From positions 47,385,571-47,449,570 of the forward strand of contig NC_068999.1 in the NCBI RefSeq assembly GCF_001194135.2: DNA of 64,000 bases, read 5' to 3'. Source of the DNA: Octopus bimaculoides. Taxonomy: Eukaryota. The position numbers and the translations under genes are program-made. Numbering within the stretch: position 1 is the stretch's first letter; each line of letters opens with the position of its first letter. Of this stretch, positions 1 through 64,000 are shown one piece after another. The notes under the pieces are model-generated. The model had not been told where the DNA came from. It worked only from the letters and a program-made list of their open reading frames with translations, and did no database searches.

Positions 1-3000
1 TTTGTTTTCAATTCTGGACTGAGCTCAATCTATGCATATAATGTCGAGCAATTAGTTTGCTTTGACTGTTGCATTGTCTCAGAGTGCATGGTATATTTGG
101 CCTAGACAGTTTGGGGGGAAAGTTGGCATGCACTGTGAAGGTAACAATGTTGTTAAATATTCTGGTACAATTAAGTTCTGCTAAAAGGTACAATGTTGGT
201 AGCAGGGTCTACAATAGAGATATTGAAGCTGCTGGTAGCAGAATGTATTCCTTCAATCCGTGTTGGCCTAATTGAGTAAAATTTTTTCATGGTAAGATGA
301 TTAACAGCAACCTTTCTACTACCAATGCTGCCACCTAACCTCATTTGGTTTGATTGCTTTTATTTTCATTTCAATTTACTTGCAGTCTGTAATCCGTTAA
401 TTTTGGTTGGTTTTTTTTTTTTTTTTTAGACTTATCATTTTGGCATCTTATTTATTTCATTTCATTTCACTACAGGTATTTGAACATCTATTTAAGCTCT
501 AATGTTAATGCAGTTGTTAATACTGCACACAGTAGTAAGTTTAGGGCGGAGGACTGCTATAGATGAGAAAATATCGTCAATCTTAAATTGAAAGCTAAGT
601 GTAATTGTCTTCCCATTAATAGTTTTACTTGAAAGTACATTAATTAAATTAGTAGTGCTATAACTTCTAATTTCCATGTAGTATTCATTTGTTACCGATG
701 AAATGGTTTAAATAAGCAAAGTTGCAATGTAGCTAAAAGGAGCTTCACATACTGAACTCCACAAGTGTTACAATTTCTCTCAACTGATTTTATCTACGGT
801 TTATTTCTATAATATATGGAATAATATGACCACATAAAATTGAAAATTCTCCAAAATCAAGACATTGGTTCAGTTATTTTCTTCTTCATCAATAATTAAA
901 AGCAATTAACATAGGCCTCTTGGTTAGTTACCTTACATAATTATTGTTGTCTTGATTTATTCCCATGAAAAATATAATCCAATACATTTAATAAACAGTT
1001 TTATGTGCAACATTTTTCAAACCCAAATATATCTACAAAGAAATTCCAATCTGGGCCAAACGTATTTCTCTCTAATTGCTAATTTCTTGCCACCCCCACC
1101 TATCTACAGACTACCCCTGCTTAAAAGATTTAAAAAAAGAAAAAAGTTATTAGCAATATGTGCATATAGCATTTTGATTGTTATATCTTTTTTTTTCATG
1201 GTCAACATATTAACAGTATTAGCTAATTATTTGCTCCTAAGATAACGTGTTGCTACCTTTTCTGCTAGCTTACTTTACCATTTAGCTTTTTACTGCTGTT
1301 TTTTTCATCTGTTTTTGCTGCTCTCGTTGCTTTCCGTTACGGGAGTGTTTAAATTATTTTTATGATGGAGTTTTGTTTTTTTTTTTTGTCAAAACAGAAT
1401 ATTAATGCTGGTGCTTTTTTTCTTTCTTTTTTTTTTATATCCCAATGTATTCTATATCAATTTAAAATCTATTTGTTCTAGTTGTTAATACTCTTTGATA
1501 GTATTTTTTTTTTCTTCAGTATGCTTAGTGTCTTTTCTTCAGTTAGTTTCACTATTTTGCATTAACCTGGACTATATTGACAACAGTAACAAAAGAAAAT
1601 TGTAGGTTTTAAAAAAAAAAAAAGTATTTTTGTTATTTGCTGTTATTTTGTTTTTGTGCTGTTTGATTTTTTAAGTGATTCTTTAGGTTTCAATTTACAG
1701 TGCACAGACTTAGTTAATGTTAAATATACCTGTTCTCAAATAGATTTCATTAAGGTGAGTTTAATCACCTTTATTTACTTTCCATTGTTTGATGAGAGAT
1801 ATTTCTACTGGTTTCGTTTTCTTTCCTGATTCAAACCCACCTGCCCCCCCATTTTAATGAAAAAAAAAATAAAAACTACAACACATGGATAACATTGCTT
1901 CTGGGTGGTCCAACTTTCCAGATATTCTATGTGATGCTGTTTATAAAAATAGCATAATGTACCACAACAGATTTATTAGAAGTGTCTAAAATACATATAT
2001 AATTGCTGAAATTATTTTGCTTTATCTTAAACAAATTATTAAACATAGAAAAATATAATTATTTTTACTAACAGACTAAATCTAATTGATTTAATTTTTG
2101 GTTTGTGACCTACTAATATTGGTTTAAATGTAGATAGTGTTTGTTTTTTAAAAAAAAAAGAAGTTACTTAGTGCTTATTTTGTTGTGTAATTGTCATTCC
2201 ATGATGATGTATCTGGTATTTTGGAGCTAAAAAAAAAAAATGGCTTTTTTTGATAGAATTGCCCTGCTTTTGTCACAACAGAATCATCTAACAGTGTTTT
2301 TAATTTTACTTTTAACTTTGAACAGCAAGTTTTCATTTTGATGCTAAAAAAACAAGTCTTTAAACCTTTACTTTTCCGTTGTCCTTTAGCAATTAAAGTT
2401 GACAATTAATTAGTAAACAAAAAATGCCATCAATGACATAGGTTAAAACTCTTATGCACCATTGTTTCATTTATTTTTTTTTTTTTTACTAAGGACACGT
2501 CAAGTTTTTTTATTGAAACTATATTTCCAAGCATTTTCAAACTATGACNNNNNNNNNNNNNNNNNNNNNNNNNNNNNNNNNNNNNNNNNNNNNNNNNNNN
2601 NNNNNNNNNNNNNNNNNNNNNNNNNNNNNNNNNNNNNNNNNNNNNNNNNNNNNNNNNNNNNNNNNNNNNNNNNNNNNNNNNNNNNNNNNNNNNNNNNNNN
2701 NNNNNNNNNNNNNNNNNNNNNNNNNNNNNNNNNNNNNNNNNNNNNNNNNNNNNNNNNNNNNNNNNNNNNNNNNNNNNNNNNNNNNNNNNNNNNNNNNNNN
2801 NNNNNNNNNNNNNNNNNNNNNNNNNNNNNNTTTTTTTTTTTTTTTTTTTTTTTTCCTTATTTAGAAAATGAATAAATGGTATTTTTGCTATAATTTAGGA
2901 ATTATGCTCCACTAATATTAACTGAAACTTTAAAAATAAAAATTAAAAAAAAAAACTCTCAAACCTTGATTCGGTGAGTCAAGAAGATGAAGTAAAACCT

Positions 3001-3413
3001 GAATAAAGCCTTTCTGGAGCTGCTTTGGTTTATCTTTTCTAAGCAGTTAAAATGTTATTATTACTACATCGATTGGCTTGTGAAACCTAAATATCTACTA
3101 ACAAATACCTATGTAACACAGCTTTGTCACAATAGCATACAACCACTGACGCTACGTCTTCTCGAAAACATATATACCTGTTTCTTTTATTCTTCGATCT
3201 GTTTCCATCCCTATTTGACTTTGCCTTGTCAATACAAAGGAGTGTGCATAATCATAAACCGTCAATTTTAACATCTTCTGCTGCCTCTTGGCTAGCTTTT
3301 CTGGAGTTAGCCAGAATCAATCAGAAGATGATTGCAGATGTGGAGTTTCCTTAAAGGTTGTCTTTGATATACTAGAGGAGACTGTATGAACAATTTGTAT
3401 ATGTGCAGATATA

Positions 3414-3447
<34 letters not shown>

Positions 3448-3615
3448 TATATATATATACACACACATGCATACAATAGTAATTACATCTTGACATATTT
3501 CATATCAATATCTACATTTCCTTGAATTAACAACAGTTCATATTAAAACTTTCAATGCATGTGGCTTTTATTTCAATAGACTACATTTTATTGTTTCAGA
3601 CTCTATTCTCCACAA

Positions 3616-3654
<39 letters not shown>

Positions 3655-6600
3655 TAACCATCGTAGTAATTTAATAATATATAATTTCTACTGTTAATTA
3701 TTTTAATTATTAGTGGCAGTGGGATGGCAGAAATGGTAGAATAAATATATTTTGTTTCTCTTGCTATGTGTGCTGAGTTCAAACTTCACCACAGTTGACT
3801 TTCCCTTTCATCCCTCTAGGGTGCATAAAATACCAAGCACGTACCTGGGATTGGTTCAATTGACTAAACCCTATACAAATGTGGCCTTGAGGCCTATCTG
3901 AGAAGTTTATTTAATATTATTATTATTATAATTATTATATGTTGGTTCTGAATCTAGTAAATTGTCAGTTGACAACAAAGACCTTCCACTTCTGAACACA
4001 TATACTACTAACACCTAGAAACTATTATCTTCCCCACCACTACCACCATTTTCCACTTCTAATTCTGGCCTTCGTTTAGCTCCTATGATCATTTAACATT
4101 AAAACAATGGTTTCCTAATGAACAGCTTGGTATTGTTGTCTTGAAAGACTTCCAGCGTTCCTTTCTGAAAACGTCTATTTATATCCTGTAGCAAGAGATC
4201 ATCAATTTCAAAGACAAAACTTTCAAACTGTTTCACATTGGCTTTGATTTGTCCTATTTACACTTTGTAGAAGCCATTCTGGAAGCGAAAGGTAACATTT
4301 TTAATGCAGCTAATCCTGTTTCTACTACATCTCTTCTACTTAAATGCAGAAATATTTACTTGCAGAGAGATTATTACAATATTAATCCATGGCAATTCCT
4401 TTTAACCAAAAATTTTTTTTTCAAAGCATATCTTTCTTTTCCTAGTATTTTAAGTCTTCTTAAAAGACAAAATAAAAATTTTTGTTTCCTAAATTAGACA
4501 TTGCAAATCTTTGATATTTTCAATAGTCTCATCTTTTAATCAGTTTCCTTCATCAATATTGTATTATTTTAACCTATAAGACAGTTTGGTTCAATTTTCT
4601 CTGATGTATTTCTATGCATCTACAAATTGCTTGCCTAAAACTAAGTCCAAGTAAAATATCTAATAGTCTCTAGAAATGCTTTCATCTTCAACTTTTCTGT
4701 TTAGAAGTTTGCCTTTCACTCTGAGGAATCAGTTTTTATTCTTCACTTACTTTGTACATATATTTACAAAACCTATTTAAATGTTACTTTTTTTCCTTCT
4801 TACGAATGGTCCGCTTATAACTTTTTGTCCCCAAAAAAGAAAAACAATTGCTGCCTTTAATTCTATTACTAACATAATTAACTACTCTACAACACTTATT
4901 ATCTCTTGGTGTATCATTTCGAAGCCTTCGACTTGTTCTTCAACCAACTTCTTATATCTTGGTTATATTTGTTGTGGCTTTCAGATATACCTAAAACTCA
5001 CTGATTGTGTCCTGTGATAGTGAACTCCAGTAAATTTACCTGTTTACTTAGCAACATCAACTATCACTGACCCAATCAACAGACCAAAGTTACCATGGCA
5101 ATAGGTGTGAAAATCACTGTGACTGGTTATGAAACTGGCTGTCGTCGAAGGGAAAGCGACAAGGGGTTATAATGCAACATTACTTTTTTATCTCCCCTTT
5201 CCTATATTTGCTTGATATCTTTGACTTACTTCTTTCAACCCAGAAATATATGGCAAATAAATTCCAAGACTTTCTCCTCCCTACCTAACCAAACAGAACA
5301 TAAATTTGAGTTGACAATCCTGTTCCTTCCTACTAGGGACTAACTACCTGTACTTGTTCTTTAGCCATGCATTAGTTATCATACTGAATGCTTTTGGCAA
5401 CAAAGACAAACTGATACATGAAAACACTGTCTTTTTCTATATTTAGTGAAATATAGTATTGAAAAGAATTTTAAAAAAAAAATGCGAAAGTAAACTACTA
5501 ACCTGCCTTACAGCAATTAATATTAGTAAACTATCTGGATCTGATGTGGCCAATCAGTAAGTAGCCATTAGTCAGAACTATCAAATTATTTGGTACAATT
5601 CTTTCAGCTTGAGGAAATTAGTGTAGTGTGCTCTGAACACACTCATGTATTTTTCCTTTCATTAATCTTTTAATAAAAGATGTTTATGGAGAAAGTTATT
5701 TTTGTACCAAATTCTTGGAATGGCTCAGAACATAGTTTAATAAACTCTATGTATTGTGGCTGCCTCACCTTCCTTCTTCCATCAGTTAAAGACTTAACAA
5801 AGGATGTTGTGTCTGCTAACACAAGTTGTCCCCTTCCACCACAACCCCTCAGCTTGTTTAATGGTCAGGCAGTTGTTTCCCCTCTAAATCCATGTTCTAC
5901 ACAAGTCGGTAAGTATTCAGCTCAGATTCTGCAAACCTGCCTGTACATATGTGACAAAATAGATGTCTGCTCTTTGAATTGCAGGTTTTTTTTTTTTTTT
6001 GGTTTTTTTTCTCCCAATCCTTGTCACATAGTCTCAGATCTTCTGTGAAGTAGTGGAGAACTGACAAATTCTTTTCCACATTATTTATTTTCATTAAACA
6101 TGTCCAACATTTTTTCCATTTAGAATACATTGTCAGTTGGCTGACTACTGTTTCTAATAAAACAAGTGTTGCCATTGTTCTTGTTTGTCTTTATATTCTA
6201 CCAAAATTAGGTTTTGCTATTGGCAGGCACTTATCACAATTTCATTCAATGTTTGTATGTGTGTGGTGACTTTTGTTTTTGATTTTGAATTACCATTTCG
6301 TATGAGTGTGTGCCTGCCCATAGCTTGAGCAAGGTTCTCATCAACTGGTTGTGGTGGGTGGGCATTACAGTTGTATGCTAAGCATTACAGTTGTATGCTA
6401 AGCATGGATTTCTGTAGGTTAAATAATAAAAGAAGGGCTTGTTGCTAAATCTTGACTATTTCAGAACGTTTTGAGTACAAACCAAGTTGTGAATCAGTCT
6501 GGATAATGACGTATGGCAGATTAAGTGTAGAACATTGCTTGCTAGTTCAGATGACCAAGGATTGTTGCAGGAGAAGAAGGGAAAAGGGTCAGGGTACAGT

Positions 6601-7514
6601 ATATTGAGCTGCTGGTAGTTGTAGCATGTTGGGAAGTGAGACTTGAACGATTAGAGTAAAGCAATCTTGTGTGTAGCAGTTTCACTGTATGAAATGAGTA
6701 GTGCTACTGTGTGCTTTGGTTTCTCATTTAAAACTAATCTAATGTTTTGAGAGTAGCTTTGTTGATGTGACAGCTGTGTAGTTGCTTTTGAAATAATCAG
6801 ATTAACCCTTTCGATACCAACTCAGCCTGGTTCTATGATACAAACTTCCTGCGATCTAAATTAAGACCCATCAAAATTTTATGTTGATTTATGTTCCAAT
6901 CAGCAACTTGGTAAGGAGTTATTTTGCTGAATTCTTCATTGTTTTCACCAGCAATTCTAAAGTTCAGCTTATGAACTAACTAGACCCAAATTGTGTTGGT
7001 ACCATAAAACACAGCATATCCTAGGAGCTGATACAAAATAATGTCACTTTGGTTACTTGGACAATATTTTATCTGAAACTGCCCAAATCAAAGTGAAAAT
7101 TTAATGTCAAACAGTTTTTCGCCTCCAGTACCTTCTGTCTTGCCTTTTTTTTTTCCCTTCTTCTAAGTTCCTTATCAATGTGGGTCAGCTATTGATGGTC
7201 TCCAATTTCCAACAAGATAATTTCATGAAATATGAGACGTTGCACTCTTATAAAGTAACTTAATGTATGACTAACCCTGTTTTAATTGCTAGTGTAGAAT
7301 TTTGAACTTTATTATTCACTTAGCATCAGTTTTCTCACAAATTTAAGTTATGGAATGTGTTGTTCCTACAGTTACAATGTTGTTTTCCAAATAGATCGTT
7401 ACTGTTTTATTGGCAGAATAGCTTATTCAAAAACTCTTGCTTGGCTCAGACTTCAATAGGAAGTTGGTTTTTTTTTTGTTTTTTAGTTAATTAGCCATGC
7501 CTGCTCTATGGAGA

Positions 7515-7893
7515 GACTGTGTTGTAAGAAGCTTGCTTCCCAACCACGTGGTTCTAGGTTCGGTTCCACTGCATGGTACCTTGGGCAATTGTCTTCTTCT
7601 ATAGCTTCAGGGCAATCAAAGCCTTGTGAATGGATTTGGTAGACAGAAATTGTAAGAAGTCCATTGTGTGGGTGTGTATATATATGTCCCCCACTAATTG
7701 ACAACCAGTGTTGGTGTCTTTACATTCCTGTAACTTAGTGGTTTGGCAAAAGAGAATGATAGAATAGGTACTGTGCTTTTAACAAACAAAAAAAAAAAAA
7801 GGCAAGTCCTGGGGGTTGATCTGTTTAACTAAAACCCTTTAACATGGTGCCTCATCATGGCTGAGGTCAAATGACTAAGAAGAAGATAAAAGA
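7515..7893 (+). mobile_element. SINE family A (tRNA head, CORE-like centre, internal TA/TG microsatellite)
   Basis: Matches the consensus seen repeatedly in the window: gtgtggtaagaagcttgcttcccaaccac...ccttgggcaa...gccttgtgagtggatttggtagac...aaatgactgaaac. Confidence 0.85.
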
Positions 7894-8260
7894 TAGCCAG
7901 AAAATGATTTCAGTTCTGATTAGTTGCTGACCTTACAAACTGAATCACCCACATTCTTATGCTTGCTGCATATGGACATATCCTTGACTTCAGTCTCTAT
8001 TGGTGGACTTAGCAGCATTCTAACACCAGGACACATGCTGGTGTCATTTTCCTAGCTCTGTACAGCAGCTTATGTTCCTTTGAATTAGCAAGCTGTGTAT
8101 CCCCTTATCATTTTAGTCCTACTTTGATTCTGCAATGAGAACTGCATCGTCCATTTATTTCTAAGTTGTGAATTCTTTCATTACAATGCTGTGCGCAAGG
8201 ACTACTATAGCTTTGAATTAGCATTGTGGATATTGCTAAAAACCAATCTTCCAGACCTGG

Positions 8261-8292
<32 letters not shown>

Positions 8293-8479
8293 TTAGTATG
8301 AAGCAAAAATTCCTCATTGCCTTGGTTGACTGTCTACCATTCCAATCAATGCCACTAAGCTGCTTTTCATTTCTTAATGAGGGAAAAGACAATAAGAAAA
8401 CATCGTCATCAGCATTTTAGCATCTACTTTTTCCTGGAATTTTCTGTAGAATTTTTATTTTTACAACCAGATACCCTGT

Positions 8480-8680
8480 CACCTATTAACAGTAGCATTT
8501 ATTTACAACACTCACACAATGTTGGACAAGCAGACGGTGATGCACCCACACAAACACCTCTTTCAGTTTCCATCTGATCAGCACAAGGCAATAGCAGAAG
8601 AGACATACCCAAGGTGTTGTGCAATGGGATTGAACCCAGAATGATGTCACGGAGAGCAAACTTCTTGCCATACACCTGCA
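8480..8680 (-). mobile_element. SINE family A, partial
   Basis: Reverse complement of the family A 5' half (cccaaggtg...gaacccagaa...acacctgcac). Confidence 0.7.
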
Positions 8681-10480
8681 CTAACACTTTAAAAGAATAT
8701 CCAGAATGTTCATTCCTGAAATGAATTACTTTTAAGACAATTTACATGTGATACTAATTGGAGTAAGGAGGATTATTGAAGAAGAAAGGCAGTAAACTTG
8801 AAGTTACCTTTTATTTTTCTCTTCAGACAAAAAAAAAATATATATGTAATGTGAAGGTTTAAAATCTCACGGAGAAACAAAGAATAAAATTTTGTTGTAA
8901 ACAGAATTTTCAAATGGATAGATTTTATTTTCAGTTTGTACATGGATCAAATTATTATTAGCAAGCAACAGTAAAAAGTTGGAAGTTACCCTGTATTTAA
9001 AATCATTCCCCCCTCCCAACTTCAACTTTTTTGCCCCATACACCCACCCACCTGCAATAGCTGAAATATGAATCTTCAAAAATTTCAGACAAGACATCAA
9101 ACTGATGTAGACATTAGCAGCCCCAATTTGAGAGAGGCGAAAGGCTACAAGAACCACTGAGGGACTCCAGACACAGCTCTAATCACTCTCCCAGGTGACT
9201 AATTACACTACAGAGTACCTGCCAGTGTCCCTCTTCTAAAAACTCATTTACATTCTAATTCATAACCTCGATATGTTAGACAAATTTTTCCCTCCCATGA
9301 AAATTAAAAAGTACCCAGGCATTCTGTAGGATCGTGGACCAGTTACTGTTTCTTCTTAAATTTGTGCTTGTAATATCCAAATCTCCATGCACTTTAAAAT
9401 CTAGCAATTACATGCTATATACTTTAATACTCAAGGTAAGTTTCCTAAGAACTTCAATAATATGAAAAATTTTGATATCAAAAGATTTAACAAGGCACAA
9501 AACCACTCCAAAATTTCCCAAAGTTTTGTTCACTTCAATATTTTATTTTTCATGTAGCAGACAGAAGTAAGCTTGGCTTGCTTCCTATATGAATTTCACA
9601 AACTGCAAGGGATTTGCTAGTAAATATGAAACTTGTTTTGTTGACACTTCTCTGGAAGAATTAATGATCTAAGAAAGCCCAAATTTGATTTAATTTTTTT
9701 CTTTTTCTTCTCATAAATATAAAGCATGTCAGTAGATACTGTTTCGAAGAGTTACAACAGAGAAGGTTTAGACATAACACTGAAGGGAGTTCATTTGAAG
9801 GTTTTGATTTTCTTTTTTTTGCCCTTTAAACAGTTTTCCAGCTCCATTCAAGAAAGGTTGATATAAAAAACATAGGAAGCTTACAGAACAAAGAGAACTA
9901 ATGCTGAATGTTCTCCAAACCACCAACTGAAATAGATATTCATGTTGTATTGTATCCCACTCTATATTTTTCCAATAAACATCTCGAGAAGTGTGACTGG
10001 AACTATTCGAAAGAAATATGGCAAATATTTCCCAAAAAGTTTTCAGGAATTTCAAGGTTTAAAGGGTAAAAGTAATTTGAATAATGCACAGAGATAACAG
10101 GAAAGGGGTCTGTGACAGCAAAAATAATGTTGACATTTAATATCTTTGTGTCTCTGAGGAAGCATTTAGACATGTGTATAAATATATTTGAATAACAGCA
10201 GAATCTCTACAAACCCAGAGAGTGTCTCTTCATTTAAATATTTACTGAATTTTTAAAAAATGGTTTTGTAAGAAAGTATTAAATTGTGATGCTTTATCAG
10301 ATCTTACACCCAAGAATCAAAGCCATGTTCTTGTCCGTTTTCTCCCCACCCCCCAACCCCTTGTGTCCAATGCTGTAGAGATGGTTTCCATAGAAGATGA
10401 CAATATGTCATTCCAGTTTTCATCTTCTGGCCACAATAAGTAAAAAGGTGTTATTGTCATGTTTGAGGTTACGGATGTTA

Positions 10481-10553
10481 TTAGGCAGGTGGTGTTTGTC
10501 TTGGATGGGTTTTCGTCAACCATTCTTTGTAACCTCCATAGTAATGGCGAGCT
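10481..10553 (-). CDS. TSTD1/3-like: Rhodanese-domain protein, exon 4 (last coding exon)
   Basis: Acceptor TTTGCAG, phase 2. Encodes (K)ARHYYGGYKEWLTKTHPRQTPPA*, the rhodanese C-terminal Y.GG..EW motif. TAA at 10483-10481. Confidence 0.9.
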
Positions 10554-10754
10554 CTGCAAAGCAACAACAACAACATTTTAAAGATATCATTTCATACAAT
10601 AAAATAGGGTGTTCTCATAATTAATCCTTTTTGATATCAACCCTCCTAATAAAACTGCTAAATCTAGGATTCAAACTTCTTGTTTATGAATTATCTAAAT
10701 TATAACAAAATATGCTTACATAGAAAGTGTTTCAATCTGAAACTAAGGCAATTG

Positions 10755-11065
10755 CAGCTTGGGAGATGAATGTTAGCCATTCAGTTTCAAGTGACAAAAA
10801 TGTTAATGCCTCCCAACTACATGGTTCCGGGTTCAGTCCCACCATGTGGCACCTTGGGCAAATATCTACTATAACCTCGGGCCAACCAAAACCTTGTGAG
10901 TGGATTTGGTAGATGGAAACTGAAAGAAGCCCGTCATATACATATATATTTATGTGTGTCTGTTTGTCCCCCCCTACCACTATCACTTGACAACCGATGT
11001 TGGTGTATTTACATCTCCATAACTTAGCGGTTCAGCAAAAGATACCAATAGAATAAATACTAGGG
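10755..11065 (+). mobile_element. SINE family A
   Basis: catggttccgggttcagtcccaccatgtggcaccttgggcaa...gaaactgaaagaagcccgtc...aacttagcggttcagcaaaag. Confidence 0.85.
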
Positions 11066-11282
11066 TGGTCAGCCTGGAATAGGTGGTGGGAGGGACTATA
11101 GTAGAAGATACTTGCCTAAGGAGCCAAACAAATGGGATTGAACCCAAGACCACCACATGGTTGGGAAACAAACTCCTTAACCTCATAGCTACATCCCTGC
11201 CTCAACAAATTCCGTCTGACCCATGTGAACAGAGAAGTGGATGTTGGAAAAAAAAAAAAAAAAGTAATTCTTTTAAGCTTAC

Positions 11283-11418
11283 TTTTTGAATCCAGCTTTA
11301 TGAGCTATTTCCAGAGCAGCACTGCTTTTGATGGGACCCAAACCAACAAAAACGATGTTAGTATCTTGCAGTGAAGGTTTCACAACACCATATGTGTTTA
11401 AAAACAGATCATCAGCCA
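11283..11418 (-). CDS. TSTD1/3-like: Rhodanese-domain protein, exon 3 (5' part hidden in N gap 11419-11818)
   Basis: Reads ADDLFLNTYGVVKPSLQDTNIVFVGLGPIKSSAALEIAHKAGFK(K), then GTAAGC donor at 11282 (phase 2). Matches the F...YG..KP....IVF active-site region of TSTD1/3-type proteins. Confidence 0.88.
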
Positions 11419-12479
11419 NNNNNNNNNNNNNNNNNNNNNNNNNNNNNNNNNNNNNNNNNNNNNNNNNNNNNNNNNNNNNNNNNNNNNNNNNNNNNNNNNN
11501 NNNNNNNNNNNNNNNNNNNNNNNNNNNNNNNNNNNNNNNNNNNNNNNNNNNNNNNNNNNNNNNNNNNNNNNNNNNNNNNNNNNNNNNNNNNNNNNNNNNN
11601 NNNNNNNNNNNNNNNNNNNNNNNNNNNNNNNNNNNNNNNNNNNNNNNNNNNNNNNNNNNNNNNNNNNNNNNNNNNNNNNNNNNNNNNNNNNNNNNNNNNN
11701 NNNNNNNNNNNNNNNNNNNNNNNNNNNNNNNNNNNNNNNNNNNNNNNNNNNNNNNNNNNNNNNNNNNNNNNNNNNNNNNNNNNNNNNNNNNNNNNNNNNN
11801 NNNNNNNNNNNNNNNNNNTAAAGTATAAAATCATGGAAAATAAAATTTTTCCACAAAAATAAAATTATTTCTTATTCAAAAAAAAAATATATAAACATTA
11901 AAATTTCAAAATCAGAAAACACATAAGAAAGTACAATCAAGAATATCTTGGTTTCTACTTTTTAAAATTCATTAAAAACACATGAGCAAATATATCCAAC
12001 ATTTTAGCTTTAACATACCCAAATATGAAACGTTAAGATATTTACACAGTGGAACAAACAGTGTCGAGGCAGAAAGAGCAGGGTATGACACGGAAACCAA
12101 ATGAACATTGAAGACTGTGATGGGCTGTTGGTTTGTGGTTTAAGACAGAAGTGAAGACTAGAAGCTAAAGCAGAAGGGAAACTGAGAAAGCAAGAGAGAG
12201 ATGAAGGTTTAGAGTCTGACATAGAAGTGAAGCATAGAGATAAAGACTAAGGGGCCAAGAGAGATGTGAGAATTAGGGACTGAAAGAATAGTGAAAGGTA
12301 TTTGCTAAGATAGGGGGTGTAGGGTACATGCTAAGAAGGAGATGAAGGGTAGAGGCTAGAATCAAGAAGCTACAGAGTAAATTATTTGGTGATGGTTGAA
12401 GTAGGGAAGAAAGGCTGTTCAAATTGATGTTATCAGAAGAAGGGTCACACAGAGAGAAAAAAATCGATAGGAATTCCAT

Positions 12480-12965
12480 ACAACATATATGGTGTGGACA
12501 AGGGGTTTCTGGAACCAGAAGCAGGCGGACAGTGAATAAAGATGATATGTGGCAGATATACAGTAGTGAAAGCATGAGTAAAATAGATTCTTTTCAGTGC
12601 TTAACTACTTCCATAGAAGTAGTTGATAGCTTCTGTTCCCTAGGCAACCAAACAAGCAGTAGAGGAGAAGATAGCTATGATAAGGACACTATGGAAACCA
12701 GTTGCTAACCCTTACCTGTTATTCAAATAGGGGATCTTTTATTAGACATCTTCAAAGACACAAAGTAAACAAATGATTTGTTGAGTTGTCCCTATTGGTA
12801 ATGAAGGGATCATTCTTCAAATAAAGGGCAGATTATAAATTGTTTGTATAGAAAGTGTGATGCTGTAGGGTTGTGAGACATGTCTACTGAATGCAGAAGA
12901 TGTGCTGAGACTAAGGAAGAATGAAAAAAGAATGCTCTGCCAGGTATTTAAGGTTAGTGTGTTTG
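12480..12965 (+). mobile_element. Decayed RTE-clade LINE fragment
   Basis: Translates in pieces to IEVVDSFCSLGNQTSSRG and ESVML*GCETCLLNAEDVLRLRKNEKRML, homologous to the better-preserved RTE at 61535-62335. Confidence 0.6.
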
Positions 12966-13929
12966 AGTGATGTGGTAGAGATGAAATGGCAGAAATTGGG
13001 TCCAAAAGTAATCTGTTGTAGGGGTGAGAGACTGCAATGATGATAGAATTATGTGATGTGTAATGGATGAAGAAATAGCAGGACATCCAAGTGGAAGAAG
13101 ACCAAAGTAGACACAGGTAAAATTAGTAAAGGCCAATTTCAGGGTGTTGAACTTCACAAAGGAGCTTACGAAAGAACAAAACAAATGGTGAGATGTTGTG
13201 TGAGAAAAGACTCGCCCAAGCCATGCAAGCATGGATAAGCCTAAAATAAAAGTAACGACGTTGTGGCTTGGTGTGAAAAACTGACATAAATTAGTGGTGG
13301 AAATTAGCCAAATAATTGATAGATGAAAAACGGTCAAAGATGAAGGTGTCAGTGTTGAGTCTTACAAACAAGATGACACAGGATGGAGACATGCAGGAAT
13401 GTTGGCTCCATTGCTGGCTCAACTAATTCCTGAAAAAAATACAAATGTGAAAAAGAAAAAAAAAGAATGAATACTTTTTATCTCGGATAATTCTCATTTC
13501 ACAACCAACACAAATTCACATCAAAAAAATAACTTTAAAGCATCTTTATTGTCCATGCATTGCAGATCAATATTTGGTTTTATTGATCTACAGCAGATAC
13601 AGTATGTTAACAAGTGGGAAATGCAAATAAAAGCTACAGAGTACCCTCAGAACTGTTAACAAACAAAATGTCTGTTGCAGGAACATAAAAATGTCATCTG
13701 TTATAACAGAAGTGATTTGTAGTTTTATTAACAATATTGATAAGAGGTGAAAACATTGATTTTGATTGTTTTTGCAAATAAGAGTGTTTCATTGTAATTA
13801 ATGGATCAGAAAAGTGCTACAAATAAATGGATAAAAACTCAACTCCAGTATCAGGAGTTCATATCTCCTGCAACTGAACAATACACCCACAAGATGTAGT
13901 GTTTCTTAACAGGGAGTAACCATACTTGC

Positions 13930-14057
13930 AATGTCATTTCCACTCACATAGCTTTGGTTGGTGTTGGGGTCAAAGTAGAAGACACTTGCCCAAGGTGCCA
14001 CACATTGTGACTGAACCACAAACCATGTGGTTGAGAAGCAAACATCTTACCACATAG
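13930..14057 (-). mobile_element. SINE family A, 5' fragment
   Basis: gacacttgcccaaggtgccacac...gactgaacc...catgtggttgagaagcaaacatcttaccaca. Confidence 0.75.
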
Positions 14058-14853
14058 ATTTCTCAATTTTGTTTCTTTGTATTCTCATTAATTTTGATCT
14101 CGTCTGCTATTTAAAAAAAAACAAAATGTCTCCAAAGATCAGTTCACTCGATATGATTAACAAATAAGTTTTAAACAACAGAGACTGGTACTTCTGGTGC
14201 TGCGAACTACAGCTCTCACTTGTAGCATAACAAGTGTTATAGAAAGCAGTCTCCTCTATCGCTTTCTCTCTCCAGTGTCTCCAGGGCCAGATCTTCCTTC
14301 AACTCGCATTAGTGGGTTCTCAACACTAATGTTATTGCTAACCAGCCATCTTTAAGAAAAGTGTCTATTATAAAAGAATTTCTTCACTAAGCTGTCCACT
14401 TGTAGACTCCACTGCCTCTTATCTTTTAGATCAAATATTTCCTGTTAAACCACTCCTGTTACACCACAACATACACTGCAAGATCTCCATCTCTGACCCA
14501 CATTTTATCAACTCTATTGGACTCCAAGGTTTAAGTTAGGTCCCCTGTACTTTCTGTTTTGTATATGTATATTTATATTTATACTTATATTTATATTTAT
14601 TGTATATATTTAACCTGTTTCTAATTCCTCAAGAAGTCACTGTTACAAAGCAAAATGTCCTTTCTCTTCTTGTATGCAAAGCGGAAGGCATTGGTCTTTG
14701 TCCAGGAGGAAGCCCTTAAGTTAGAAAAATACAAGTGAAGTTGGCTTTGATTCTTCTGGGGTTTGTACATTTGTGTGGCTAGTGGGACAAGAGAGAAAGG
14801 AATTCCAAAGAGCAGCATTGTTTAGAATGAAGAACTACATATAATGTTTAGAC

Positions 14854-15173
14854 CAGGCCTGGCCAACTTGAATTACATTGCAGGCCACTTTAATCACAGA
14901 AAGGTTTTTGAGGGCTGCTTGTATACTGACAGAATTGAAAGCATTTTGCTTTCTCATACTATTATTACAATAATAAATGAATGATCGTTGATTCAACATG
15001 AAATATTATTGTTGCAAAAACAGTAGTATCTTCCTTTTTTACTTTTCATTACAATCTTTTAATTTTTGATAAAATTTTTAAATGTTTGTTTAAACAAATC
15101 CATTTCAAGAAAGTATCAAGTGGGCCATGAGATAAAAGTCTGCGGCCCACAGGCCTTAGGTTGGCCAGCCCTG
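14854..15173. mobile_element. hAT-type MITE
   Basis: TIRs caggcctggccaac / gttggccagccctg (13/14 match). 8-bp TSD gtttagac / gtttagat. Confidence 0.85.
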
Positions 15174-16142
15174 GTTTAGATGGAAGGCAGTAGGAATGCA
15201 AGTGTGAAAGATAAAGTATGAGGGTAAAGGAACAAGGTTAACACAACCAGCAAAGATGAGGGAATCACAAACAGCAAGGTGAGGGATACAATACAACCAG
15301 TAAGTATGAAGGAGACACAGCACAACCAGCAGGAATGGGAGCAAAATGGTAAAACCAATGGAGACAAAAGAAACAATGCAACAAGTAAATCTGAGAGTGA
15401 CAATACAACCAGAAAGTAATAAGGTCAAGGCAAGACAATTAGCAAGCAGAGGAAAGATGAGTCCATTATTAAAAAGAGGAGGTAGAAAATGTTTCAGTAA
15501 AAGATGATTTAGTAATTATGCAAATGGTTCTCTGATGAATTGTGTCTGGAATGTATGGAATGGAAAGACAAAATGTGTGCTTAGAACAACAGAACTTTGT
15601 AGAATGTAGAGCTGAGCTGAAATATTATCCTCTGAAGTCAAAACTAAGTCCTTTTGATATGATGATTGTTATATTTGCTTCAAATATATGAATTGTTACA
15701 AGTTTGCCTGAGATTATCAACAATAGGGAGGAGGAGAGTTCAAGTTGGTCGTCGTTCACATGATTTGCAACAAAGTTTGTTTAATCTACCAGGTTACTGG
15801 GAGAATTAAATAACGGAAGAGGACTTTTCATGTTAATTAATAAGATATTAGATTTCATTGACTCAAATTACAAGTGACTGGATGAATGATAAAAAGAAAC
15901 CAGGAGGTGATATGCAAATGAAGCTCAAAATGAAAGTCAATAATGATAATCTTTTCTTCTATGGGCACAAGGCCTGAGGGGGCTAGCCAATTACATCAAC
16001 CCCAGCGCTTAACTGGTACTTATTTCATCAACTCTGAAAGGGATGAATCTAGTAGATGGAATATATATAATATTATCCCTTAGTGGGTTGGATTCACAAC
16101 CCCTAACTTTCTTGGATTATATATATATATATATATATATAT

Positions 16143-16450
16143 ATCATCATCATCATCCTTTAACGTCTGTTTTCCATGCTGGCATAGGTGGAACGGTTTG
16201 ACCAAAGTTGGCAAGCAGGAGAGCTGCACCAGGTTCCAGCCTGATTTGGCTTGGTTTCTATGACCGGATGCCCTTCCTAATGCCAAATTACTTTACAGTG
16301 TGTGCTGGGTGCTTTTAACATGGCACCAACACGAGTCCCTTTATGTGGCACCAGCATGAGTGCATTTCATGTGGTGCCAGCACAGGACTCTTGCAGGCTC
16401 ATCCTCTTCATCAGGAGGATGAGTCGTGTTGAGTACAGCATGGCACCAGA
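16143..16450 (-). mobile_element. RTE-LINE 3'-tail repeat (family C)
   Basis: (catcat)n-tttaacgtc..tttccatgctggcat...ggatgcccttcctaatgcca; the same sequence forms the RTE 3' UTR at 61150-61535. Confidence 0.75.
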
Positions 16451-16807
16451 TATCTCGGTCTTTTGTCATCTCCTCCAAAAGACTAAGTGTCCTCTGTGTG
16501 TGTGTGTGTGTCTTCCCCAAATGCCTGACAAGTGTTGGTTTGTTTTTATTTCATGCGCCAGTAACTTAGCAATTCAGCAAACAAAACTGATAAAATAAGT
16601 ACCAGATTTAACAAAATGAAAAAGTACCGGGGTCAATCTGCTTAACTGAGACCCTTCAAAGCAATGCCCAATCCTTCAAAGGTTGTTGCCCAATGACTGA
16701 AACAAAAGATGAACCGAAGTACATAAAACTACAATTTAGAGTACATTAGCCTTTACAGAATTTATGCACAACTAATAAAAGGAGGAGATGAAAGATATAA
16801 AACTTAC

Positions 16808-16975
16808 AAGGAATATTTATAGCGCAGGGTATTTTACCAGTGTCCAGTATTTCTTTGGGTTCCCGAACATCAAAGAGTTGAATATCTCCACAGCTAATCA
16901 ATGCTTCCATATCTTCAAAACAGAGGTTAGTCCATTTGTCATAATGACTGCTACGTCTAAACCATCGGTTGGCTC
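16808..16975 (-). CDS. TSTD1/3-like: Rhodanese-domain protein, exon 2
   Basis: Pyrimidine tract + GAAG acceptor. Encodes ...IQLFDVREPKEILDTGKIPCAINIP, the rhodanese DVR(E)P...G.IP.A.NIP motif. GTAAGT donor at 16807. Phase 1/1, 168 nt. Confidence 0.92.
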
Positions 16976-17205
16976 CTTCAATGGAAGAAACAGGAGATAG
17001 CAAACTTACATGATATTTTATTTATATCTATATCTATCTATCTATATATATATATATATAGACACACACACATACAACCACGTGTACATATTTATTATAT
17101 ATATATACACACACAGACATATACACAAATATATATACAAGTATATACACACATATATACATACATACAGACACACACATATTTATATATATATATGTAT
17201 ACAGG

Positions 17206-17370
17206 TGCAGGAATGGTTGTGTGCTAAGAAGCTTGCTTCCCGACCACATGTTTCCAGGTTCAGTCCTACTGTGTGGCACCTTGGGCAAGCATCTTCTACT
17301 ACAGCCTCAGACTCACCAAAGCCTTGTTAGTGGATTTGGTAGATGGAAACTGAAAGAAGCCCATCGTTTA
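17206..17370 (+). mobile_element. SINE family A, 5' half
   Basis: caggaatggttgtgtgctaagaagcttgcttcc...gaaactgaaagaagcccatcg. Confidence 0.85.
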
Positions 17371-17382
17371 TATATATATTTA

Positions 17383-17560
17383 GAAATAATACATTTCTAA
17401 ATCTCTCAGAGAGATTTATGCAGTAGTGATACGATGAAGTAGTTGTATGCTGTCAACTTAATGTGACAGTCCCCTGAAGGGAATAATACTACTGTTGGTT
17501 AGACCTAGGAAGCTGCACCGCTTCCTGTCGGCCTTGACACATTTCCTTCCTGTGTCCTTA
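17383..17560 (+). mobile_element. Truncated copy (leader + left arm only) of the hairpin element at 45665-46072
   Basis: Near-identical to 45665-45840: agaaataatacatttctaaatctctcagagagattt...gacctaggaagctgca...ccttgacaca. Confidence 0.85.
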
Positions 17561-19176
17561 TATGTATATATAGATATTTGTGTGTCTGCATCTGTCCTCA
17601 GTGGATGAAAAGTGTGTGAAAGCCTGCCATAGTGATTGTACATGTAATTAAAAAGGTACAGCCTTGTCACACCAATTCTGCCTGAAATTACATTAAGGGT
17701 ACATGTGACTGGGCTATACTCAGTCAGTGGGATTTTCCTTAATTTTGGTCACCAGAGTTATTCCATGCATATTCTAACTATTCACATCTTGAAACTAATC
17801 TCTAAATAATTGAGCTTCTCTGTACTGTATGCCCCACACCCATCTGTACAAGTTTTCACAAAAAATTTGGAATTACTTTCCAATATGAATTTTGCTCATG
17901 AGATGTTTCTTCCAGATTGTTTGGTTAACATTTGAGCTTTGACCAAATCCTTCATCTTTGTGTTTTGTAATTCATTACTCTGTACATTACCAAAGGATTC
18001 TTAGACCTATACTATTGTATTGTACGTCCACATTGAGAACAACGTATATTTCTACCTACTTTATTTTTACTGTAAACTGACCACCATAATCGCTTTCTAA
18101 TGGATAATCGAGTCCTAACTTCTTTCTCTCAAACTAAATTGGAATTTATCTCCTTTTGCGACAGTTTCAAATATGTAAACTAATGTTATCAACATACAGA
18201 GTTCCCAAATACAAGTAGTTTAAAAATAACTGTTGCAGCCTGGAAAACTTTGAGCAGAGAACTGATAGACGATCGTCACCTGCCTGCTGGGTAAATTCCT
18301 CTCTGAGCCCGCTGTTTCAAGATACATTTAAATATAGTGGAATGTTTCCAGTTTCAAATTTGTTATTTTGCCTAGGTCAGCTCTTATTTACCAGTTCCCT
18401 CGTCAAAAATCATTCCGCCTTTCTTGAACACCCTGCCTTCTTTTTCAACAGTTGAAAGGTTTGGCTGTAATTTCTAGCAGGTCGAGCGACCTCATGTTAT
18501 TGCCTGTACAACGTTTGGATAGACTTTTATTTTATTATTATTCTGAAATTAAACATTTATTAATATATATCTCCAATAATATTCGATTTTTGCACGCCAA
18601 TATTAATTATAAATGGTTAAACAAGATGACTGCAGAGTTCGGGAGAGGATATCGGGTTGTTCTATAGTTACCCTTGTACATTATTTTATCGACCTTAGGA
18701 GATGTAAGCTAAACACTGACCAGCTGTGAACTTGGGACAATGATATTGAAATAATGTTTTTAAAAGATGTCTAAATGGTGCCTCTTTACGACCTCCTTAG
18801 CGATGGATGTATTATATTGAGGAGGGAAGAAGACTTATTTACATTCAAATCTATTTAATTATGTTTAACAGCAGCCTAAAATTCTTAATTAAAATCCTGG
18901 GTAAAATTACTTCTTCACAGACTTATCAAAGTAAATAACAAGCAGCTGTATTATAAAATATACCCCACAACAACGTAAGTGGTTAGTAGAACTCGAAATT
19001 AGAGCGAGGGCAATGTTTTAATTGACATTAATAAAGACTTGTAACTAACTTTTAATTAAACACAAAAGTAAAACAATGACAAGTGAAAACTACCAAATAA
19101 ATTTTATAAAAGAGACAGTATAGAAATAACCTTTTTATAAAGAAAAGGAGCCGAAACAAGTTAGTTAGCGACTAAC

Positions 19177-19399
19177 CTTGAGTAGAAACAAGGAGCAAGC
19201 TGGTGGTGGCCGAGTTTTGTCGGTAAATATTGTTGTTGTTGGCGATGGAATTAAACTTTCTGTAGTTCGGAGAGAAGGAAGTTGTTTTAGTTTTGTATTT
19301 ATGCTGGGGTAAACGGTATACTGCTGACATTCGGCACCCATTTTGAAGCTTTAAAGTTCTAGCCAAGAATGGTACCAGCCGCAGCTGAAGAGTCGACAT
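19177..19399 (-). CDS. TSTD1/3-like: Rhodanese-domain protein, exon 1 (mitochondrial-targeting-like leader)
   Basis: ATG at 19399. MSTLQLRLVPFLARTLKLQNGCRMSAVYRL... is Arg/Leu/Ser-rich and lacks acidic residues. Donor CAAG|GTTAGT at 19176, phase 1, matches exon 2. Confidence 0.8.
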
Positions 19400-19690
19400 A
19401 ATGATGTGAAGAAGCCAGCGCTTCTGGCCAACACCGATTCCACTTTCTGCCTCGTTTCACGAGAATTTCCGGTGAAACTAATTTTCTCAACCCCGTCAGC
19501 ATTATGTTGTTTTTACGACAAATATTTCAATTGGTTTTTCAAACCATTTAAAGAACCAAGTGTTTGGGTAATCTGCGATTGTGATTTGTGAAACTAGAAA
19601 AATATTTTGAACTACTGAAAATGTTAAGATATTTCTGATGGAAATCGGGACGAAGACGTATCTGTTATGTTAATGAACATGAATTTAAAT
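19400..19690 (-). promoter_or_regulatory. Probable promoter/5' UTR of the rhodanese gene
   Basis: CpG-retaining segment directly upstream of the ATG. ETS-type ACCGGAAAT on the minus strand at 19465-19473. Confidence 0.45.
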
Positions 19691-19694
19691 ATAA

Positions 19695-20035
19695 AACAAG
19701 AGCACTCAGAGAGCGCGAAGCTCCGCCAAGGCAACACCAATGTCCTCTCAACGATTAGCCAGAGATGATTTTTAAAATGAGAATATCTGAAATAAACTTG
19801 ACAGCTCTCAAAAATTAAGTAAAAGAAAAAAACGGGAAAATAATCCAGAATCCTTGTCCGGTACCGGATCGATCCCAAAATCTAATCAGTTTGTGCCAGT
19901 CACAAGGCCAAACATCCCTGAAAGTTTCATCCGAATCCATTCAGCGGTTCTTAAGATATTTTGTCCACGGACAGACAAACAAACAAACACGACTGAAACA
20001 ATACCTCTCTCTGTCTTAGAAGGCAAAAGTAATAA
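19695..20035 (-). mobile_element. Helentron-associated non-autonomous element (HINE/DINE-1-like)
   Basis: Subterminal repeat ctccgccaaggc, short terminal stem-loop gcactcagagagcgc and internal (caaa)n. An inverted homologue lies at 51175-51542. Confidence 0.65.
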
Positions 20036-20967
20036 AGAAAATAACTCAAATGGACTTTTGCCATGAATTTAGAGGAAGGTGTAGTGAATGTTATACAAAA
20101 ATTTACAAATTGATTTAAGNNNNNNNNNNNNNNNNNNNNNNNNNNNNNNNNNNNNNNNNNNNNNNNNNNNNNNNNNNNNNNNNNNNNNNNNNNNNNNGGG
20201 GGTGGGTGATTTCAGGAACTTAAGTTTTATTTCGATAATTCGGCAAAAGAAAATTTAGTCTTTGTAGTTAAGAGATAACCATGGAACAAGTCTATCAGAC
20301 CTCATCAGCTAGTATAGTCTAAACGAGGCATAAGCAACCTTTGTCAAGAAGCGGTCCGCGTGAGATATGATTTATCGTCAGGCGGGCTGCACTAAACAAA
20401 AAAAAAAAAATTCAAAGTAATTTTTCGTTAGGCGTGTCATTCAGAAACTCCCACAAGCCATAATTTTTATGTCACTGCTCTAAATGGTTATAAATCATAA
20501 CATTCACATACGTGAGTTAGTTCCCTTTGCTCATTGTATTTTTATTATGCAAATTATTGTGGTTTGGTTAGTTACAAAATAATTAACTAAGCCAATGATA
20601 TTTAATAGACTGAAATATGTCTGTTGTCCATCATATGCTGTAAGCATGAAAAGATTAATTCTTAATTTTCTGAAATTAGATTCTGTTTTTTTTTTTTCTT
20701 CCTTTCTTTCTTTCTTTCTTTCTTTCTGAGTGTAGCTGACAACTATCACAAAGTACCTCTCCCTCACACACACACACACTGAGAAAGAATTTTCAATTAA
20801 TTAGCAATTTTTGGCACATTGTCTTCAGTAAATATCACTTGAACTTAATTATGATATTGTTTGTGTCTGGAAAATTTCCCATGAATGCCTATGTGGTGGG
20901 CACAGGCATGACTGTGTAGTTATGAAGAAATATATATATAATGAAAATACAAAAGTATGTGTGTGTA

Positions 20968-21012
20968 GAAGAAGAAGAAGAAGAAGAAGAAGAAGAAGAA
21001 GAAGAAGAAGAA
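20968..21012. repeat. (GAA)n microsatellite followed by TA/CA-rich simple repeats (to ~21465)
   Basis: Directly visible. Confidence 0.95.
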
Positions 21013-21230
21013 ATAAAGCTAAAAGTAAAAATAGATATAAAAATAGTAATGGAGAACATAGGGGAAGGAGGAGTTAAGTACACCAAGATTAAAGAAATGG
21101 AATATTTTGGATTGGTCAAAAGTGGTCCTACCCCATATTGAAATAAATTTGTTTGAAATTTTAAGGTGTTTCCATTATTTTGTCTAACAGGGGTTGGACA
21201 TACATACATACATACATACATACATGCATG

Positions 21231-21264
<34 letters not shown>

Positions 21265-21465
21265 TATATATACACACATATACATTCATGTATACACACA
21301 CATACATGTATATGTACATATATCCATATACACACACATATATATATATACATATATACACACACATACACATATATACATACACACATATATACACATA
21401 GACACATACATATATATATATATATACACACACACACATATATAGCCACACATTGCACACACACG

Positions 21466-21699
21466 CATCATCATCATCATCATCATCGTTTAACGTCCGC
21501 TTTCCATGCTAGCATGGGTTGGACGATTTGACTGAGGACTGGTGAAACCGGATGGCAACACCAGGCTCCAGTCTGATTTGGCAGAGTTTCTACAGCTGGA
21601 TGCCCTTCCTAACGCCAACCACTCAGAGAGTGTAGTGGGTGCTTTTACGTGTCACCCGCACGAAAACGGCCACGCTCGAAATGGTGTCTTTTATGTGCC
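21466..21699 (-). mobile_element. RTE 3'-tail repeat (family C), runs into N gap
   Basis: catcatcatcgtttaacgtccgctttccatgctagcatgggttggacg...gatgcccttcctaacgccaacc. Confidence 0.85.
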
Positions 21700-24214
21700 N
21701 NNNNNNNNNNNNNNNNNNNNNNNNNNNNNNNNNNNNNNNNNNNNNNNNNNNNNNNNNNNNNNNNNNNNNNNNNNNNNNNNNNNNNNNNNNNNNNNNNNNN
21801 NNNNNNNNNNNNNNNNNNNNNNNNNNNNNNNNNNNNNNNNNNNNNNNNNNNNNNNNNNNNNNNNNNNNNNNNNNNNNNNNNNNNNNNNNNNNNNNNNNNN
21901 NNNNNNNNNNNNNNNNNNNNNNNNNNNNNNNNNNNNNNNNNNNNNNNNNNNNNNNNNNNNNNNNNNNNNNNNNNNNNNNNNNNNNNNNNNNNNNNNNNNN
22001 NNNNNNNNNNNNNNNNNNNNNNNNNNNNNNNNNNNNNNNNNNNNNNNNNNNNNNNNNNNNNNNNNNNNNNNNNNNNNNNNNNNNNNNNNNNNNNNNNNNN
22101 NNNNNNNNNNNNNNNNNNNNNNNNNNNNNNNNNNNNNNNNNNNNNNNNNNNNNNNNNNNNNNNNNNNNNNNNNNNNNNNNNNNNNNNNNNNNNNNNNNNN
22201 NNNNNNNNNNNNNNNNNNNNNNNNNNNNNNNNNNNNNNNNNNNNNNNNNNNNNNNNNNNNNNNNNNNNNNNNNNNNNNNNNNNNNNNNNNNNNNNNNNNN
22301 NNNNNNNNNNNNNNNNNNNNNNNNNNNNNNNNNNNNNNNNNNNNNNNNNNNNNNNNNNNNNNNNNNNNNNNNNNNNNNNNNNNNNNNNNNNNNNNNNNNN
22401 NNNNNNNNNNNNNNNNNNNNNNNNNNNNNNNNNNNNNNNNNNNNNNNNNNNNNNNNNNNNNNNNNNNNNNNNNNNNNNNNNNNNNNNNNNNNNNNNNNNN
22501 NNNNNNNNNNNNNNNNNNNNNNNNNNNNNNNNNNNNNNNNNNNNNNNNNNNNNNNNNNNNNNNNNNNNNNNNNNNNNNNNNNNNNNNNNNNNNNNNNNNN
22601 NNNNNNNNNNNNNNNNNNNNNNNNATATATATATATATATATATATATATAATGAAAAAATGTATTGTAAATAAACAAACAATATAGCGTATACTGAGTG
22701 TACAACTGGACAGGAGACAAACGCAGAAGGTCCCTAATTGTTCATCAGTTATCAACCGAATGGTATTACTCAGTTTCACACCATTAATGATAAGACTGAG
22801 AACCTCCTGTACTGACGGTGCTCGCAAAAGTTGCAAAGAATATAGGGCCCAGAGCAAACAAAACAATACAGAATGGACATACAAAAGTAAAAAAAAAATG
22901 TCATTTAAGATGATGGACAAAGACGAAATATATAAGAAATGAGCAAAATATAGCCTCAGGACCAAAAAGACAAGAATGGTGCGTAATTCTTAGAAGGCTT
23001 AAAGGATAGGAAACAGTGAGTCATGGAGAATTTGCGACCAGTATATTAGTCAAAGTATACAATATTATACATCCATTATGGTCAATCTTAATCAGTTTTG
23101 CCTGATTATGTAACCCGAATTTTATTTAATTTGCTTTGCAGGATGGACTGTTTTAACGAAGTCGCATATATATATATATATAATAATATAAATAAAATAT
23201 ATATATATATATGCATATATACACACATACATGCCTACATATATATGCATATATACATGCATATATGGGTAAAAAAAAACGTGAACAAAATGAGAAACAA
23301 GAACATAAAAAAATAAAAGCATGGAAAAGGAACTTTTTTTCGAACGACGAAAGAAACAGAGAAACGAGACAGGCAACATAAAGAACATTCCCTTCATCTG
23401 TTGTCACCTGTTTTATCTACTCCGCATTTCGAAGGTAGGGACNNNNNNNNNNNNNNNNNNNNNNNNNNNNNNNNNNNNNNNNNNNNNNNNNNNNNNNNNN
23501 NNNNNNNNNNNNNNNNNNNNNNNNNNNNNNNNNNNNNNNNNNNNNNNNNNNNNNNNNNNNNNNNNNNNNNNNNNNNNNNNNNNNNNNNNNNNNNNNNNNN
23601 NNNNNNNNNNNNNNNNNNNNNNNNNNNNNNNNNNNNNNNNNNNNNNNNNNNNNNNNNNNNNNNNNNNNNNNNNNNNNNNNNNNNNNNNNNNNNNNNNNNN
23701 NNNNNNNNNNNNNNNNNNNNNNNNNNNNNNNNNNNNNNNNNNNNNNNNNNNNNNNNNNNNNNNNNNNNNNNNNNNNNNNNNNNNNNNNNNNNNNNNNNNN
23801 NNNNNNNNNNNNNNNNNNNNNNNNNNNNNNNNNNNNNNNNNNNNNNNNNNNNNNNNNNNNNNNNNNNNNNNNNNNNNNNNNNNNNNNNNNNNNNNNNNNN
23901 NNNNNNNNNNNNNNNNNNNNNNNNNNNNNNNNNNNNNNNNNNNNNNNNNNNNNNNNNNNNNNNNNNNNNNNNNNNNNNNNNNNNNNNNNNNNNNNNNNNN
24001 NNNNNNNNNNNNNNNNNNNNNNNNNNNNNNNNNNNNNNNNNNNNNNNNNNNNNNNNNNNNNNNNNNNNNNNNNNNNNNNNNNNNNNNNNNNNNNNNNNNN
24101 NNNNNNNNNNNNNNNNNNNNNNNNNNNNNNNNNNNNNNNNNNNNNNNNNNNNNNNNNNNNNNNNNNNNNNNNNNNNNNNNNNNNNNNNNNNNNTATATAT
24201 ATAGCATATGTGTA

Positions 24215-24448
24215 GGACACAGATGTGGGTGTGTAGTAAGAAGCTCGCTTCCTAACCAAATGGCTCCAGGTTCAGTCCTACTGTATGGCACCTTGAGCAA
24301 GTGCCTTGTACTAAAGGCTCAGGCCAACAAAAGCCTTGTGAGGTGAGTGGATTTGGGTGAAAGAAACTGAAAGAAGCATGTTCTATATATATATATACAC
24401 ACACACATATATGTATCTGTGTACGTGTGTGTGAGTGCGTGTGTGTGA

Positions 24449-24480
<32 letters not shown>

Positions 24481-24690
24481 CTTTGTTTCTCTCCCGCCAC
24501 AAATTGACAACTAGCATTATATGTGTTTGTCTATGTAACTTAGCAGTTCAACAAAAGAGTTTGATAGTTTGATTAAGTACCAGGCTTTGAAATATAAAGT
24601 ACTGGGGTTGGTTCATTTGACTAAAAATTATCCAAGGCGCTGCCCCAGTATGGCAGCAGTTCAGAGACTGAAACAAGTAAAAGATAAAAA
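24215..24690 (+). mobile_element. SINE family A
   Basis: gtgtagtaagaagctcgcttcctaacc...ggcaccttgagcaa...(tg)n...aagtaccaggc...gactgaaacaagtaaaag. Confidence 0.8.
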
Positions 24691-24692
24691 AT

Positions 24693-24778
24693 ATATGCTG
24701 AACATTAGAAGCATCAGTTGTGGCGTGCAAGAGAGACGATTGCGCTGGTATGGACATGTGGTGAGAATGGAGGAGGAT
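24693..24778 (+). mobile_element. RTE LINE fragment (C-terminal of ORF)
   Basis: Encodes LNIRSISCGVQERRLRWYGHVVRMEED, the RTE RRLRW.GHV.RM motif. Confidence 0.8.
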
Positions 24779-25251
24779 NNNNNNNNNNNNNNNNNNNNNN
24801 NNNNNNNNNNNNNNNNNNNNNNNNNNNNNNNNNNNNNNNNNNNNNNNNNNNNNNNNNNNNNNNNNNNNNNNNNNNNNNNNNNNNNNNNNNNNNNNNNNNN
24901 NNNNNNNNNNNNNNNNNNNNNNNNNNNNNNNNNNNNNNNNNNNNNNNNNNNNNNNNNNNNNNNNNNNNNNNNNNNNNNNNNNNNNNNNNNNNNNNNNNNN
25001 NNNNNNNNNNNNNNNNNNNNNNNNNNNNNNNNNNNNNNNNNNNNNNNNNNNNNNNNNNNNNNNNNNNNNNNNNNNNNNNNNNNNNNNNNNNNNNNNNNNN
25101 NNNNNNNNNNNNNNNNNNNNNNNNNNNNNNNNNNNNNNNNNNNNNNNNNNNNNNNNNNNNNNNNNNNNNNNNNNNNNNNNNNNNNNNNNNNNNNNNNNNN
25201 NNNNNNNNNNNNNNNCCATTGTTTTACAATACCATTTTCATAGGATACATA

Positions 25252-25760
25252 ATACTATTACAGGCACAAGGCCTGAAATTCCGGCAGAGGAGTCTAGTCA
25301 ATTACAGTAATCCCAGCGCTCAAATGGTATTTATTTCATCGACCCTGGAAAGACGAAAGGCAAAGTCAGCCTTGATGACATTTTAACTCGAAGCATAAAG
25401 GTGGATGAAATATCACTAAGCATCTCGTCTGGCATGCTAACAATACTGCCAGATTGCTAAATTTAAAAAAGCAAAGTTACCTTCCAGCTGCCCTAGGATA
25501 AATAATATTCATCCTTTCTACTACAGACACAAAGCCTGGAATTTTGTGGTGGGCAGGGGTAGGGCTGGTTGATTACATCACCCCACCAGTACTCAACTGG
25601 TACTTATTTTATTGACCCTGAAAGATTGAAAGACAAGGCTGACCTTGATGGAATTTGAGCTCAGAACATAAAGACAGATGAAATGTGATTAAGCATTTTC
25701 CTTGGCGTGCTAATGCTTCTTGCCACCTTTTTAGGATAAATAATTATAATGGTGTGGAAA
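25252..25760 (-). mobile_element. Two adjacent SINE family B copies (tRNA head; gtcgactttgcctttcatcc...gataaa..agtacc core)
   Basis: Two successive reverse-complement matches to family B, ~25252-25460 and ~25512-25760. Confidence 0.8.
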
Positions 25761-26644
25761 ATGCTTTGCCGGAGACAGAATGGTTTCTTATTTAGGCAGA
25801 AGGCCAGCAAAATTGAGAGAAGGAGATTAGGCAGCACCATCACCTTCAGTACTGGGATCAATTTGTTCAACTAAAATCCTTCAAGGCGGCGCCCCAACAT
25901 GGCCACAGCCACAGTCTAATGACTGAAACAAGGAGAAAATAAAAGATATATATATATATATATATATATATAGCAATTAGAAAATGGAGGATAATATGCT
26001 GTACCCAACGACTTGCAGACAGTGTATTCCGTTGAATTAATTAACTTATTTTGTAACTAAAATGTCAACAATCACACACATACATACATACATTTCGTTT
26101 GATACAAATCCCACAAAAAACAAAAAACACACACACACATTGCCTACAGCAGAACCAAAAGTGCCACCCCGCTTAGCTACACTAGTGGTTACCAATCAAG
26201 TACTATAATCATTCAATTTACTAACCTTATACGACTTGTATTTATGTTAGAAACTTTTATTAATAGTTGTTTTTATCTTGACATATATTTTCAAACAATT
26301 ATCAATGTAAGCTTCTCTAAACCAATCAATATTGATTAAAATAATGTGGGAATCATTGAAAATTTAAAAGAAAATTAACTAATATAGTGAGGAAACAACA
26401 ATATATGTCAATGACTAAAATTATTTTATTTTGGGATGTAGGGGGGATAACTCCAAATACATTTTGGTCTTATTAGGATTTCATCAGCTAAACATAAACT
26501 TCACTGTAGTTGCTGAAGTGCTGAGGGTGTATCACTGAGTAAATGTACAATATTTGATAGTGGTTGATCTAAAAGGGAAAATTAATAAGTCCCAACACCC
26601 ACAGCCATGTTTTTTATTGCTTTTAGGAGTTCCACTGCGTGGTA

Positions 26645-27050
26645 TCTGAAGTAAATGTCTTTTTCTATAGCCCTGGACCGATCAAAGCCTTATGAGTGGA
26701 TTTGATAAGTGAAAACTGAAAGCAGCCAGTTATGAATGTGTGTGTGTAGACAGGTGTGTGTGGGTAGAGACAGAGACAGAGAGACAGAGAGACAGACAGA
26801 CAAGTAGGCAGGTATAGAGGTAAGCAGACAGACAGATAATGTGTGTTTTGTGTTTGTGTTTGTCCTCCACCACCGCTTGACAACTGATTTTGGTTCGTTT
26901 ATGTCCCCGTGACTTAACAGTTCGGTGCAAAGAAACCGATATAATAAGTACCAGGCTTAGAAAAAAGAACTGGGAGCGATTTGTTTGACTAACCCCTTCA
27001 AAGCGGAACCGCAGCATAGCCACAGCCTAATAAGTGAAACGAGTAAGAGA
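26645..27050 (+). mobile_element. SINE family A (lacking most of the head)
   Basis: gaccgatcaaagccttatgagtggatttg...cgcttgacaactg...aagtaccaggctt...cgatttgtttgact. Confidence 0.8.
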
Positions 27051-27203
27051 TAAATGAAAAAAAGGTAATATTAACATCAGCTGCTTACGATAATTCTCCA
27101 TCTTTAATCTATGATTATAAAACGAGAGAATGTCGAGAAGTGGAATATAACCGCTTTTGAGTGTTCTTAAATGACTCGTTCACGATGGAGTATAAAATAT
27201 TTA

Positions 27204-27595
27204 TTTCGCACACGGGGCGAAATGCTCAAAGGTATTTCGTCTGTCTTTAGGTTCTGAGTTCAAATTTCGCCAAGGTCGACTTTCATTTTCATCCTTTTGG
27301 GATCGATAAATTAAGTACCAGTTATGTACTGGAGTCGATCTAATCGACTGCGTCCCCCCGCTCCAAATTTCGGGTCTTGTGCCTTGAGTAGAAAAGAATC
27401 GTTAGCACGCTGGGCAAAATGCTTAGCAGCATTTTATCCATCTTTACATTCCGAGTTCAAATCGCGTCGAGGTGGACTTTACGTTTCATTCTTCTGGAGT
27501 TGATAAAATAAGTATTAGTTGGGCACTGGGGTCGATGAAATCGACTTACCCTTTCTCCCGAAATTGCTGGCTTTGTGCCAAAATTTGAAACCAAT
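27204..27595 (+). mobile_element. Head-to-tail SINE family B dimer
   Basis: Two gagttcaaat..gtcgac/ggtggac..tttcat..gataaa..agta cores joined at agtagaaaagaat|cgttagcacg. Confidence 0.85.
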
Positions 27596-28199
27596 ATTTA
27601 CTAATTGTTGACTAATATTGTTTTCCTTCACTGCATAATCATACCAACTTGACCTGTTAGTTTTCCTGGCAGTAAATACGATAATACCAATTTAGCTATT
27701 CATTTCCATGCAGATGGCGTCTCTAAGTCATTGATTAAATTATTTGTTTTAACCCTTTTGATATCAATCTGCTCAAGATTGCCTTTGGTTTTGATACAAA
27801 TTTTACTGCTTTAAAGCGATTTATATTAAAAACTTGCATCAAATTTTTATGTTAATTTATGTACCAATCACCTTCTTATTAATGGACAAAGTTATTTAAT
27901 TAAATTCTTGACTGTTTTCAAAATTAGGAGAAACAAAGGCAGTAAATTTCAGCAGAAATACCTTGACAAAGGGGTTAATCTGAGTTTTAGTCTGCTGTAA
28001 GTCCTGTTAATACGTGAAATATTTCATATGATGGAGAACGGAATCTCCAAAATATTCGCGGCGCGAAATTGTGAAAAAAAACTTATTTCTAAAAAAAGGC
28101 ATTTGTTGAAATTCTTCCAGAATACGAGTAAAAATACCGACTAATATTCCTCTGAAAATATACATAACATTGTCTGTGTTGGTTTGATCTCAGATTCAT

Positions 28200-28561
28200 A
28201 AAATCTCTCACAGCACATTTTGCATCTCTGCTAACAGCAGTCACTCGACGATAGTCGCCGTTTTTTTTTTGTTTTTTTACTCTCTCACCATCTCCCCCGC
28301 GACCCTCACTGACGCCGCCGCAGCCGCACCACCATCCCTATCTCCCACACCGCCACCACCACAAGAGAAAAGAAAAAGAAAGAATGAAACTGAAGACTTA
28401 GTGCCGTTTCCTTAGTAGAAGGTAGTCTCGGGCAGAAGGAGCAGCTGATGGTTTTTAGTTTAGCAGAAAGTAATAATATTTTGTATATATAAACAGAATT
28501 CTTGTAAGTTTTGCTCATGGTTTCTTTGCATTAAAACCTTGTCTTCAAATAAGATTAAATC
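28200..28561 (+). promoter_or_regulatory. GC/CpG-rich promoter/5' UTR upstream of ankyrin exon A
   Basis: Local GC-rich patch (cccccgcgacc...gacgccgccgcagccgcacc) in AT-rich surroundings, just upstream of ATG 28562. Confidence 0.5.
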
Positions 28562-29182
28562 ATGGAAGAAGAATTTGCTGCTGATTCAGAAGACGAACAA
28601 AGAAGCAACGATCCAATTTTGGAAAACATGGAGTGGGAATTATATAAAGCTGTCGAAGAGGGGAATAACGAGCGGTTTGTAGAATTATTAGACATGGGTT
28701 GCGATGTGGATTCTTTCTTCATCGATGAAGCAAACATTAGCACCAAATCACTTTTGCATGTTTGCTGTGAAAAGGGTAAAAAAGAATTAGTTAATATCTT
28801 ACTAGACAGAGACACCAATTTGTCCGCACGGGACAATTGGGGTCAAACTCCGCTAATGTTTTGTATTTTAGCTGGACGGACAGAAGTGGTCAAAATCCTG
28901 TTGGATCATAGGCCAGAATTAATAAATGATTCCGATAAGTATGGAGACACTTGTCTACATTTCGCTGCCCTGAACGGTATGCTGGAGTTTATGGAAATAT
29001 TGCTTCATTACAATGCACGCGTGAATGCGCTCAACCAAAACGGTTTTACTCCTTTGATGAGTGTCATTATGTCCAGGGAGATCGAATCTACCGACATACG
29101 GAAAGATGTTGTCAACTTGTTGCTTGCCGTAGGTGCTGAAATTAATCTGTACGAGCCACGTGGAAAACGTACCCCCCTACAG
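28562..29182 (+). CDS. Ankyrin-repeat/SOCS-box (ASB-type) protein, variable first coding exon A
   Basis: 207 codons from ATG with ~5 ankyrin repeats (WGQTPLM, GDTCLH, GFTPLM). Ends KRTPLQ at donor CAG|GTTAGT, phase 0. Joins 40018 to give TPLQ|LAVLTKNVDVVEILLQAGADPN. Confidence 0.92.
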
Positions 29183-29299
29183 GTTAGTTGCAATTTTACC
29201 CACCTATCATACTTACCCAGTCACACTTCAAGCGATCTGAGGTAAGTGAAATTAATGTCAAAATTAAATGACATTCATCTCAAAATAATTGCTTTTTAA

Positions 29300-29362
<63 letters not shown>

Positions 29363-29395
29363 CATCATCATCATCATCATTATTATTATTATTAT
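29300..29395. repeat. (ATT)n/(ATC)n microsatellite
   Basis: Directly visible. Confidence 0.95.
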
Positions 29396-30375
29396 ATTTT
29401 GGTATCATTATAGTCAAACTGGAGAGGACAAGTTACTGCAAATGGATCTTTTATCTTTTACATAATTTTAAATAATTATTCATAAAAAATATCAAAGCTA
29501 ACACTTTTTTATATATCACTATATATATAAACAATCTGTAGGTAAAGACACATTGTTTCTTCATTACACTCAAAACTTATTTCAAAAGCATGAAAATAAA
29601 CTAAACTATCTTTCATATTGGACAAAGTTGAAACAATTTTCTTCTCTTAGTATTTTCTAGCTTCTTTCTCTTCATATCAGATTCCTTCCCCATATATATA
29701 CACACATACATTCATACATGCATGCATGCTTGTATGCATCATTGTATGTACACACACACACACAAATGAACTGATGGTATATCCCTCTTCTAAAATGACC
29801 CTGCCTCTCTGGATTTTATTCATGTATACTCGCTCAGTTGTCATTTTAAATGTCCACCTTTTGATCACCTGTTGAGTCTTCTGTACATTTTATGAAAACC
29901 TTCCCTCCTCACGTTTCTAATTTCGACTCAAAAGTTTTAAGGGGAAAAGGGAAAAGTCCATAAGTATGTGTGCAAGAGTAAGATTTGAAAACTTCTATTA
30001 ATGAAAGTGATTCCAGGGAAAGAGGTCCATTATCATATTTTTTCATTTGATATCATTTAATATTATAATGCGCAAAGACATTTCACAATGATACTTCTAC
30101 TGCGAGCATTTTACAAAATAAAAACCTAAATACTTTTCTCTTCTCTGTCAATCAGACACACACACACACACACATTAGTCTTTAGCAAGAATGTTGATAG
30201 TGACTTCGAAGTTTCGGCTTGCTTAGCCTTCATTGGGCTTCATTGCACTGTCAACACTTTTCTTGGTAAAGAATAATGGATATGTTCTCTTCAAAAAGTA
30301 TTGAGTAATCCTTTTGTTTAACGTAAAATTGTTTTATTATAAACTCAACATTAAAGCAGACATTAATTCAGACAA

Positions 30376-30397
30376 ATAGATAGATAGATAGATACAC

Positions 30398-30448
<51 letters not shown>

Positions 30449-30450
30449 GA
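30376..30450. repeat. (AGAT)n microsatellite
   Basis: Directly visible. Confidence 0.95.
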
Positions 30451-30941
30451 GATAAAGGCCAAAATATTGGAAACTTTCATATACATATCCCAGCTAAAAC
30501 AACAGAAGAAACCTTTTGTAAGCGCATCATTAGAAATCAGGTCAACAGCTGACCGCCTGGTAGGTTTGTTTACAATGTTGGGTGCTATTTCAAATTCAAC
30601 TGAAATTAAAATAAATTTGTCAATCTTGAGTAAAGGATGTTCTGTGTCTCGGGAACTGGTGACGTATTCTGGTTAAAGTCTTTCTCGGGGAATTGGACAA
30701 ATGAAGCGACTTCAAACTCAAAGTGACGGGAAGGTGTTAGAATGGATTGCACTGACATGAGAACTTGGGATGCCTATGGCGATGGCAAAAAAACAAAAAG
30801 AAGAAAAGTCTGCAGAGCCTTTCTGCAAATTAGTAACGAGAAATACCTAGAAAAAGTTGTTTGTATATGATCCCATCGCGCAATAGGGGCACGACAACTG
30901 GTTTTATTGACCAGTTACAAACACTGTCGCTAACTTTATAT

Positions 30942-31085
30942 CAGGCATTGGCAACCTTCTTCGAGAAGCTAGCAGCATGAGACATACATCATTATCAAGC
31001 GGGCAGCACTACTAAAAAGAAGAGTCGAAGCTAATTTTACGTTAGACATGCCTTTCAGAGAGTCCCACGAGCCGCAGTTGGCCAG
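30942..31085. mobile_element. Short hAT-like MITE (related pieces at ~20328-20460 and 14854-15173)
   Basis: caggcattggcaacc... and ...gccgcagttggcca ends. Internal homology to 20330-20460 (gcaacct...gaga.at..att.atc..gcgggc.gcacta). Confidence 0.5.
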
Positions 31086-31930
31086 TAACTGTCTTATGTC
31101 ATCGCAACTCAATTCAAACAGCTAAAGATACCAAACCTCATAGTCGATGTTGCTGGGGCATTTGCAACGTAACTAAGCTTGCATACCAAAAGTTAAGGTT
31201 CCTCTTCAGGATGTGAAAATGTTTCAACTCTGAATAGTTGGTGACCCTTTTGTACAAGAGTACCTCAAATCAGAATACTATTAAAAAGATCTGAGACGCT
31301 GCACATTTTAGTCATCCAAAGTAATCCAATTGATTGCAGTCATAATTTCTGTTACCGTTGCTGTTTGGAAATCATGGATATCATGATTTTCTGTTTGTTT
31401 TCCATTGTAAACAGGGGGGGGGGGTCTTTTGTTTCTGTTGATATACTATCAACAAACATATAGCTACATTACAGTTTTTTTTTCTCCCGAACCAAATAAT
31501 AAAGGCATTTCTTTGTAACCTAAATGAATATCATTAATATACTTTCATTAAAGAGAATTATTGCCCAGTTAACGAATATACTTAAATACATATATGTATG
31601 CGTACATATTATATGCATGTATGCGTGTATATATCTATACACACATGCATTCACACACACACACACACACACATATACANNNNNNNNNNNNNNNNNNNNN
31701 NNNNNNNNNNNNNNNNNNNNNNNNNNNNNNACACACACACGCACACATTGTTTAATATCGAAAGAAATTAAAAAGAAAGAGATTTAAATTTATCTTAATT
31801 CGAATATGTTTTAAAATTTAGTTTCTCAGGTAAGTTAAACAATCCTGTTGGTATGTGTATATAATGGTGATAAGAAAAATAATTCCCAAAGCGCGAAATC
31901 TGCGTACTAAAACAATTGTTTCCTCTGAAT

Positions 31931-31963
<33 letters not shown>

Positions 31964-32596
31964 ATCTGTAAATATAAATATGTGTTTATTGTCACTGTAA
32001 AGTATTTGGCATTTTGCCCAAGTTATATCTGCGCAAATTGCAAAAGCTGAAGGCCAATTGGTAAATAGCATGTAGTAATGCCGTTACTACAAGCACAAGA
32101 ATGTAGTTAAGATAACAGCGAGAAGGATTCTATGTAGAAGTGTCTGATACTAGCAGACTGATCTTGTTAAAAGAAGAGGACAACTGGCAAACTCCTCTCC
32201 TTGAAGTAAAAGCGATAGAGTTTCAACAGACTATTTTCATAATTGTGCTCTTTTCAGCTTTTGTGTTATTAGCAAGAACAGTCTCTCACGTTAGTATACT
32301 CTGCTAAGATACATCAACAAAACAATTACATATACAGATGTAGACATTTTGAAGTTATAATTTAGAATTCTTATTTCTTTATTGCCCACAAGGGGCTAAA
32401 CATAGAGGGGGACAAACAATTCTAAAATAATTTAGAATTCTATGAATATAATTATCAATTTCACTTAACAACTAAACTTATCTGGTTTTAAAATTTAAAA
32501 GTAAAGCAAAGTAAGTTCATAAAAATTAACATAACACCCTTGTTTGTTGTTGTTGTTTTTTTGGGGTCTGATTGCCAATTAATAAAACCAACCCAA

Positions 32597-33145
32597 ATGG
32601 ATATCACAGACCAAGATGTGGCCATGCTGCTTGCCATAGAAGACGACGATCCGGTAGCGCTGCGGGAAATTTTAAAAATGGGAGCTGAGGCTGACACATA
32701 TTGCTATGATTTGAACGGTATTCCATCCAAATCAATGATTCACATTGCATCGGAAAAAAGTCGGTTGGAATGTTTGAAAGTTTTACTGGATTACGGCGGA
32801 TCAGCGGATGCCAGTGACCGCTGGGGTCAAACACCACTTATGTACAGCATCATGGCAGGAAGACGGGAAATTACCGAATATTTACTGGAAAAAGAACCTG
32901 GTTTAGCGAAAGATTCTGATCACAAAGGGAACACGCCTCTTCATTGTGCTGTGCAGGCTGTATGTCACGAAGACATCAAGTTAATTCTTAGTCGAGGAGC
33001 TGATATAAATCGCCAAACAACGAGAGGTGTTACTCCACTTATGCTGGCCTGTATAGAATATTCAGCCTCTTTGGTTAATTATTTAATTGAAGCTGGAGCT
33101 GACATCAATATGAGAGAATATAGAAATAATTCTACGGCTTTACAT
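32597..33145 (+). CDS. Ankyrin-repeat/SOCS-box protein, paralogous variable first coding exon B
   Basis: 183 codons from ATG (MDITDQDVAMLLAIEDDD...) with ~5 ankyrin repeats, colinear with exon A. Ends NSTALH at donor CAT|GTACGT, phase 0. Joins 40018 to give TALH|LAVLTK... Confidence 0.85.
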
Positions 33146-33459
33146 GTACGTAATCTTCCTCTATTTCTTAAAAAACTTTCTAGAATTCAGACCAAATGTA
33201 AGATCCAGATATTACAACTGACTTTGGGAGAATTCTCAAATCAGTTATAATTCTTTCATATAATTTTTTTATATCGGTGTCCAGATATATGAATATTCTT
33301 GTCGATTATTCCTAAAATATGTTGTTCTATTGTTTCGTGTCTCTCACGCGTATAATTACGAAATTAACTCGGCGAAGGAATTGTTTGCAATAATGTATGT
33401 ACGTACGTATGTATGTATGCTAGTGTTTATATACATACATATGTGTGTGTATATGTATG

Positions 33460-33510
<51 letters not shown>

Positions 33511-33799
33511 GTATANNNNNNNNNNNNNNNNNNNNNNNNNNNNNNNNNNNNNNNNNNNNNNNNNNNNNNNNNNNNNNNATATATAATTAGAAAATAATGT
33601 AACAAAACATGGAGGATATATTATAAATAATAAATAGTTATAATTGTGACTTGTTCATAGTTATAAACGTTCTATATATATATATATTAAAATGAAGAGG
33701 TCATGGGTCAACAGGTCTTTTGGGATCTGACGATACGCCATAAAGCTAAACCCTTTAAGGACGGGAAACCTAAAGTAATCCCATAAACCGGCCTCCGCC

Positions 33800-33843
<44 letters not shown>

Positions 33844-33909
33844 TGTGTATGTATATAAAAAATGTGTGTATGTATGTTTACATATATATACTAACATGAA
33901 CATCACATA

Positions 33910-34586
33910 CAGTGGAGTCTCTATATACGAACATAAACCGTTCAGGAGCCGTGTTCGTAAACCAAATTGTTCGTAACATTAATATTTGAAATACATATAC
34001 GTAAGGACAAACCGTTCCAAACCACTCTTAAACTCAGGTCAGGTCAGGTGTGGAAGTACACGCCATTGCAGGGCATCTCTACAACCACCGTTTGTCACTA
34101 TTTGCTCGGGTTGTCCCGAGAAACCCTCGGAAGCTGTGTCCCAGTCAGTCCTCATCTCTGCGAGATATTTCCTCATCCAAAGGCATAAAATGATGTTTTA
34201 TTTGTCTATCCGTCAATAGCAAATACCTAAATATATATTTATATGTAGATATGTGATTGAGTAAATGTGTGTGCGTAATCTACTCGTGGTTTGTTGTTCA
34301 AATTTTAGCACATTGGCTAAATCGAATTTTTTTCAGAAAATCTGTTTGCTATAAAATTAGCCAAATTAGCGTACTGTTCGTTATATGCTCTTCCTGCACG
34401 TGCGTTGTCTACATGTGTGTTTTTCAAATTTCAAATCGCAAAGCGATTAGATTCGCAGTCAGTTATATGTATGCGTAGTCCACTCGTGATTCGTTAATCG
34501 AATCCCAGTTCGTTATGCGAGTTTATTTTCTTTTTTTTTTTAACTGTTCGTTATTCAATCTATTCGTTTAGAGAACGGTTCCTCTG
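33910..34586. mobile_element. Tc1/mariner (Tigger-like) non-autonomous element
   Basis: Starts ta|cagtggagtctctatatacgaac and ends ttcgtttagagaacggttcctctg, with repeated gttcgt subterminal motifs. Confidence 0.5.
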
Positions 34587-34799
34587 TGGGTATTCCATTA
34601 TACATACATACGTACATACATGCATACATATATACATAATTCATGCATACATACATACATACATGTCTATTTCTCTTTCTTTTTTCTCCTTTTTCCAGCA
34701 TGCCCGATTACAAATCTCCCTCCCCCTTCTTTCTACCTCTCCTCTGAAACCGTTTTTTTTTTGTGCCAACCAGATGGTGGGAATGCGCGTGCGAATTAA

Positions 34800-35235
34800 T
34801 GGATGGATTCTGAGAACTTTCAGTACAAGGAACCAGGAAACTGTGCTGGTTCAATAGAGGACATTTGTCCTCAGCTGTCTGGGCTACTGCCTTCAAACGT
34901 GGTCACCCCAGAATGTCAAATTAATAGCAGAACTTGAGGCAGTTCAGTGGTCCTACACCAGGAAGATTGCATCAATGGAACAGCTGAACTTCTGAGAGAG
35001 ACTGAAAGACCTACGATTCAGCTCCTTGGAGCGAAGACGGGAAAGATAGGCAATGATATACGTATGAAAGATCCTGAAGGGTTGGCACTAAACTGTGGCA
35101 TCGAGAGCTATACCAGCTTCCGAACTGGACGTCACTACACTGTTCTCACCCATCCCGTCTAGTGTGAGGACCAAGTACTGCAATAACTTGAGATTCAGGG
35201 GCCCACAGTTATTTAATGCTTTGCGTGACATCTTG
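34800..35235 (+). mobile_element. CR1-type LINE 3' fragment
   Basis: Translates to LEAVQWSYTRKIASMEQLNF*ERLKDLRFSSLERRRER, the typical post-RT CR1-group motif. Confidence 0.75.
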
Positions 35236-35239
35236 AACA

Positions 35240-35608
35240 GGTGTCTTCTACTATAACCTCGGGCCGACCAAAAGTCTTGTAAGTAAATTTGGTAGATGGA
35301 AACTGAAAGAAGCCCATCATATATATATGCGTATGTGTGTGTTTCTGTTCATTTGTGTTTGTCCTCCATCACCGCTTGATAACCGGTGTTGGTGTGTTTC
35401 TGTTCATTTGTGTTTGTCCTCCATCACCGCTTGATAACCGGTGTTGGTGTGTTTATGTCCCCGTAACTTAGCGGTTCGGCAAAAGAGACTGATAGAACAG
35501 GTGTCAGGCTTTAAAAAGCCCTGGGGTCGATTTGTTCGACTAAAACCCTTCAAGGTGGTGCTCCAGCATGGCCGCAGTCAAACGACGGAAACAAATAAAA
35601 TAAAAGAA
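35240..35608 (+). mobile_element. SINE family A with an internal ~57-bp tandem duplication
   Basis: gtgtttctgttcatttgtgtttgtcctccatcaccgcttgataaccggtgttg occurs twice in tandem. Confidence 0.85.
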
Positions 35609-36169
35609 TGTGTGTGTGTGTGTGTATTTTTGTATGTATGTATATTTTCTACATCGTAATTAATCGAGGTCAAACTGGAATCTAAGGGAACACGAATCAT
35701 AATAAAACTTCCGTGTTATTTTATTTATTTATTGTTATTGTTCACTGTGGTAAAAGAGGTTTGGTAGAATCGTAAGAACATCGGGGAAGCTTCATTCAGT
35801 GGGTGGGGTCGATAAAATAAACAACCAGTCAAGTATCGAAGTAGATGGTTATTGACTTAACTCCACCACCATCAGCCCATTCATTTCAAAATTGCTGGTT
35901 TTGTGCGAAAATTGGAAACAATTTGTTTGTTTGTGTGTGTGTCTGTGTAAGGAGTAATGGTATGTGTGGGAGGTGGGGGTGTTTGGGTGCGAGTGTCTAT
36001 AGGGGGGGATATCGATATGCGTGTGGGGGTTACATGTTTGTGATGTGTGTTTGTGGGACGATTTTTTTTTGTGGGGGTACGTATAGTGGTGGTGGTGGTG
36101 AATGTGTGTGGGGGCGGGATTCGTGTGTGTGTGTGTGTGTGTGTGTTCATGTCAGACGGGGTAAATTAT

Positions 36170-36330
36170 TCTTTTCTACTCTAGGCACAAGGCCCGAAAT
36201 TTTGGGGGAGGGAGGGGCAGTCGATTAGATCGACCCTAGTACGCAATTGGCACTTGATTTATCGACCCCAAAGGATGAAAGGCAAAGTCGATCCCAACGG
36301 AATTTGAACTCAGAACGTAAAGACAGACGA
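36170..36330 (-). mobile_element. SINE family B
   Basis: ttcttttctactctaggcacaaggcccgaaattttgggggag...ggatgaaaggcaaagtcga...ggaatttgaactcagaacg. Confidence 0.85.
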
Positions 36331-37696
36331 TGCCAACCATCCAACCCATGATGGAAAACAGATGTTAAATGATGATGATGATGACAGGAAGTTATTTGGT
36401 TCTGTGGTGTTTTCATTGGTTACATAGTTTATTTCTTGTGTTATGAATTTTCACTCATCTTCAAAATACCTTTATGTAAGCATAACAATAAAATCTTTCA
36501 TTTAGAATTAACTTAATGAAGGATGAAACTGGCTGAAACATCAGGCAAGCAAAATTTGACAACATTAGAGTGACTTCTGTGGCATTAAAATTAAATGCCT
36601 CTGAAAAATGTTAGGATATGAAGCTCTGTGCAAGTAAAGACTGTCTATAACCAATACCAACCGCTGTTTGTACAACTGTTCATCATTACTTAATTAATAA
36701 AGCATTTTGTAAGGGTCTTAGGATCAACTTTTCTCACCAAGCAAAAAGTGCAGTTGCTATTGCATTAAATCTACTTTTTTGTTATCTTCTTATCAAATCT
36801 ATTTCATACTCAGTTAAAAAATTGTTCAACATCTTCAGTGTACATCACAAGATCAGAAAAACAATCATCAGTAAATCCACACATTCTAAGATTTAACTTT
36901 GCCACTTTTTTCCATATTTCCTATGGCTTTTTATTAAGAAGCTGCCTTCCTTGACACCTTTTTGTCGTCAAGTACACATCACATGTCCCATTAGTGCAAT
37001 AATATCTGCTGTATGTATATATGGGCCAATGCCAGAAATATACAACTTCTGTCTCAGTACACACATATTCCATCAACTGTGCTAGTTAATATCACATCTC
37101 CAATAGTTCATGCTCACCTCATTTCTCTCTCCCTCCCTCCTCACTCTTCCTCTCTCCAGCTGCTGTTGATCTTTGACTAACCATGTTGTCTCACTACCAT
37201 GCAACATCATACAAGCTGCCTACACATAAACTGTTTGTTGTCAATGGAATTAACAGTGTCTTCATCTTCTACCACTGCTTTCCAACTGCAGTAAACTAAT
37301 GTTTTATGTAAAACCTTCTCTATCATTAGTCACGTCACATAAATAATAAAGAAACCATCGTTTACTGATAACGACCCTGGTATATCCTGCTTTATTTGAA
37401 GTTCTGCTTCTCTGTCAGCCTGCCAGAAATCTTCCTCCTTGTGTACTCAAAGCTTGCACTGAATTCACAATATTAAGTTTCTACCTATAATCAAGGCCAC
37501 TTTCCAATAGAATTATGTGTTTTCTCTTAGGAATTATCTTTTTTTTTCTGGGTGCTCCAGACAATTCTTCATTGTCTTGAATTTTTTCTTCAGTTCTTTG
37601 ACAGATTTGCTATGGAAGCATGGTCATCAGAATATAAATGTTCTCGAGAAAACCACTTCTGTATTATAACCTAAAGAAACATAATTCCTCACTGAG

Positions 37697-38085
37697 GCGC
37701 AGGAGTGACTGTGTGGTAAGAAGCTTGCTTACCAACCACATGGTTCCGGGTTCAGTCCCACTGCATGGCACCTTGGGCAAGTGTCTTCTACTATAGCCTC
37801 AAGCCAATCAAAGCCTTGCGTGTGGATTTGGTAGACGGAAACTGAAACAAAATTGTCATATGTAAGTGTGTGTGTGTGTGTGTGTGTGTGTTTGTCCTCC
37901 ACCACCACTTGACAACTGGTGTCGTTTATGTCCCCATAACCTAGTGGTTCAGCAAAAGAGACTGATAGAATAAATACTGGACTTTTAAAAAAATATGTAC
38001 CGAGGTTGATTCATTCAACTAAAAATTTCTTCGAAGTGGTGCTCCAGTATGGCCATAGTCTAATGAGTGAAACAAGTAAAAGATA
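37697..38085 (+). mobile_element. SINE family A, full length
   Basis: gcgcaggagtgactgtgtggtaagaagcttgcttaccaacc...aatgagtgaaacaagtaaaag. Confidence 0.9.
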
Positions 38086-39774
38086 TGATGGACATCTTTA
38101 TTTACTGCAGGTCCATTGGAAATTCATAAATCTTTTGGATAATCTTTGTAGGAATTTTAGATATCTCTATCAGGTTTTTATTATGCATATAACAGCTGGA
38201 AGATTTCCAGATCATGTTGGATGTAGACAGCCTTGAGAATTATAAGAGTTATTTAGAGCACCTTAGACATTGCTAAAAATATAGGCAGGACACGTATTTA
38301 AAAAAATTTAACATTGTTAAATTACTAATCTGTTGCTTTTGCTAGGTTTTTTTTTCAAATATCAAAGTGTTCCAGAATAAAAATGAAACAAAACAGTGAG
38401 TATGAAATGTAAAAAAAAAAAACTGCATTTATCACACACACATACACACACCAGACATTGTATAAATATGAGTTTACCATGTGAGAAACGTTCTCATTAC
38501 CAAAAGATTCATAGCCAAACAAGTTTTGTGTCTTGTCAGTGGTACCAAAACATAATTGATCAAATAAACACAAGGTGTGTCTCCCTTTATTTAATCCTTA
38601 AGTATTTACATTACTCTGTCAAAAGTAAAACTTATTTATTCACATTGTTTTGAATGAATCCTGCATTATCTCATAGCTTTGAAATTTTGATGATGTGAGT
38701 GTATATTTCTAGAATGACATTGTTTGGTAAGTGTGAGAGGCCAGATCTGGTCAGTATGAACATAAAACAAATAGATTATTAGGCCATATATGGCCAATTT
38801 AAATGCTTAATGGTTAAGGCTCAGGTTGTACCAGTAGCTTAAATTGAATGTGTGAATATTTCAATTTTTTACTCAGTTTCAATCGGTGCACCCAGTGTAA
38901 CCTTGTGTCTATATATAGATTAGTGTTTCTCAACCTTTTTACCCTTGCATAACCCTTAAAATAAATTACATGTCTCAAGGAACCCCTGCACACAAAAAAA
39001 TTATATACTATATCTTTCTCATATATTTTTCATCGTAGTTCATGTGGTAAATATCATATATATATATATGTATAGTCAAAATAAGCAACAAGGATATCCA
39101 AAGTTAATGCAGTACAATCGTTTCATGCGACTCCATTTATTTAAGCAATGTGAACATTACATCAAATATAGAATGTAGAGCAATCTTCAGCTGCACAAAG
39201 ATATAGAAATTTAATGAAATTACATTTCAACAGAAGGACATATTTTTGTAACTACATCTAAACTCTCCAAGTAGAAAGGAAGAATACAAAAAAACCATTT
39301 TGACTTAGCCAGACCATACAGGCTAGTAAATAATTTTAAGCAGATTTTTAAGTGTCACTGATTTTATTTGTTTCTTTGTTTCTGATTTATGGACTATCTT
39401 ATCAGACCTAGGGATTCAAAGCTTAAGGGGACACTGGCATTTTCTTTGTAGGGTAAGGGGTAAACATTGTAGACAGTAAACAGGATTGCTCTGCATTTTA
39501 CATTTGATGTAATGTTCACATTGCTTAATTAAATGGAGTCGCATGAAACAATCGTTTGCATATATGCATGTGTGTGTGTGTGTGTGTTACTGCCTCCTTG
39601 CCTTGACATCACATGATAGTTGTAAGCAAGTGTCACTGTCATACAGGTGTGTCCTTCATTTCTGATCTTCTGTTAAGACATGTCTGGCCTTGCTTGGAAA
39701 CAAGTGTGGAATGGCAAAGAGAAGAGCATCTGGCCATAGAAAATCTGCCTCAACAAATTCTGTTTGACCGACGA

Positions 39775-39807
39775 TGACGATGATGGCAATGATGATGATT
39801 GTGATGC

Positions 39808-39849
<42 letters not shown>

Positions 39850-39925
39850 CGACGACGATGACAATGACAATGATGGCAATGATGATGATTGTGATGCCGA
39901 TGGCGATGATGATGATGACTGATGA
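39775..39925. repeat. (GAT)n-rich compound repeat ~90 bp upstream of the constant-exon acceptor
   Basis: Directly visible. Confidence 0.9.
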
Positions 39926-40017
39926 TGAGTGATAGTCGTCTCTACAGAAAAAGGTAAACATTTTAAAACATATTAACATGTTTTAATAACTTTTCTGTTT
40001 TTGTTTTTAACTTCCAG

Positions 40018-40336
40018 TTGGCTGTGCTCACCAAAAATGTTGATGTTGTTGAAATCCTCCTTCAAGCCGGAGCCGACCCTAATATGGCTGACAGGTCTGG
40101 CAAGATTCCCCTCACAAACTGTATCCTTGAAAATATCACGGTAAAACAGGAAGCTGGAGTTGCTCCTGACATTGATGCCAATATCCAATCTATGATATTT
40201 TTACTGACTCAGGCAGGAAGTAATTTAAACTTGACAATGTGTGAATATAGCCATCCTTTGATATGTGCAGCTTTTGTTGGTTCGGCTGAATTGGTTCAGT
40301 TTTTTATTGACCAAGGTTCCATTCCAAACATGGTGT
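40018..40336 (+). CDS. Ankyrin-repeat/SOCS-box protein, constant exon 1
   Basis: Pyrimidine tract + TTCCAG acceptor. Reads LAVLTKNVDVVEILLQAGADPN...SHPLICAAFVGSAELVQFFIDQGSIPNMV. GTAAGT donor at 40337, phase 1. Confidence 0.93.
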
Positions 40337-40563
40337 GTAAGTATTAGTTTCTTGAATTTCTTCCCTTCGTATCAATTAAAAGTGGAGGCGCATGGTGTAG
40401 TCGTCAGGGTGTTGGACTCCTGATCGTAAGATTATGGTTTCAATTCCTGGACCAGGTGATGCATTATACTTTTTGAGCAAATAGCTAAATTTCATATTGC
40501 TCCAATCCACTCAGCTGATAAAAATAAATAATCCTGCAAGATATATATATATATATATATGTG

Positions 40564-40635
<72 letters not shown>

Positions 40636-40671
40636 TAGATATAGATATATATATTTATGAATTAATAGTCA

Positions 40672-41083
40672 TTTCAAATTTTGGCACTAAGCCAGCAATT
40701 TAGGGAGAAGAGTAAGTCGATTACATCACCCTCAGTATTCAATTGATAATTGTCTAATCAACTCCAAATTTGAACTCAGAACATAAAGCCATGTGAAAGG
40801 CTGCTAAGTATTGAACTCAGCATGCTAACAATTCTGCCAGCTCACTGCCTTAATTTAAGAAATGATATTGATTTCAAATTTTGGCACAAGGCCAGCAATT
40901 TCGGGGGAGCTAGTAAGTCAATTTGATTGACCCCAGCGTTTGAGTGGTATTTATTTTATCAACTCCAAAAAGATTAAAGGCAAAGTCGACCTTGATGGAA
41001 TTTGAACTCAGAATGCAAAGACAGACAAAATACCGCTAAGTATTTCACCTGGCATGCTAATGATTCTTCAAGCTCACCACCTG
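40672..41083 (-). mobile_element. Two adjacent SINE family B copies; the second is flanked by a ~17-bp TSD
   Basis: aatttaagaaatgatat (~40853) / aatttaagaaataatat (~41084) bracket the second copy. Confidence 0.8.
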
Positions 41084-41879
41084 AATTTAAGAAATAATAT
41101 AAAAAGTTAAATGTGGCAGGTAAGGAACAAAAAAGAGAAAAAAATGTTCAAGTAGATAAAATATCAAAGAGGAAAATTAAAATTGGCATGGCAGGTAAAA
41201 TTATTCATTCAAAGAGAAGTGTGTTGAAAATCTACGTGAAACAATATGAGAAAGTCTTTTCTTTGATTTTCGTGTGTGTGTGTGTGTGTACGTGCATGCG
41301 TGAAATAGCCACAAAATATGCTTACAGAGAAAATGCTGTATGAATGGTTGAAAGAACATGAGACATTGATTCAGCTAAATGGTGTGTGGTTCTCTAATAG
41401 ATAGGCAAAATCCCTCATTTATTGTTTGGTGGAGGAAAACTGTGACTGATGAACAATGATCAATGAGATGTCAAAGAAAAATTAGTGACTGACAAGCTAA
41501 ATGCATGATAATGGAACCCACCAAACAACAAAACTCTTAGTCAAATTGATGACTTTATCATATTTAATTTGATAGAGCAATGAGGCGTCTGTAACTGGTG
41601 ACATTATAGTCAGTGCCAAGTCACTACATGAACACCACCTAAGAATCAAAGTTTCACAGAATCCAAAATAATGAAAAGAAAATGTGAGTATGAATATTCA
41701 AACTGAAGATTAGTTTCATTGCCCTTGTGAATGTAATGTCTTGACCTTCTGGTCCATCCCAGTTCAGCTTGAGATGCATGAGGAGCTCCAATTAATCTTT
41801 CTTGCTAACAGCTCTTCATACAAGGGAAAGAAATGTAGAAGCTTGTCCTCCATAAAAAAAATATTATTTTCAAATGGTC

Positions 41880-43010
41880 AAATGGTCAAGTCAGATGCTG
41901 GCCTTTGAAGAATAAGATGCAATATTTGGGATATTATGTGCAACTTTATACAGCCTTTGGTATGATGGTTGATGTGCTTTGCTGAAAGATTCATACAAAA
42001 GCATGAATGAGTCTTCTCAGTTCTTTTGGTGCCATTGAAATACTTTGATGTGGACCGATTGAAGAGATGTCTGACATGTGTTGTGTCAGTCCAGATGCTT
42101 GGTTGGATCTTGTGACGTAGTTTCTGAGTTATGGGTGACTAAGTGTCCAGGTAGCCTAAGTGTACTTCCATATACCAGTGGTACAACTTGTCTCAGCCTT
42201 TATCATTGCATGTAAACCATGTAAAACAATGGGAACAAGCTCATGCCAATGGTCAGGGTTATGTTGTGCACAGAGAGCAGCCTTCAGTTGTTGATGGAAC
42301 CTGTTGACCGTTTCATTGGCCTCAGGCTGTAGAACATATATGTTGATATCCAAGGTCTGTGAGTGCAGGGAAAAGGGTAGATCCTAACTGCAAGCCTAGG
42401 CTGTGTATGATAATAGACGGAAACCAAACTGAAAAATCCAGTTTTGTAAATAAAGTTCATGCTGCTGTTTCCACTGATATATCTTATTTCTTTATTGCCC
42501 ACAAGGGGTTAAACATAGAGGGGACAAACAAGGGAATTAAGTCGATTACATCGACCCCAGTGTGTAACTAGTACTTCTTTTTATTAACGAAATACCGCTA
42601 AGCATTTTGACCAGCATGCTAACGTTTCTTATTTCTTTATTGCCCACAAGGGGCTAAACATAGAGGGGACAAACAAGGACAAACAAAGGGATTAAATCGA
42701 TCCCAGTACGCAACTGGTACTTAATTTATCGACCCTGAAAGGATGAAAGGCAAAGTCGACCTCAGCGGAATTTGAACTCGGAACGTAACGGCAGACGAAA
42801 TACCACTAAACACTTCGCCTGGCGTGCTAACATTTCTGCCAGCTTGCCTTCCACTGATATATCTGTGATGGGAAGAGACCCTGGTCATGTCAACATGTCC
42901 GTGCATGTCAGTGGTCTGCACAAGCCATCAAATAGAAGTAATTTTCCGAAGGGACAAAGGATCCAATCAAATCACTCCCTATGTGTTGGAACCTAGCATC
43001 TGGTGTAATA
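41880..43010 (-). mobile_element. Degenerate Ty3/Gypsy integrase relic, interrupted by a SINE B dimer
   Basis: Minus-strand pieces PDARFQHIGSDLIGSFVPSENYFYLMACAD, PEANETVNRFHQQLKAALCAQHNPDHWHELVPIVLHG and QPSYQRLYKV match the rve core and GPY/F motifs. Multiple stops/frameshifts. Confidence 0.75.
42485..42848 (-). mobile_element. SINE family B dimer with a single 16-bp TSD
   Basis: ttccactgatatatct at 42469-42484 and 42849-42864. Confidence 0.85.
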
Positions 43011-43221
43011 AACATGTCAGGAGATGATTTCACATCTTGGTTAATTTTTGCATGACAACATTTCAAGAAGTACCACACCCATAAGTGTACAGTATGATTA
43101 ATTCCTGGCCATATATACCTTGCAGTAATTAATTTCTGTACATAACTACACCAGTACCCATAGATGAATACTGTACATTAAGTAAGAAACAGAGACTACC
43201 ATTCAGTAATAATACTGCCTC

Positions 43222-43468
43222 TTCTACTTGTTTCAGTCATTAGATTACAGCCCATGCTGGGGCACTGCCTTGAAGAGTTTTGGTCAAACAAATTGACCCT
43301 AGGACTTATTCCATTGGTCTCTTTTGCTGAACCAAAAAGTTATGGGGACATAATCAAACCAACACCAGTTGTCAAGCAGTGGTGGATGACAAACATATAC
43401 ACAAAGATGCAGACACATAGATATATACATATATATGCATATATGTATGTATGCATGTATGTATGTAT

Positions 43469-43506
<38 letters not shown>

Positions 43507-43650
43507 ATATATATACATTTATATGATGGGCTTCTTTCTATTTCCATCCACCAAGTCCACCCATGGGACTATAATAGGAGACACTTAACCAAGATGCCAC
43601 TCAGTGGGACTGAACTCAGAACCATGTGGCTGGAAGCAAGCTTCTTATCA
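43222..43650 (-). mobile_element. SINE family A
   Basis: Reverse-complement match including the central TA microsatellite. Confidence 0.8.
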
Positions 43651-44014
43651 CACAGCCACGTCTGTCACTAATATCTGACTTTTGCTTGGCCTGTTGGCAA
43701 TGGTGATACTAATGACTGAATAGTCAGTGTTTCTCACCATATTTTGGTGAAAGCGAGATTTGGTCAGCATGTTGTTATTGAATACCTGCCTTAGGTGAAA
43801 TGCAAAACTCACTGAAATCAAGTGATATAGTAGTTCCACTACCAGTGCTGAGCGTTTCTTGTCTGCTTCTAATATCTCTGAGCTTCTATGCACTAAACGT
43901 CTGTATGTGTGACTTTCCCAAGACAAGTACTGCAGTATTAATGTGCTCTTATAATACATCCACGTTAAGTAGGATAGAGAGACTGTTATACATATATATA
44001 TGCATATACATACA

Positions 44015-44230
44015 TCATCATCATCATCATCATCGTTTAACGTCTGCTTTCCATGCTAGCATGGGTTGGACGATTTGACTGAGTACTCGTGAAACCGGAT
44101 GGCAACACCAGGCTCCAATCTAATTTGGCAGAGTTTCTACAGCTGGATGCCCTTCCTAACGCCAACCACTCAGAGAGTGTAGTGGGTGCTTTTACATGTC
44201 ACCCGCACGAAGGCCAGTCAGGCGGTACTG
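44015..44230 (-). mobile_element. RTE 3'-tail repeat (family C)
   Basis: Near-identical to 21466-21660. Confidence 0.85.
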
Positions 44231-45664
44231 GAATATACACTTGCACCCACACCTGTGAGCATGGTATTGCCTGAAATATCAAGGAGCTAAAATTAACTAA
44301 CATGTGAGAATCACCTTTGAATTGATTCTTTTTACTGCACCAGATGTCATCACCGTGCATACACTAAAGCCTACCATCCTCAGGTTGATGGAATGGTATG
44401 TGCATGTTTGTATATGTGAGAGAGAGAGAGTGAGAGAGAGAGAGTTGTAAGCTTGGGTTCTTGTGCAGCGAAGATATAACAGAAAAAATACCCACTAAAA
44501 TGCTATTGTATCATGAGTAAGATGGAAGCAATGTCAAAGGATTCCCATGGGAAGATACAGGGGTCACTGATATGTTGGATGAATGGAAGATCTTTCCAAC
44601 ACCAAACTGAGCAACCACAAACCTCCTTTTAAGATCCAAGAAAGGTATGATAATTCAGTGTTAGACAGGTATATATGATTTTTTGAAGATAAAAGCTGCA
44701 CTGTCTTAAATCAACTGGAGATTGCTAGAAAAGTGTAGGCCATGTCTTCACAGCAGCAGAAAGCCAAAGGAATTATCCTGAAGAATTTGCTTTACCTGTG
44801 GACCTTCCTAAACTCTAGATACAAAATTTTTACCCCCTGCCTTCATGAATGGAATTATATTTTCACTAATTGATCTAGTCCTCCATACCAGTCATATCTG
44901 GCATTTGGCCCTATTGGAATTATTTTCCTCCCTTTCTTATGTATTTTGACACTTATTCTTTTCTTTCTTCCAATCTCCTCTTTATTTATTTCTTTTCTCT
45001 TATAAGTCTCGTCCTCCATTTGTCTCCCTACCTTCCTCCCCATTCTCTCTCCTCTCACAATTTTGCACTCGCTTTATCGCATTGCCCCACCACACATCTC
45101 ACCAATACACATACACGCTTACAATATAATACATACATATAAAACTCCTTCACAAACCAGCTCATTAGCTCCCCATCTCCCACCATTCCTCTCTTTCTCT
45201 CACCCTCTCCTCATAACACTTCACCCTACTTCATTCGTATACACACACACATGCAATGAAAATTCTTTGCACATTGGCCTCGCCTGCTGGGTTTCCTTTT
45301 GACTGCATAATCCAATCCAAGGGACATAACTCTGGAAGAACTAGACCTAGCATTTCATTTTGTCTGCACCTATTTTCAACGCTTTTTTTTTTTTTTCGGT
45401 TTCTTTAATGCAGCCAAAAATTGTATTGGCTTATTAGCCAGACCTTTACTTTTATACCTTCACTGCAAAAGAATCCAAGCATTAGATTTCCAGTTGACTA
45501 CGTCTGATGATTATACAATTATTCTTACCTTTATATAATGAACTTACATAGTGTTCAGGTGCACTTACAGCTCATCAGAAAAAGTAATCAAAACTACATG
45601 AACAGTACATAGAATATAGACATGCACACTGACGTACAAACAAACAAACAAACAAAAAGAACGC

Positions 45665-46072
45665 AGAAATAATACATTTCTAAATCTCTCAGAGAGATTT
45701 ATGCAGTAGTGATATGATGAAGTAGTTGTATGCTGTCAACTTAATGTGACAGTCCCATGAAGGGAATAATACTACTGTTGGTTAGACCTAGGAAGCTGCA
45801 TCGCTTCCTGTCGGCCTTGACACACTTCCTGTGTCCTTATGTTTACAAGGGGGAGACAAGCACCTCCACTCAGCTAAGCCTGCATCCAGATTCAGAAACA
45901 TGTCTCTGGACGCAGGCTTAGCTGGGTGGAGGTGCTTGTCTCCCCCTTGTAAACATAAGGACACAGGAAATGTGTCAAGGCCGACAGGAAGCAGTGCAGC
46001 TTCCTAGGTCTAACCAACAGTAGTATTATTCCCTTCAGGGGACTGTCACATTAAGCTGACAGCATACAACTA
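45665..46072. mobile_element. Foldback/MITE-like element: 58-bp leader + 350-bp near-perfect inverted repeat
   Basis: Arms 45723-45890 and 45905-46072 (168 bp each, 7 mismatches by hand count), with a 14-nt loop. Confidence 0.9.
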
Positions 46073-46399
46073 TTTTCAAAAAGAAGAATGCAGCTCTGAA
46101 AATGGATAGAGACAATGACAACTGAAAATGTTGCAAGATGCAATGAAAATTTTAGAAAAAATAAATAAGTAAATGAGTGGAAATCGAACTGGTGAGTGTG
46201 TTAAATAATAAGGCACTAAAAGAGAATGCCTCTCCCCAAATACAATAAAATCTATGGAAACTGTCTAACATTTATCTTTACTTCCAACTCATTGCAATTG
46301 TGAAATTTTGTAATGGTTCAATAAAATCTCTACTATGTTACTTTGAAAAATTTTAATGAAACAAACTGACTCCTATACTTATATTTTTTTAAAACCCGG

Positions 46400-46660
46400 T
46401 ACTTTTTCTATTGGTCTCTTTTGCTGAACTGCTTAGTTATTGGTACATAAGCACACCAACACTAGTTGTCAAGGACAAACAAAGACACACACACACAGAT
46501 ACAACAGGCTTCTTTCAGTTTCCATGTCATCCACTCACAAGGCTTTGGTCACCCTGAGGCTAAGGTAGAAGACATTTGCTTAACGTGCCACACAGTGGGA
46601 CTGAACCCAGAACCATATGGTTGAGAAGCAAACCTCTCACCACATAGCCACACCCGCACC
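46400..46660 (-). mobile_element. SINE family A
   Basis: Reverse complement: ggctgtgtggtgagaggtttgcttctcaacc... Confidence 0.8.
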
Positions 46661-46770
46661 TTTCAGTTGATGAGTTGATTTTAATTAACAGTTCTGTAAT
46701 AAAATACTCTTGCATATGATCTAACTACTCAGTTTGATTAATTTTTATTTCAATTTGTTTCTTTTTCTAG

Positions 46771-47216
46771 TTCCGTCTGGCGTTACACCAATCCTTACTG
46801 CTGTCAGCCGTAATCAAATGAATGTGGTTAAACATTTACTTTATTGGAACTGTGAGTTTCAGAATCGAGGTAGAATCTCTCGCAAAAGAATTGATTATTA
46901 CTTCGATCCTTTTGAACTGGCTATCTTCATGAAACACTGGGAAATAGCAAAACTTTTACTTTTTGCTGGTTATCAATGGAAGGCAGGCTTAGTTGAAAAT
47001 AATGAAGACCTCAGAAACCCACTACTTGCATGTGAAGAAATGGCAAAATGGTACACAGACTATACACGCACAACGCAATCACTTCAGTTTTATTGCATCA
47101 GGACGATTCGATTATGTTTCGGTGGAAATATTTCCCAAAAACTGAAGAGTTTGAAACTTCCACCTTTCATTAACAACAAAATTCTTTTAAATCATTTGCT
47201 CTCAGTCGACAGCTAA
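46771..47216 (+). CDS. Ankyrin-repeat/SOCS-box protein, constant last exon with SOCS box
   Basis: Acceptor TTTTTCTAG. Phase 1 gives (F)PSGVTPILTAVSRNQMNVVKHLL (ankyrin), and C-terminal QSLQFYCIRTIRLCFGGNISQKLKSLKLPPFINNKILL is a BC-box/cullin-box SOCS motif. TAA at 47214-47216. Full CDS is 461 aa (A form) or 437 aa (B form). Confidence 0.93.
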
Positions 47217-48373
47217 TATATCACAATTGTCTTGTACATTTGCATGCAGTTCTAAGTTCACAGAGATCAAAAGATATTTATTTATTCAGAGGGTCAGCCC
47301 ATGACAATTTGTACCAGGGAAGAAATTGTGGATATTTATTTCAGATTTATTAAAACATCTTTATTTACCTGTGGCTGGATTGTTATTTTATTTTTTTTAT
47401 TTTTTCAGTATATTGTTATTAGCTTTATTTCTCACCAAGTGTCATTTAGATTCTTTTATTCACAAAATTCAAACCTATAGTATCGATATAAAATACCAAA
47501 ACAATTGTACTGATCATGATCAGTAAATGTAACGAAATAGAAAATCTAATGAAAATATTAATTTTCTGTTAAAAGTAAAGAGGGGAAAATACTTTTGAAG
47601 ATTGGTTAACTCTTTTATTACTATGTGCCTGTTGAAATAAACTGCTTTTCTTTCAATTAATTTTGAAAATGATGAAGAATTTTGTAAAGTAACTTTGTCA
47701 TTGTTAACCTGGTGTTTAGAACACCTTATCACACTCTGTGTCAAGCTGAATCTCCCCCGAGAACTACGTTAAAGGTACACATGTCTGTGGAGTGCTCAGC
47801 CACTTGCATGTTAATTTCATGAGCAGGCTGTTCTGTTGATCGGATCAACTGGAACCCTTGTCGTCAGAATAGGACCACTTTCAGATTCAAATATCTATGA
47901 AGTATGAAAATCATTTTTAAGGTGAAAGTAATTTTATTCTCCAAACAAATTTAATCTGCCTTGTTTTGTTCTTCTAAGTCCACACGTGTACAAACTACAC
48001 CTATCCTTATTTATCTCTGGTTCATTGATCACTGATCTGGGATAACATGATATGCATAAGTGCAGGAATGAAATTTGCTTTTTAGGTGCTAACCCAGGTC
48101 CAACCCAGAATGTGCAAAGCATTTTCATTAGTCACTCACTACCAAAAAAAATTCTAGGGGGTGTGCTTTGACCCCATGTTGCTGAGCCTAAGATGATATG
48201 CTCAGTTGTGAACCATGTTACATTTATCACAAATTGATTTATGATGACAATGGTTTGCAACTAAGGATAATGTTTGTTTCACAAAAGCACACCCCAACAA
48301 CCATATATGATACTCAGTTACCCATAATGCACTGGTTATTGCTGCGCTGTCAGGCTGCATCTTTTTTTAAATA

Positions 48374-48595
48374 GATTTACATACACATACAATAAAAAAT
48401 GGATTTACATACACATACAATAAAAAATGGATTTACATACACATACAATAAAAAATGGATTTACATACACATACAATAAAAAATGGATTTACATACACAT
48501 ACAATAAAAAATGGATTTACATACACATACAATAAAAAATGGATTTACATACACATACAATAAAAAATGGATTTACATACACATACAATAAAAAA
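48374..48595 (+). repeat. 28-bp minisatellite x8 (gatttacatacacatacaataaaaaatg)
   Basis: Seven essentially identical units plus one partial unit, at 28-bp spacing. Confidence 0.95.
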
Positions 48596-49427
48596 AAAGT
48601 TGAAATGCAAGGAAACTTAGTAGATTGGTAAAATAGTAAAAAAAGGTGAAGAAAAGAAAAGAAAAGAAACAAACGATGGGAAGAATGACAATAGCGTATC
48701 AGTGAAGAGAAATACTTTGAAACTAAAAGAAGAGCAAAATTTATATTTGTGTAAGGTCTGGTTCGCTTACCTTAAATGTAGAACTAAACAGGTTTGGCTA
48801 TTTTAAGCGAAGGAGAAAGAACAGGGACCCAGAGAAAGTGTTTGTTCTCCAAGTGGGTAGAAAGCGCTGCCCACAGCACTTGTAGTAAGGATGATTAAAA
48901 GTAACATTAACTCTTTAGCATTCAAACCAGCCATATCCTACCCGAATATTCTACTTGTTTTATGATCAAACTGGCCAAATCTGGCTTTTCATACCTGCTC
49001 TACAATGTCATAAACTATCACTTCATCATCATAATCTTGAAGCTATGAGATAATGCATGATTGTTTCGAAGCAATATAAATAAATAAATATTACATTTGG
49101 CAGAATAATCTGGATGCTTAAGGGCTAAAGTAATTTGGAACTAATTTGTTACAGCAGTAGTAACCATCATTTTGGTTTATCATTCCAGTTGGTCTGATCA
49201 GACACTCCACATATTGCTTATTCATTGAAGAACAATAAAAAAAACCATCATGAAAAATTAATCATTCTTTAACTCTTTTGTCCCATAATCTCAGCGCTAA
49301 GGGGCTAAACAGGCATCGACTGCAGACTGAAGTTCCTCAGCATCAGATTTGGACTGACACAAAACTGAGAAGAATGTGAGCGGCATCTATAATTGGAAAG
49401 ACTTCATTTGTATCATACATATAGGTG

Positions 49428-49837
49428 CAGGAGTGGCTGTGTGGTAAGTAGCTTGCTTACCAACCACATGGTTCTGGGTTCAGCCCCACTGCGTGGCACC
49501 TTGGGCAAGCGTCTTCTACTATAGCCTCGGGCAGACCAAAGCCTTGTGAGTGGATTTGGTAGACGGGAACTGAAAGAAGCCCGTCGTATATATGTATATG
49601 TATATANNNNNNNNNNNNNNNNNNNNNNNNNNNNNNNNNNNNNNNNNNNNNNNNNNNNNNNNNNNNNNNNNNNNNNNNNNNNNNNNNNNNNNNNNNNNNN
49701 NNNNNNNNNNNNNNNNNNNNNNNNNNNNNNNTGGGGGTACAACCCACTAAGGGATAGTATCTATCCAGTATACTGCTGGGAGGGTACCCAATTATTGCTA
49801 CACTAGTGCTATACTAGGTGCAATCAATGGGAGCGGG

Positions 49838-49868
<31 letters not shown>

Positions 49869-50098
49869 GTGTGTGTGTGTGTGTATGTGTTTGTGTGTCT
49901 GAGTTTGTCCCCACAACATCGCTTGACAACCGATGCTGGTGTGTTTACGTCCCTGTAACTTAGCGGTTCGGCAAAAGAGACCGATAGAATAAGTACTAGG
50001 CTTACAAAGAATAAGTCCTGGGGGTCGATTTGCTCGACTAAAGGCGGTGCTCCAGCATGGCCGCAGTCAAATGACTGAAACAAGTAGAAGAGTAAAGA
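49428..50098 (+). mobile_element. SINE family A halves separated by microsatellite/N gap
   Basis: caggagtggctgtgtggtaagtagc... (5' half) and ...aaatgactgaaacaagtagaagagtaaagag (3' half). Confidence 0.85.
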
Positions 50099-50367
50099 GT
50101 ATAGTGGTGAATCTTTTCATGGAAATTATTACATTTACTATTAGTCTGTGCATGCACACGTGTGTGTGTGTGTGTGTGTGAGACATGATCTTGTTTCACT
50201 TTTACTACTGCCAGTGGAATTCACAATCTAGTTCCAGTTCTTAGTTATGTCAGTAATTCTCGAGTGAAAGATGAGAACATACCACCATCCTACTTCCTCT
50301 TCCATGTAAATTTGTGTTAAGCAACAAATTATCGTCTCATATTACATTCAAACACTTTGACGTTTGG

Positions 50368-50520
50368 CAGTGGTGTTGCTAGCATGTGTGCCACCTGGGA
50401 TAGCCCTTGAGTCCACCTCCTCCTCATACAGGCTTATACAAGCTGACCCAAATGTGCCGCCTGTATAAAAGCACCACCAAGGGTAGATGGGCTGCCTTGC
50501 CCACCCTAGATATGTTACTG
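50368..50520. mobile_element. Short hAT-like MITE
   Basis: Imperfect TIRs cagtggtgttgctag / ctagatatgttactg. 8-bp TSD acgtttgg / atgtttgg. Confidence 0.65.
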
Positions 50521-50715
50521 ATGTTTGGTTGGAAAGAATTCAATGCTTTTCGTTAGCTATTTGCATAAACTGTTTCAGTTTACATTTTGCTGTCAGAAGA
50601 GATAACTTCCAGGTGGGATGAGCTGAATTTGTATCAAAGAAAATGGTGTATTTGAAACTGAATGCACCTAAGAAATAATTATAAAGAAATTTATAGAAGC
50701 TTTGATTTTAAAAAA

Positions 50716-50754
<39 letters not shown>

Positions 50755-50756
<2 letters not shown>

Positions 50757-51170
50757 GGTTTGTTAGCAGAATTGTTAGTACACTGGGCAAAATTGCATTT
50801 CATCCATCTTTATGTTCTGAGTTCAAATTCTGCCAAGGCTGACTTTGCTATCATCCTTTCAGGGTTGATAAATTAAGTACCAGTTGAACACTGGGGTTGA
50901 TGTAATCAACTTTTCCCCTCCCCCAAAATTGCTGGCTCTGTATCAAAATTTCAAAACTGTTTATTATGAAGGTGGTAAACACAATACTCAAAACGCTTAA
51001 TGCGATTTCTTCCGGCTCTTTACTTTCTGAGCGCAAATCCGGCCGAGATCAAATCTGCCTTTCATCTTTTCCAGGTCAATAACATAAAGTACCAGTCAAG
51101 TACTTGGCCAACGGAAATGACCGTCCATTTCCTCCTAAAATTGATTGCATTGTGTGAAAATTTGGAACAC
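50755..51170 (+). mobile_element. Two adjacent SINE family B copies
   Basis: Two gagttcaaat/gcgcaaat...tttgc.t.tcatc.ttt..aggg/gg.t..ataa..aagtaccagt cores. Confidence 0.75.
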
Positions 51171-51174
51171 TTAT

Positions 51175-51542
51175 TCCGTCTGCCTTAGCGAAGGCAAAGG
51201 TGTTGTTTCCAGTTGTGTTTGTTTGTTAGTCAATGGACAAGATATCTCAAGAACCGCTGGATGGATTCAGATGAAACTTTCAGGGATGTTTGACCTCATT
51301 ACTGGCATGAACTGACTAGATTTTGGGATCAATCTGGTACTGGATAAGGATCCTGGATTATTTTTCCATATTTTTTTTGCTTAATTTTTAAGAGCGGCTG
51401 GGTTCATTTTTAGTAGTCTTGCTTGTGAGAGCAGTTGAGTTTATTTCAGATATTCTCATTTTAAAAAATCATCTCTGGCTAATCGTTGAGAGGACGTTGG
51501 TGTTGCCTTGGCGAAGGTTTGCGCTCTCTGACTGCTCTTATT
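51175..51542 (+). mobile_element. HINE/DINE-1-like element
   Basis: 5' tgccttagcgaaggc, (gttt)n, and 3' gccttggcgaagg + stem-loop gcgctctctgactgc. Reverse homologue of 19695-20035. Confidence 0.65.
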
Positions 51543-51649
51543 ATCATTAACCCTGCATGCATAAGCAAAGCAATGTTATTGTAGTCACTGGTCTTTGTCA
51601 GTTTGTGTGTTTGTCTGTGTGTTTGCAAAATTACTGGTTATTGTTGTTG

Positions 51650-51992
51650 TTGTTTGTCTGTCTTCATGTTTTGAGTTCAAATTCCATTGGGGTCGACTTT
51701 ACCTTTCATCTTTTCAGGGTCAATAAAATAAGTTCCAGTTGATCACTAGGGTCAATGTAACTGACTTGAACCTCTGCCCCAAAACTACTGGTCTTGTGCC
51801 AAAATTTGAAACCATTTTTGTTATTTTTGTTGTTTATCAATCTTTACATTCTGAATTCAAATTCTGCCGAGGTCAACTTTGCCTTTTACCTTCTCAGGGT
51901 TCATAAAGTAAGTACCAGTTGATCCTTGTGACCAATGTAATCGACTTACCACCTCCCCCCAAATTGCTGGCCTTGTGCCAAAATCTAAGACC
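51650..51992 (+). mobile_element. Two adjacent SINE family B copies
   Basis: Family B cores at ~51670 and ~51855. Confidence 0.75.
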
Positions 51993-52775
51993 ATTATTAT
52001 TGTTGTTGTTGTTGTTGTTTTTTCTCAAGATGGTTCCATAAGAACCCGGTTACTTTTCTACTCCGATGGAAAGCTGCATCTAGTAGCCTTAGGTGTCAGA
52101 GTTAATTAATCAAGTACCAGTTGAGCGCTGGGTCAAAGTAATTGACTAAGCCCCCTCCCCTCAAAATCTCATGCCCTCTTCCTACAGACGATAGGATTAT
52201 TACTAAGTTAAGTAAAAAGAAAAGGAGAAAGAGAAGGAAAGAAAGAAGAAAAAAGAAAAAGAAAAGGAGTGTTATCATTATGGCGAATAACATTGTGGCC
52301 ATAAAAATCTTGTCAAGAGATGTGATGACACCTTTTAGTGGACTACTAGAATGCTGTCGTCCAAATTTATATGGGTAAAGGCGTGGCGGAGTTGAGGTCA
52401 AGGTGCCAATACACAGGCATGCTTACGTACGTCTGCACACCAACTCTCGTATATTTAGGGTCTTACCATTTGTTATACTGCTCATTGGCCCTTCAAACTT
52501 ACTGTTTTGATTGTTTTTGTTGTTTATATTTTTTTACTACTAGCTTTTCTATTTCGTTGAACTCACTGCCGTGTTTTGGCCGACTTAGAAATTCTCTGCG
52601 ACTATGTAGTCTTCTTTAAGGTAATCTCAACTTGATGATTAGCTACAGCGAGTAGAGTTTATTACATAATAATTGCATCATGAGCTTTGGCTAGTTAAAA
52701 AACATATGTAGTGTATATTTTACGTATTCCATTCCCTCAATTTGGATGTGTGTGTGTGTGTGTGTGTGTGTATAC

Positions 52776-53115
52776 TCTTTACTCTTTTACTTGTTTCAGT
52801 CTTTTGACTGTGGCCATGCTGGAGCACCACCTTTAGTCGAGCAAATCGACCCCAAGACTTATTCTTTAGAAGCCTAGTACTTATTCTATCAGTCTCTTTT
52901 GCCGAACCGCTAAGTTACAGGGACATAAACACACCAGCATCGGTTGTCAAGCGATGTTGGGGGGACAAACACAGACACACAAACACACACATACATATAT
53001 ATATACGACGGGCTTCTTTCAGTTTCCGTCTACCGAATCCACTCACAAGGCTTTGGTCAGCCCGAGGCTATAGTAGAAGACACTTGCCCAAGATGCCATG
53101 CAGTGGCACTGAACC
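52776..53115 (-). mobile_element. SINE family A, runs into N gap
   Basis: Reverse complement of the 49428-50098 consensus. Confidence 0.9.
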
Positions 53116-54164
53116 NNNNNNNNNNNNNNNNNNNNNNNNNNNNNNNNNNNNNNNNNNNNNNNNNNNNNNNNNNNNNNNNNNNNNNNNNNNNNNNNNNNNN
53201 NNNNNNNNNNNNNNNNNNNNNNNNNNNNNNNNNNNNNNNNNNNNNNNNNNNNNNNNNNNNNNNNNNNNNNNNNNNNNNNNNNNNNNNNNNNNNNNNNNNN
53301 NNNNNNNNNNNNNNNNNNNNNNNNNNNNNNNNNNNNNNNNNNNNNNNNNNNNNNNNNNNNNNNNNNNNNNNNNNNNNNNNNNNNNNNNNNNNNNNNNNNN
53401 NNNNNNNNNNNNNNNNNNNNNNNNNNNNNNNNNNNNNNNNNNNNNNNNNNNNNNNNNNNNNNNNNNNNNNNNNNNNNNNNNNNNNNNNNNNNNNNNNNNN
53501 NNNNNNNNNNNNNNNNNNNNNNNNNNNNNNNNNNNNNNNNNNNNNNNNNNNNNNNNNNNNNNNNNNNNNNNNNNNNNNNNNNNNNNNNNNNNNNNNNNNN
53601 NNNNNNNNNNNNNNNNNNNNNNNNNNNNNNNNNNNNNNNNNNNNNNNNNNNNNNNNNNNNNNNNNNNNNNNNNNNNNNNNNNNNNNNNNNNNNNNNNNNN
53701 NNNNNNNNNNNNNNNNNNNNNNNNNNNNNNNNNNNNNNNNNNNNNNNNNNNNNNNNNNNNNNNNNNNNNNNNNNNNNNNNNNNNNNNNNNNNNNNNNNNN
53801 NNNNNNNNNNNNNNNNNNNNNNNNNNNNNNNNNNNNNNNNNNNNNNNNNNNNNNNNNNNNNNNNNNNNNNNNNNNNNNNNNNNNNNNNNNNNNNNNNNNN
53901 NNNNNNNNNNNNNNNNNNNNNNNNNNNNNNNNNNNNNNNNNNNNNNNNNNNNNNNNNNNNNNNNNNNNNNNNNNNNNNNNNNNNNNNNNNNNNNNNNNNN
54001 NNNNNNNNNNNNNNNNNNNNNNNNNNNNNNNNNNNNNNNNCCGTCTCATCTTCACCATCTCTCTCGCTCCACCTGAGGTAGCCATGTTTCTTCTCTACTA
54101 CAAGACACATTTTTCTGTCTTTCAGAACTACTCTCGCTTCAATTGAGGGGGGAGGGTCTTGTCT

Positions 54165-54540
54165 TGCAAGTTACTTGGTAACTACACTGTTGCTGGTGCC
54201 ATATAAAAAGCATCCAGAACACTCTGTAAAATGGTTGGCGTCTGGAAGAGCATCCGACCATAGAAACCATGCAAAGCAGACAGCAGCGCTTGGTGCAGTT
54301 TTCTGATTTGCCAGCTCCTGTCGAACCGTCCAACCTACGCTACTTTGAAAAAAACAGACGTTAAATGATGATGATGATTGTGTGTGTATGTGTGTCTTTG
54401 TGTTCGTTTTCCCTACACCACTTGACAACCGAGGTTACTCTGTTTACATCGCCATAACATGACGGTTCGGTTAGAATAAATATTGAGGTTGATTTCTTCA
54501 ACCAAACTCTCGAAGGTGATGCCCCATAATTCAATAAGTT
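54165..54540. mobile_element. RTE-tail repeat (+) abutting a SINE A fragment (-)
   Basis: ggttggcgtctggaagagcatccg...gacgttaaatgatgatgat, then ccacttgacaaccga...gttcggtt... Confidence 0.65.
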
Positions 54541-55879
54541 AAACAAATAAAAAAAAGGTAATATATATATATATAGCGGGTTGTATGTATGTGTGTGCGT
54601 GCGTGTGTGCTTTTTAAGCCAGTTAAAAATTTGAATTAAAACTCTTTTCACCAAGTGTTGAGAGTACGAAAAGATAATGGGCGTTGACCAATCTTTTTCC
54701 GGATTAACTTATGTAAAAGAAAATAACAGAAAAGAGATATTTCTTCTCAATCCATTGATCGTCTCCTTTCCCAAAGCATTTTTGTACCCATACGAACCCC
54801 GTCCCCGTCCCACTAACATGCCCATATTAAAAGTAGTCAGTAACTGAATTTATCAGACCGTAATTTCCCACCCTTTAAGCCTTATTTATTTCTACAACCT
54901 ATTTCAATCGCCGATGGTTACCTAGTGTTTTACTCCCATACATATCTGGTCCCAGGCTGGCTTCCAAGGTTTCGAATCCAATCTGAATCCTTGTATACAT
55001 CCAGGAATAAAACAGCTGACGAGACGATCGGCGACAGAGATGCTGTGTAGATATAAATACACAATCGAAACAAGGTTTAATCGCCCAGAAATTTATAATC
55101 GTATTAACAACTCGTCTCAGACGTTTAATAAACGGAATTAAATTCATTCGTTTATCAAAACTTCTGAATAGTATGATGGCTTTAAAGACTTTGAGACAAA
55201 AACCACCTTCTAAACATAAACAAAATCGTTTAGAAGTCTATAATTAAAAAAAAAAAAAGGTTTAATAATGAGAAAAATAATAGAATGTGCTTTCGAGTTT
55301 AAGTCTTATCCCTCTAACGTTTTTCTTACTGTGTCGTCATCAACTTTGAGTTTTCACGTCTTCTTTTTCGATAAAGAACCAACTGAATTGAATTTATCGT
55401 AACCAATTCTCTAGCTAAAATTTGCATTATGATCAGTCGAAGAAAGAAAGAAAAAAAATAGTTTTCCATATTGAATTTACTTTGAAAAGCTCTGAAGTCA
55501 CGTAATGTAGCAACTGACGTAAAAGTTGAATATAAAAGCCGTCTAATAATGCCACTGGCTAGCTTTCTTCGTTCGACTGCTTCACTTTTAAATGATGTTA
55601 GGCTTGACTGGTTAGGAATTTGAATTATAAACGTAAATAGGAAAAACACGTATATATATATATGTATATATATAAATTAAAGAGCAACATATTTATGGAA
55701 TATAAAAAAAGGAAAATCGTTAATGAAAGCGTATTTAATATTAATAAATCAACACTTTCATAAATATAATAGTATTATGGCAGTTGGTGAGTGGAGGTGT
55801 TGAAACAAATGTGTTGGAAGCCAAGGTGGCCATGGGCACACAGCAATGTATGGTAGCACATGGCAGAGTGGCCAACCTC

Positions 55880-56011
55880 GTTTCTGTGAGCCAATCAGAT
55901 AAAGCTTTACATCTCGCCTCGGTACACTCTGCGTGATGAGAAGGCCGGCATTTTGAAATCCCTTCGAAACTTTTTAGAAGGTCATACTTTTATTTAAATT
56001 TATTGATAAAG
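55880..56011 (+). promoter_or_regulatory. Probable importin-alpha promoter/5' UTR
   Basis: CCAAT (ccaatcag) at 55891 and a CpG-rich patch immediately upstream of the ATG. Confidence 0.45.
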
Positions 56012-56077
56012 ATGGCATCTGATCCTAATCTCAAAGGCAGGGCTCATCTTTTTAAAAACAAAGGAAAAGATGCTGAG
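56012..56077 (+). CDS. KPNA3/4: Importin subunit alpha (alpha-3/4 clade), first coding exon; rest of gene not found in the window
   Basis: MASDPNLKGRAHLFKNKGKDAE resembles the start of the IBB domain (FKNKG.D.E). It is followed by a perfect GAG|GTAAGT donor at phase 0. Confidence 0.85.
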
Positions 56078-58123
56078 GTAAGTGCCATGATAACCTATAT
56101 GTTTGTATCCTTTATCAGTTTCCTTTCTCTTCTTAGGCTTCTATCAAACCCTCCGCCACTTCCAAAGCTTTTTTCTCTTTTATACTTTATAAATCTCAAT
56201 AAATGGATTTCACTATTAACATATATTCTTTTTTAGGTGCATTATATTCAAAATATTGCAATAGTCTTATTCTGAATTCCATATAATCTAACAGTTTTGT
56301 GCAAAGTCTGTCTAAAATTGCAAATAGAAGAATCGATTTAGTAAAGCATGTGGTCTTCTATATCGTTCGTTAGTGATTTCAGAAAAAAAGAATATCTCAG
56401 GTATTTTGCTTTATAATATAAAAATACACATCTTACACGTTTTAATTTAAATATATAATCGAATAGCTGTAAATGGCTTGGGTGGGAATGTTTTGTCCAT
56501 GTTTTAAATAATGGAAAGACATCCATGCTTTGAGCTTCTCTGTTACATGTGGTATGTCTTAGCAAGAACAATTCTCTCTCCTTTTTTATTTGATTATGTC
56601 TCAAACACTCGATAGTTTCTTCACCGATTAATCTATAGAAAACAAAAAAAAACTGATTCCTTCGTTGTTATATTCTTCTTCAGATCTTCCCATTGTCTAA
56701 AAATAAAATAAACTTAGAAAATTACTTGTAAATGTGATTCGTTTTATAACATTTAATACAAAAGACGGAATAGTTTTTTTTTTCAAGACCAGATAAGAAC
56801 GGGCAACTTGCTTTTAATAATTAGGTGTGACGAAGCTTCACTCAACATTTTATTATATACTCTTAACAAAACTGTTCGCTTCGTCAATGAGTTATTTTTT
56901 AATTAAAACATCCCTCCAGTCCTTTTATTGTCATCTGCTAACGAAGTCTTTATTAGGGATGGCACTTGATTTCGAACTTTATTTATTTTCCCCTTGTTTC
57001 TGGTGTCGAGATTCTTTCTAAAAAAAAAAGAAAAAAATCTGATTCTCTTGTTTCTTAGATCTGTTTAATTTGTCAGTTTTTTCCTTTAATATTCTCTTGT
57101 CAGGCGATTTCTTATTTTAATTATTAACTTTTGACATTTTCTGTCTTGGTTAAAATAATCACCCTCTCTTTTTACTATCAACAAAAATNNNNNNNNNNNN
57201 NNNNNNNNNNNNNNNNNNNNNNNNNNNNNNNNNNNNNNNNNNNNNNNNNNNNNNNNNNNNNNNNNNNNNNNNATCATTTATGTCGCACTGACTTCAAAAA
57301 TGGTTGTTCAGTATAAAAATCACATCAAAATGTCGCTATTTTTATGTAATGCGCCTCTATTATTTAAGAATATAAACGATTTCTTTCTGAACATGGGATG
57401 TAAAAAAACTACTGCATATGTCTCCAATCACTTGCTATAGAAACGACGACCAATACTCCTTACTTTTAACGAGCCTCGGGTTATTATCTTCATTATTTTG
57501 GTACCTTTATTATAAACCACTGAGGCCTGGATTCTCCCCCCCCCCTTTAAAAATATATGTAATTTAAGTCTTTCAGTTCGGTAAAAAGAATTTCGTGAAG
57601 TTTCTTTAGAATTGTTTTAATAATAATGTTCGTGTTTCACGGCCGATTTTTAGTTGTGCAGGAAGGTAGGTGTTCCAAAGCCTAGATGTTGCGACATTGT
57701 GCATGGGATATATATATGTATATATATATGTATGTGTGTGTATGTATATAAATAGAGGTATATATATATATATAGTGTGTTATCGTTAAATGACTTAAAC
57801 AGGAACAACCTTAATATCGTGCCCATTAATCACCATAAAACCTCTCCAATAGTGCATAAACCTGTCACATTGGCTATTGAATACTGGTAACTTGTTGTTG
57901 ACATAACTTTTGGTATTATTAAGGATATGCCATTTGTTTTACAGAAATAAATGGCTTTGGTAGAACTGAAATAACACAACGAAACATAATACGCACATTT
58001 TGTCTCCATATTTCTATTTGCATTTAACTAAGTTTCATTGGGTGTAGTTTGTCAACGAGAGACGATGTGTTAAATAACTTATCGTTTGCCAATATTCTCC
58101 CAGAATATAACTACTTAATAATA

Positions 58124-58158
<35 letters not shown>

Positions 58159-60444
58159 CGGTTGAAAGTTATTGTTTACTTAGCAGCTGTATTTTAGCAT
58201 AAAGTATATTCAAACAAAGAATCCCGTACGATATATTTTTTGTAATTTCTTTTCTGGTAGTTTTAGATGTTTTGTGTTGCTGATGGTGTTTTCATTGATG
58301 GGTTCCACAATGTTATAATAAAACTGGCTGTTGTTGTTCTGTATCTTGGATTACTAATTACTACTAATTCTAGAGCTAGGGTACCAAGCTGACCAATAGA
58401 GTTATGTGCCTTGTCTGCACAATGGCTACATTCAGTACAAGAACAATCGCAATCCTGAATTTTAGTTTTTTAAAAAATATTTGAAGTAAATACTTCAGTA
58501 AAACTTGTATTTAAGTATATTGGCTTGAAAGCAACATAGTTGAAGCGTGGAGGAAATTAGGCAACACGATAAATGCGAGTGATAGGGGTGGGGAATTGTT
58601 TTATATTTGTAGATTTAACTCCAATTGCTTTTATCTAGTTGTGGACTGCCATAAATTGAACTGATGCTATATAGCAATAATACTGTACAACTCTATACGA
58701 AAATATGAGAGTTCAGTTCCTGTAGAAAGTTGTCGTTACCAACGTCTACCCAATATGGGTTTGTTTAATTGGAGTAACATTTAATATTTTTATTTTAACT
58801 GCTCTAGACGTGTTTAGAAATTAAATTTGAAGTAATCTCAATATCTGTCGTAGGATGTTTATAACTTCCTGACGATATACCATTGGAGAATTGATCAGTA
58901 TATGTATTTAAAAGCGAAGAAGTTCGTATCTTGTTGTCTTCTCAGTACTTATGATGCAATATAATCCACAAGTATTCCATCAGCTGTTCTATTTAGATAT
59001 ATATCACTATTGTTTTTGTCTACTTTTTCGATGTTGGCATCTAGTCAAAGACTTAACACATTTGTTCTACAATGAAACTTCTATACTTCTTTCACATAAC
59101 AACCATTTATATTTTGCTCCTCGATTTTCCTCCATGAAGTAATCGCCCTATTTCTGATATATATAGGCTCCTTAACAACTGAAATTATGATCACCACTCA
59201 GTCAGTCCATTTTATTTCAGGTTTTCATTGTCCAGAATTATAGTTTTATTCATTGTTAATGTTGTATTTCATTTATTTAAAAAAAGAAAATACTTGGTCG
59301 ACCGAATACATAATGTAGATTATGAAGACCACACCATCTAACTGTCTAGAACTTTTAATGACCCGTTTGCAAGTCTCTTATAAACATACTGTAAGTTGTA
59401 ATTGGTTCATATAGGTAAAAATGTCACTATCTCTTCTGTCCCTGTGATTAAGATAGCTTTTGTTTACCAGTTTGAAAATTTATCAATTATTTTAGAGGTT
59501 TATTATTCATTATCATTAATAAAAAATTTTCTCTATTATTTAACTATTTCGTTCCCACATTTCTGTTGTAATATATTTGGAATATCAATCAACAGGAATT
59601 TTAGATGGAGGGTTTTAATGTAGATCACTCTAAAACAGAAAGTTAATATCATCGAACTAGGAATATTTTCAGGTGGTTTGGCATTACAGGAGATATTCTC
59701 TTGATTTCCGTAACTAATCTTGTTGCCTTTCTATAAAATAAAAATTTTTTTAAAAAGCCCTAATTTTCTGTTCTGATTCGTTAATAGTATCAAATTAATG
59801 ATCCTGTATTTTATATAAATTAAACTTGATTATTATAATTGATATTATTTATATATTTACTTCATACTTTGTTTTCAATGATGGTTAGAAAAACTTGACT
59901 GGTTATTAGTAGGAAATGGTTAAGATAAATTTTATGATCTGCAGAGTATTTTTGGTAAATAGGTTCACTCTTAGATTGTGCTCAGGTGTCATTTATTCCT
60001 AGGTGAACATGCATGTAGTCTTTGTTTCTCAACAAATGGTTTACCCACTAAGTAATTTTACACATTTGTGTGTTGTTCCTGTTTGTACAAGACATTCTCC
60101 GTTATCTCAGTTGTATTTTAGTGTCATTAATCAAAACTCATTTCCTTCTCGGAAAGGGCAGTCATAGGTGGTTGTAATAGTAGGAGCGGTGAGAGGTGGA
60201 AAGGTAGGTGTCGGGTAATTTTGGTGGTGGTATAATAGAAGTGTTTGTAGTAATGATAGTATAGGCCCAGACAAGACAACAGTACATTAATAGTCTTTAC
60301 CATTCAGTTGGGTGGCCTTTTGGATACCATCTATGATGTTTGTGTGCCTAGCAGCAGCTTTGCCTTGTTCACAGGAACTGTGGCCCACTGTAGGTATTGC
60401 TTGAGCTTTATTGTGGGACAGCAGTTGGTCACTGCTGAAGTATT

Positions 60445-60680
60445 TTATGTCCTGAAAGAGACATTACAGTATGTTAGCCTTTTGGATGAAATTTTATCTA
60501 GGCACAAGTGTAGCTGTGTGGTAAGAAGTTTGCTTCCCAACCACATTGATTCCAGGTTCAGTCCCTCTGCTTAGCACCTTGGGCAAGAGTCTTCTGCTAT
60601 CGTCTCAAACCAATCAAGGCCTTGTGAGTGATGTCCCAGAATATCCACAGTCTAATGACTGAAACAAGTAAAAGGTAAAA
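60445..60680 (+). mobile_element. SINE family A, internally deleted
   Basis: tagctgtgtggtaagaagtttgcttcccaacc...aatgactgaaacaagtaaaagg. Confidence 0.8.
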
Positions 60681-61149
60681 ATAGAAAAGAAAAAACAGGA
60701 ATGTTGTATATTCAAGGTCATTAGAAGAGAACCAGAGAGATTAGGATCTAGCTTTTGTATGTGTGTAGTTAAAATAATTCATATAAAGCAAATACATTAT
60801 GTTGGACTTAATGAGGATATTGAGGTTTTGGGTGCATCACAGTGTTAGGGCCAACAATGCTGCTATTAGTTTAAGCTTTTTTCTTTTGTGCGTGGGTGTT
60901 TGAGTTTATTCGGTGTTGTAGTGTTTCGCTTTAACTGAACATAGTTGCAATGACTGTGAGGGTTGGATGTTGCTGTTATTGTTTTTGTTTGTGGTTCTTC
61001 AAAAACTGGATTATACACTTTTCTAATTTATGATCTTGACCTGTAAGGGTGGTTGTATGGTTAAGAAGTTTGCTTCAGAACTTTTGTGGTTAATGGTTTA
61101 GTTCCACTGAATGGATGTTGTTGGTTGGTGTCTTCCATAACGAAGGTTG

Positions 61150-62335
61150 ATCCACATCATCATCATATGTCCGCTTTCCATGCTGGCATGGGTTGGATGG
61201 CAAGCCAGAAAGCTGTACCAGGCTCCAATCTGATCTGATCTGGTAAGGTTTCTACTGCTGGATGTCCTTCCTAATGCCAATCACTCCAAGAGTGTAGTGG
61301 GTGCTTTTTATGTGTCACCAGCAAGGGAGCCAGTCAGGCAGCACTGGCAATGACCATGCTTGAATGGTGCTTTTTACATGCTGCCGACATGGGAGCAGGT
61401 CAGGCGGTACTGGCATCGGCCTCGACAATGATTTCACTTGACTCAACAGGTCTTCTCAAGCACAGTTTATTGCCCATTGATTGAAGGGTGCTCTTAAATG
61501 GGCCAGTTATGCTGCATAGGCCACGGTTACAGTCTCACTTAGCTTGCTGGGTCTTCTCAAGCACAGCATATCTCCAAAAGTCTTGGTCACTCGTCATCAC
61601 CTCCGTGAGGCCCAGTGTTTGAAGATTGTGCTTCACCACTTCATCCCAGGTCTTCCTGGGTCTACCTCTTCCACAGGTTCCCACCACTGCTAGGGTGTGA
61701 CACTTTTTCACACTGCTGTTGTCATCTATATGCAACACATAACCATACCAGTGCAGTCGTCTCTCTTGCACACCACATCTGATGCTTCTTATGTCCTCAG
61801 GGTACTTAAACTCTGTTGTATACACACACTGACATTGCACATCCAGTGGAGCATACTAGCTTTATTTCTTGCAAGCTTATGCATGTCCTCAGCAGTTATG
61901 ATCCATGTTTCACTTCCCTCTAGCATGGCTGTTCGCACACATGCGTCATACAATCTACCTTTCACTTTGGGCAAGAGACCCTTTGTTATCAGCAGAGGTA
62001 GGAGCTCTCTGAACTTTGCCCAGGCTATTCTTATTCTGGCAGTTACACTCTCAGAGCAATTACCCCTGCTACTGTCTTGGTCACCTAGGTAACAGAAGCT
62101 ATCAACTACTTCTAGTTTTTTCCCCTGGCATTTGACGGAAGCTGTTTTCTGCACATTTTCAGTGTTTATTGCCCCTGAGCATTTGCCACACACAAAAACT
62201 ATCTTCCCAGTTAGCCTTCCTTTGATATTGCTGCACTTCTTATTATGTTGTAGCTTTGAGATTTTGATGGTGTGATTGTTCTTGGAATGATGTTGTAGGG
62301 TAGGTGTTACACCAGATTTGGCCAATTTGAACATA
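61150..62335 (-). mobile_element. 5'-truncated RTE-clade (BovB-like) LINE with 3' UTR and (gat)n tail
   Basis: LEVVDSFCYLGDQ...RIRIAWAKFRELLPLL...GRLYDACVRTAMLEGSETW, then QERRLHWYGYV...GRGRPRKTWDEVVK...TQQAK*. Frameshifted. The UTR continues into family C sequence. Confidence 0.9.
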
Positions 62336-62631
62336 GAACAGGTAGACTGCTGGGCCTGAATATGGCTGGTTTCAATACTAAAAGGTTAATATTAACAATA
62401 TGAATCACTCCTGTGAAAATTGGATATTTATTGACTTATCTTCGCTGCTGAAAGGATTTAATTTATAAGAATCAAATTATTTTCTACTGTCCCCAAATAG
62501 TATGGCCTGCATATTCAGTGTTCAGCTTGTGATACTTTCTCAGCCTTTAATCTGTGGGGCTATTTTTGATTCATTTTACTGTGGACGCTAAAAGTTATTT
62601 TTCCTTCAGAACTTTTTAATAAAATTTTCCT

Positions 62632-63003
62632 CTTGCGGGTGGCACATAAAATACACCATTTTGAGCGTGGCCATTGCCAGTAACGCCTGACTGGCCTTCG
62701 TAGGATTTTCGAGCGAGATCGTTGCCAGTGCCCCTGAACTGGCTCTTGTGCGGGTGGCACATAAAATACACCATTTCGAGCGTGGCTATTGCCAGTACCG
62801 CCTGACTGGTCTCCATGCGAGTAACACGTAAAAGCACCCACTACAGTCTTTGAGTGGTTGGCGTTAGGAAGGGCATCCAGCTGTAGAAACTCTGCCAAAT
62901 CAGATTGGAAGCTGGTGTTGCCATCCGGTTTCACCAGTCCTCAGTCAAATCGTCCAACCCATGCTAGCATGGAAAGCGGACGTTAAACGATGATGATGAT
63001 GAT
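62632..63003 (+). mobile_element. RTE 3'-tail repeat (family C) with internal ~60-120 bp sub-repeats
   Basis: gcgggtggcacataaaatacaccatt..gagcgtgg..attgccagta..gcctgactgg occurs twice. Ends ggacgttaaacgatgatgatgat. Confidence 0.85.
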
Positions 63004-63132
63004 CAGATAAGAAGTCATGTATTTAACCCTTCAGCATTCAAATTATTCTGACAAATGTAATGCTTCTTTTTTCACATTGTTTTGAATTATGTATTATCTT
63101 GGTAGCTTTGAGATTTTGATGATGGGATTACT

Positions 63133-63354
63133 CTTTTACTTGTTTCAGTCATTTGACTGCGACCATGCTAGAGCACCACCTTTTAGTCGAGCAAATCGAC
63201 CCCAGGACTTATTCTTCGGATGCCTAGTACTTATTCTATCGGTCTCTTTTGCCGAACCGCTAAGTTACGGGGACGTAAACACACCAGCATCGGTTGTGAA
63301 GCGATGTTGGGGACACACAGACACAAACATATTCACACACATACACACACACAC

Positions 63355-63385
<31 letters not shown>

Positions 63386-63494
63386 TATACATATATACGA
63401 CAGGCTTCTTTCAGTTTCCGTCTACCAAATCCACTCACAAAGCTTTGGTCGGCCCGAGGCTATAGTAGAAGACACTTGCCCAAGGTGCCATGCA
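63133..63494 (-). mobile_element. SINE family A
   Basis: Reverse-complement match to the family A consensus. Confidence 0.9.
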
Positions 63495-63627
63495 ATTCCT
63501 AATAATATTCAATTATAAAAATATAATAGAATATTTTAAACATTGAATAGCTATGAGGGTTCCCCCACTCCGAATAAAATAGGAATCAAAGGGTTTCATA
63601 GGCAAAGATAGTTGAGAACCATTGTTA

Positions 63628-63800
63628 GAGGAGGGGTCCCCAAACTTCTTACACCATCAACCCCTTCATGGAATCCTTCACCCCTCATTGCCCCCCCCCC
63701 CCAGCATGTATAAGGAAATAATAATTAAGTAGATGTGCATTTATCGATTCCATACGGTGGGGCGGGGTCGCTATCGACCACTGTGGAGACCCTTGGTTAG
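63628..63800. mobile_element. hAT (MER/Charlie-like) MITE
   Basis: aggggtccccaaac... / ...gtggagacccttg ends. Preceded by a gttgagaaccattg end related to tagtgtttctcaacc at ~38922. Confidence 0.45.
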
Positions 63801-64000
63801 AGTATGATAGAGGAACAGCAACAAGGGTTTTGCTGTTTAGGAAATACATGACTATTTTAGTTGAAAAAAATGAGAAGATGGCGGTGGAGAAGTGTCTGGG
63901 CATGCCCCCAGAGGGAGGTGAATATAGGTGAAGTGGTACAGTGGGTTGGACAGGGTGAGTGGGCAGTGACATAATAAGTTTATCAAAATGAGTAATGAAG

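Follow-up and report, generated by a model that had tools for sequence, protein, structure and literature searches.

In the vertebrate UGT1A locus, the first coding exons are tandem paralogues that bring a start codon and a 5' splice site each, lack a 3' splice site and are joined to the shared exons 2-5, where the variable exon encodes the substrate-recognition half of the protein and the constant exons encode the effector half; individual promoters and their tissue-specific use have been documented. The clustered protocadherins of vertebrates (alpha and gamma) also combine variable first exons with constant exons, and in these clusters promoter choice, stochastic in neurons, selects among dozens of variable exons. 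Ankyrin repeats and a SOCS box are combined in the ASB family (ASB1-18), in which complexes of ASB9 have been solved, and to our knowledge no vertebrate ASB has been reported in which paralogous ankyrin cassettes serve as alternative first exons. UGT1A has been classed as a tandem-exon-duplication substitution cluster, and the status of the protocadherin cluster has been treated in the same work (PMC9741552). In tandem duplicated exon substitutions generally, homologous exons are used singly, and most cases are ancient and conserved (PMC9741552; PMC8373072; PMC9013439). ASB proteins serve as CUL5 substrate receptors (PMC7280518; PMC3779351), and ASB2 alpha and beta are known N-terminal isoforms of one ASB gene (PMC8042406).

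Here we describe a locus of Octopus bimaculoides in which a layout of this known kind, with variable first exons in the style of UGT1A and the protocadherins, is found in an ASB-type gene. With a probability of roughly three in four, we read the locus as a single ASB-type substrate-receptor gene whose 5' part is a cluster of tandem-duplicated, mutually exclusive first coding exons; the layout itself is real, old and selected. As in UGT1A, at least two tandem paralogous exons that supply their own start and a splice donor precede one set of constant exons, although the octopus and cuttlefish loci have 2-3 cassettes, as opposed to ~9-13 in UGT1A, and encode a different protein family. Like protocadherins alpha and gamma, the octopus locus has variable first exons and constant exons, but its variable exon ends within a repeat and is not a self-contained domain. 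The cassettes resemble the wider class of tandem-duplicated exons in being homologous exons from tandem duplication; while that class, as catalogued, consists mostly of internal exons that are similar in length and selected by splicing, the octopus alternatives are first coding exons of ~200 codons and are probably chosen by transcription start. ASB2 is like the octopus gene in that a single ASB gene yields differing N-termini with the same SOCS box, but ASB2 beta adds just 48 residues with a ubiquitin-interacting motif, the repeats being shared and no cassette being duplicated (PMC8042406).

Exon organization and encoded proteins

The locus lies in a window of 64,000 nucleotides (the whole stretch of DNA analysed), and all of its coding exons are on the + strand. 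Exon A (28562..29182; 207 codons) is a variable first coding exon that opens with an ATG, 6 nt downstream of an in-frame stop, and is stop-free; it encodes an acidic N-terminal tail, ankyrin repeats 1-5 and the initial third of repeat 6, and ends after ...RTPLQ in phase 0 at the donor CAG/GTTAGT. Exon B (32597..33145; 183 codons), the second variable first coding exon, likewise begins with an ATG, encodes ankyrin repeats 1-5 and the initial third of repeat 6, and ends after ...STALH in phase 0 at the donor CAT/GTACGT. The constant exon C (40018..40336; acceptor TTCCAG/TTG) encodes the rest of ankyrin repeat 6, which reads LAVLTKNVDVVEILLQAGADPN, and then further repeats, and the constant exon D (46771..47216; acceptor TTTCTAG/TT) encodes the final ankyrin repeats, a linker and the SOCS box, and closes with a TAA stop codon at 47214-47216. 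A sequence-only reading of this DNA had already described A and B as intact exons that start at separate ATGs and end at phase-0 GT donors, and had derived products of 461 aa and 437 aa; these descriptions hold, except that exon C, whose end had been given as 40338, ends at 40336 in phase 1 at the donor T/GTAAGT. It is the corrected junction from 40336 to 46771, reading ...NMVF-PSGVTPIL..., that gives the 461-aa isoform A and the 437-aa isoform B.

Exons A and B align by BLASTP with 64/178 identities (36%), one 7-residue gap and an E value of 8e-38, which reproduces the 64 identities and the 7-aa indel that had been counted by hand; judged by this alignment, their similarity is far beyond chance and the two exons are paralogous. 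As had been claimed, the window holds one matching acceptor exon, since tblastn finds exon C once, at 40018, and exon D is also present once. Either join had been said to rebuild an ankyrin repeat, and a Pfam Ank match does cross both of them (residues 203-232 of isoform A and 178-208 of isoform B). In AlphaFold2 models, both isoforms form continuous solenoids predicted with confidence (pLDDT 88 and 90.5), and 10-residue blocks around the join have mean pLDDT values of 94-96 in isoform A and 93-95 in isoform B.

As in other ASB proteins, an N-terminal array of ankyrin repeats, which in both isoforms matches Pfam Ank_2, Ank and Ank_4 at E 1e-31 to 1e-53, is followed in the octopus protein by a SOCS box at the C-terminus that includes BC-box and Cul5-box motifs. 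The SOCS box (47076..47174, + strand; residues 416-448 of isoform A) was read directly from the sequence as a BC box S-L-Q-F-Y-C-I-R-T-I followed by a Cul5-box-like L-K-L-P-P-F-I-N-N-K-I-L-L, in which the motifs S-L-x-x-x-C-x-x-x-I and L-x-L-P-P are present, and the region forms three short terminal helices in both AlphaFold2 models. The SOCS-box tail proposed earlier is borne out at the level of the family but not by the octopus protein on its own: unlike a typical ASB, the octopus isoforms score 14.3 and 15.2 bits (E 0.05 and 0.03) against Pfam PF07525, below its curated cut-off of 23.5 bits, while PF07525 matches 14/15 family members at E <= 0.1 (best 2.5e-5). When the last 62 residues of the family were made into a profile and searched against the PDB, six matches had E < 0.01, all of them to SOCS boxes from ASB9, ASB7 or ASB8 (E values between 1e-4 and 2e-3), and the sole other match had an E value of 0.63. 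On these profile matches the octopus protein would be classed as ASB-type, with no particular vertebrate ASB assigned as its orthologue.

Both proteins are already represented in public gene models. Isoform A is identical to XP_014769069.1 (RefSeq X1) and isoform B to XP_014769070.1 (X2), with exons A and B identical to the respective N-termini, and RefSeq places both in one gene named "ankyrin-like". O. sinensis has an equivalent X1/X2 pair, and in O. vulgaris the 461-aa and 437-aa products are matched by two proteins whose accessions are consecutive. In the O. vulgaris pipeline, alternative forms were added through PASA updates, with PASA assemblies built from Iso-Seq and RNA-seq (PMC10700109). 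The first O. bimaculoides annotation differs from these in having B as a stand-alone read-through ORF of 217 aa and C-D as a separate gene. The novelty that had been claimed for the architecture was therefore overstated as regards the proteins, public as X1 and X2, and as regards N-terminal isoforms, known for ASB2, although our literature search did not find a paper on this particular layout.

Conservation of the locus in molluscs

Since two of the 11 gaps in the window fall within the locus, it could be argued that A and B belong to two ordinary tandem genes, one of whose constant-exon sets has been collapsed or lost in the gaps, and the introns of O. vulgaris have about 2x the length found in the window, which would fit such a loss. 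Both gaps are intronic. The first (31680..31730), in the A-to-B interval, falls in an intron of A transcripts and lies upstream of B; its flanks are colinear with the gapless O. vulgaris locus, where the non-aligning stretch (window 31654-31780) amounts to only ~185 nt. The second (33516..33578), in the B-to-C intron, lies between (TC)n and (TA)n simple repeats. No ankyrin-like ORF was found in the O. vulgaris stretches matching either gap (for the second, positions 17148-23189 of the locus sequence). The comparison was extended to gapless loci from three other species in three independent assemblies: O. vulgaris and Argonauta hians have the order A-B-C-D with one C and one D each, and the cuttlefish Acanthosepion pharaonis has the order A-X-B-C-D, with a third intact cassette X and, again, one C and one D. 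Moreover, the C-terminal halves are identical among the O. vulgaris products, and likewise among the cuttlefish products. Gapless loci with exactly one C and one D after 2-3 cassettes rule out a collapsed tandem gene pair, and we give an assembly artefact practically no weight.

The sequence-only reading had suggested testing relatives for a conserved A-B-C order and for extra variable exons, and it had named pseudogenisation of exon B in relatives, together with a collapsed or misassembled pair of tandem genes, as outcomes speaking against its variable-cassette/constant-exon layout. That layout is seen in all three gapless assemblies, the order is kept between octopods and a cuttlefish, cassette X is an intact additional exon, and in four species exon B has an intact ORF, ATG and GT donor. 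Across the four cephalopod loci, 9/9 cassettes are intact: each starts with an ATG, and the GT donors share one codon boundary. Orthologues of exon A are 91% identical in O. vulgaris, 71% in Argonauta and 57% in the cuttlefish, with the GT donor kept in all; the corresponding values for exon B are 92%, 67% and 59%. Cassette X is also intact in a second decapodiform, at 84% identity (tblastn).

In a neighbour-joining tree, the orthologues of A and those of B fall into separate clades, each with 100% bootstrap, which places the cassette duplication before the octopod-decapodiform split. The outgroups, the snail Lymnaea and the mussel Sinanodonta, have a single N-terminal region with a matching phase-0 intron after RTALH, and both share the C-D intron position with the cephalopods. 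Selection on both cassettes had been claimed, and pN is below pS for A and for B: between O. bimaculoides and O. vulgaris, pN/pS is 0.25 for A, 0.41 for B (p 0.02) and 0.32 for the constant exons, and between O. bimaculoides and Argonauta exon B has a pN of 0.186 and a pS of 0.717 (p 4e-27). As judged from these substitution ratios, purifying selection acts on each of the two octopus cassettes.

Transcripts and the choice of first exon

Of the junctions predicted from the sequence, A-to-C-to-D is found in RNA: four cuttlefish contigs, aligned to the genome, cover just A, C and D and skip X and B. In the cuttlefish mRNA, the 5'UTR of A follows the genomic sequence colinearly over at least 255 nt, which makes A a true first exon. 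No spliced B-to-C or X-to-C transcript was found among assembled public run contigs, where A-type spliced mRNA accounts for 38 index blocks and B or X for 0; the B-to-C junction comes from gene models, namely the RefSeq X2 models of two species and the O. vulgaris isoform from a transcript-driven pipeline. Contigs carrying B or X run on into the intron, and the one that was aligned is colinear with the genome, which points to unspliced RNA or genomic DNA.

The A-type record of spliced mRNA would suit a reading in which B, and X in the cuttlefish, are silent relics of exon duplication in the first intron that are never translated. We regard this as very improbable, as B has kept its reading frame, ATG and donor despite saturated synonymous sites, X is conserved between two decapodiforms, and the B isoform is modelled by both RefSeq and the O. 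vulgaris annotation. It has also to be considered that B is expressed as a stand-alone ankyrin-only protein from an intron-nested gene, read through past its donor to a nearby stop and lacking the SOCS-box exons. This is how the original O. bimaculoides annotation models it, and B-plus-intron contigs, unspliced or genomic, are known from another Octopus and from a cuttlefish; however, the read-through tails differ (VRNLPLFLKK... in Octopus and VCKIQTIILL... in cuttlefish), which indicates that they are not under selection, B ends one third into an ankyrin repeat completed by exon C only, and the GT donor stands at one codon boundary across all species. A stand-alone B protein therefore seems improbable to us, if somewhat less so than a silent relic.

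If both cassettes are joined to C and D, the choice between them could be made by mutually exclusive splicing from a shared upstream promoter and non-coding exon, a mode well described for tandem-duplicated exons (PMC9741552; PMC9013439). We think this unlikely, because the genome-colinear 5'UTR identifies A as a true first exon in the cuttlefish, and because the pyrimidine tract ahead of the B ATG lacks a following AG acceptor in each of the four species. No AG acceptor was found within ~55 nt upstream of this ATG in three octopods or within ~40 nt in the cuttlefish. The sequence upstream of B is conserved within the genus Octopus only. With a donor but no nearby acceptor on the cassettes, a transcript started at A would only be able to skip B, and one started at B would only be able to use B. 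In the single-gene reading that we prefer, the cassettes (A and B in octopods, or A, X and B in the cuttlefish), each contributing its own ATG, ankyrin repeats 1-5 and a third of repeat 6 up to the same phase-0 donor, would be chosen by the transcription start site, by analogy with UGT1A and the clustered protocadherins, and the single exons C and D supply the remaining solenoid and the SOCS box.

Predicted recognition surfaces

The locus may encode two or three putative receptors docking on one Elongin B/C-Cullin 5 scaffold and presenting different surfaces on ankyrin repeats 3-5, in which case their substrates would differ in part, or they would act in different cells. A switch of substrate and a promoter for each cassette are both proposed here as part of this reading. 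It is also possible, although we hold it to be the less probable case, that both isoforms are made and recognise the same substrates, the duplication having split expression by tissue or stage and not specificity. The predicted surface residues of repeats 1-2 (I-S-K and the invariant W-G-Q) are kept in A, B, X and the outgroups, so that some of the recognition surface may be shared, and divergence between A and B showed no significant excess at predicted binding-surface positions over other positions (Fisher p 0.49). Against common substrates, A and B are merely 36% identical, each being about as distant from the other as from the bivalve orthologues, and 10/29 predicted surface positions are conserved in at least 3/4 species per clade and yet differ between A and B, as different ligands would predict. 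The predicted surface positions that distinguish A from B lie mainly in repeats 3-5.

Two ankyrin cassettes and one constant region

Two paralogous first coding exons lie upstream of two constant exons in the window, all on the + strand. Exon A (28562-29182) has an open 207-codon frame from its ATG, with an in-frame stop 6 nt before that ATG, and ends ...GKRTPLQ at the donor CAG|GTTAGT; exon B (32597-33145) has an open 183-codon frame from its ATG and ends ...NSTALH at the donor CAT|GTACGT. Aligned by BLASTP, A and B are identical at 64 of 178 columns, with a single 7-residue gap (E 8e-38), exactly the number counted by hand in a sequence-only reading of this DNA. Exon C (40018-40336; donor T|GTAAGT, phase 1) and exon D (46771-47216; acceptor ...TTTCTAG|TT, stop TAA at 47214-47216) supply the remaining ankyrin repeats and then the SOCS box, and the C-D join reads ...IPNMVF-PSGVTPILTAV.... 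The resulting isoforms A (A-C-D) and B (B-C-D) have the 461 and 437 residues claimed in that reading; the end of exon C is corrected from 40338 to 40336. Its claim that the window holds only one matching acceptor exon, at 40018, was borne out by a six-frame search of the whole window, where A, B and the first constant exon were single copies and no further copy of any of them was found. Three other long ORFs of the window were compared with Pfam, and no family was assigned.

Neither of the two assembly gaps inside the locus (31680-31730 and 33516-33578) touches any exon, and the window is colinear with the gapless Octopus vulgaris locus at 87-93% identity, introns included. The first gap falls in a non-aligning stretch (window 31654-31780) that measures about 185 nt in O. 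vulgaris, and the second sits within the B-C intron in (TC)n/(TA)n simple sequence; no ankyrin-like reading frame was found in the O. vulgaris intervals matching both gaps.

When the A-B-C order and extra variable exons were sought in other cephalopods, the order proved to be kept, and the cuttlefish added a third cassette, X. In O. vulgaris (locus L001) A lies at 10001-10621, B at 16220-16768, C at 32535-32852 and D at 46550-46990; in Argonauta hians (L002) they lie at 10001-10621, 16819-17367, 19426-19743 and 22205-22645; and in the cuttlefish Acanthosepion pharaonis (L003) A lies at 256-876, X at 20798-21379, B at 32313-32873, C from 36643 and D from 43838. These three loci are without gaps, and each has a single C and a single D. 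Cassette X, between A and B, has 194 codons, its own ATG and the donor CAG|GTGGGT, and is 34-37% identical to A and B. A second decapodiform assembly (L011 10001-10585, ENA ERZ21867824) has an intact X as well, 84% identical by tblastn; its end falls at the same point and a valine codon comes next, which is consistent with a GT donor. No remnant of X was detected in the octopod loci; among the octopods and cuttlefish examined, two cassettes are counted in the former and three in the latter. Without exception, the nine cassettes open with ATG, contain no stop and close with T-x-L-Q/H|GT in phase 0.

A neighbour-joining tree groups the A orthologues (four) in one clade and the B orthologues (four) in another, each with 100% bootstrap, and the deeper nodes, which join A, B, X and the outgroups, are without resolution; A, B and X are 30-44% identical among themselves and to bivalve and gastropod orthologues. 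Since the A and B orthologues fall into separate, fully supported clades, the A/B duplication is older than the octopod-decapodiform split, which took place roughly 250-300 million years ago.

Family assignment and molluscan outgroups

Both isoforms are strong ankyrin-repeat proteins, and a Pfam Ank match runs across each exon junction, in line with the earlier proposal that either join rebuilds an ankyrin repeat. In AlphaFold2 models both are continuous solenoids (pLDDT 88.2 and 90.5, pTM 0.82 and 0.84 for A and B), with confident junction regions and three short C-terminal helices at the end. The SOCS box of the octopus protein alone scores 14-15 bits and misses the curated single-sequence Pfam cut-off of 23.5; of 15 family members, however, 14 match PF07525 with E no higher than 0.1 (best 2.5e-5). 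A profile built from the final 62 residues of the family gave six PDB matches with E below 0.01, each of them a SOCS box from ASB9, ASB7 or ASB8 (E 1e-4 to 2e-3); the sole further match stood at E 0.63. A BC-box pattern S-L-x-x-x-C-x-x-x-I and a Cul5-box-like L-x-L-P-P can also be read. On the strength of the ankyrin repeats, the family-wide PF07525 matches, the 62-residue profile and these readable patterns, the gene is filed as ASB-like, with putative Elongin/Cullin binding. That C-terminal profile was the only PDB search to inform on the SOCS box: DARPins and ankyrins dominated, uninformatively for the SOCS box, both the Foldseek comparison of the whole isoform A model with the PDB and the searches of PDB sequences by the full-length profile and by the constant region. 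An exhaustive HMMER search with cassette X against 1.84 billion representative proteins was swamped by giant multi-ankyrin proteins and returned no family members.

The N-terminal five-repeat region, which is one exon in cephalopods, is a single region of three exons in the snail Lymnaea stagnalis (L005 10001-14110) and of two exons in the mussel Sinanodonta woodiana (L010 10001-23328). Both outgroups have an intron directly after R-T-A-L-H and a second one at the C/D position, and since these two downstream intron positions are common to snail, mussel and cephalopods, the constant-exon boundaries are ancestral. Among the species examined, with the snail and the mussel as the two outgroups, only the cephalopods showed the fused, duplicated cassette, and the 5' half seems to have lost its introns before the tandem duplication or along with it. 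In another mussel, Potamilus streckersoni, two gene models of this family with consecutive locus tags on one contig, P0212 (CHS0354_015629) and P0213 (CHS0354_015628), are apparently adjacent whole-gene copies with a nearly identical middle segment and differing termini; this pair looks like an ordinary tandem gene duplication, possibly with gene conversion, unlike the cephalopod route.

Proposed cassette choice, selection and the predicted binding surface

Four cuttlefish RNA contigs, about 96% identical to A. pharaonis, carry an uninterrupted 464-codon A-type ORF. Their alignment to the genome consists of just three blocks, A, C and D, with X and B skipped. A-to-C-to-D splicing is thus observed, and because the 5'UTR of these contigs is colinear with the DNA upstream of A, A is a genuine first exon. 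Spliced B or X transcripts were also sought and not found: the contigs carrying either (P0209, P0210) end in intron read-through, the B-carrying contig that was aligned (L012) is colinear with the genome, and none of these counts as splice evidence. Of the two junctions predicted earlier, A to C is therefore seen in cuttlefish RNA, and B to C is supported indirectly, by RefSeq X2 models in two species and an O. vulgaris isoform. Isoforms A and B are identical to XP_014769069.1 ("ankyrin-1 isoform X1") and XP_014769070.1 ("ankyrin-2 isoform X2") of Octopus bimaculoides, already isoforms of one gene in RefSeq, and O. sinensis has the equivalent X1/X2 pair XP_029648208.1 and XP_029648209.1. For O. 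vulgaris, three products are listed under consecutive accessions, namely CAI9737019.1 (461 aa), CAI9737020.1 (437 aa) and CAI9737018.1 (443 aa); in the annotation of that species, alternative forms were added by PASA updates, the PASA assemblies drawing on Iso-Seq and RNA-seq (PMC10700109). As public names, "ankyrin-1" and "ankyrin-2 isoform" mislead, and "ASB-like SOCS-box protein" describes the gene better.

Each cassette has a donor and no acceptor close to its ATG, so that RNA begun at A would be able only to skip B, and RNA begun at B only to use B; this start-site logic is that of UGT1A and the clustered protocadherins. In a four-species alignment, the 300 nt upstream of B are conserved only between the two Octopus species, whose introns likewise agree at about 90%; this stretch therefore gives no ground for claiming a promoter motif.

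Both cassettes had been proposed to be under selection, and pN lies below pS for A and B in two comparisons. The pN/pS ratio between O. bimaculoides and O. vulgaris comes to 0.25 in A (p 2e-5), 0.41 in B (p 0.02) and 0.32 in the constant exons (p 0.001). In the comparison with Argonauta, where synonymous sites are near saturation (pS 0.72-0.76), pN is 0.16 (A), 0.19 (B; p 4e-27) and 0.11 (constant). B was rejected as an untranslated relic, as its 183-codon frame, ATG and donor would not persist to Argonauta distance.

In ASB9 the ankyrin repeats hold the substrate, and docking on Elongin B/C-Cullin 5 falls to the SOCS box (PMC7280518, PMC3779351). The variable part of the octopus gene covers repeats 1-5. 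In repeats 1-2 the predicted surface positions, including an invariant W-G-Q, do not differ between A, B, X and the outgroups, which hints at a recognition element shared by all members of the family; residues 59-71 and 92-95 of isoform A (I-S-K, E-K, W-G-Q) are predicted to face the target and are almost invariant out to bivalves and gastropods. Repeats 3-5 could form a variable specificity patch beside this shared anchor. The division of labour between A and B may also be purely regulatory: DARPin-type binding positions show no significant excess of A/B divergence (Fisher p 0.40 and 0.49, the latter for enrichment over the framework); yet residues in repeats 3-5 are constant within each clade and different between clades (K-Y-D vs H-K-N, P-R-K-R vs Y-R-N-S). 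For the reading with distinct substrates, a coleoid Cullin 5 receptor whose recognition module comes from a small set of promoter-linked cassettes, so that cell types may aim one scaffold at different substrates, we put the probability at about three in ten.

Variable-first-exon clusters such as UGT1A and the protocadherins, and the substitution of tandem-duplicated exons, are established classes (PMC9741552, PMC8373072, PMC9013439). ASB isoforms that differ at the N-terminus are already known from ASB2, where a 48-residue segment bearing a ubiquitin-interacting motif tells alpha and beta apart (PMC8042406). In the library searched, nothing relevant came up on ASB or SOCS-box genes of octopus or other cephalopods or on ASB10 first exons, and no description was found of an ASB-type receptor with paralogous alternative first exons as its distal ankyrin half. 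The novelty suggested in the sequence-only reading is overstated, since both products were already public under uninformative names; the discovery consists in seeing the layout for what it is, how old it is, and that the cuttlefish has a third cassette.

We know of no UGT1A- or protocadherin-style variable-exon cluster described before for an E3 ligase receptor, and this locus, if the reading is true, would be the first, kept since before the octopod-decapodiform split, and one more case for the short list of variable-first-exon loci. E3 ligases usually acquire new substrates by duplication of whole receptor genes, with 18 ASB genes in vertebrates; here only the distal ankyrin half has been duplicated, the copies having one ligase-docking tail in common, in a lineage known for unusual protein diversification. 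Such a natural domain swap, in which one SOCS box and the proximal repeats serve two or three distal ankyrin surfaces held apart by selection since before octopus and cuttlefish diverged, offers a tractable route to the question of which ankyrin repeats determine ASB specificity.

Shorter products and intron repeats

The 443-residue O. vulgaris product CAI9737018.1 arises by a splice from inside exon D (internal donor TG|GTACAC, window 47037-47050) to a distant 3' exon (window about 52543-52652, L001 64701-64808) and is without the SOCS box; the orthologous sequence in the window stops earlier, so that this tail is not conserved as protein. A natural isoform without the SOCS box is likewise known for human ASB9 (PMC2852384). 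At this locus the older O. bimaculoides annotation has three models, namely A with a mini-exon, a read-through ORF of B, and C-D alone. In the first of these (A0A0L8HVC1), exon A is joined to an 11-codon terminal mini-exon inside the A-B interval (window 30945-30980, +; acceptor TATCAG|GC, peptide ALATFFEKLAA, then stop), which would yield an ankyrin-only product; its region is 93.5% identical to O. vulgaris, no more conserved than the adjoining intron. Exact database look-ups of proteins P0003, P0124 and P0128 gave no match, which for P0003 fits a shorter product of the gene of P0001.

A (GAT)n-rich microsatellite (window 39740-39930), one frame of which reads poly-Asp, comes to within about 90 nt of the C acceptor on its upstream side. 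A dispersed repeat of ~380 nt, SINE-like in size and copy number, lies at window 35222-35600, 37695-38083, 49419-49606 and 49852-50096, has more than 10 copies in the O. vulgaris locus and occupies this gene's introns in both Octopus species; much of the difference in intron length between the two is due to it and to simple repeats.
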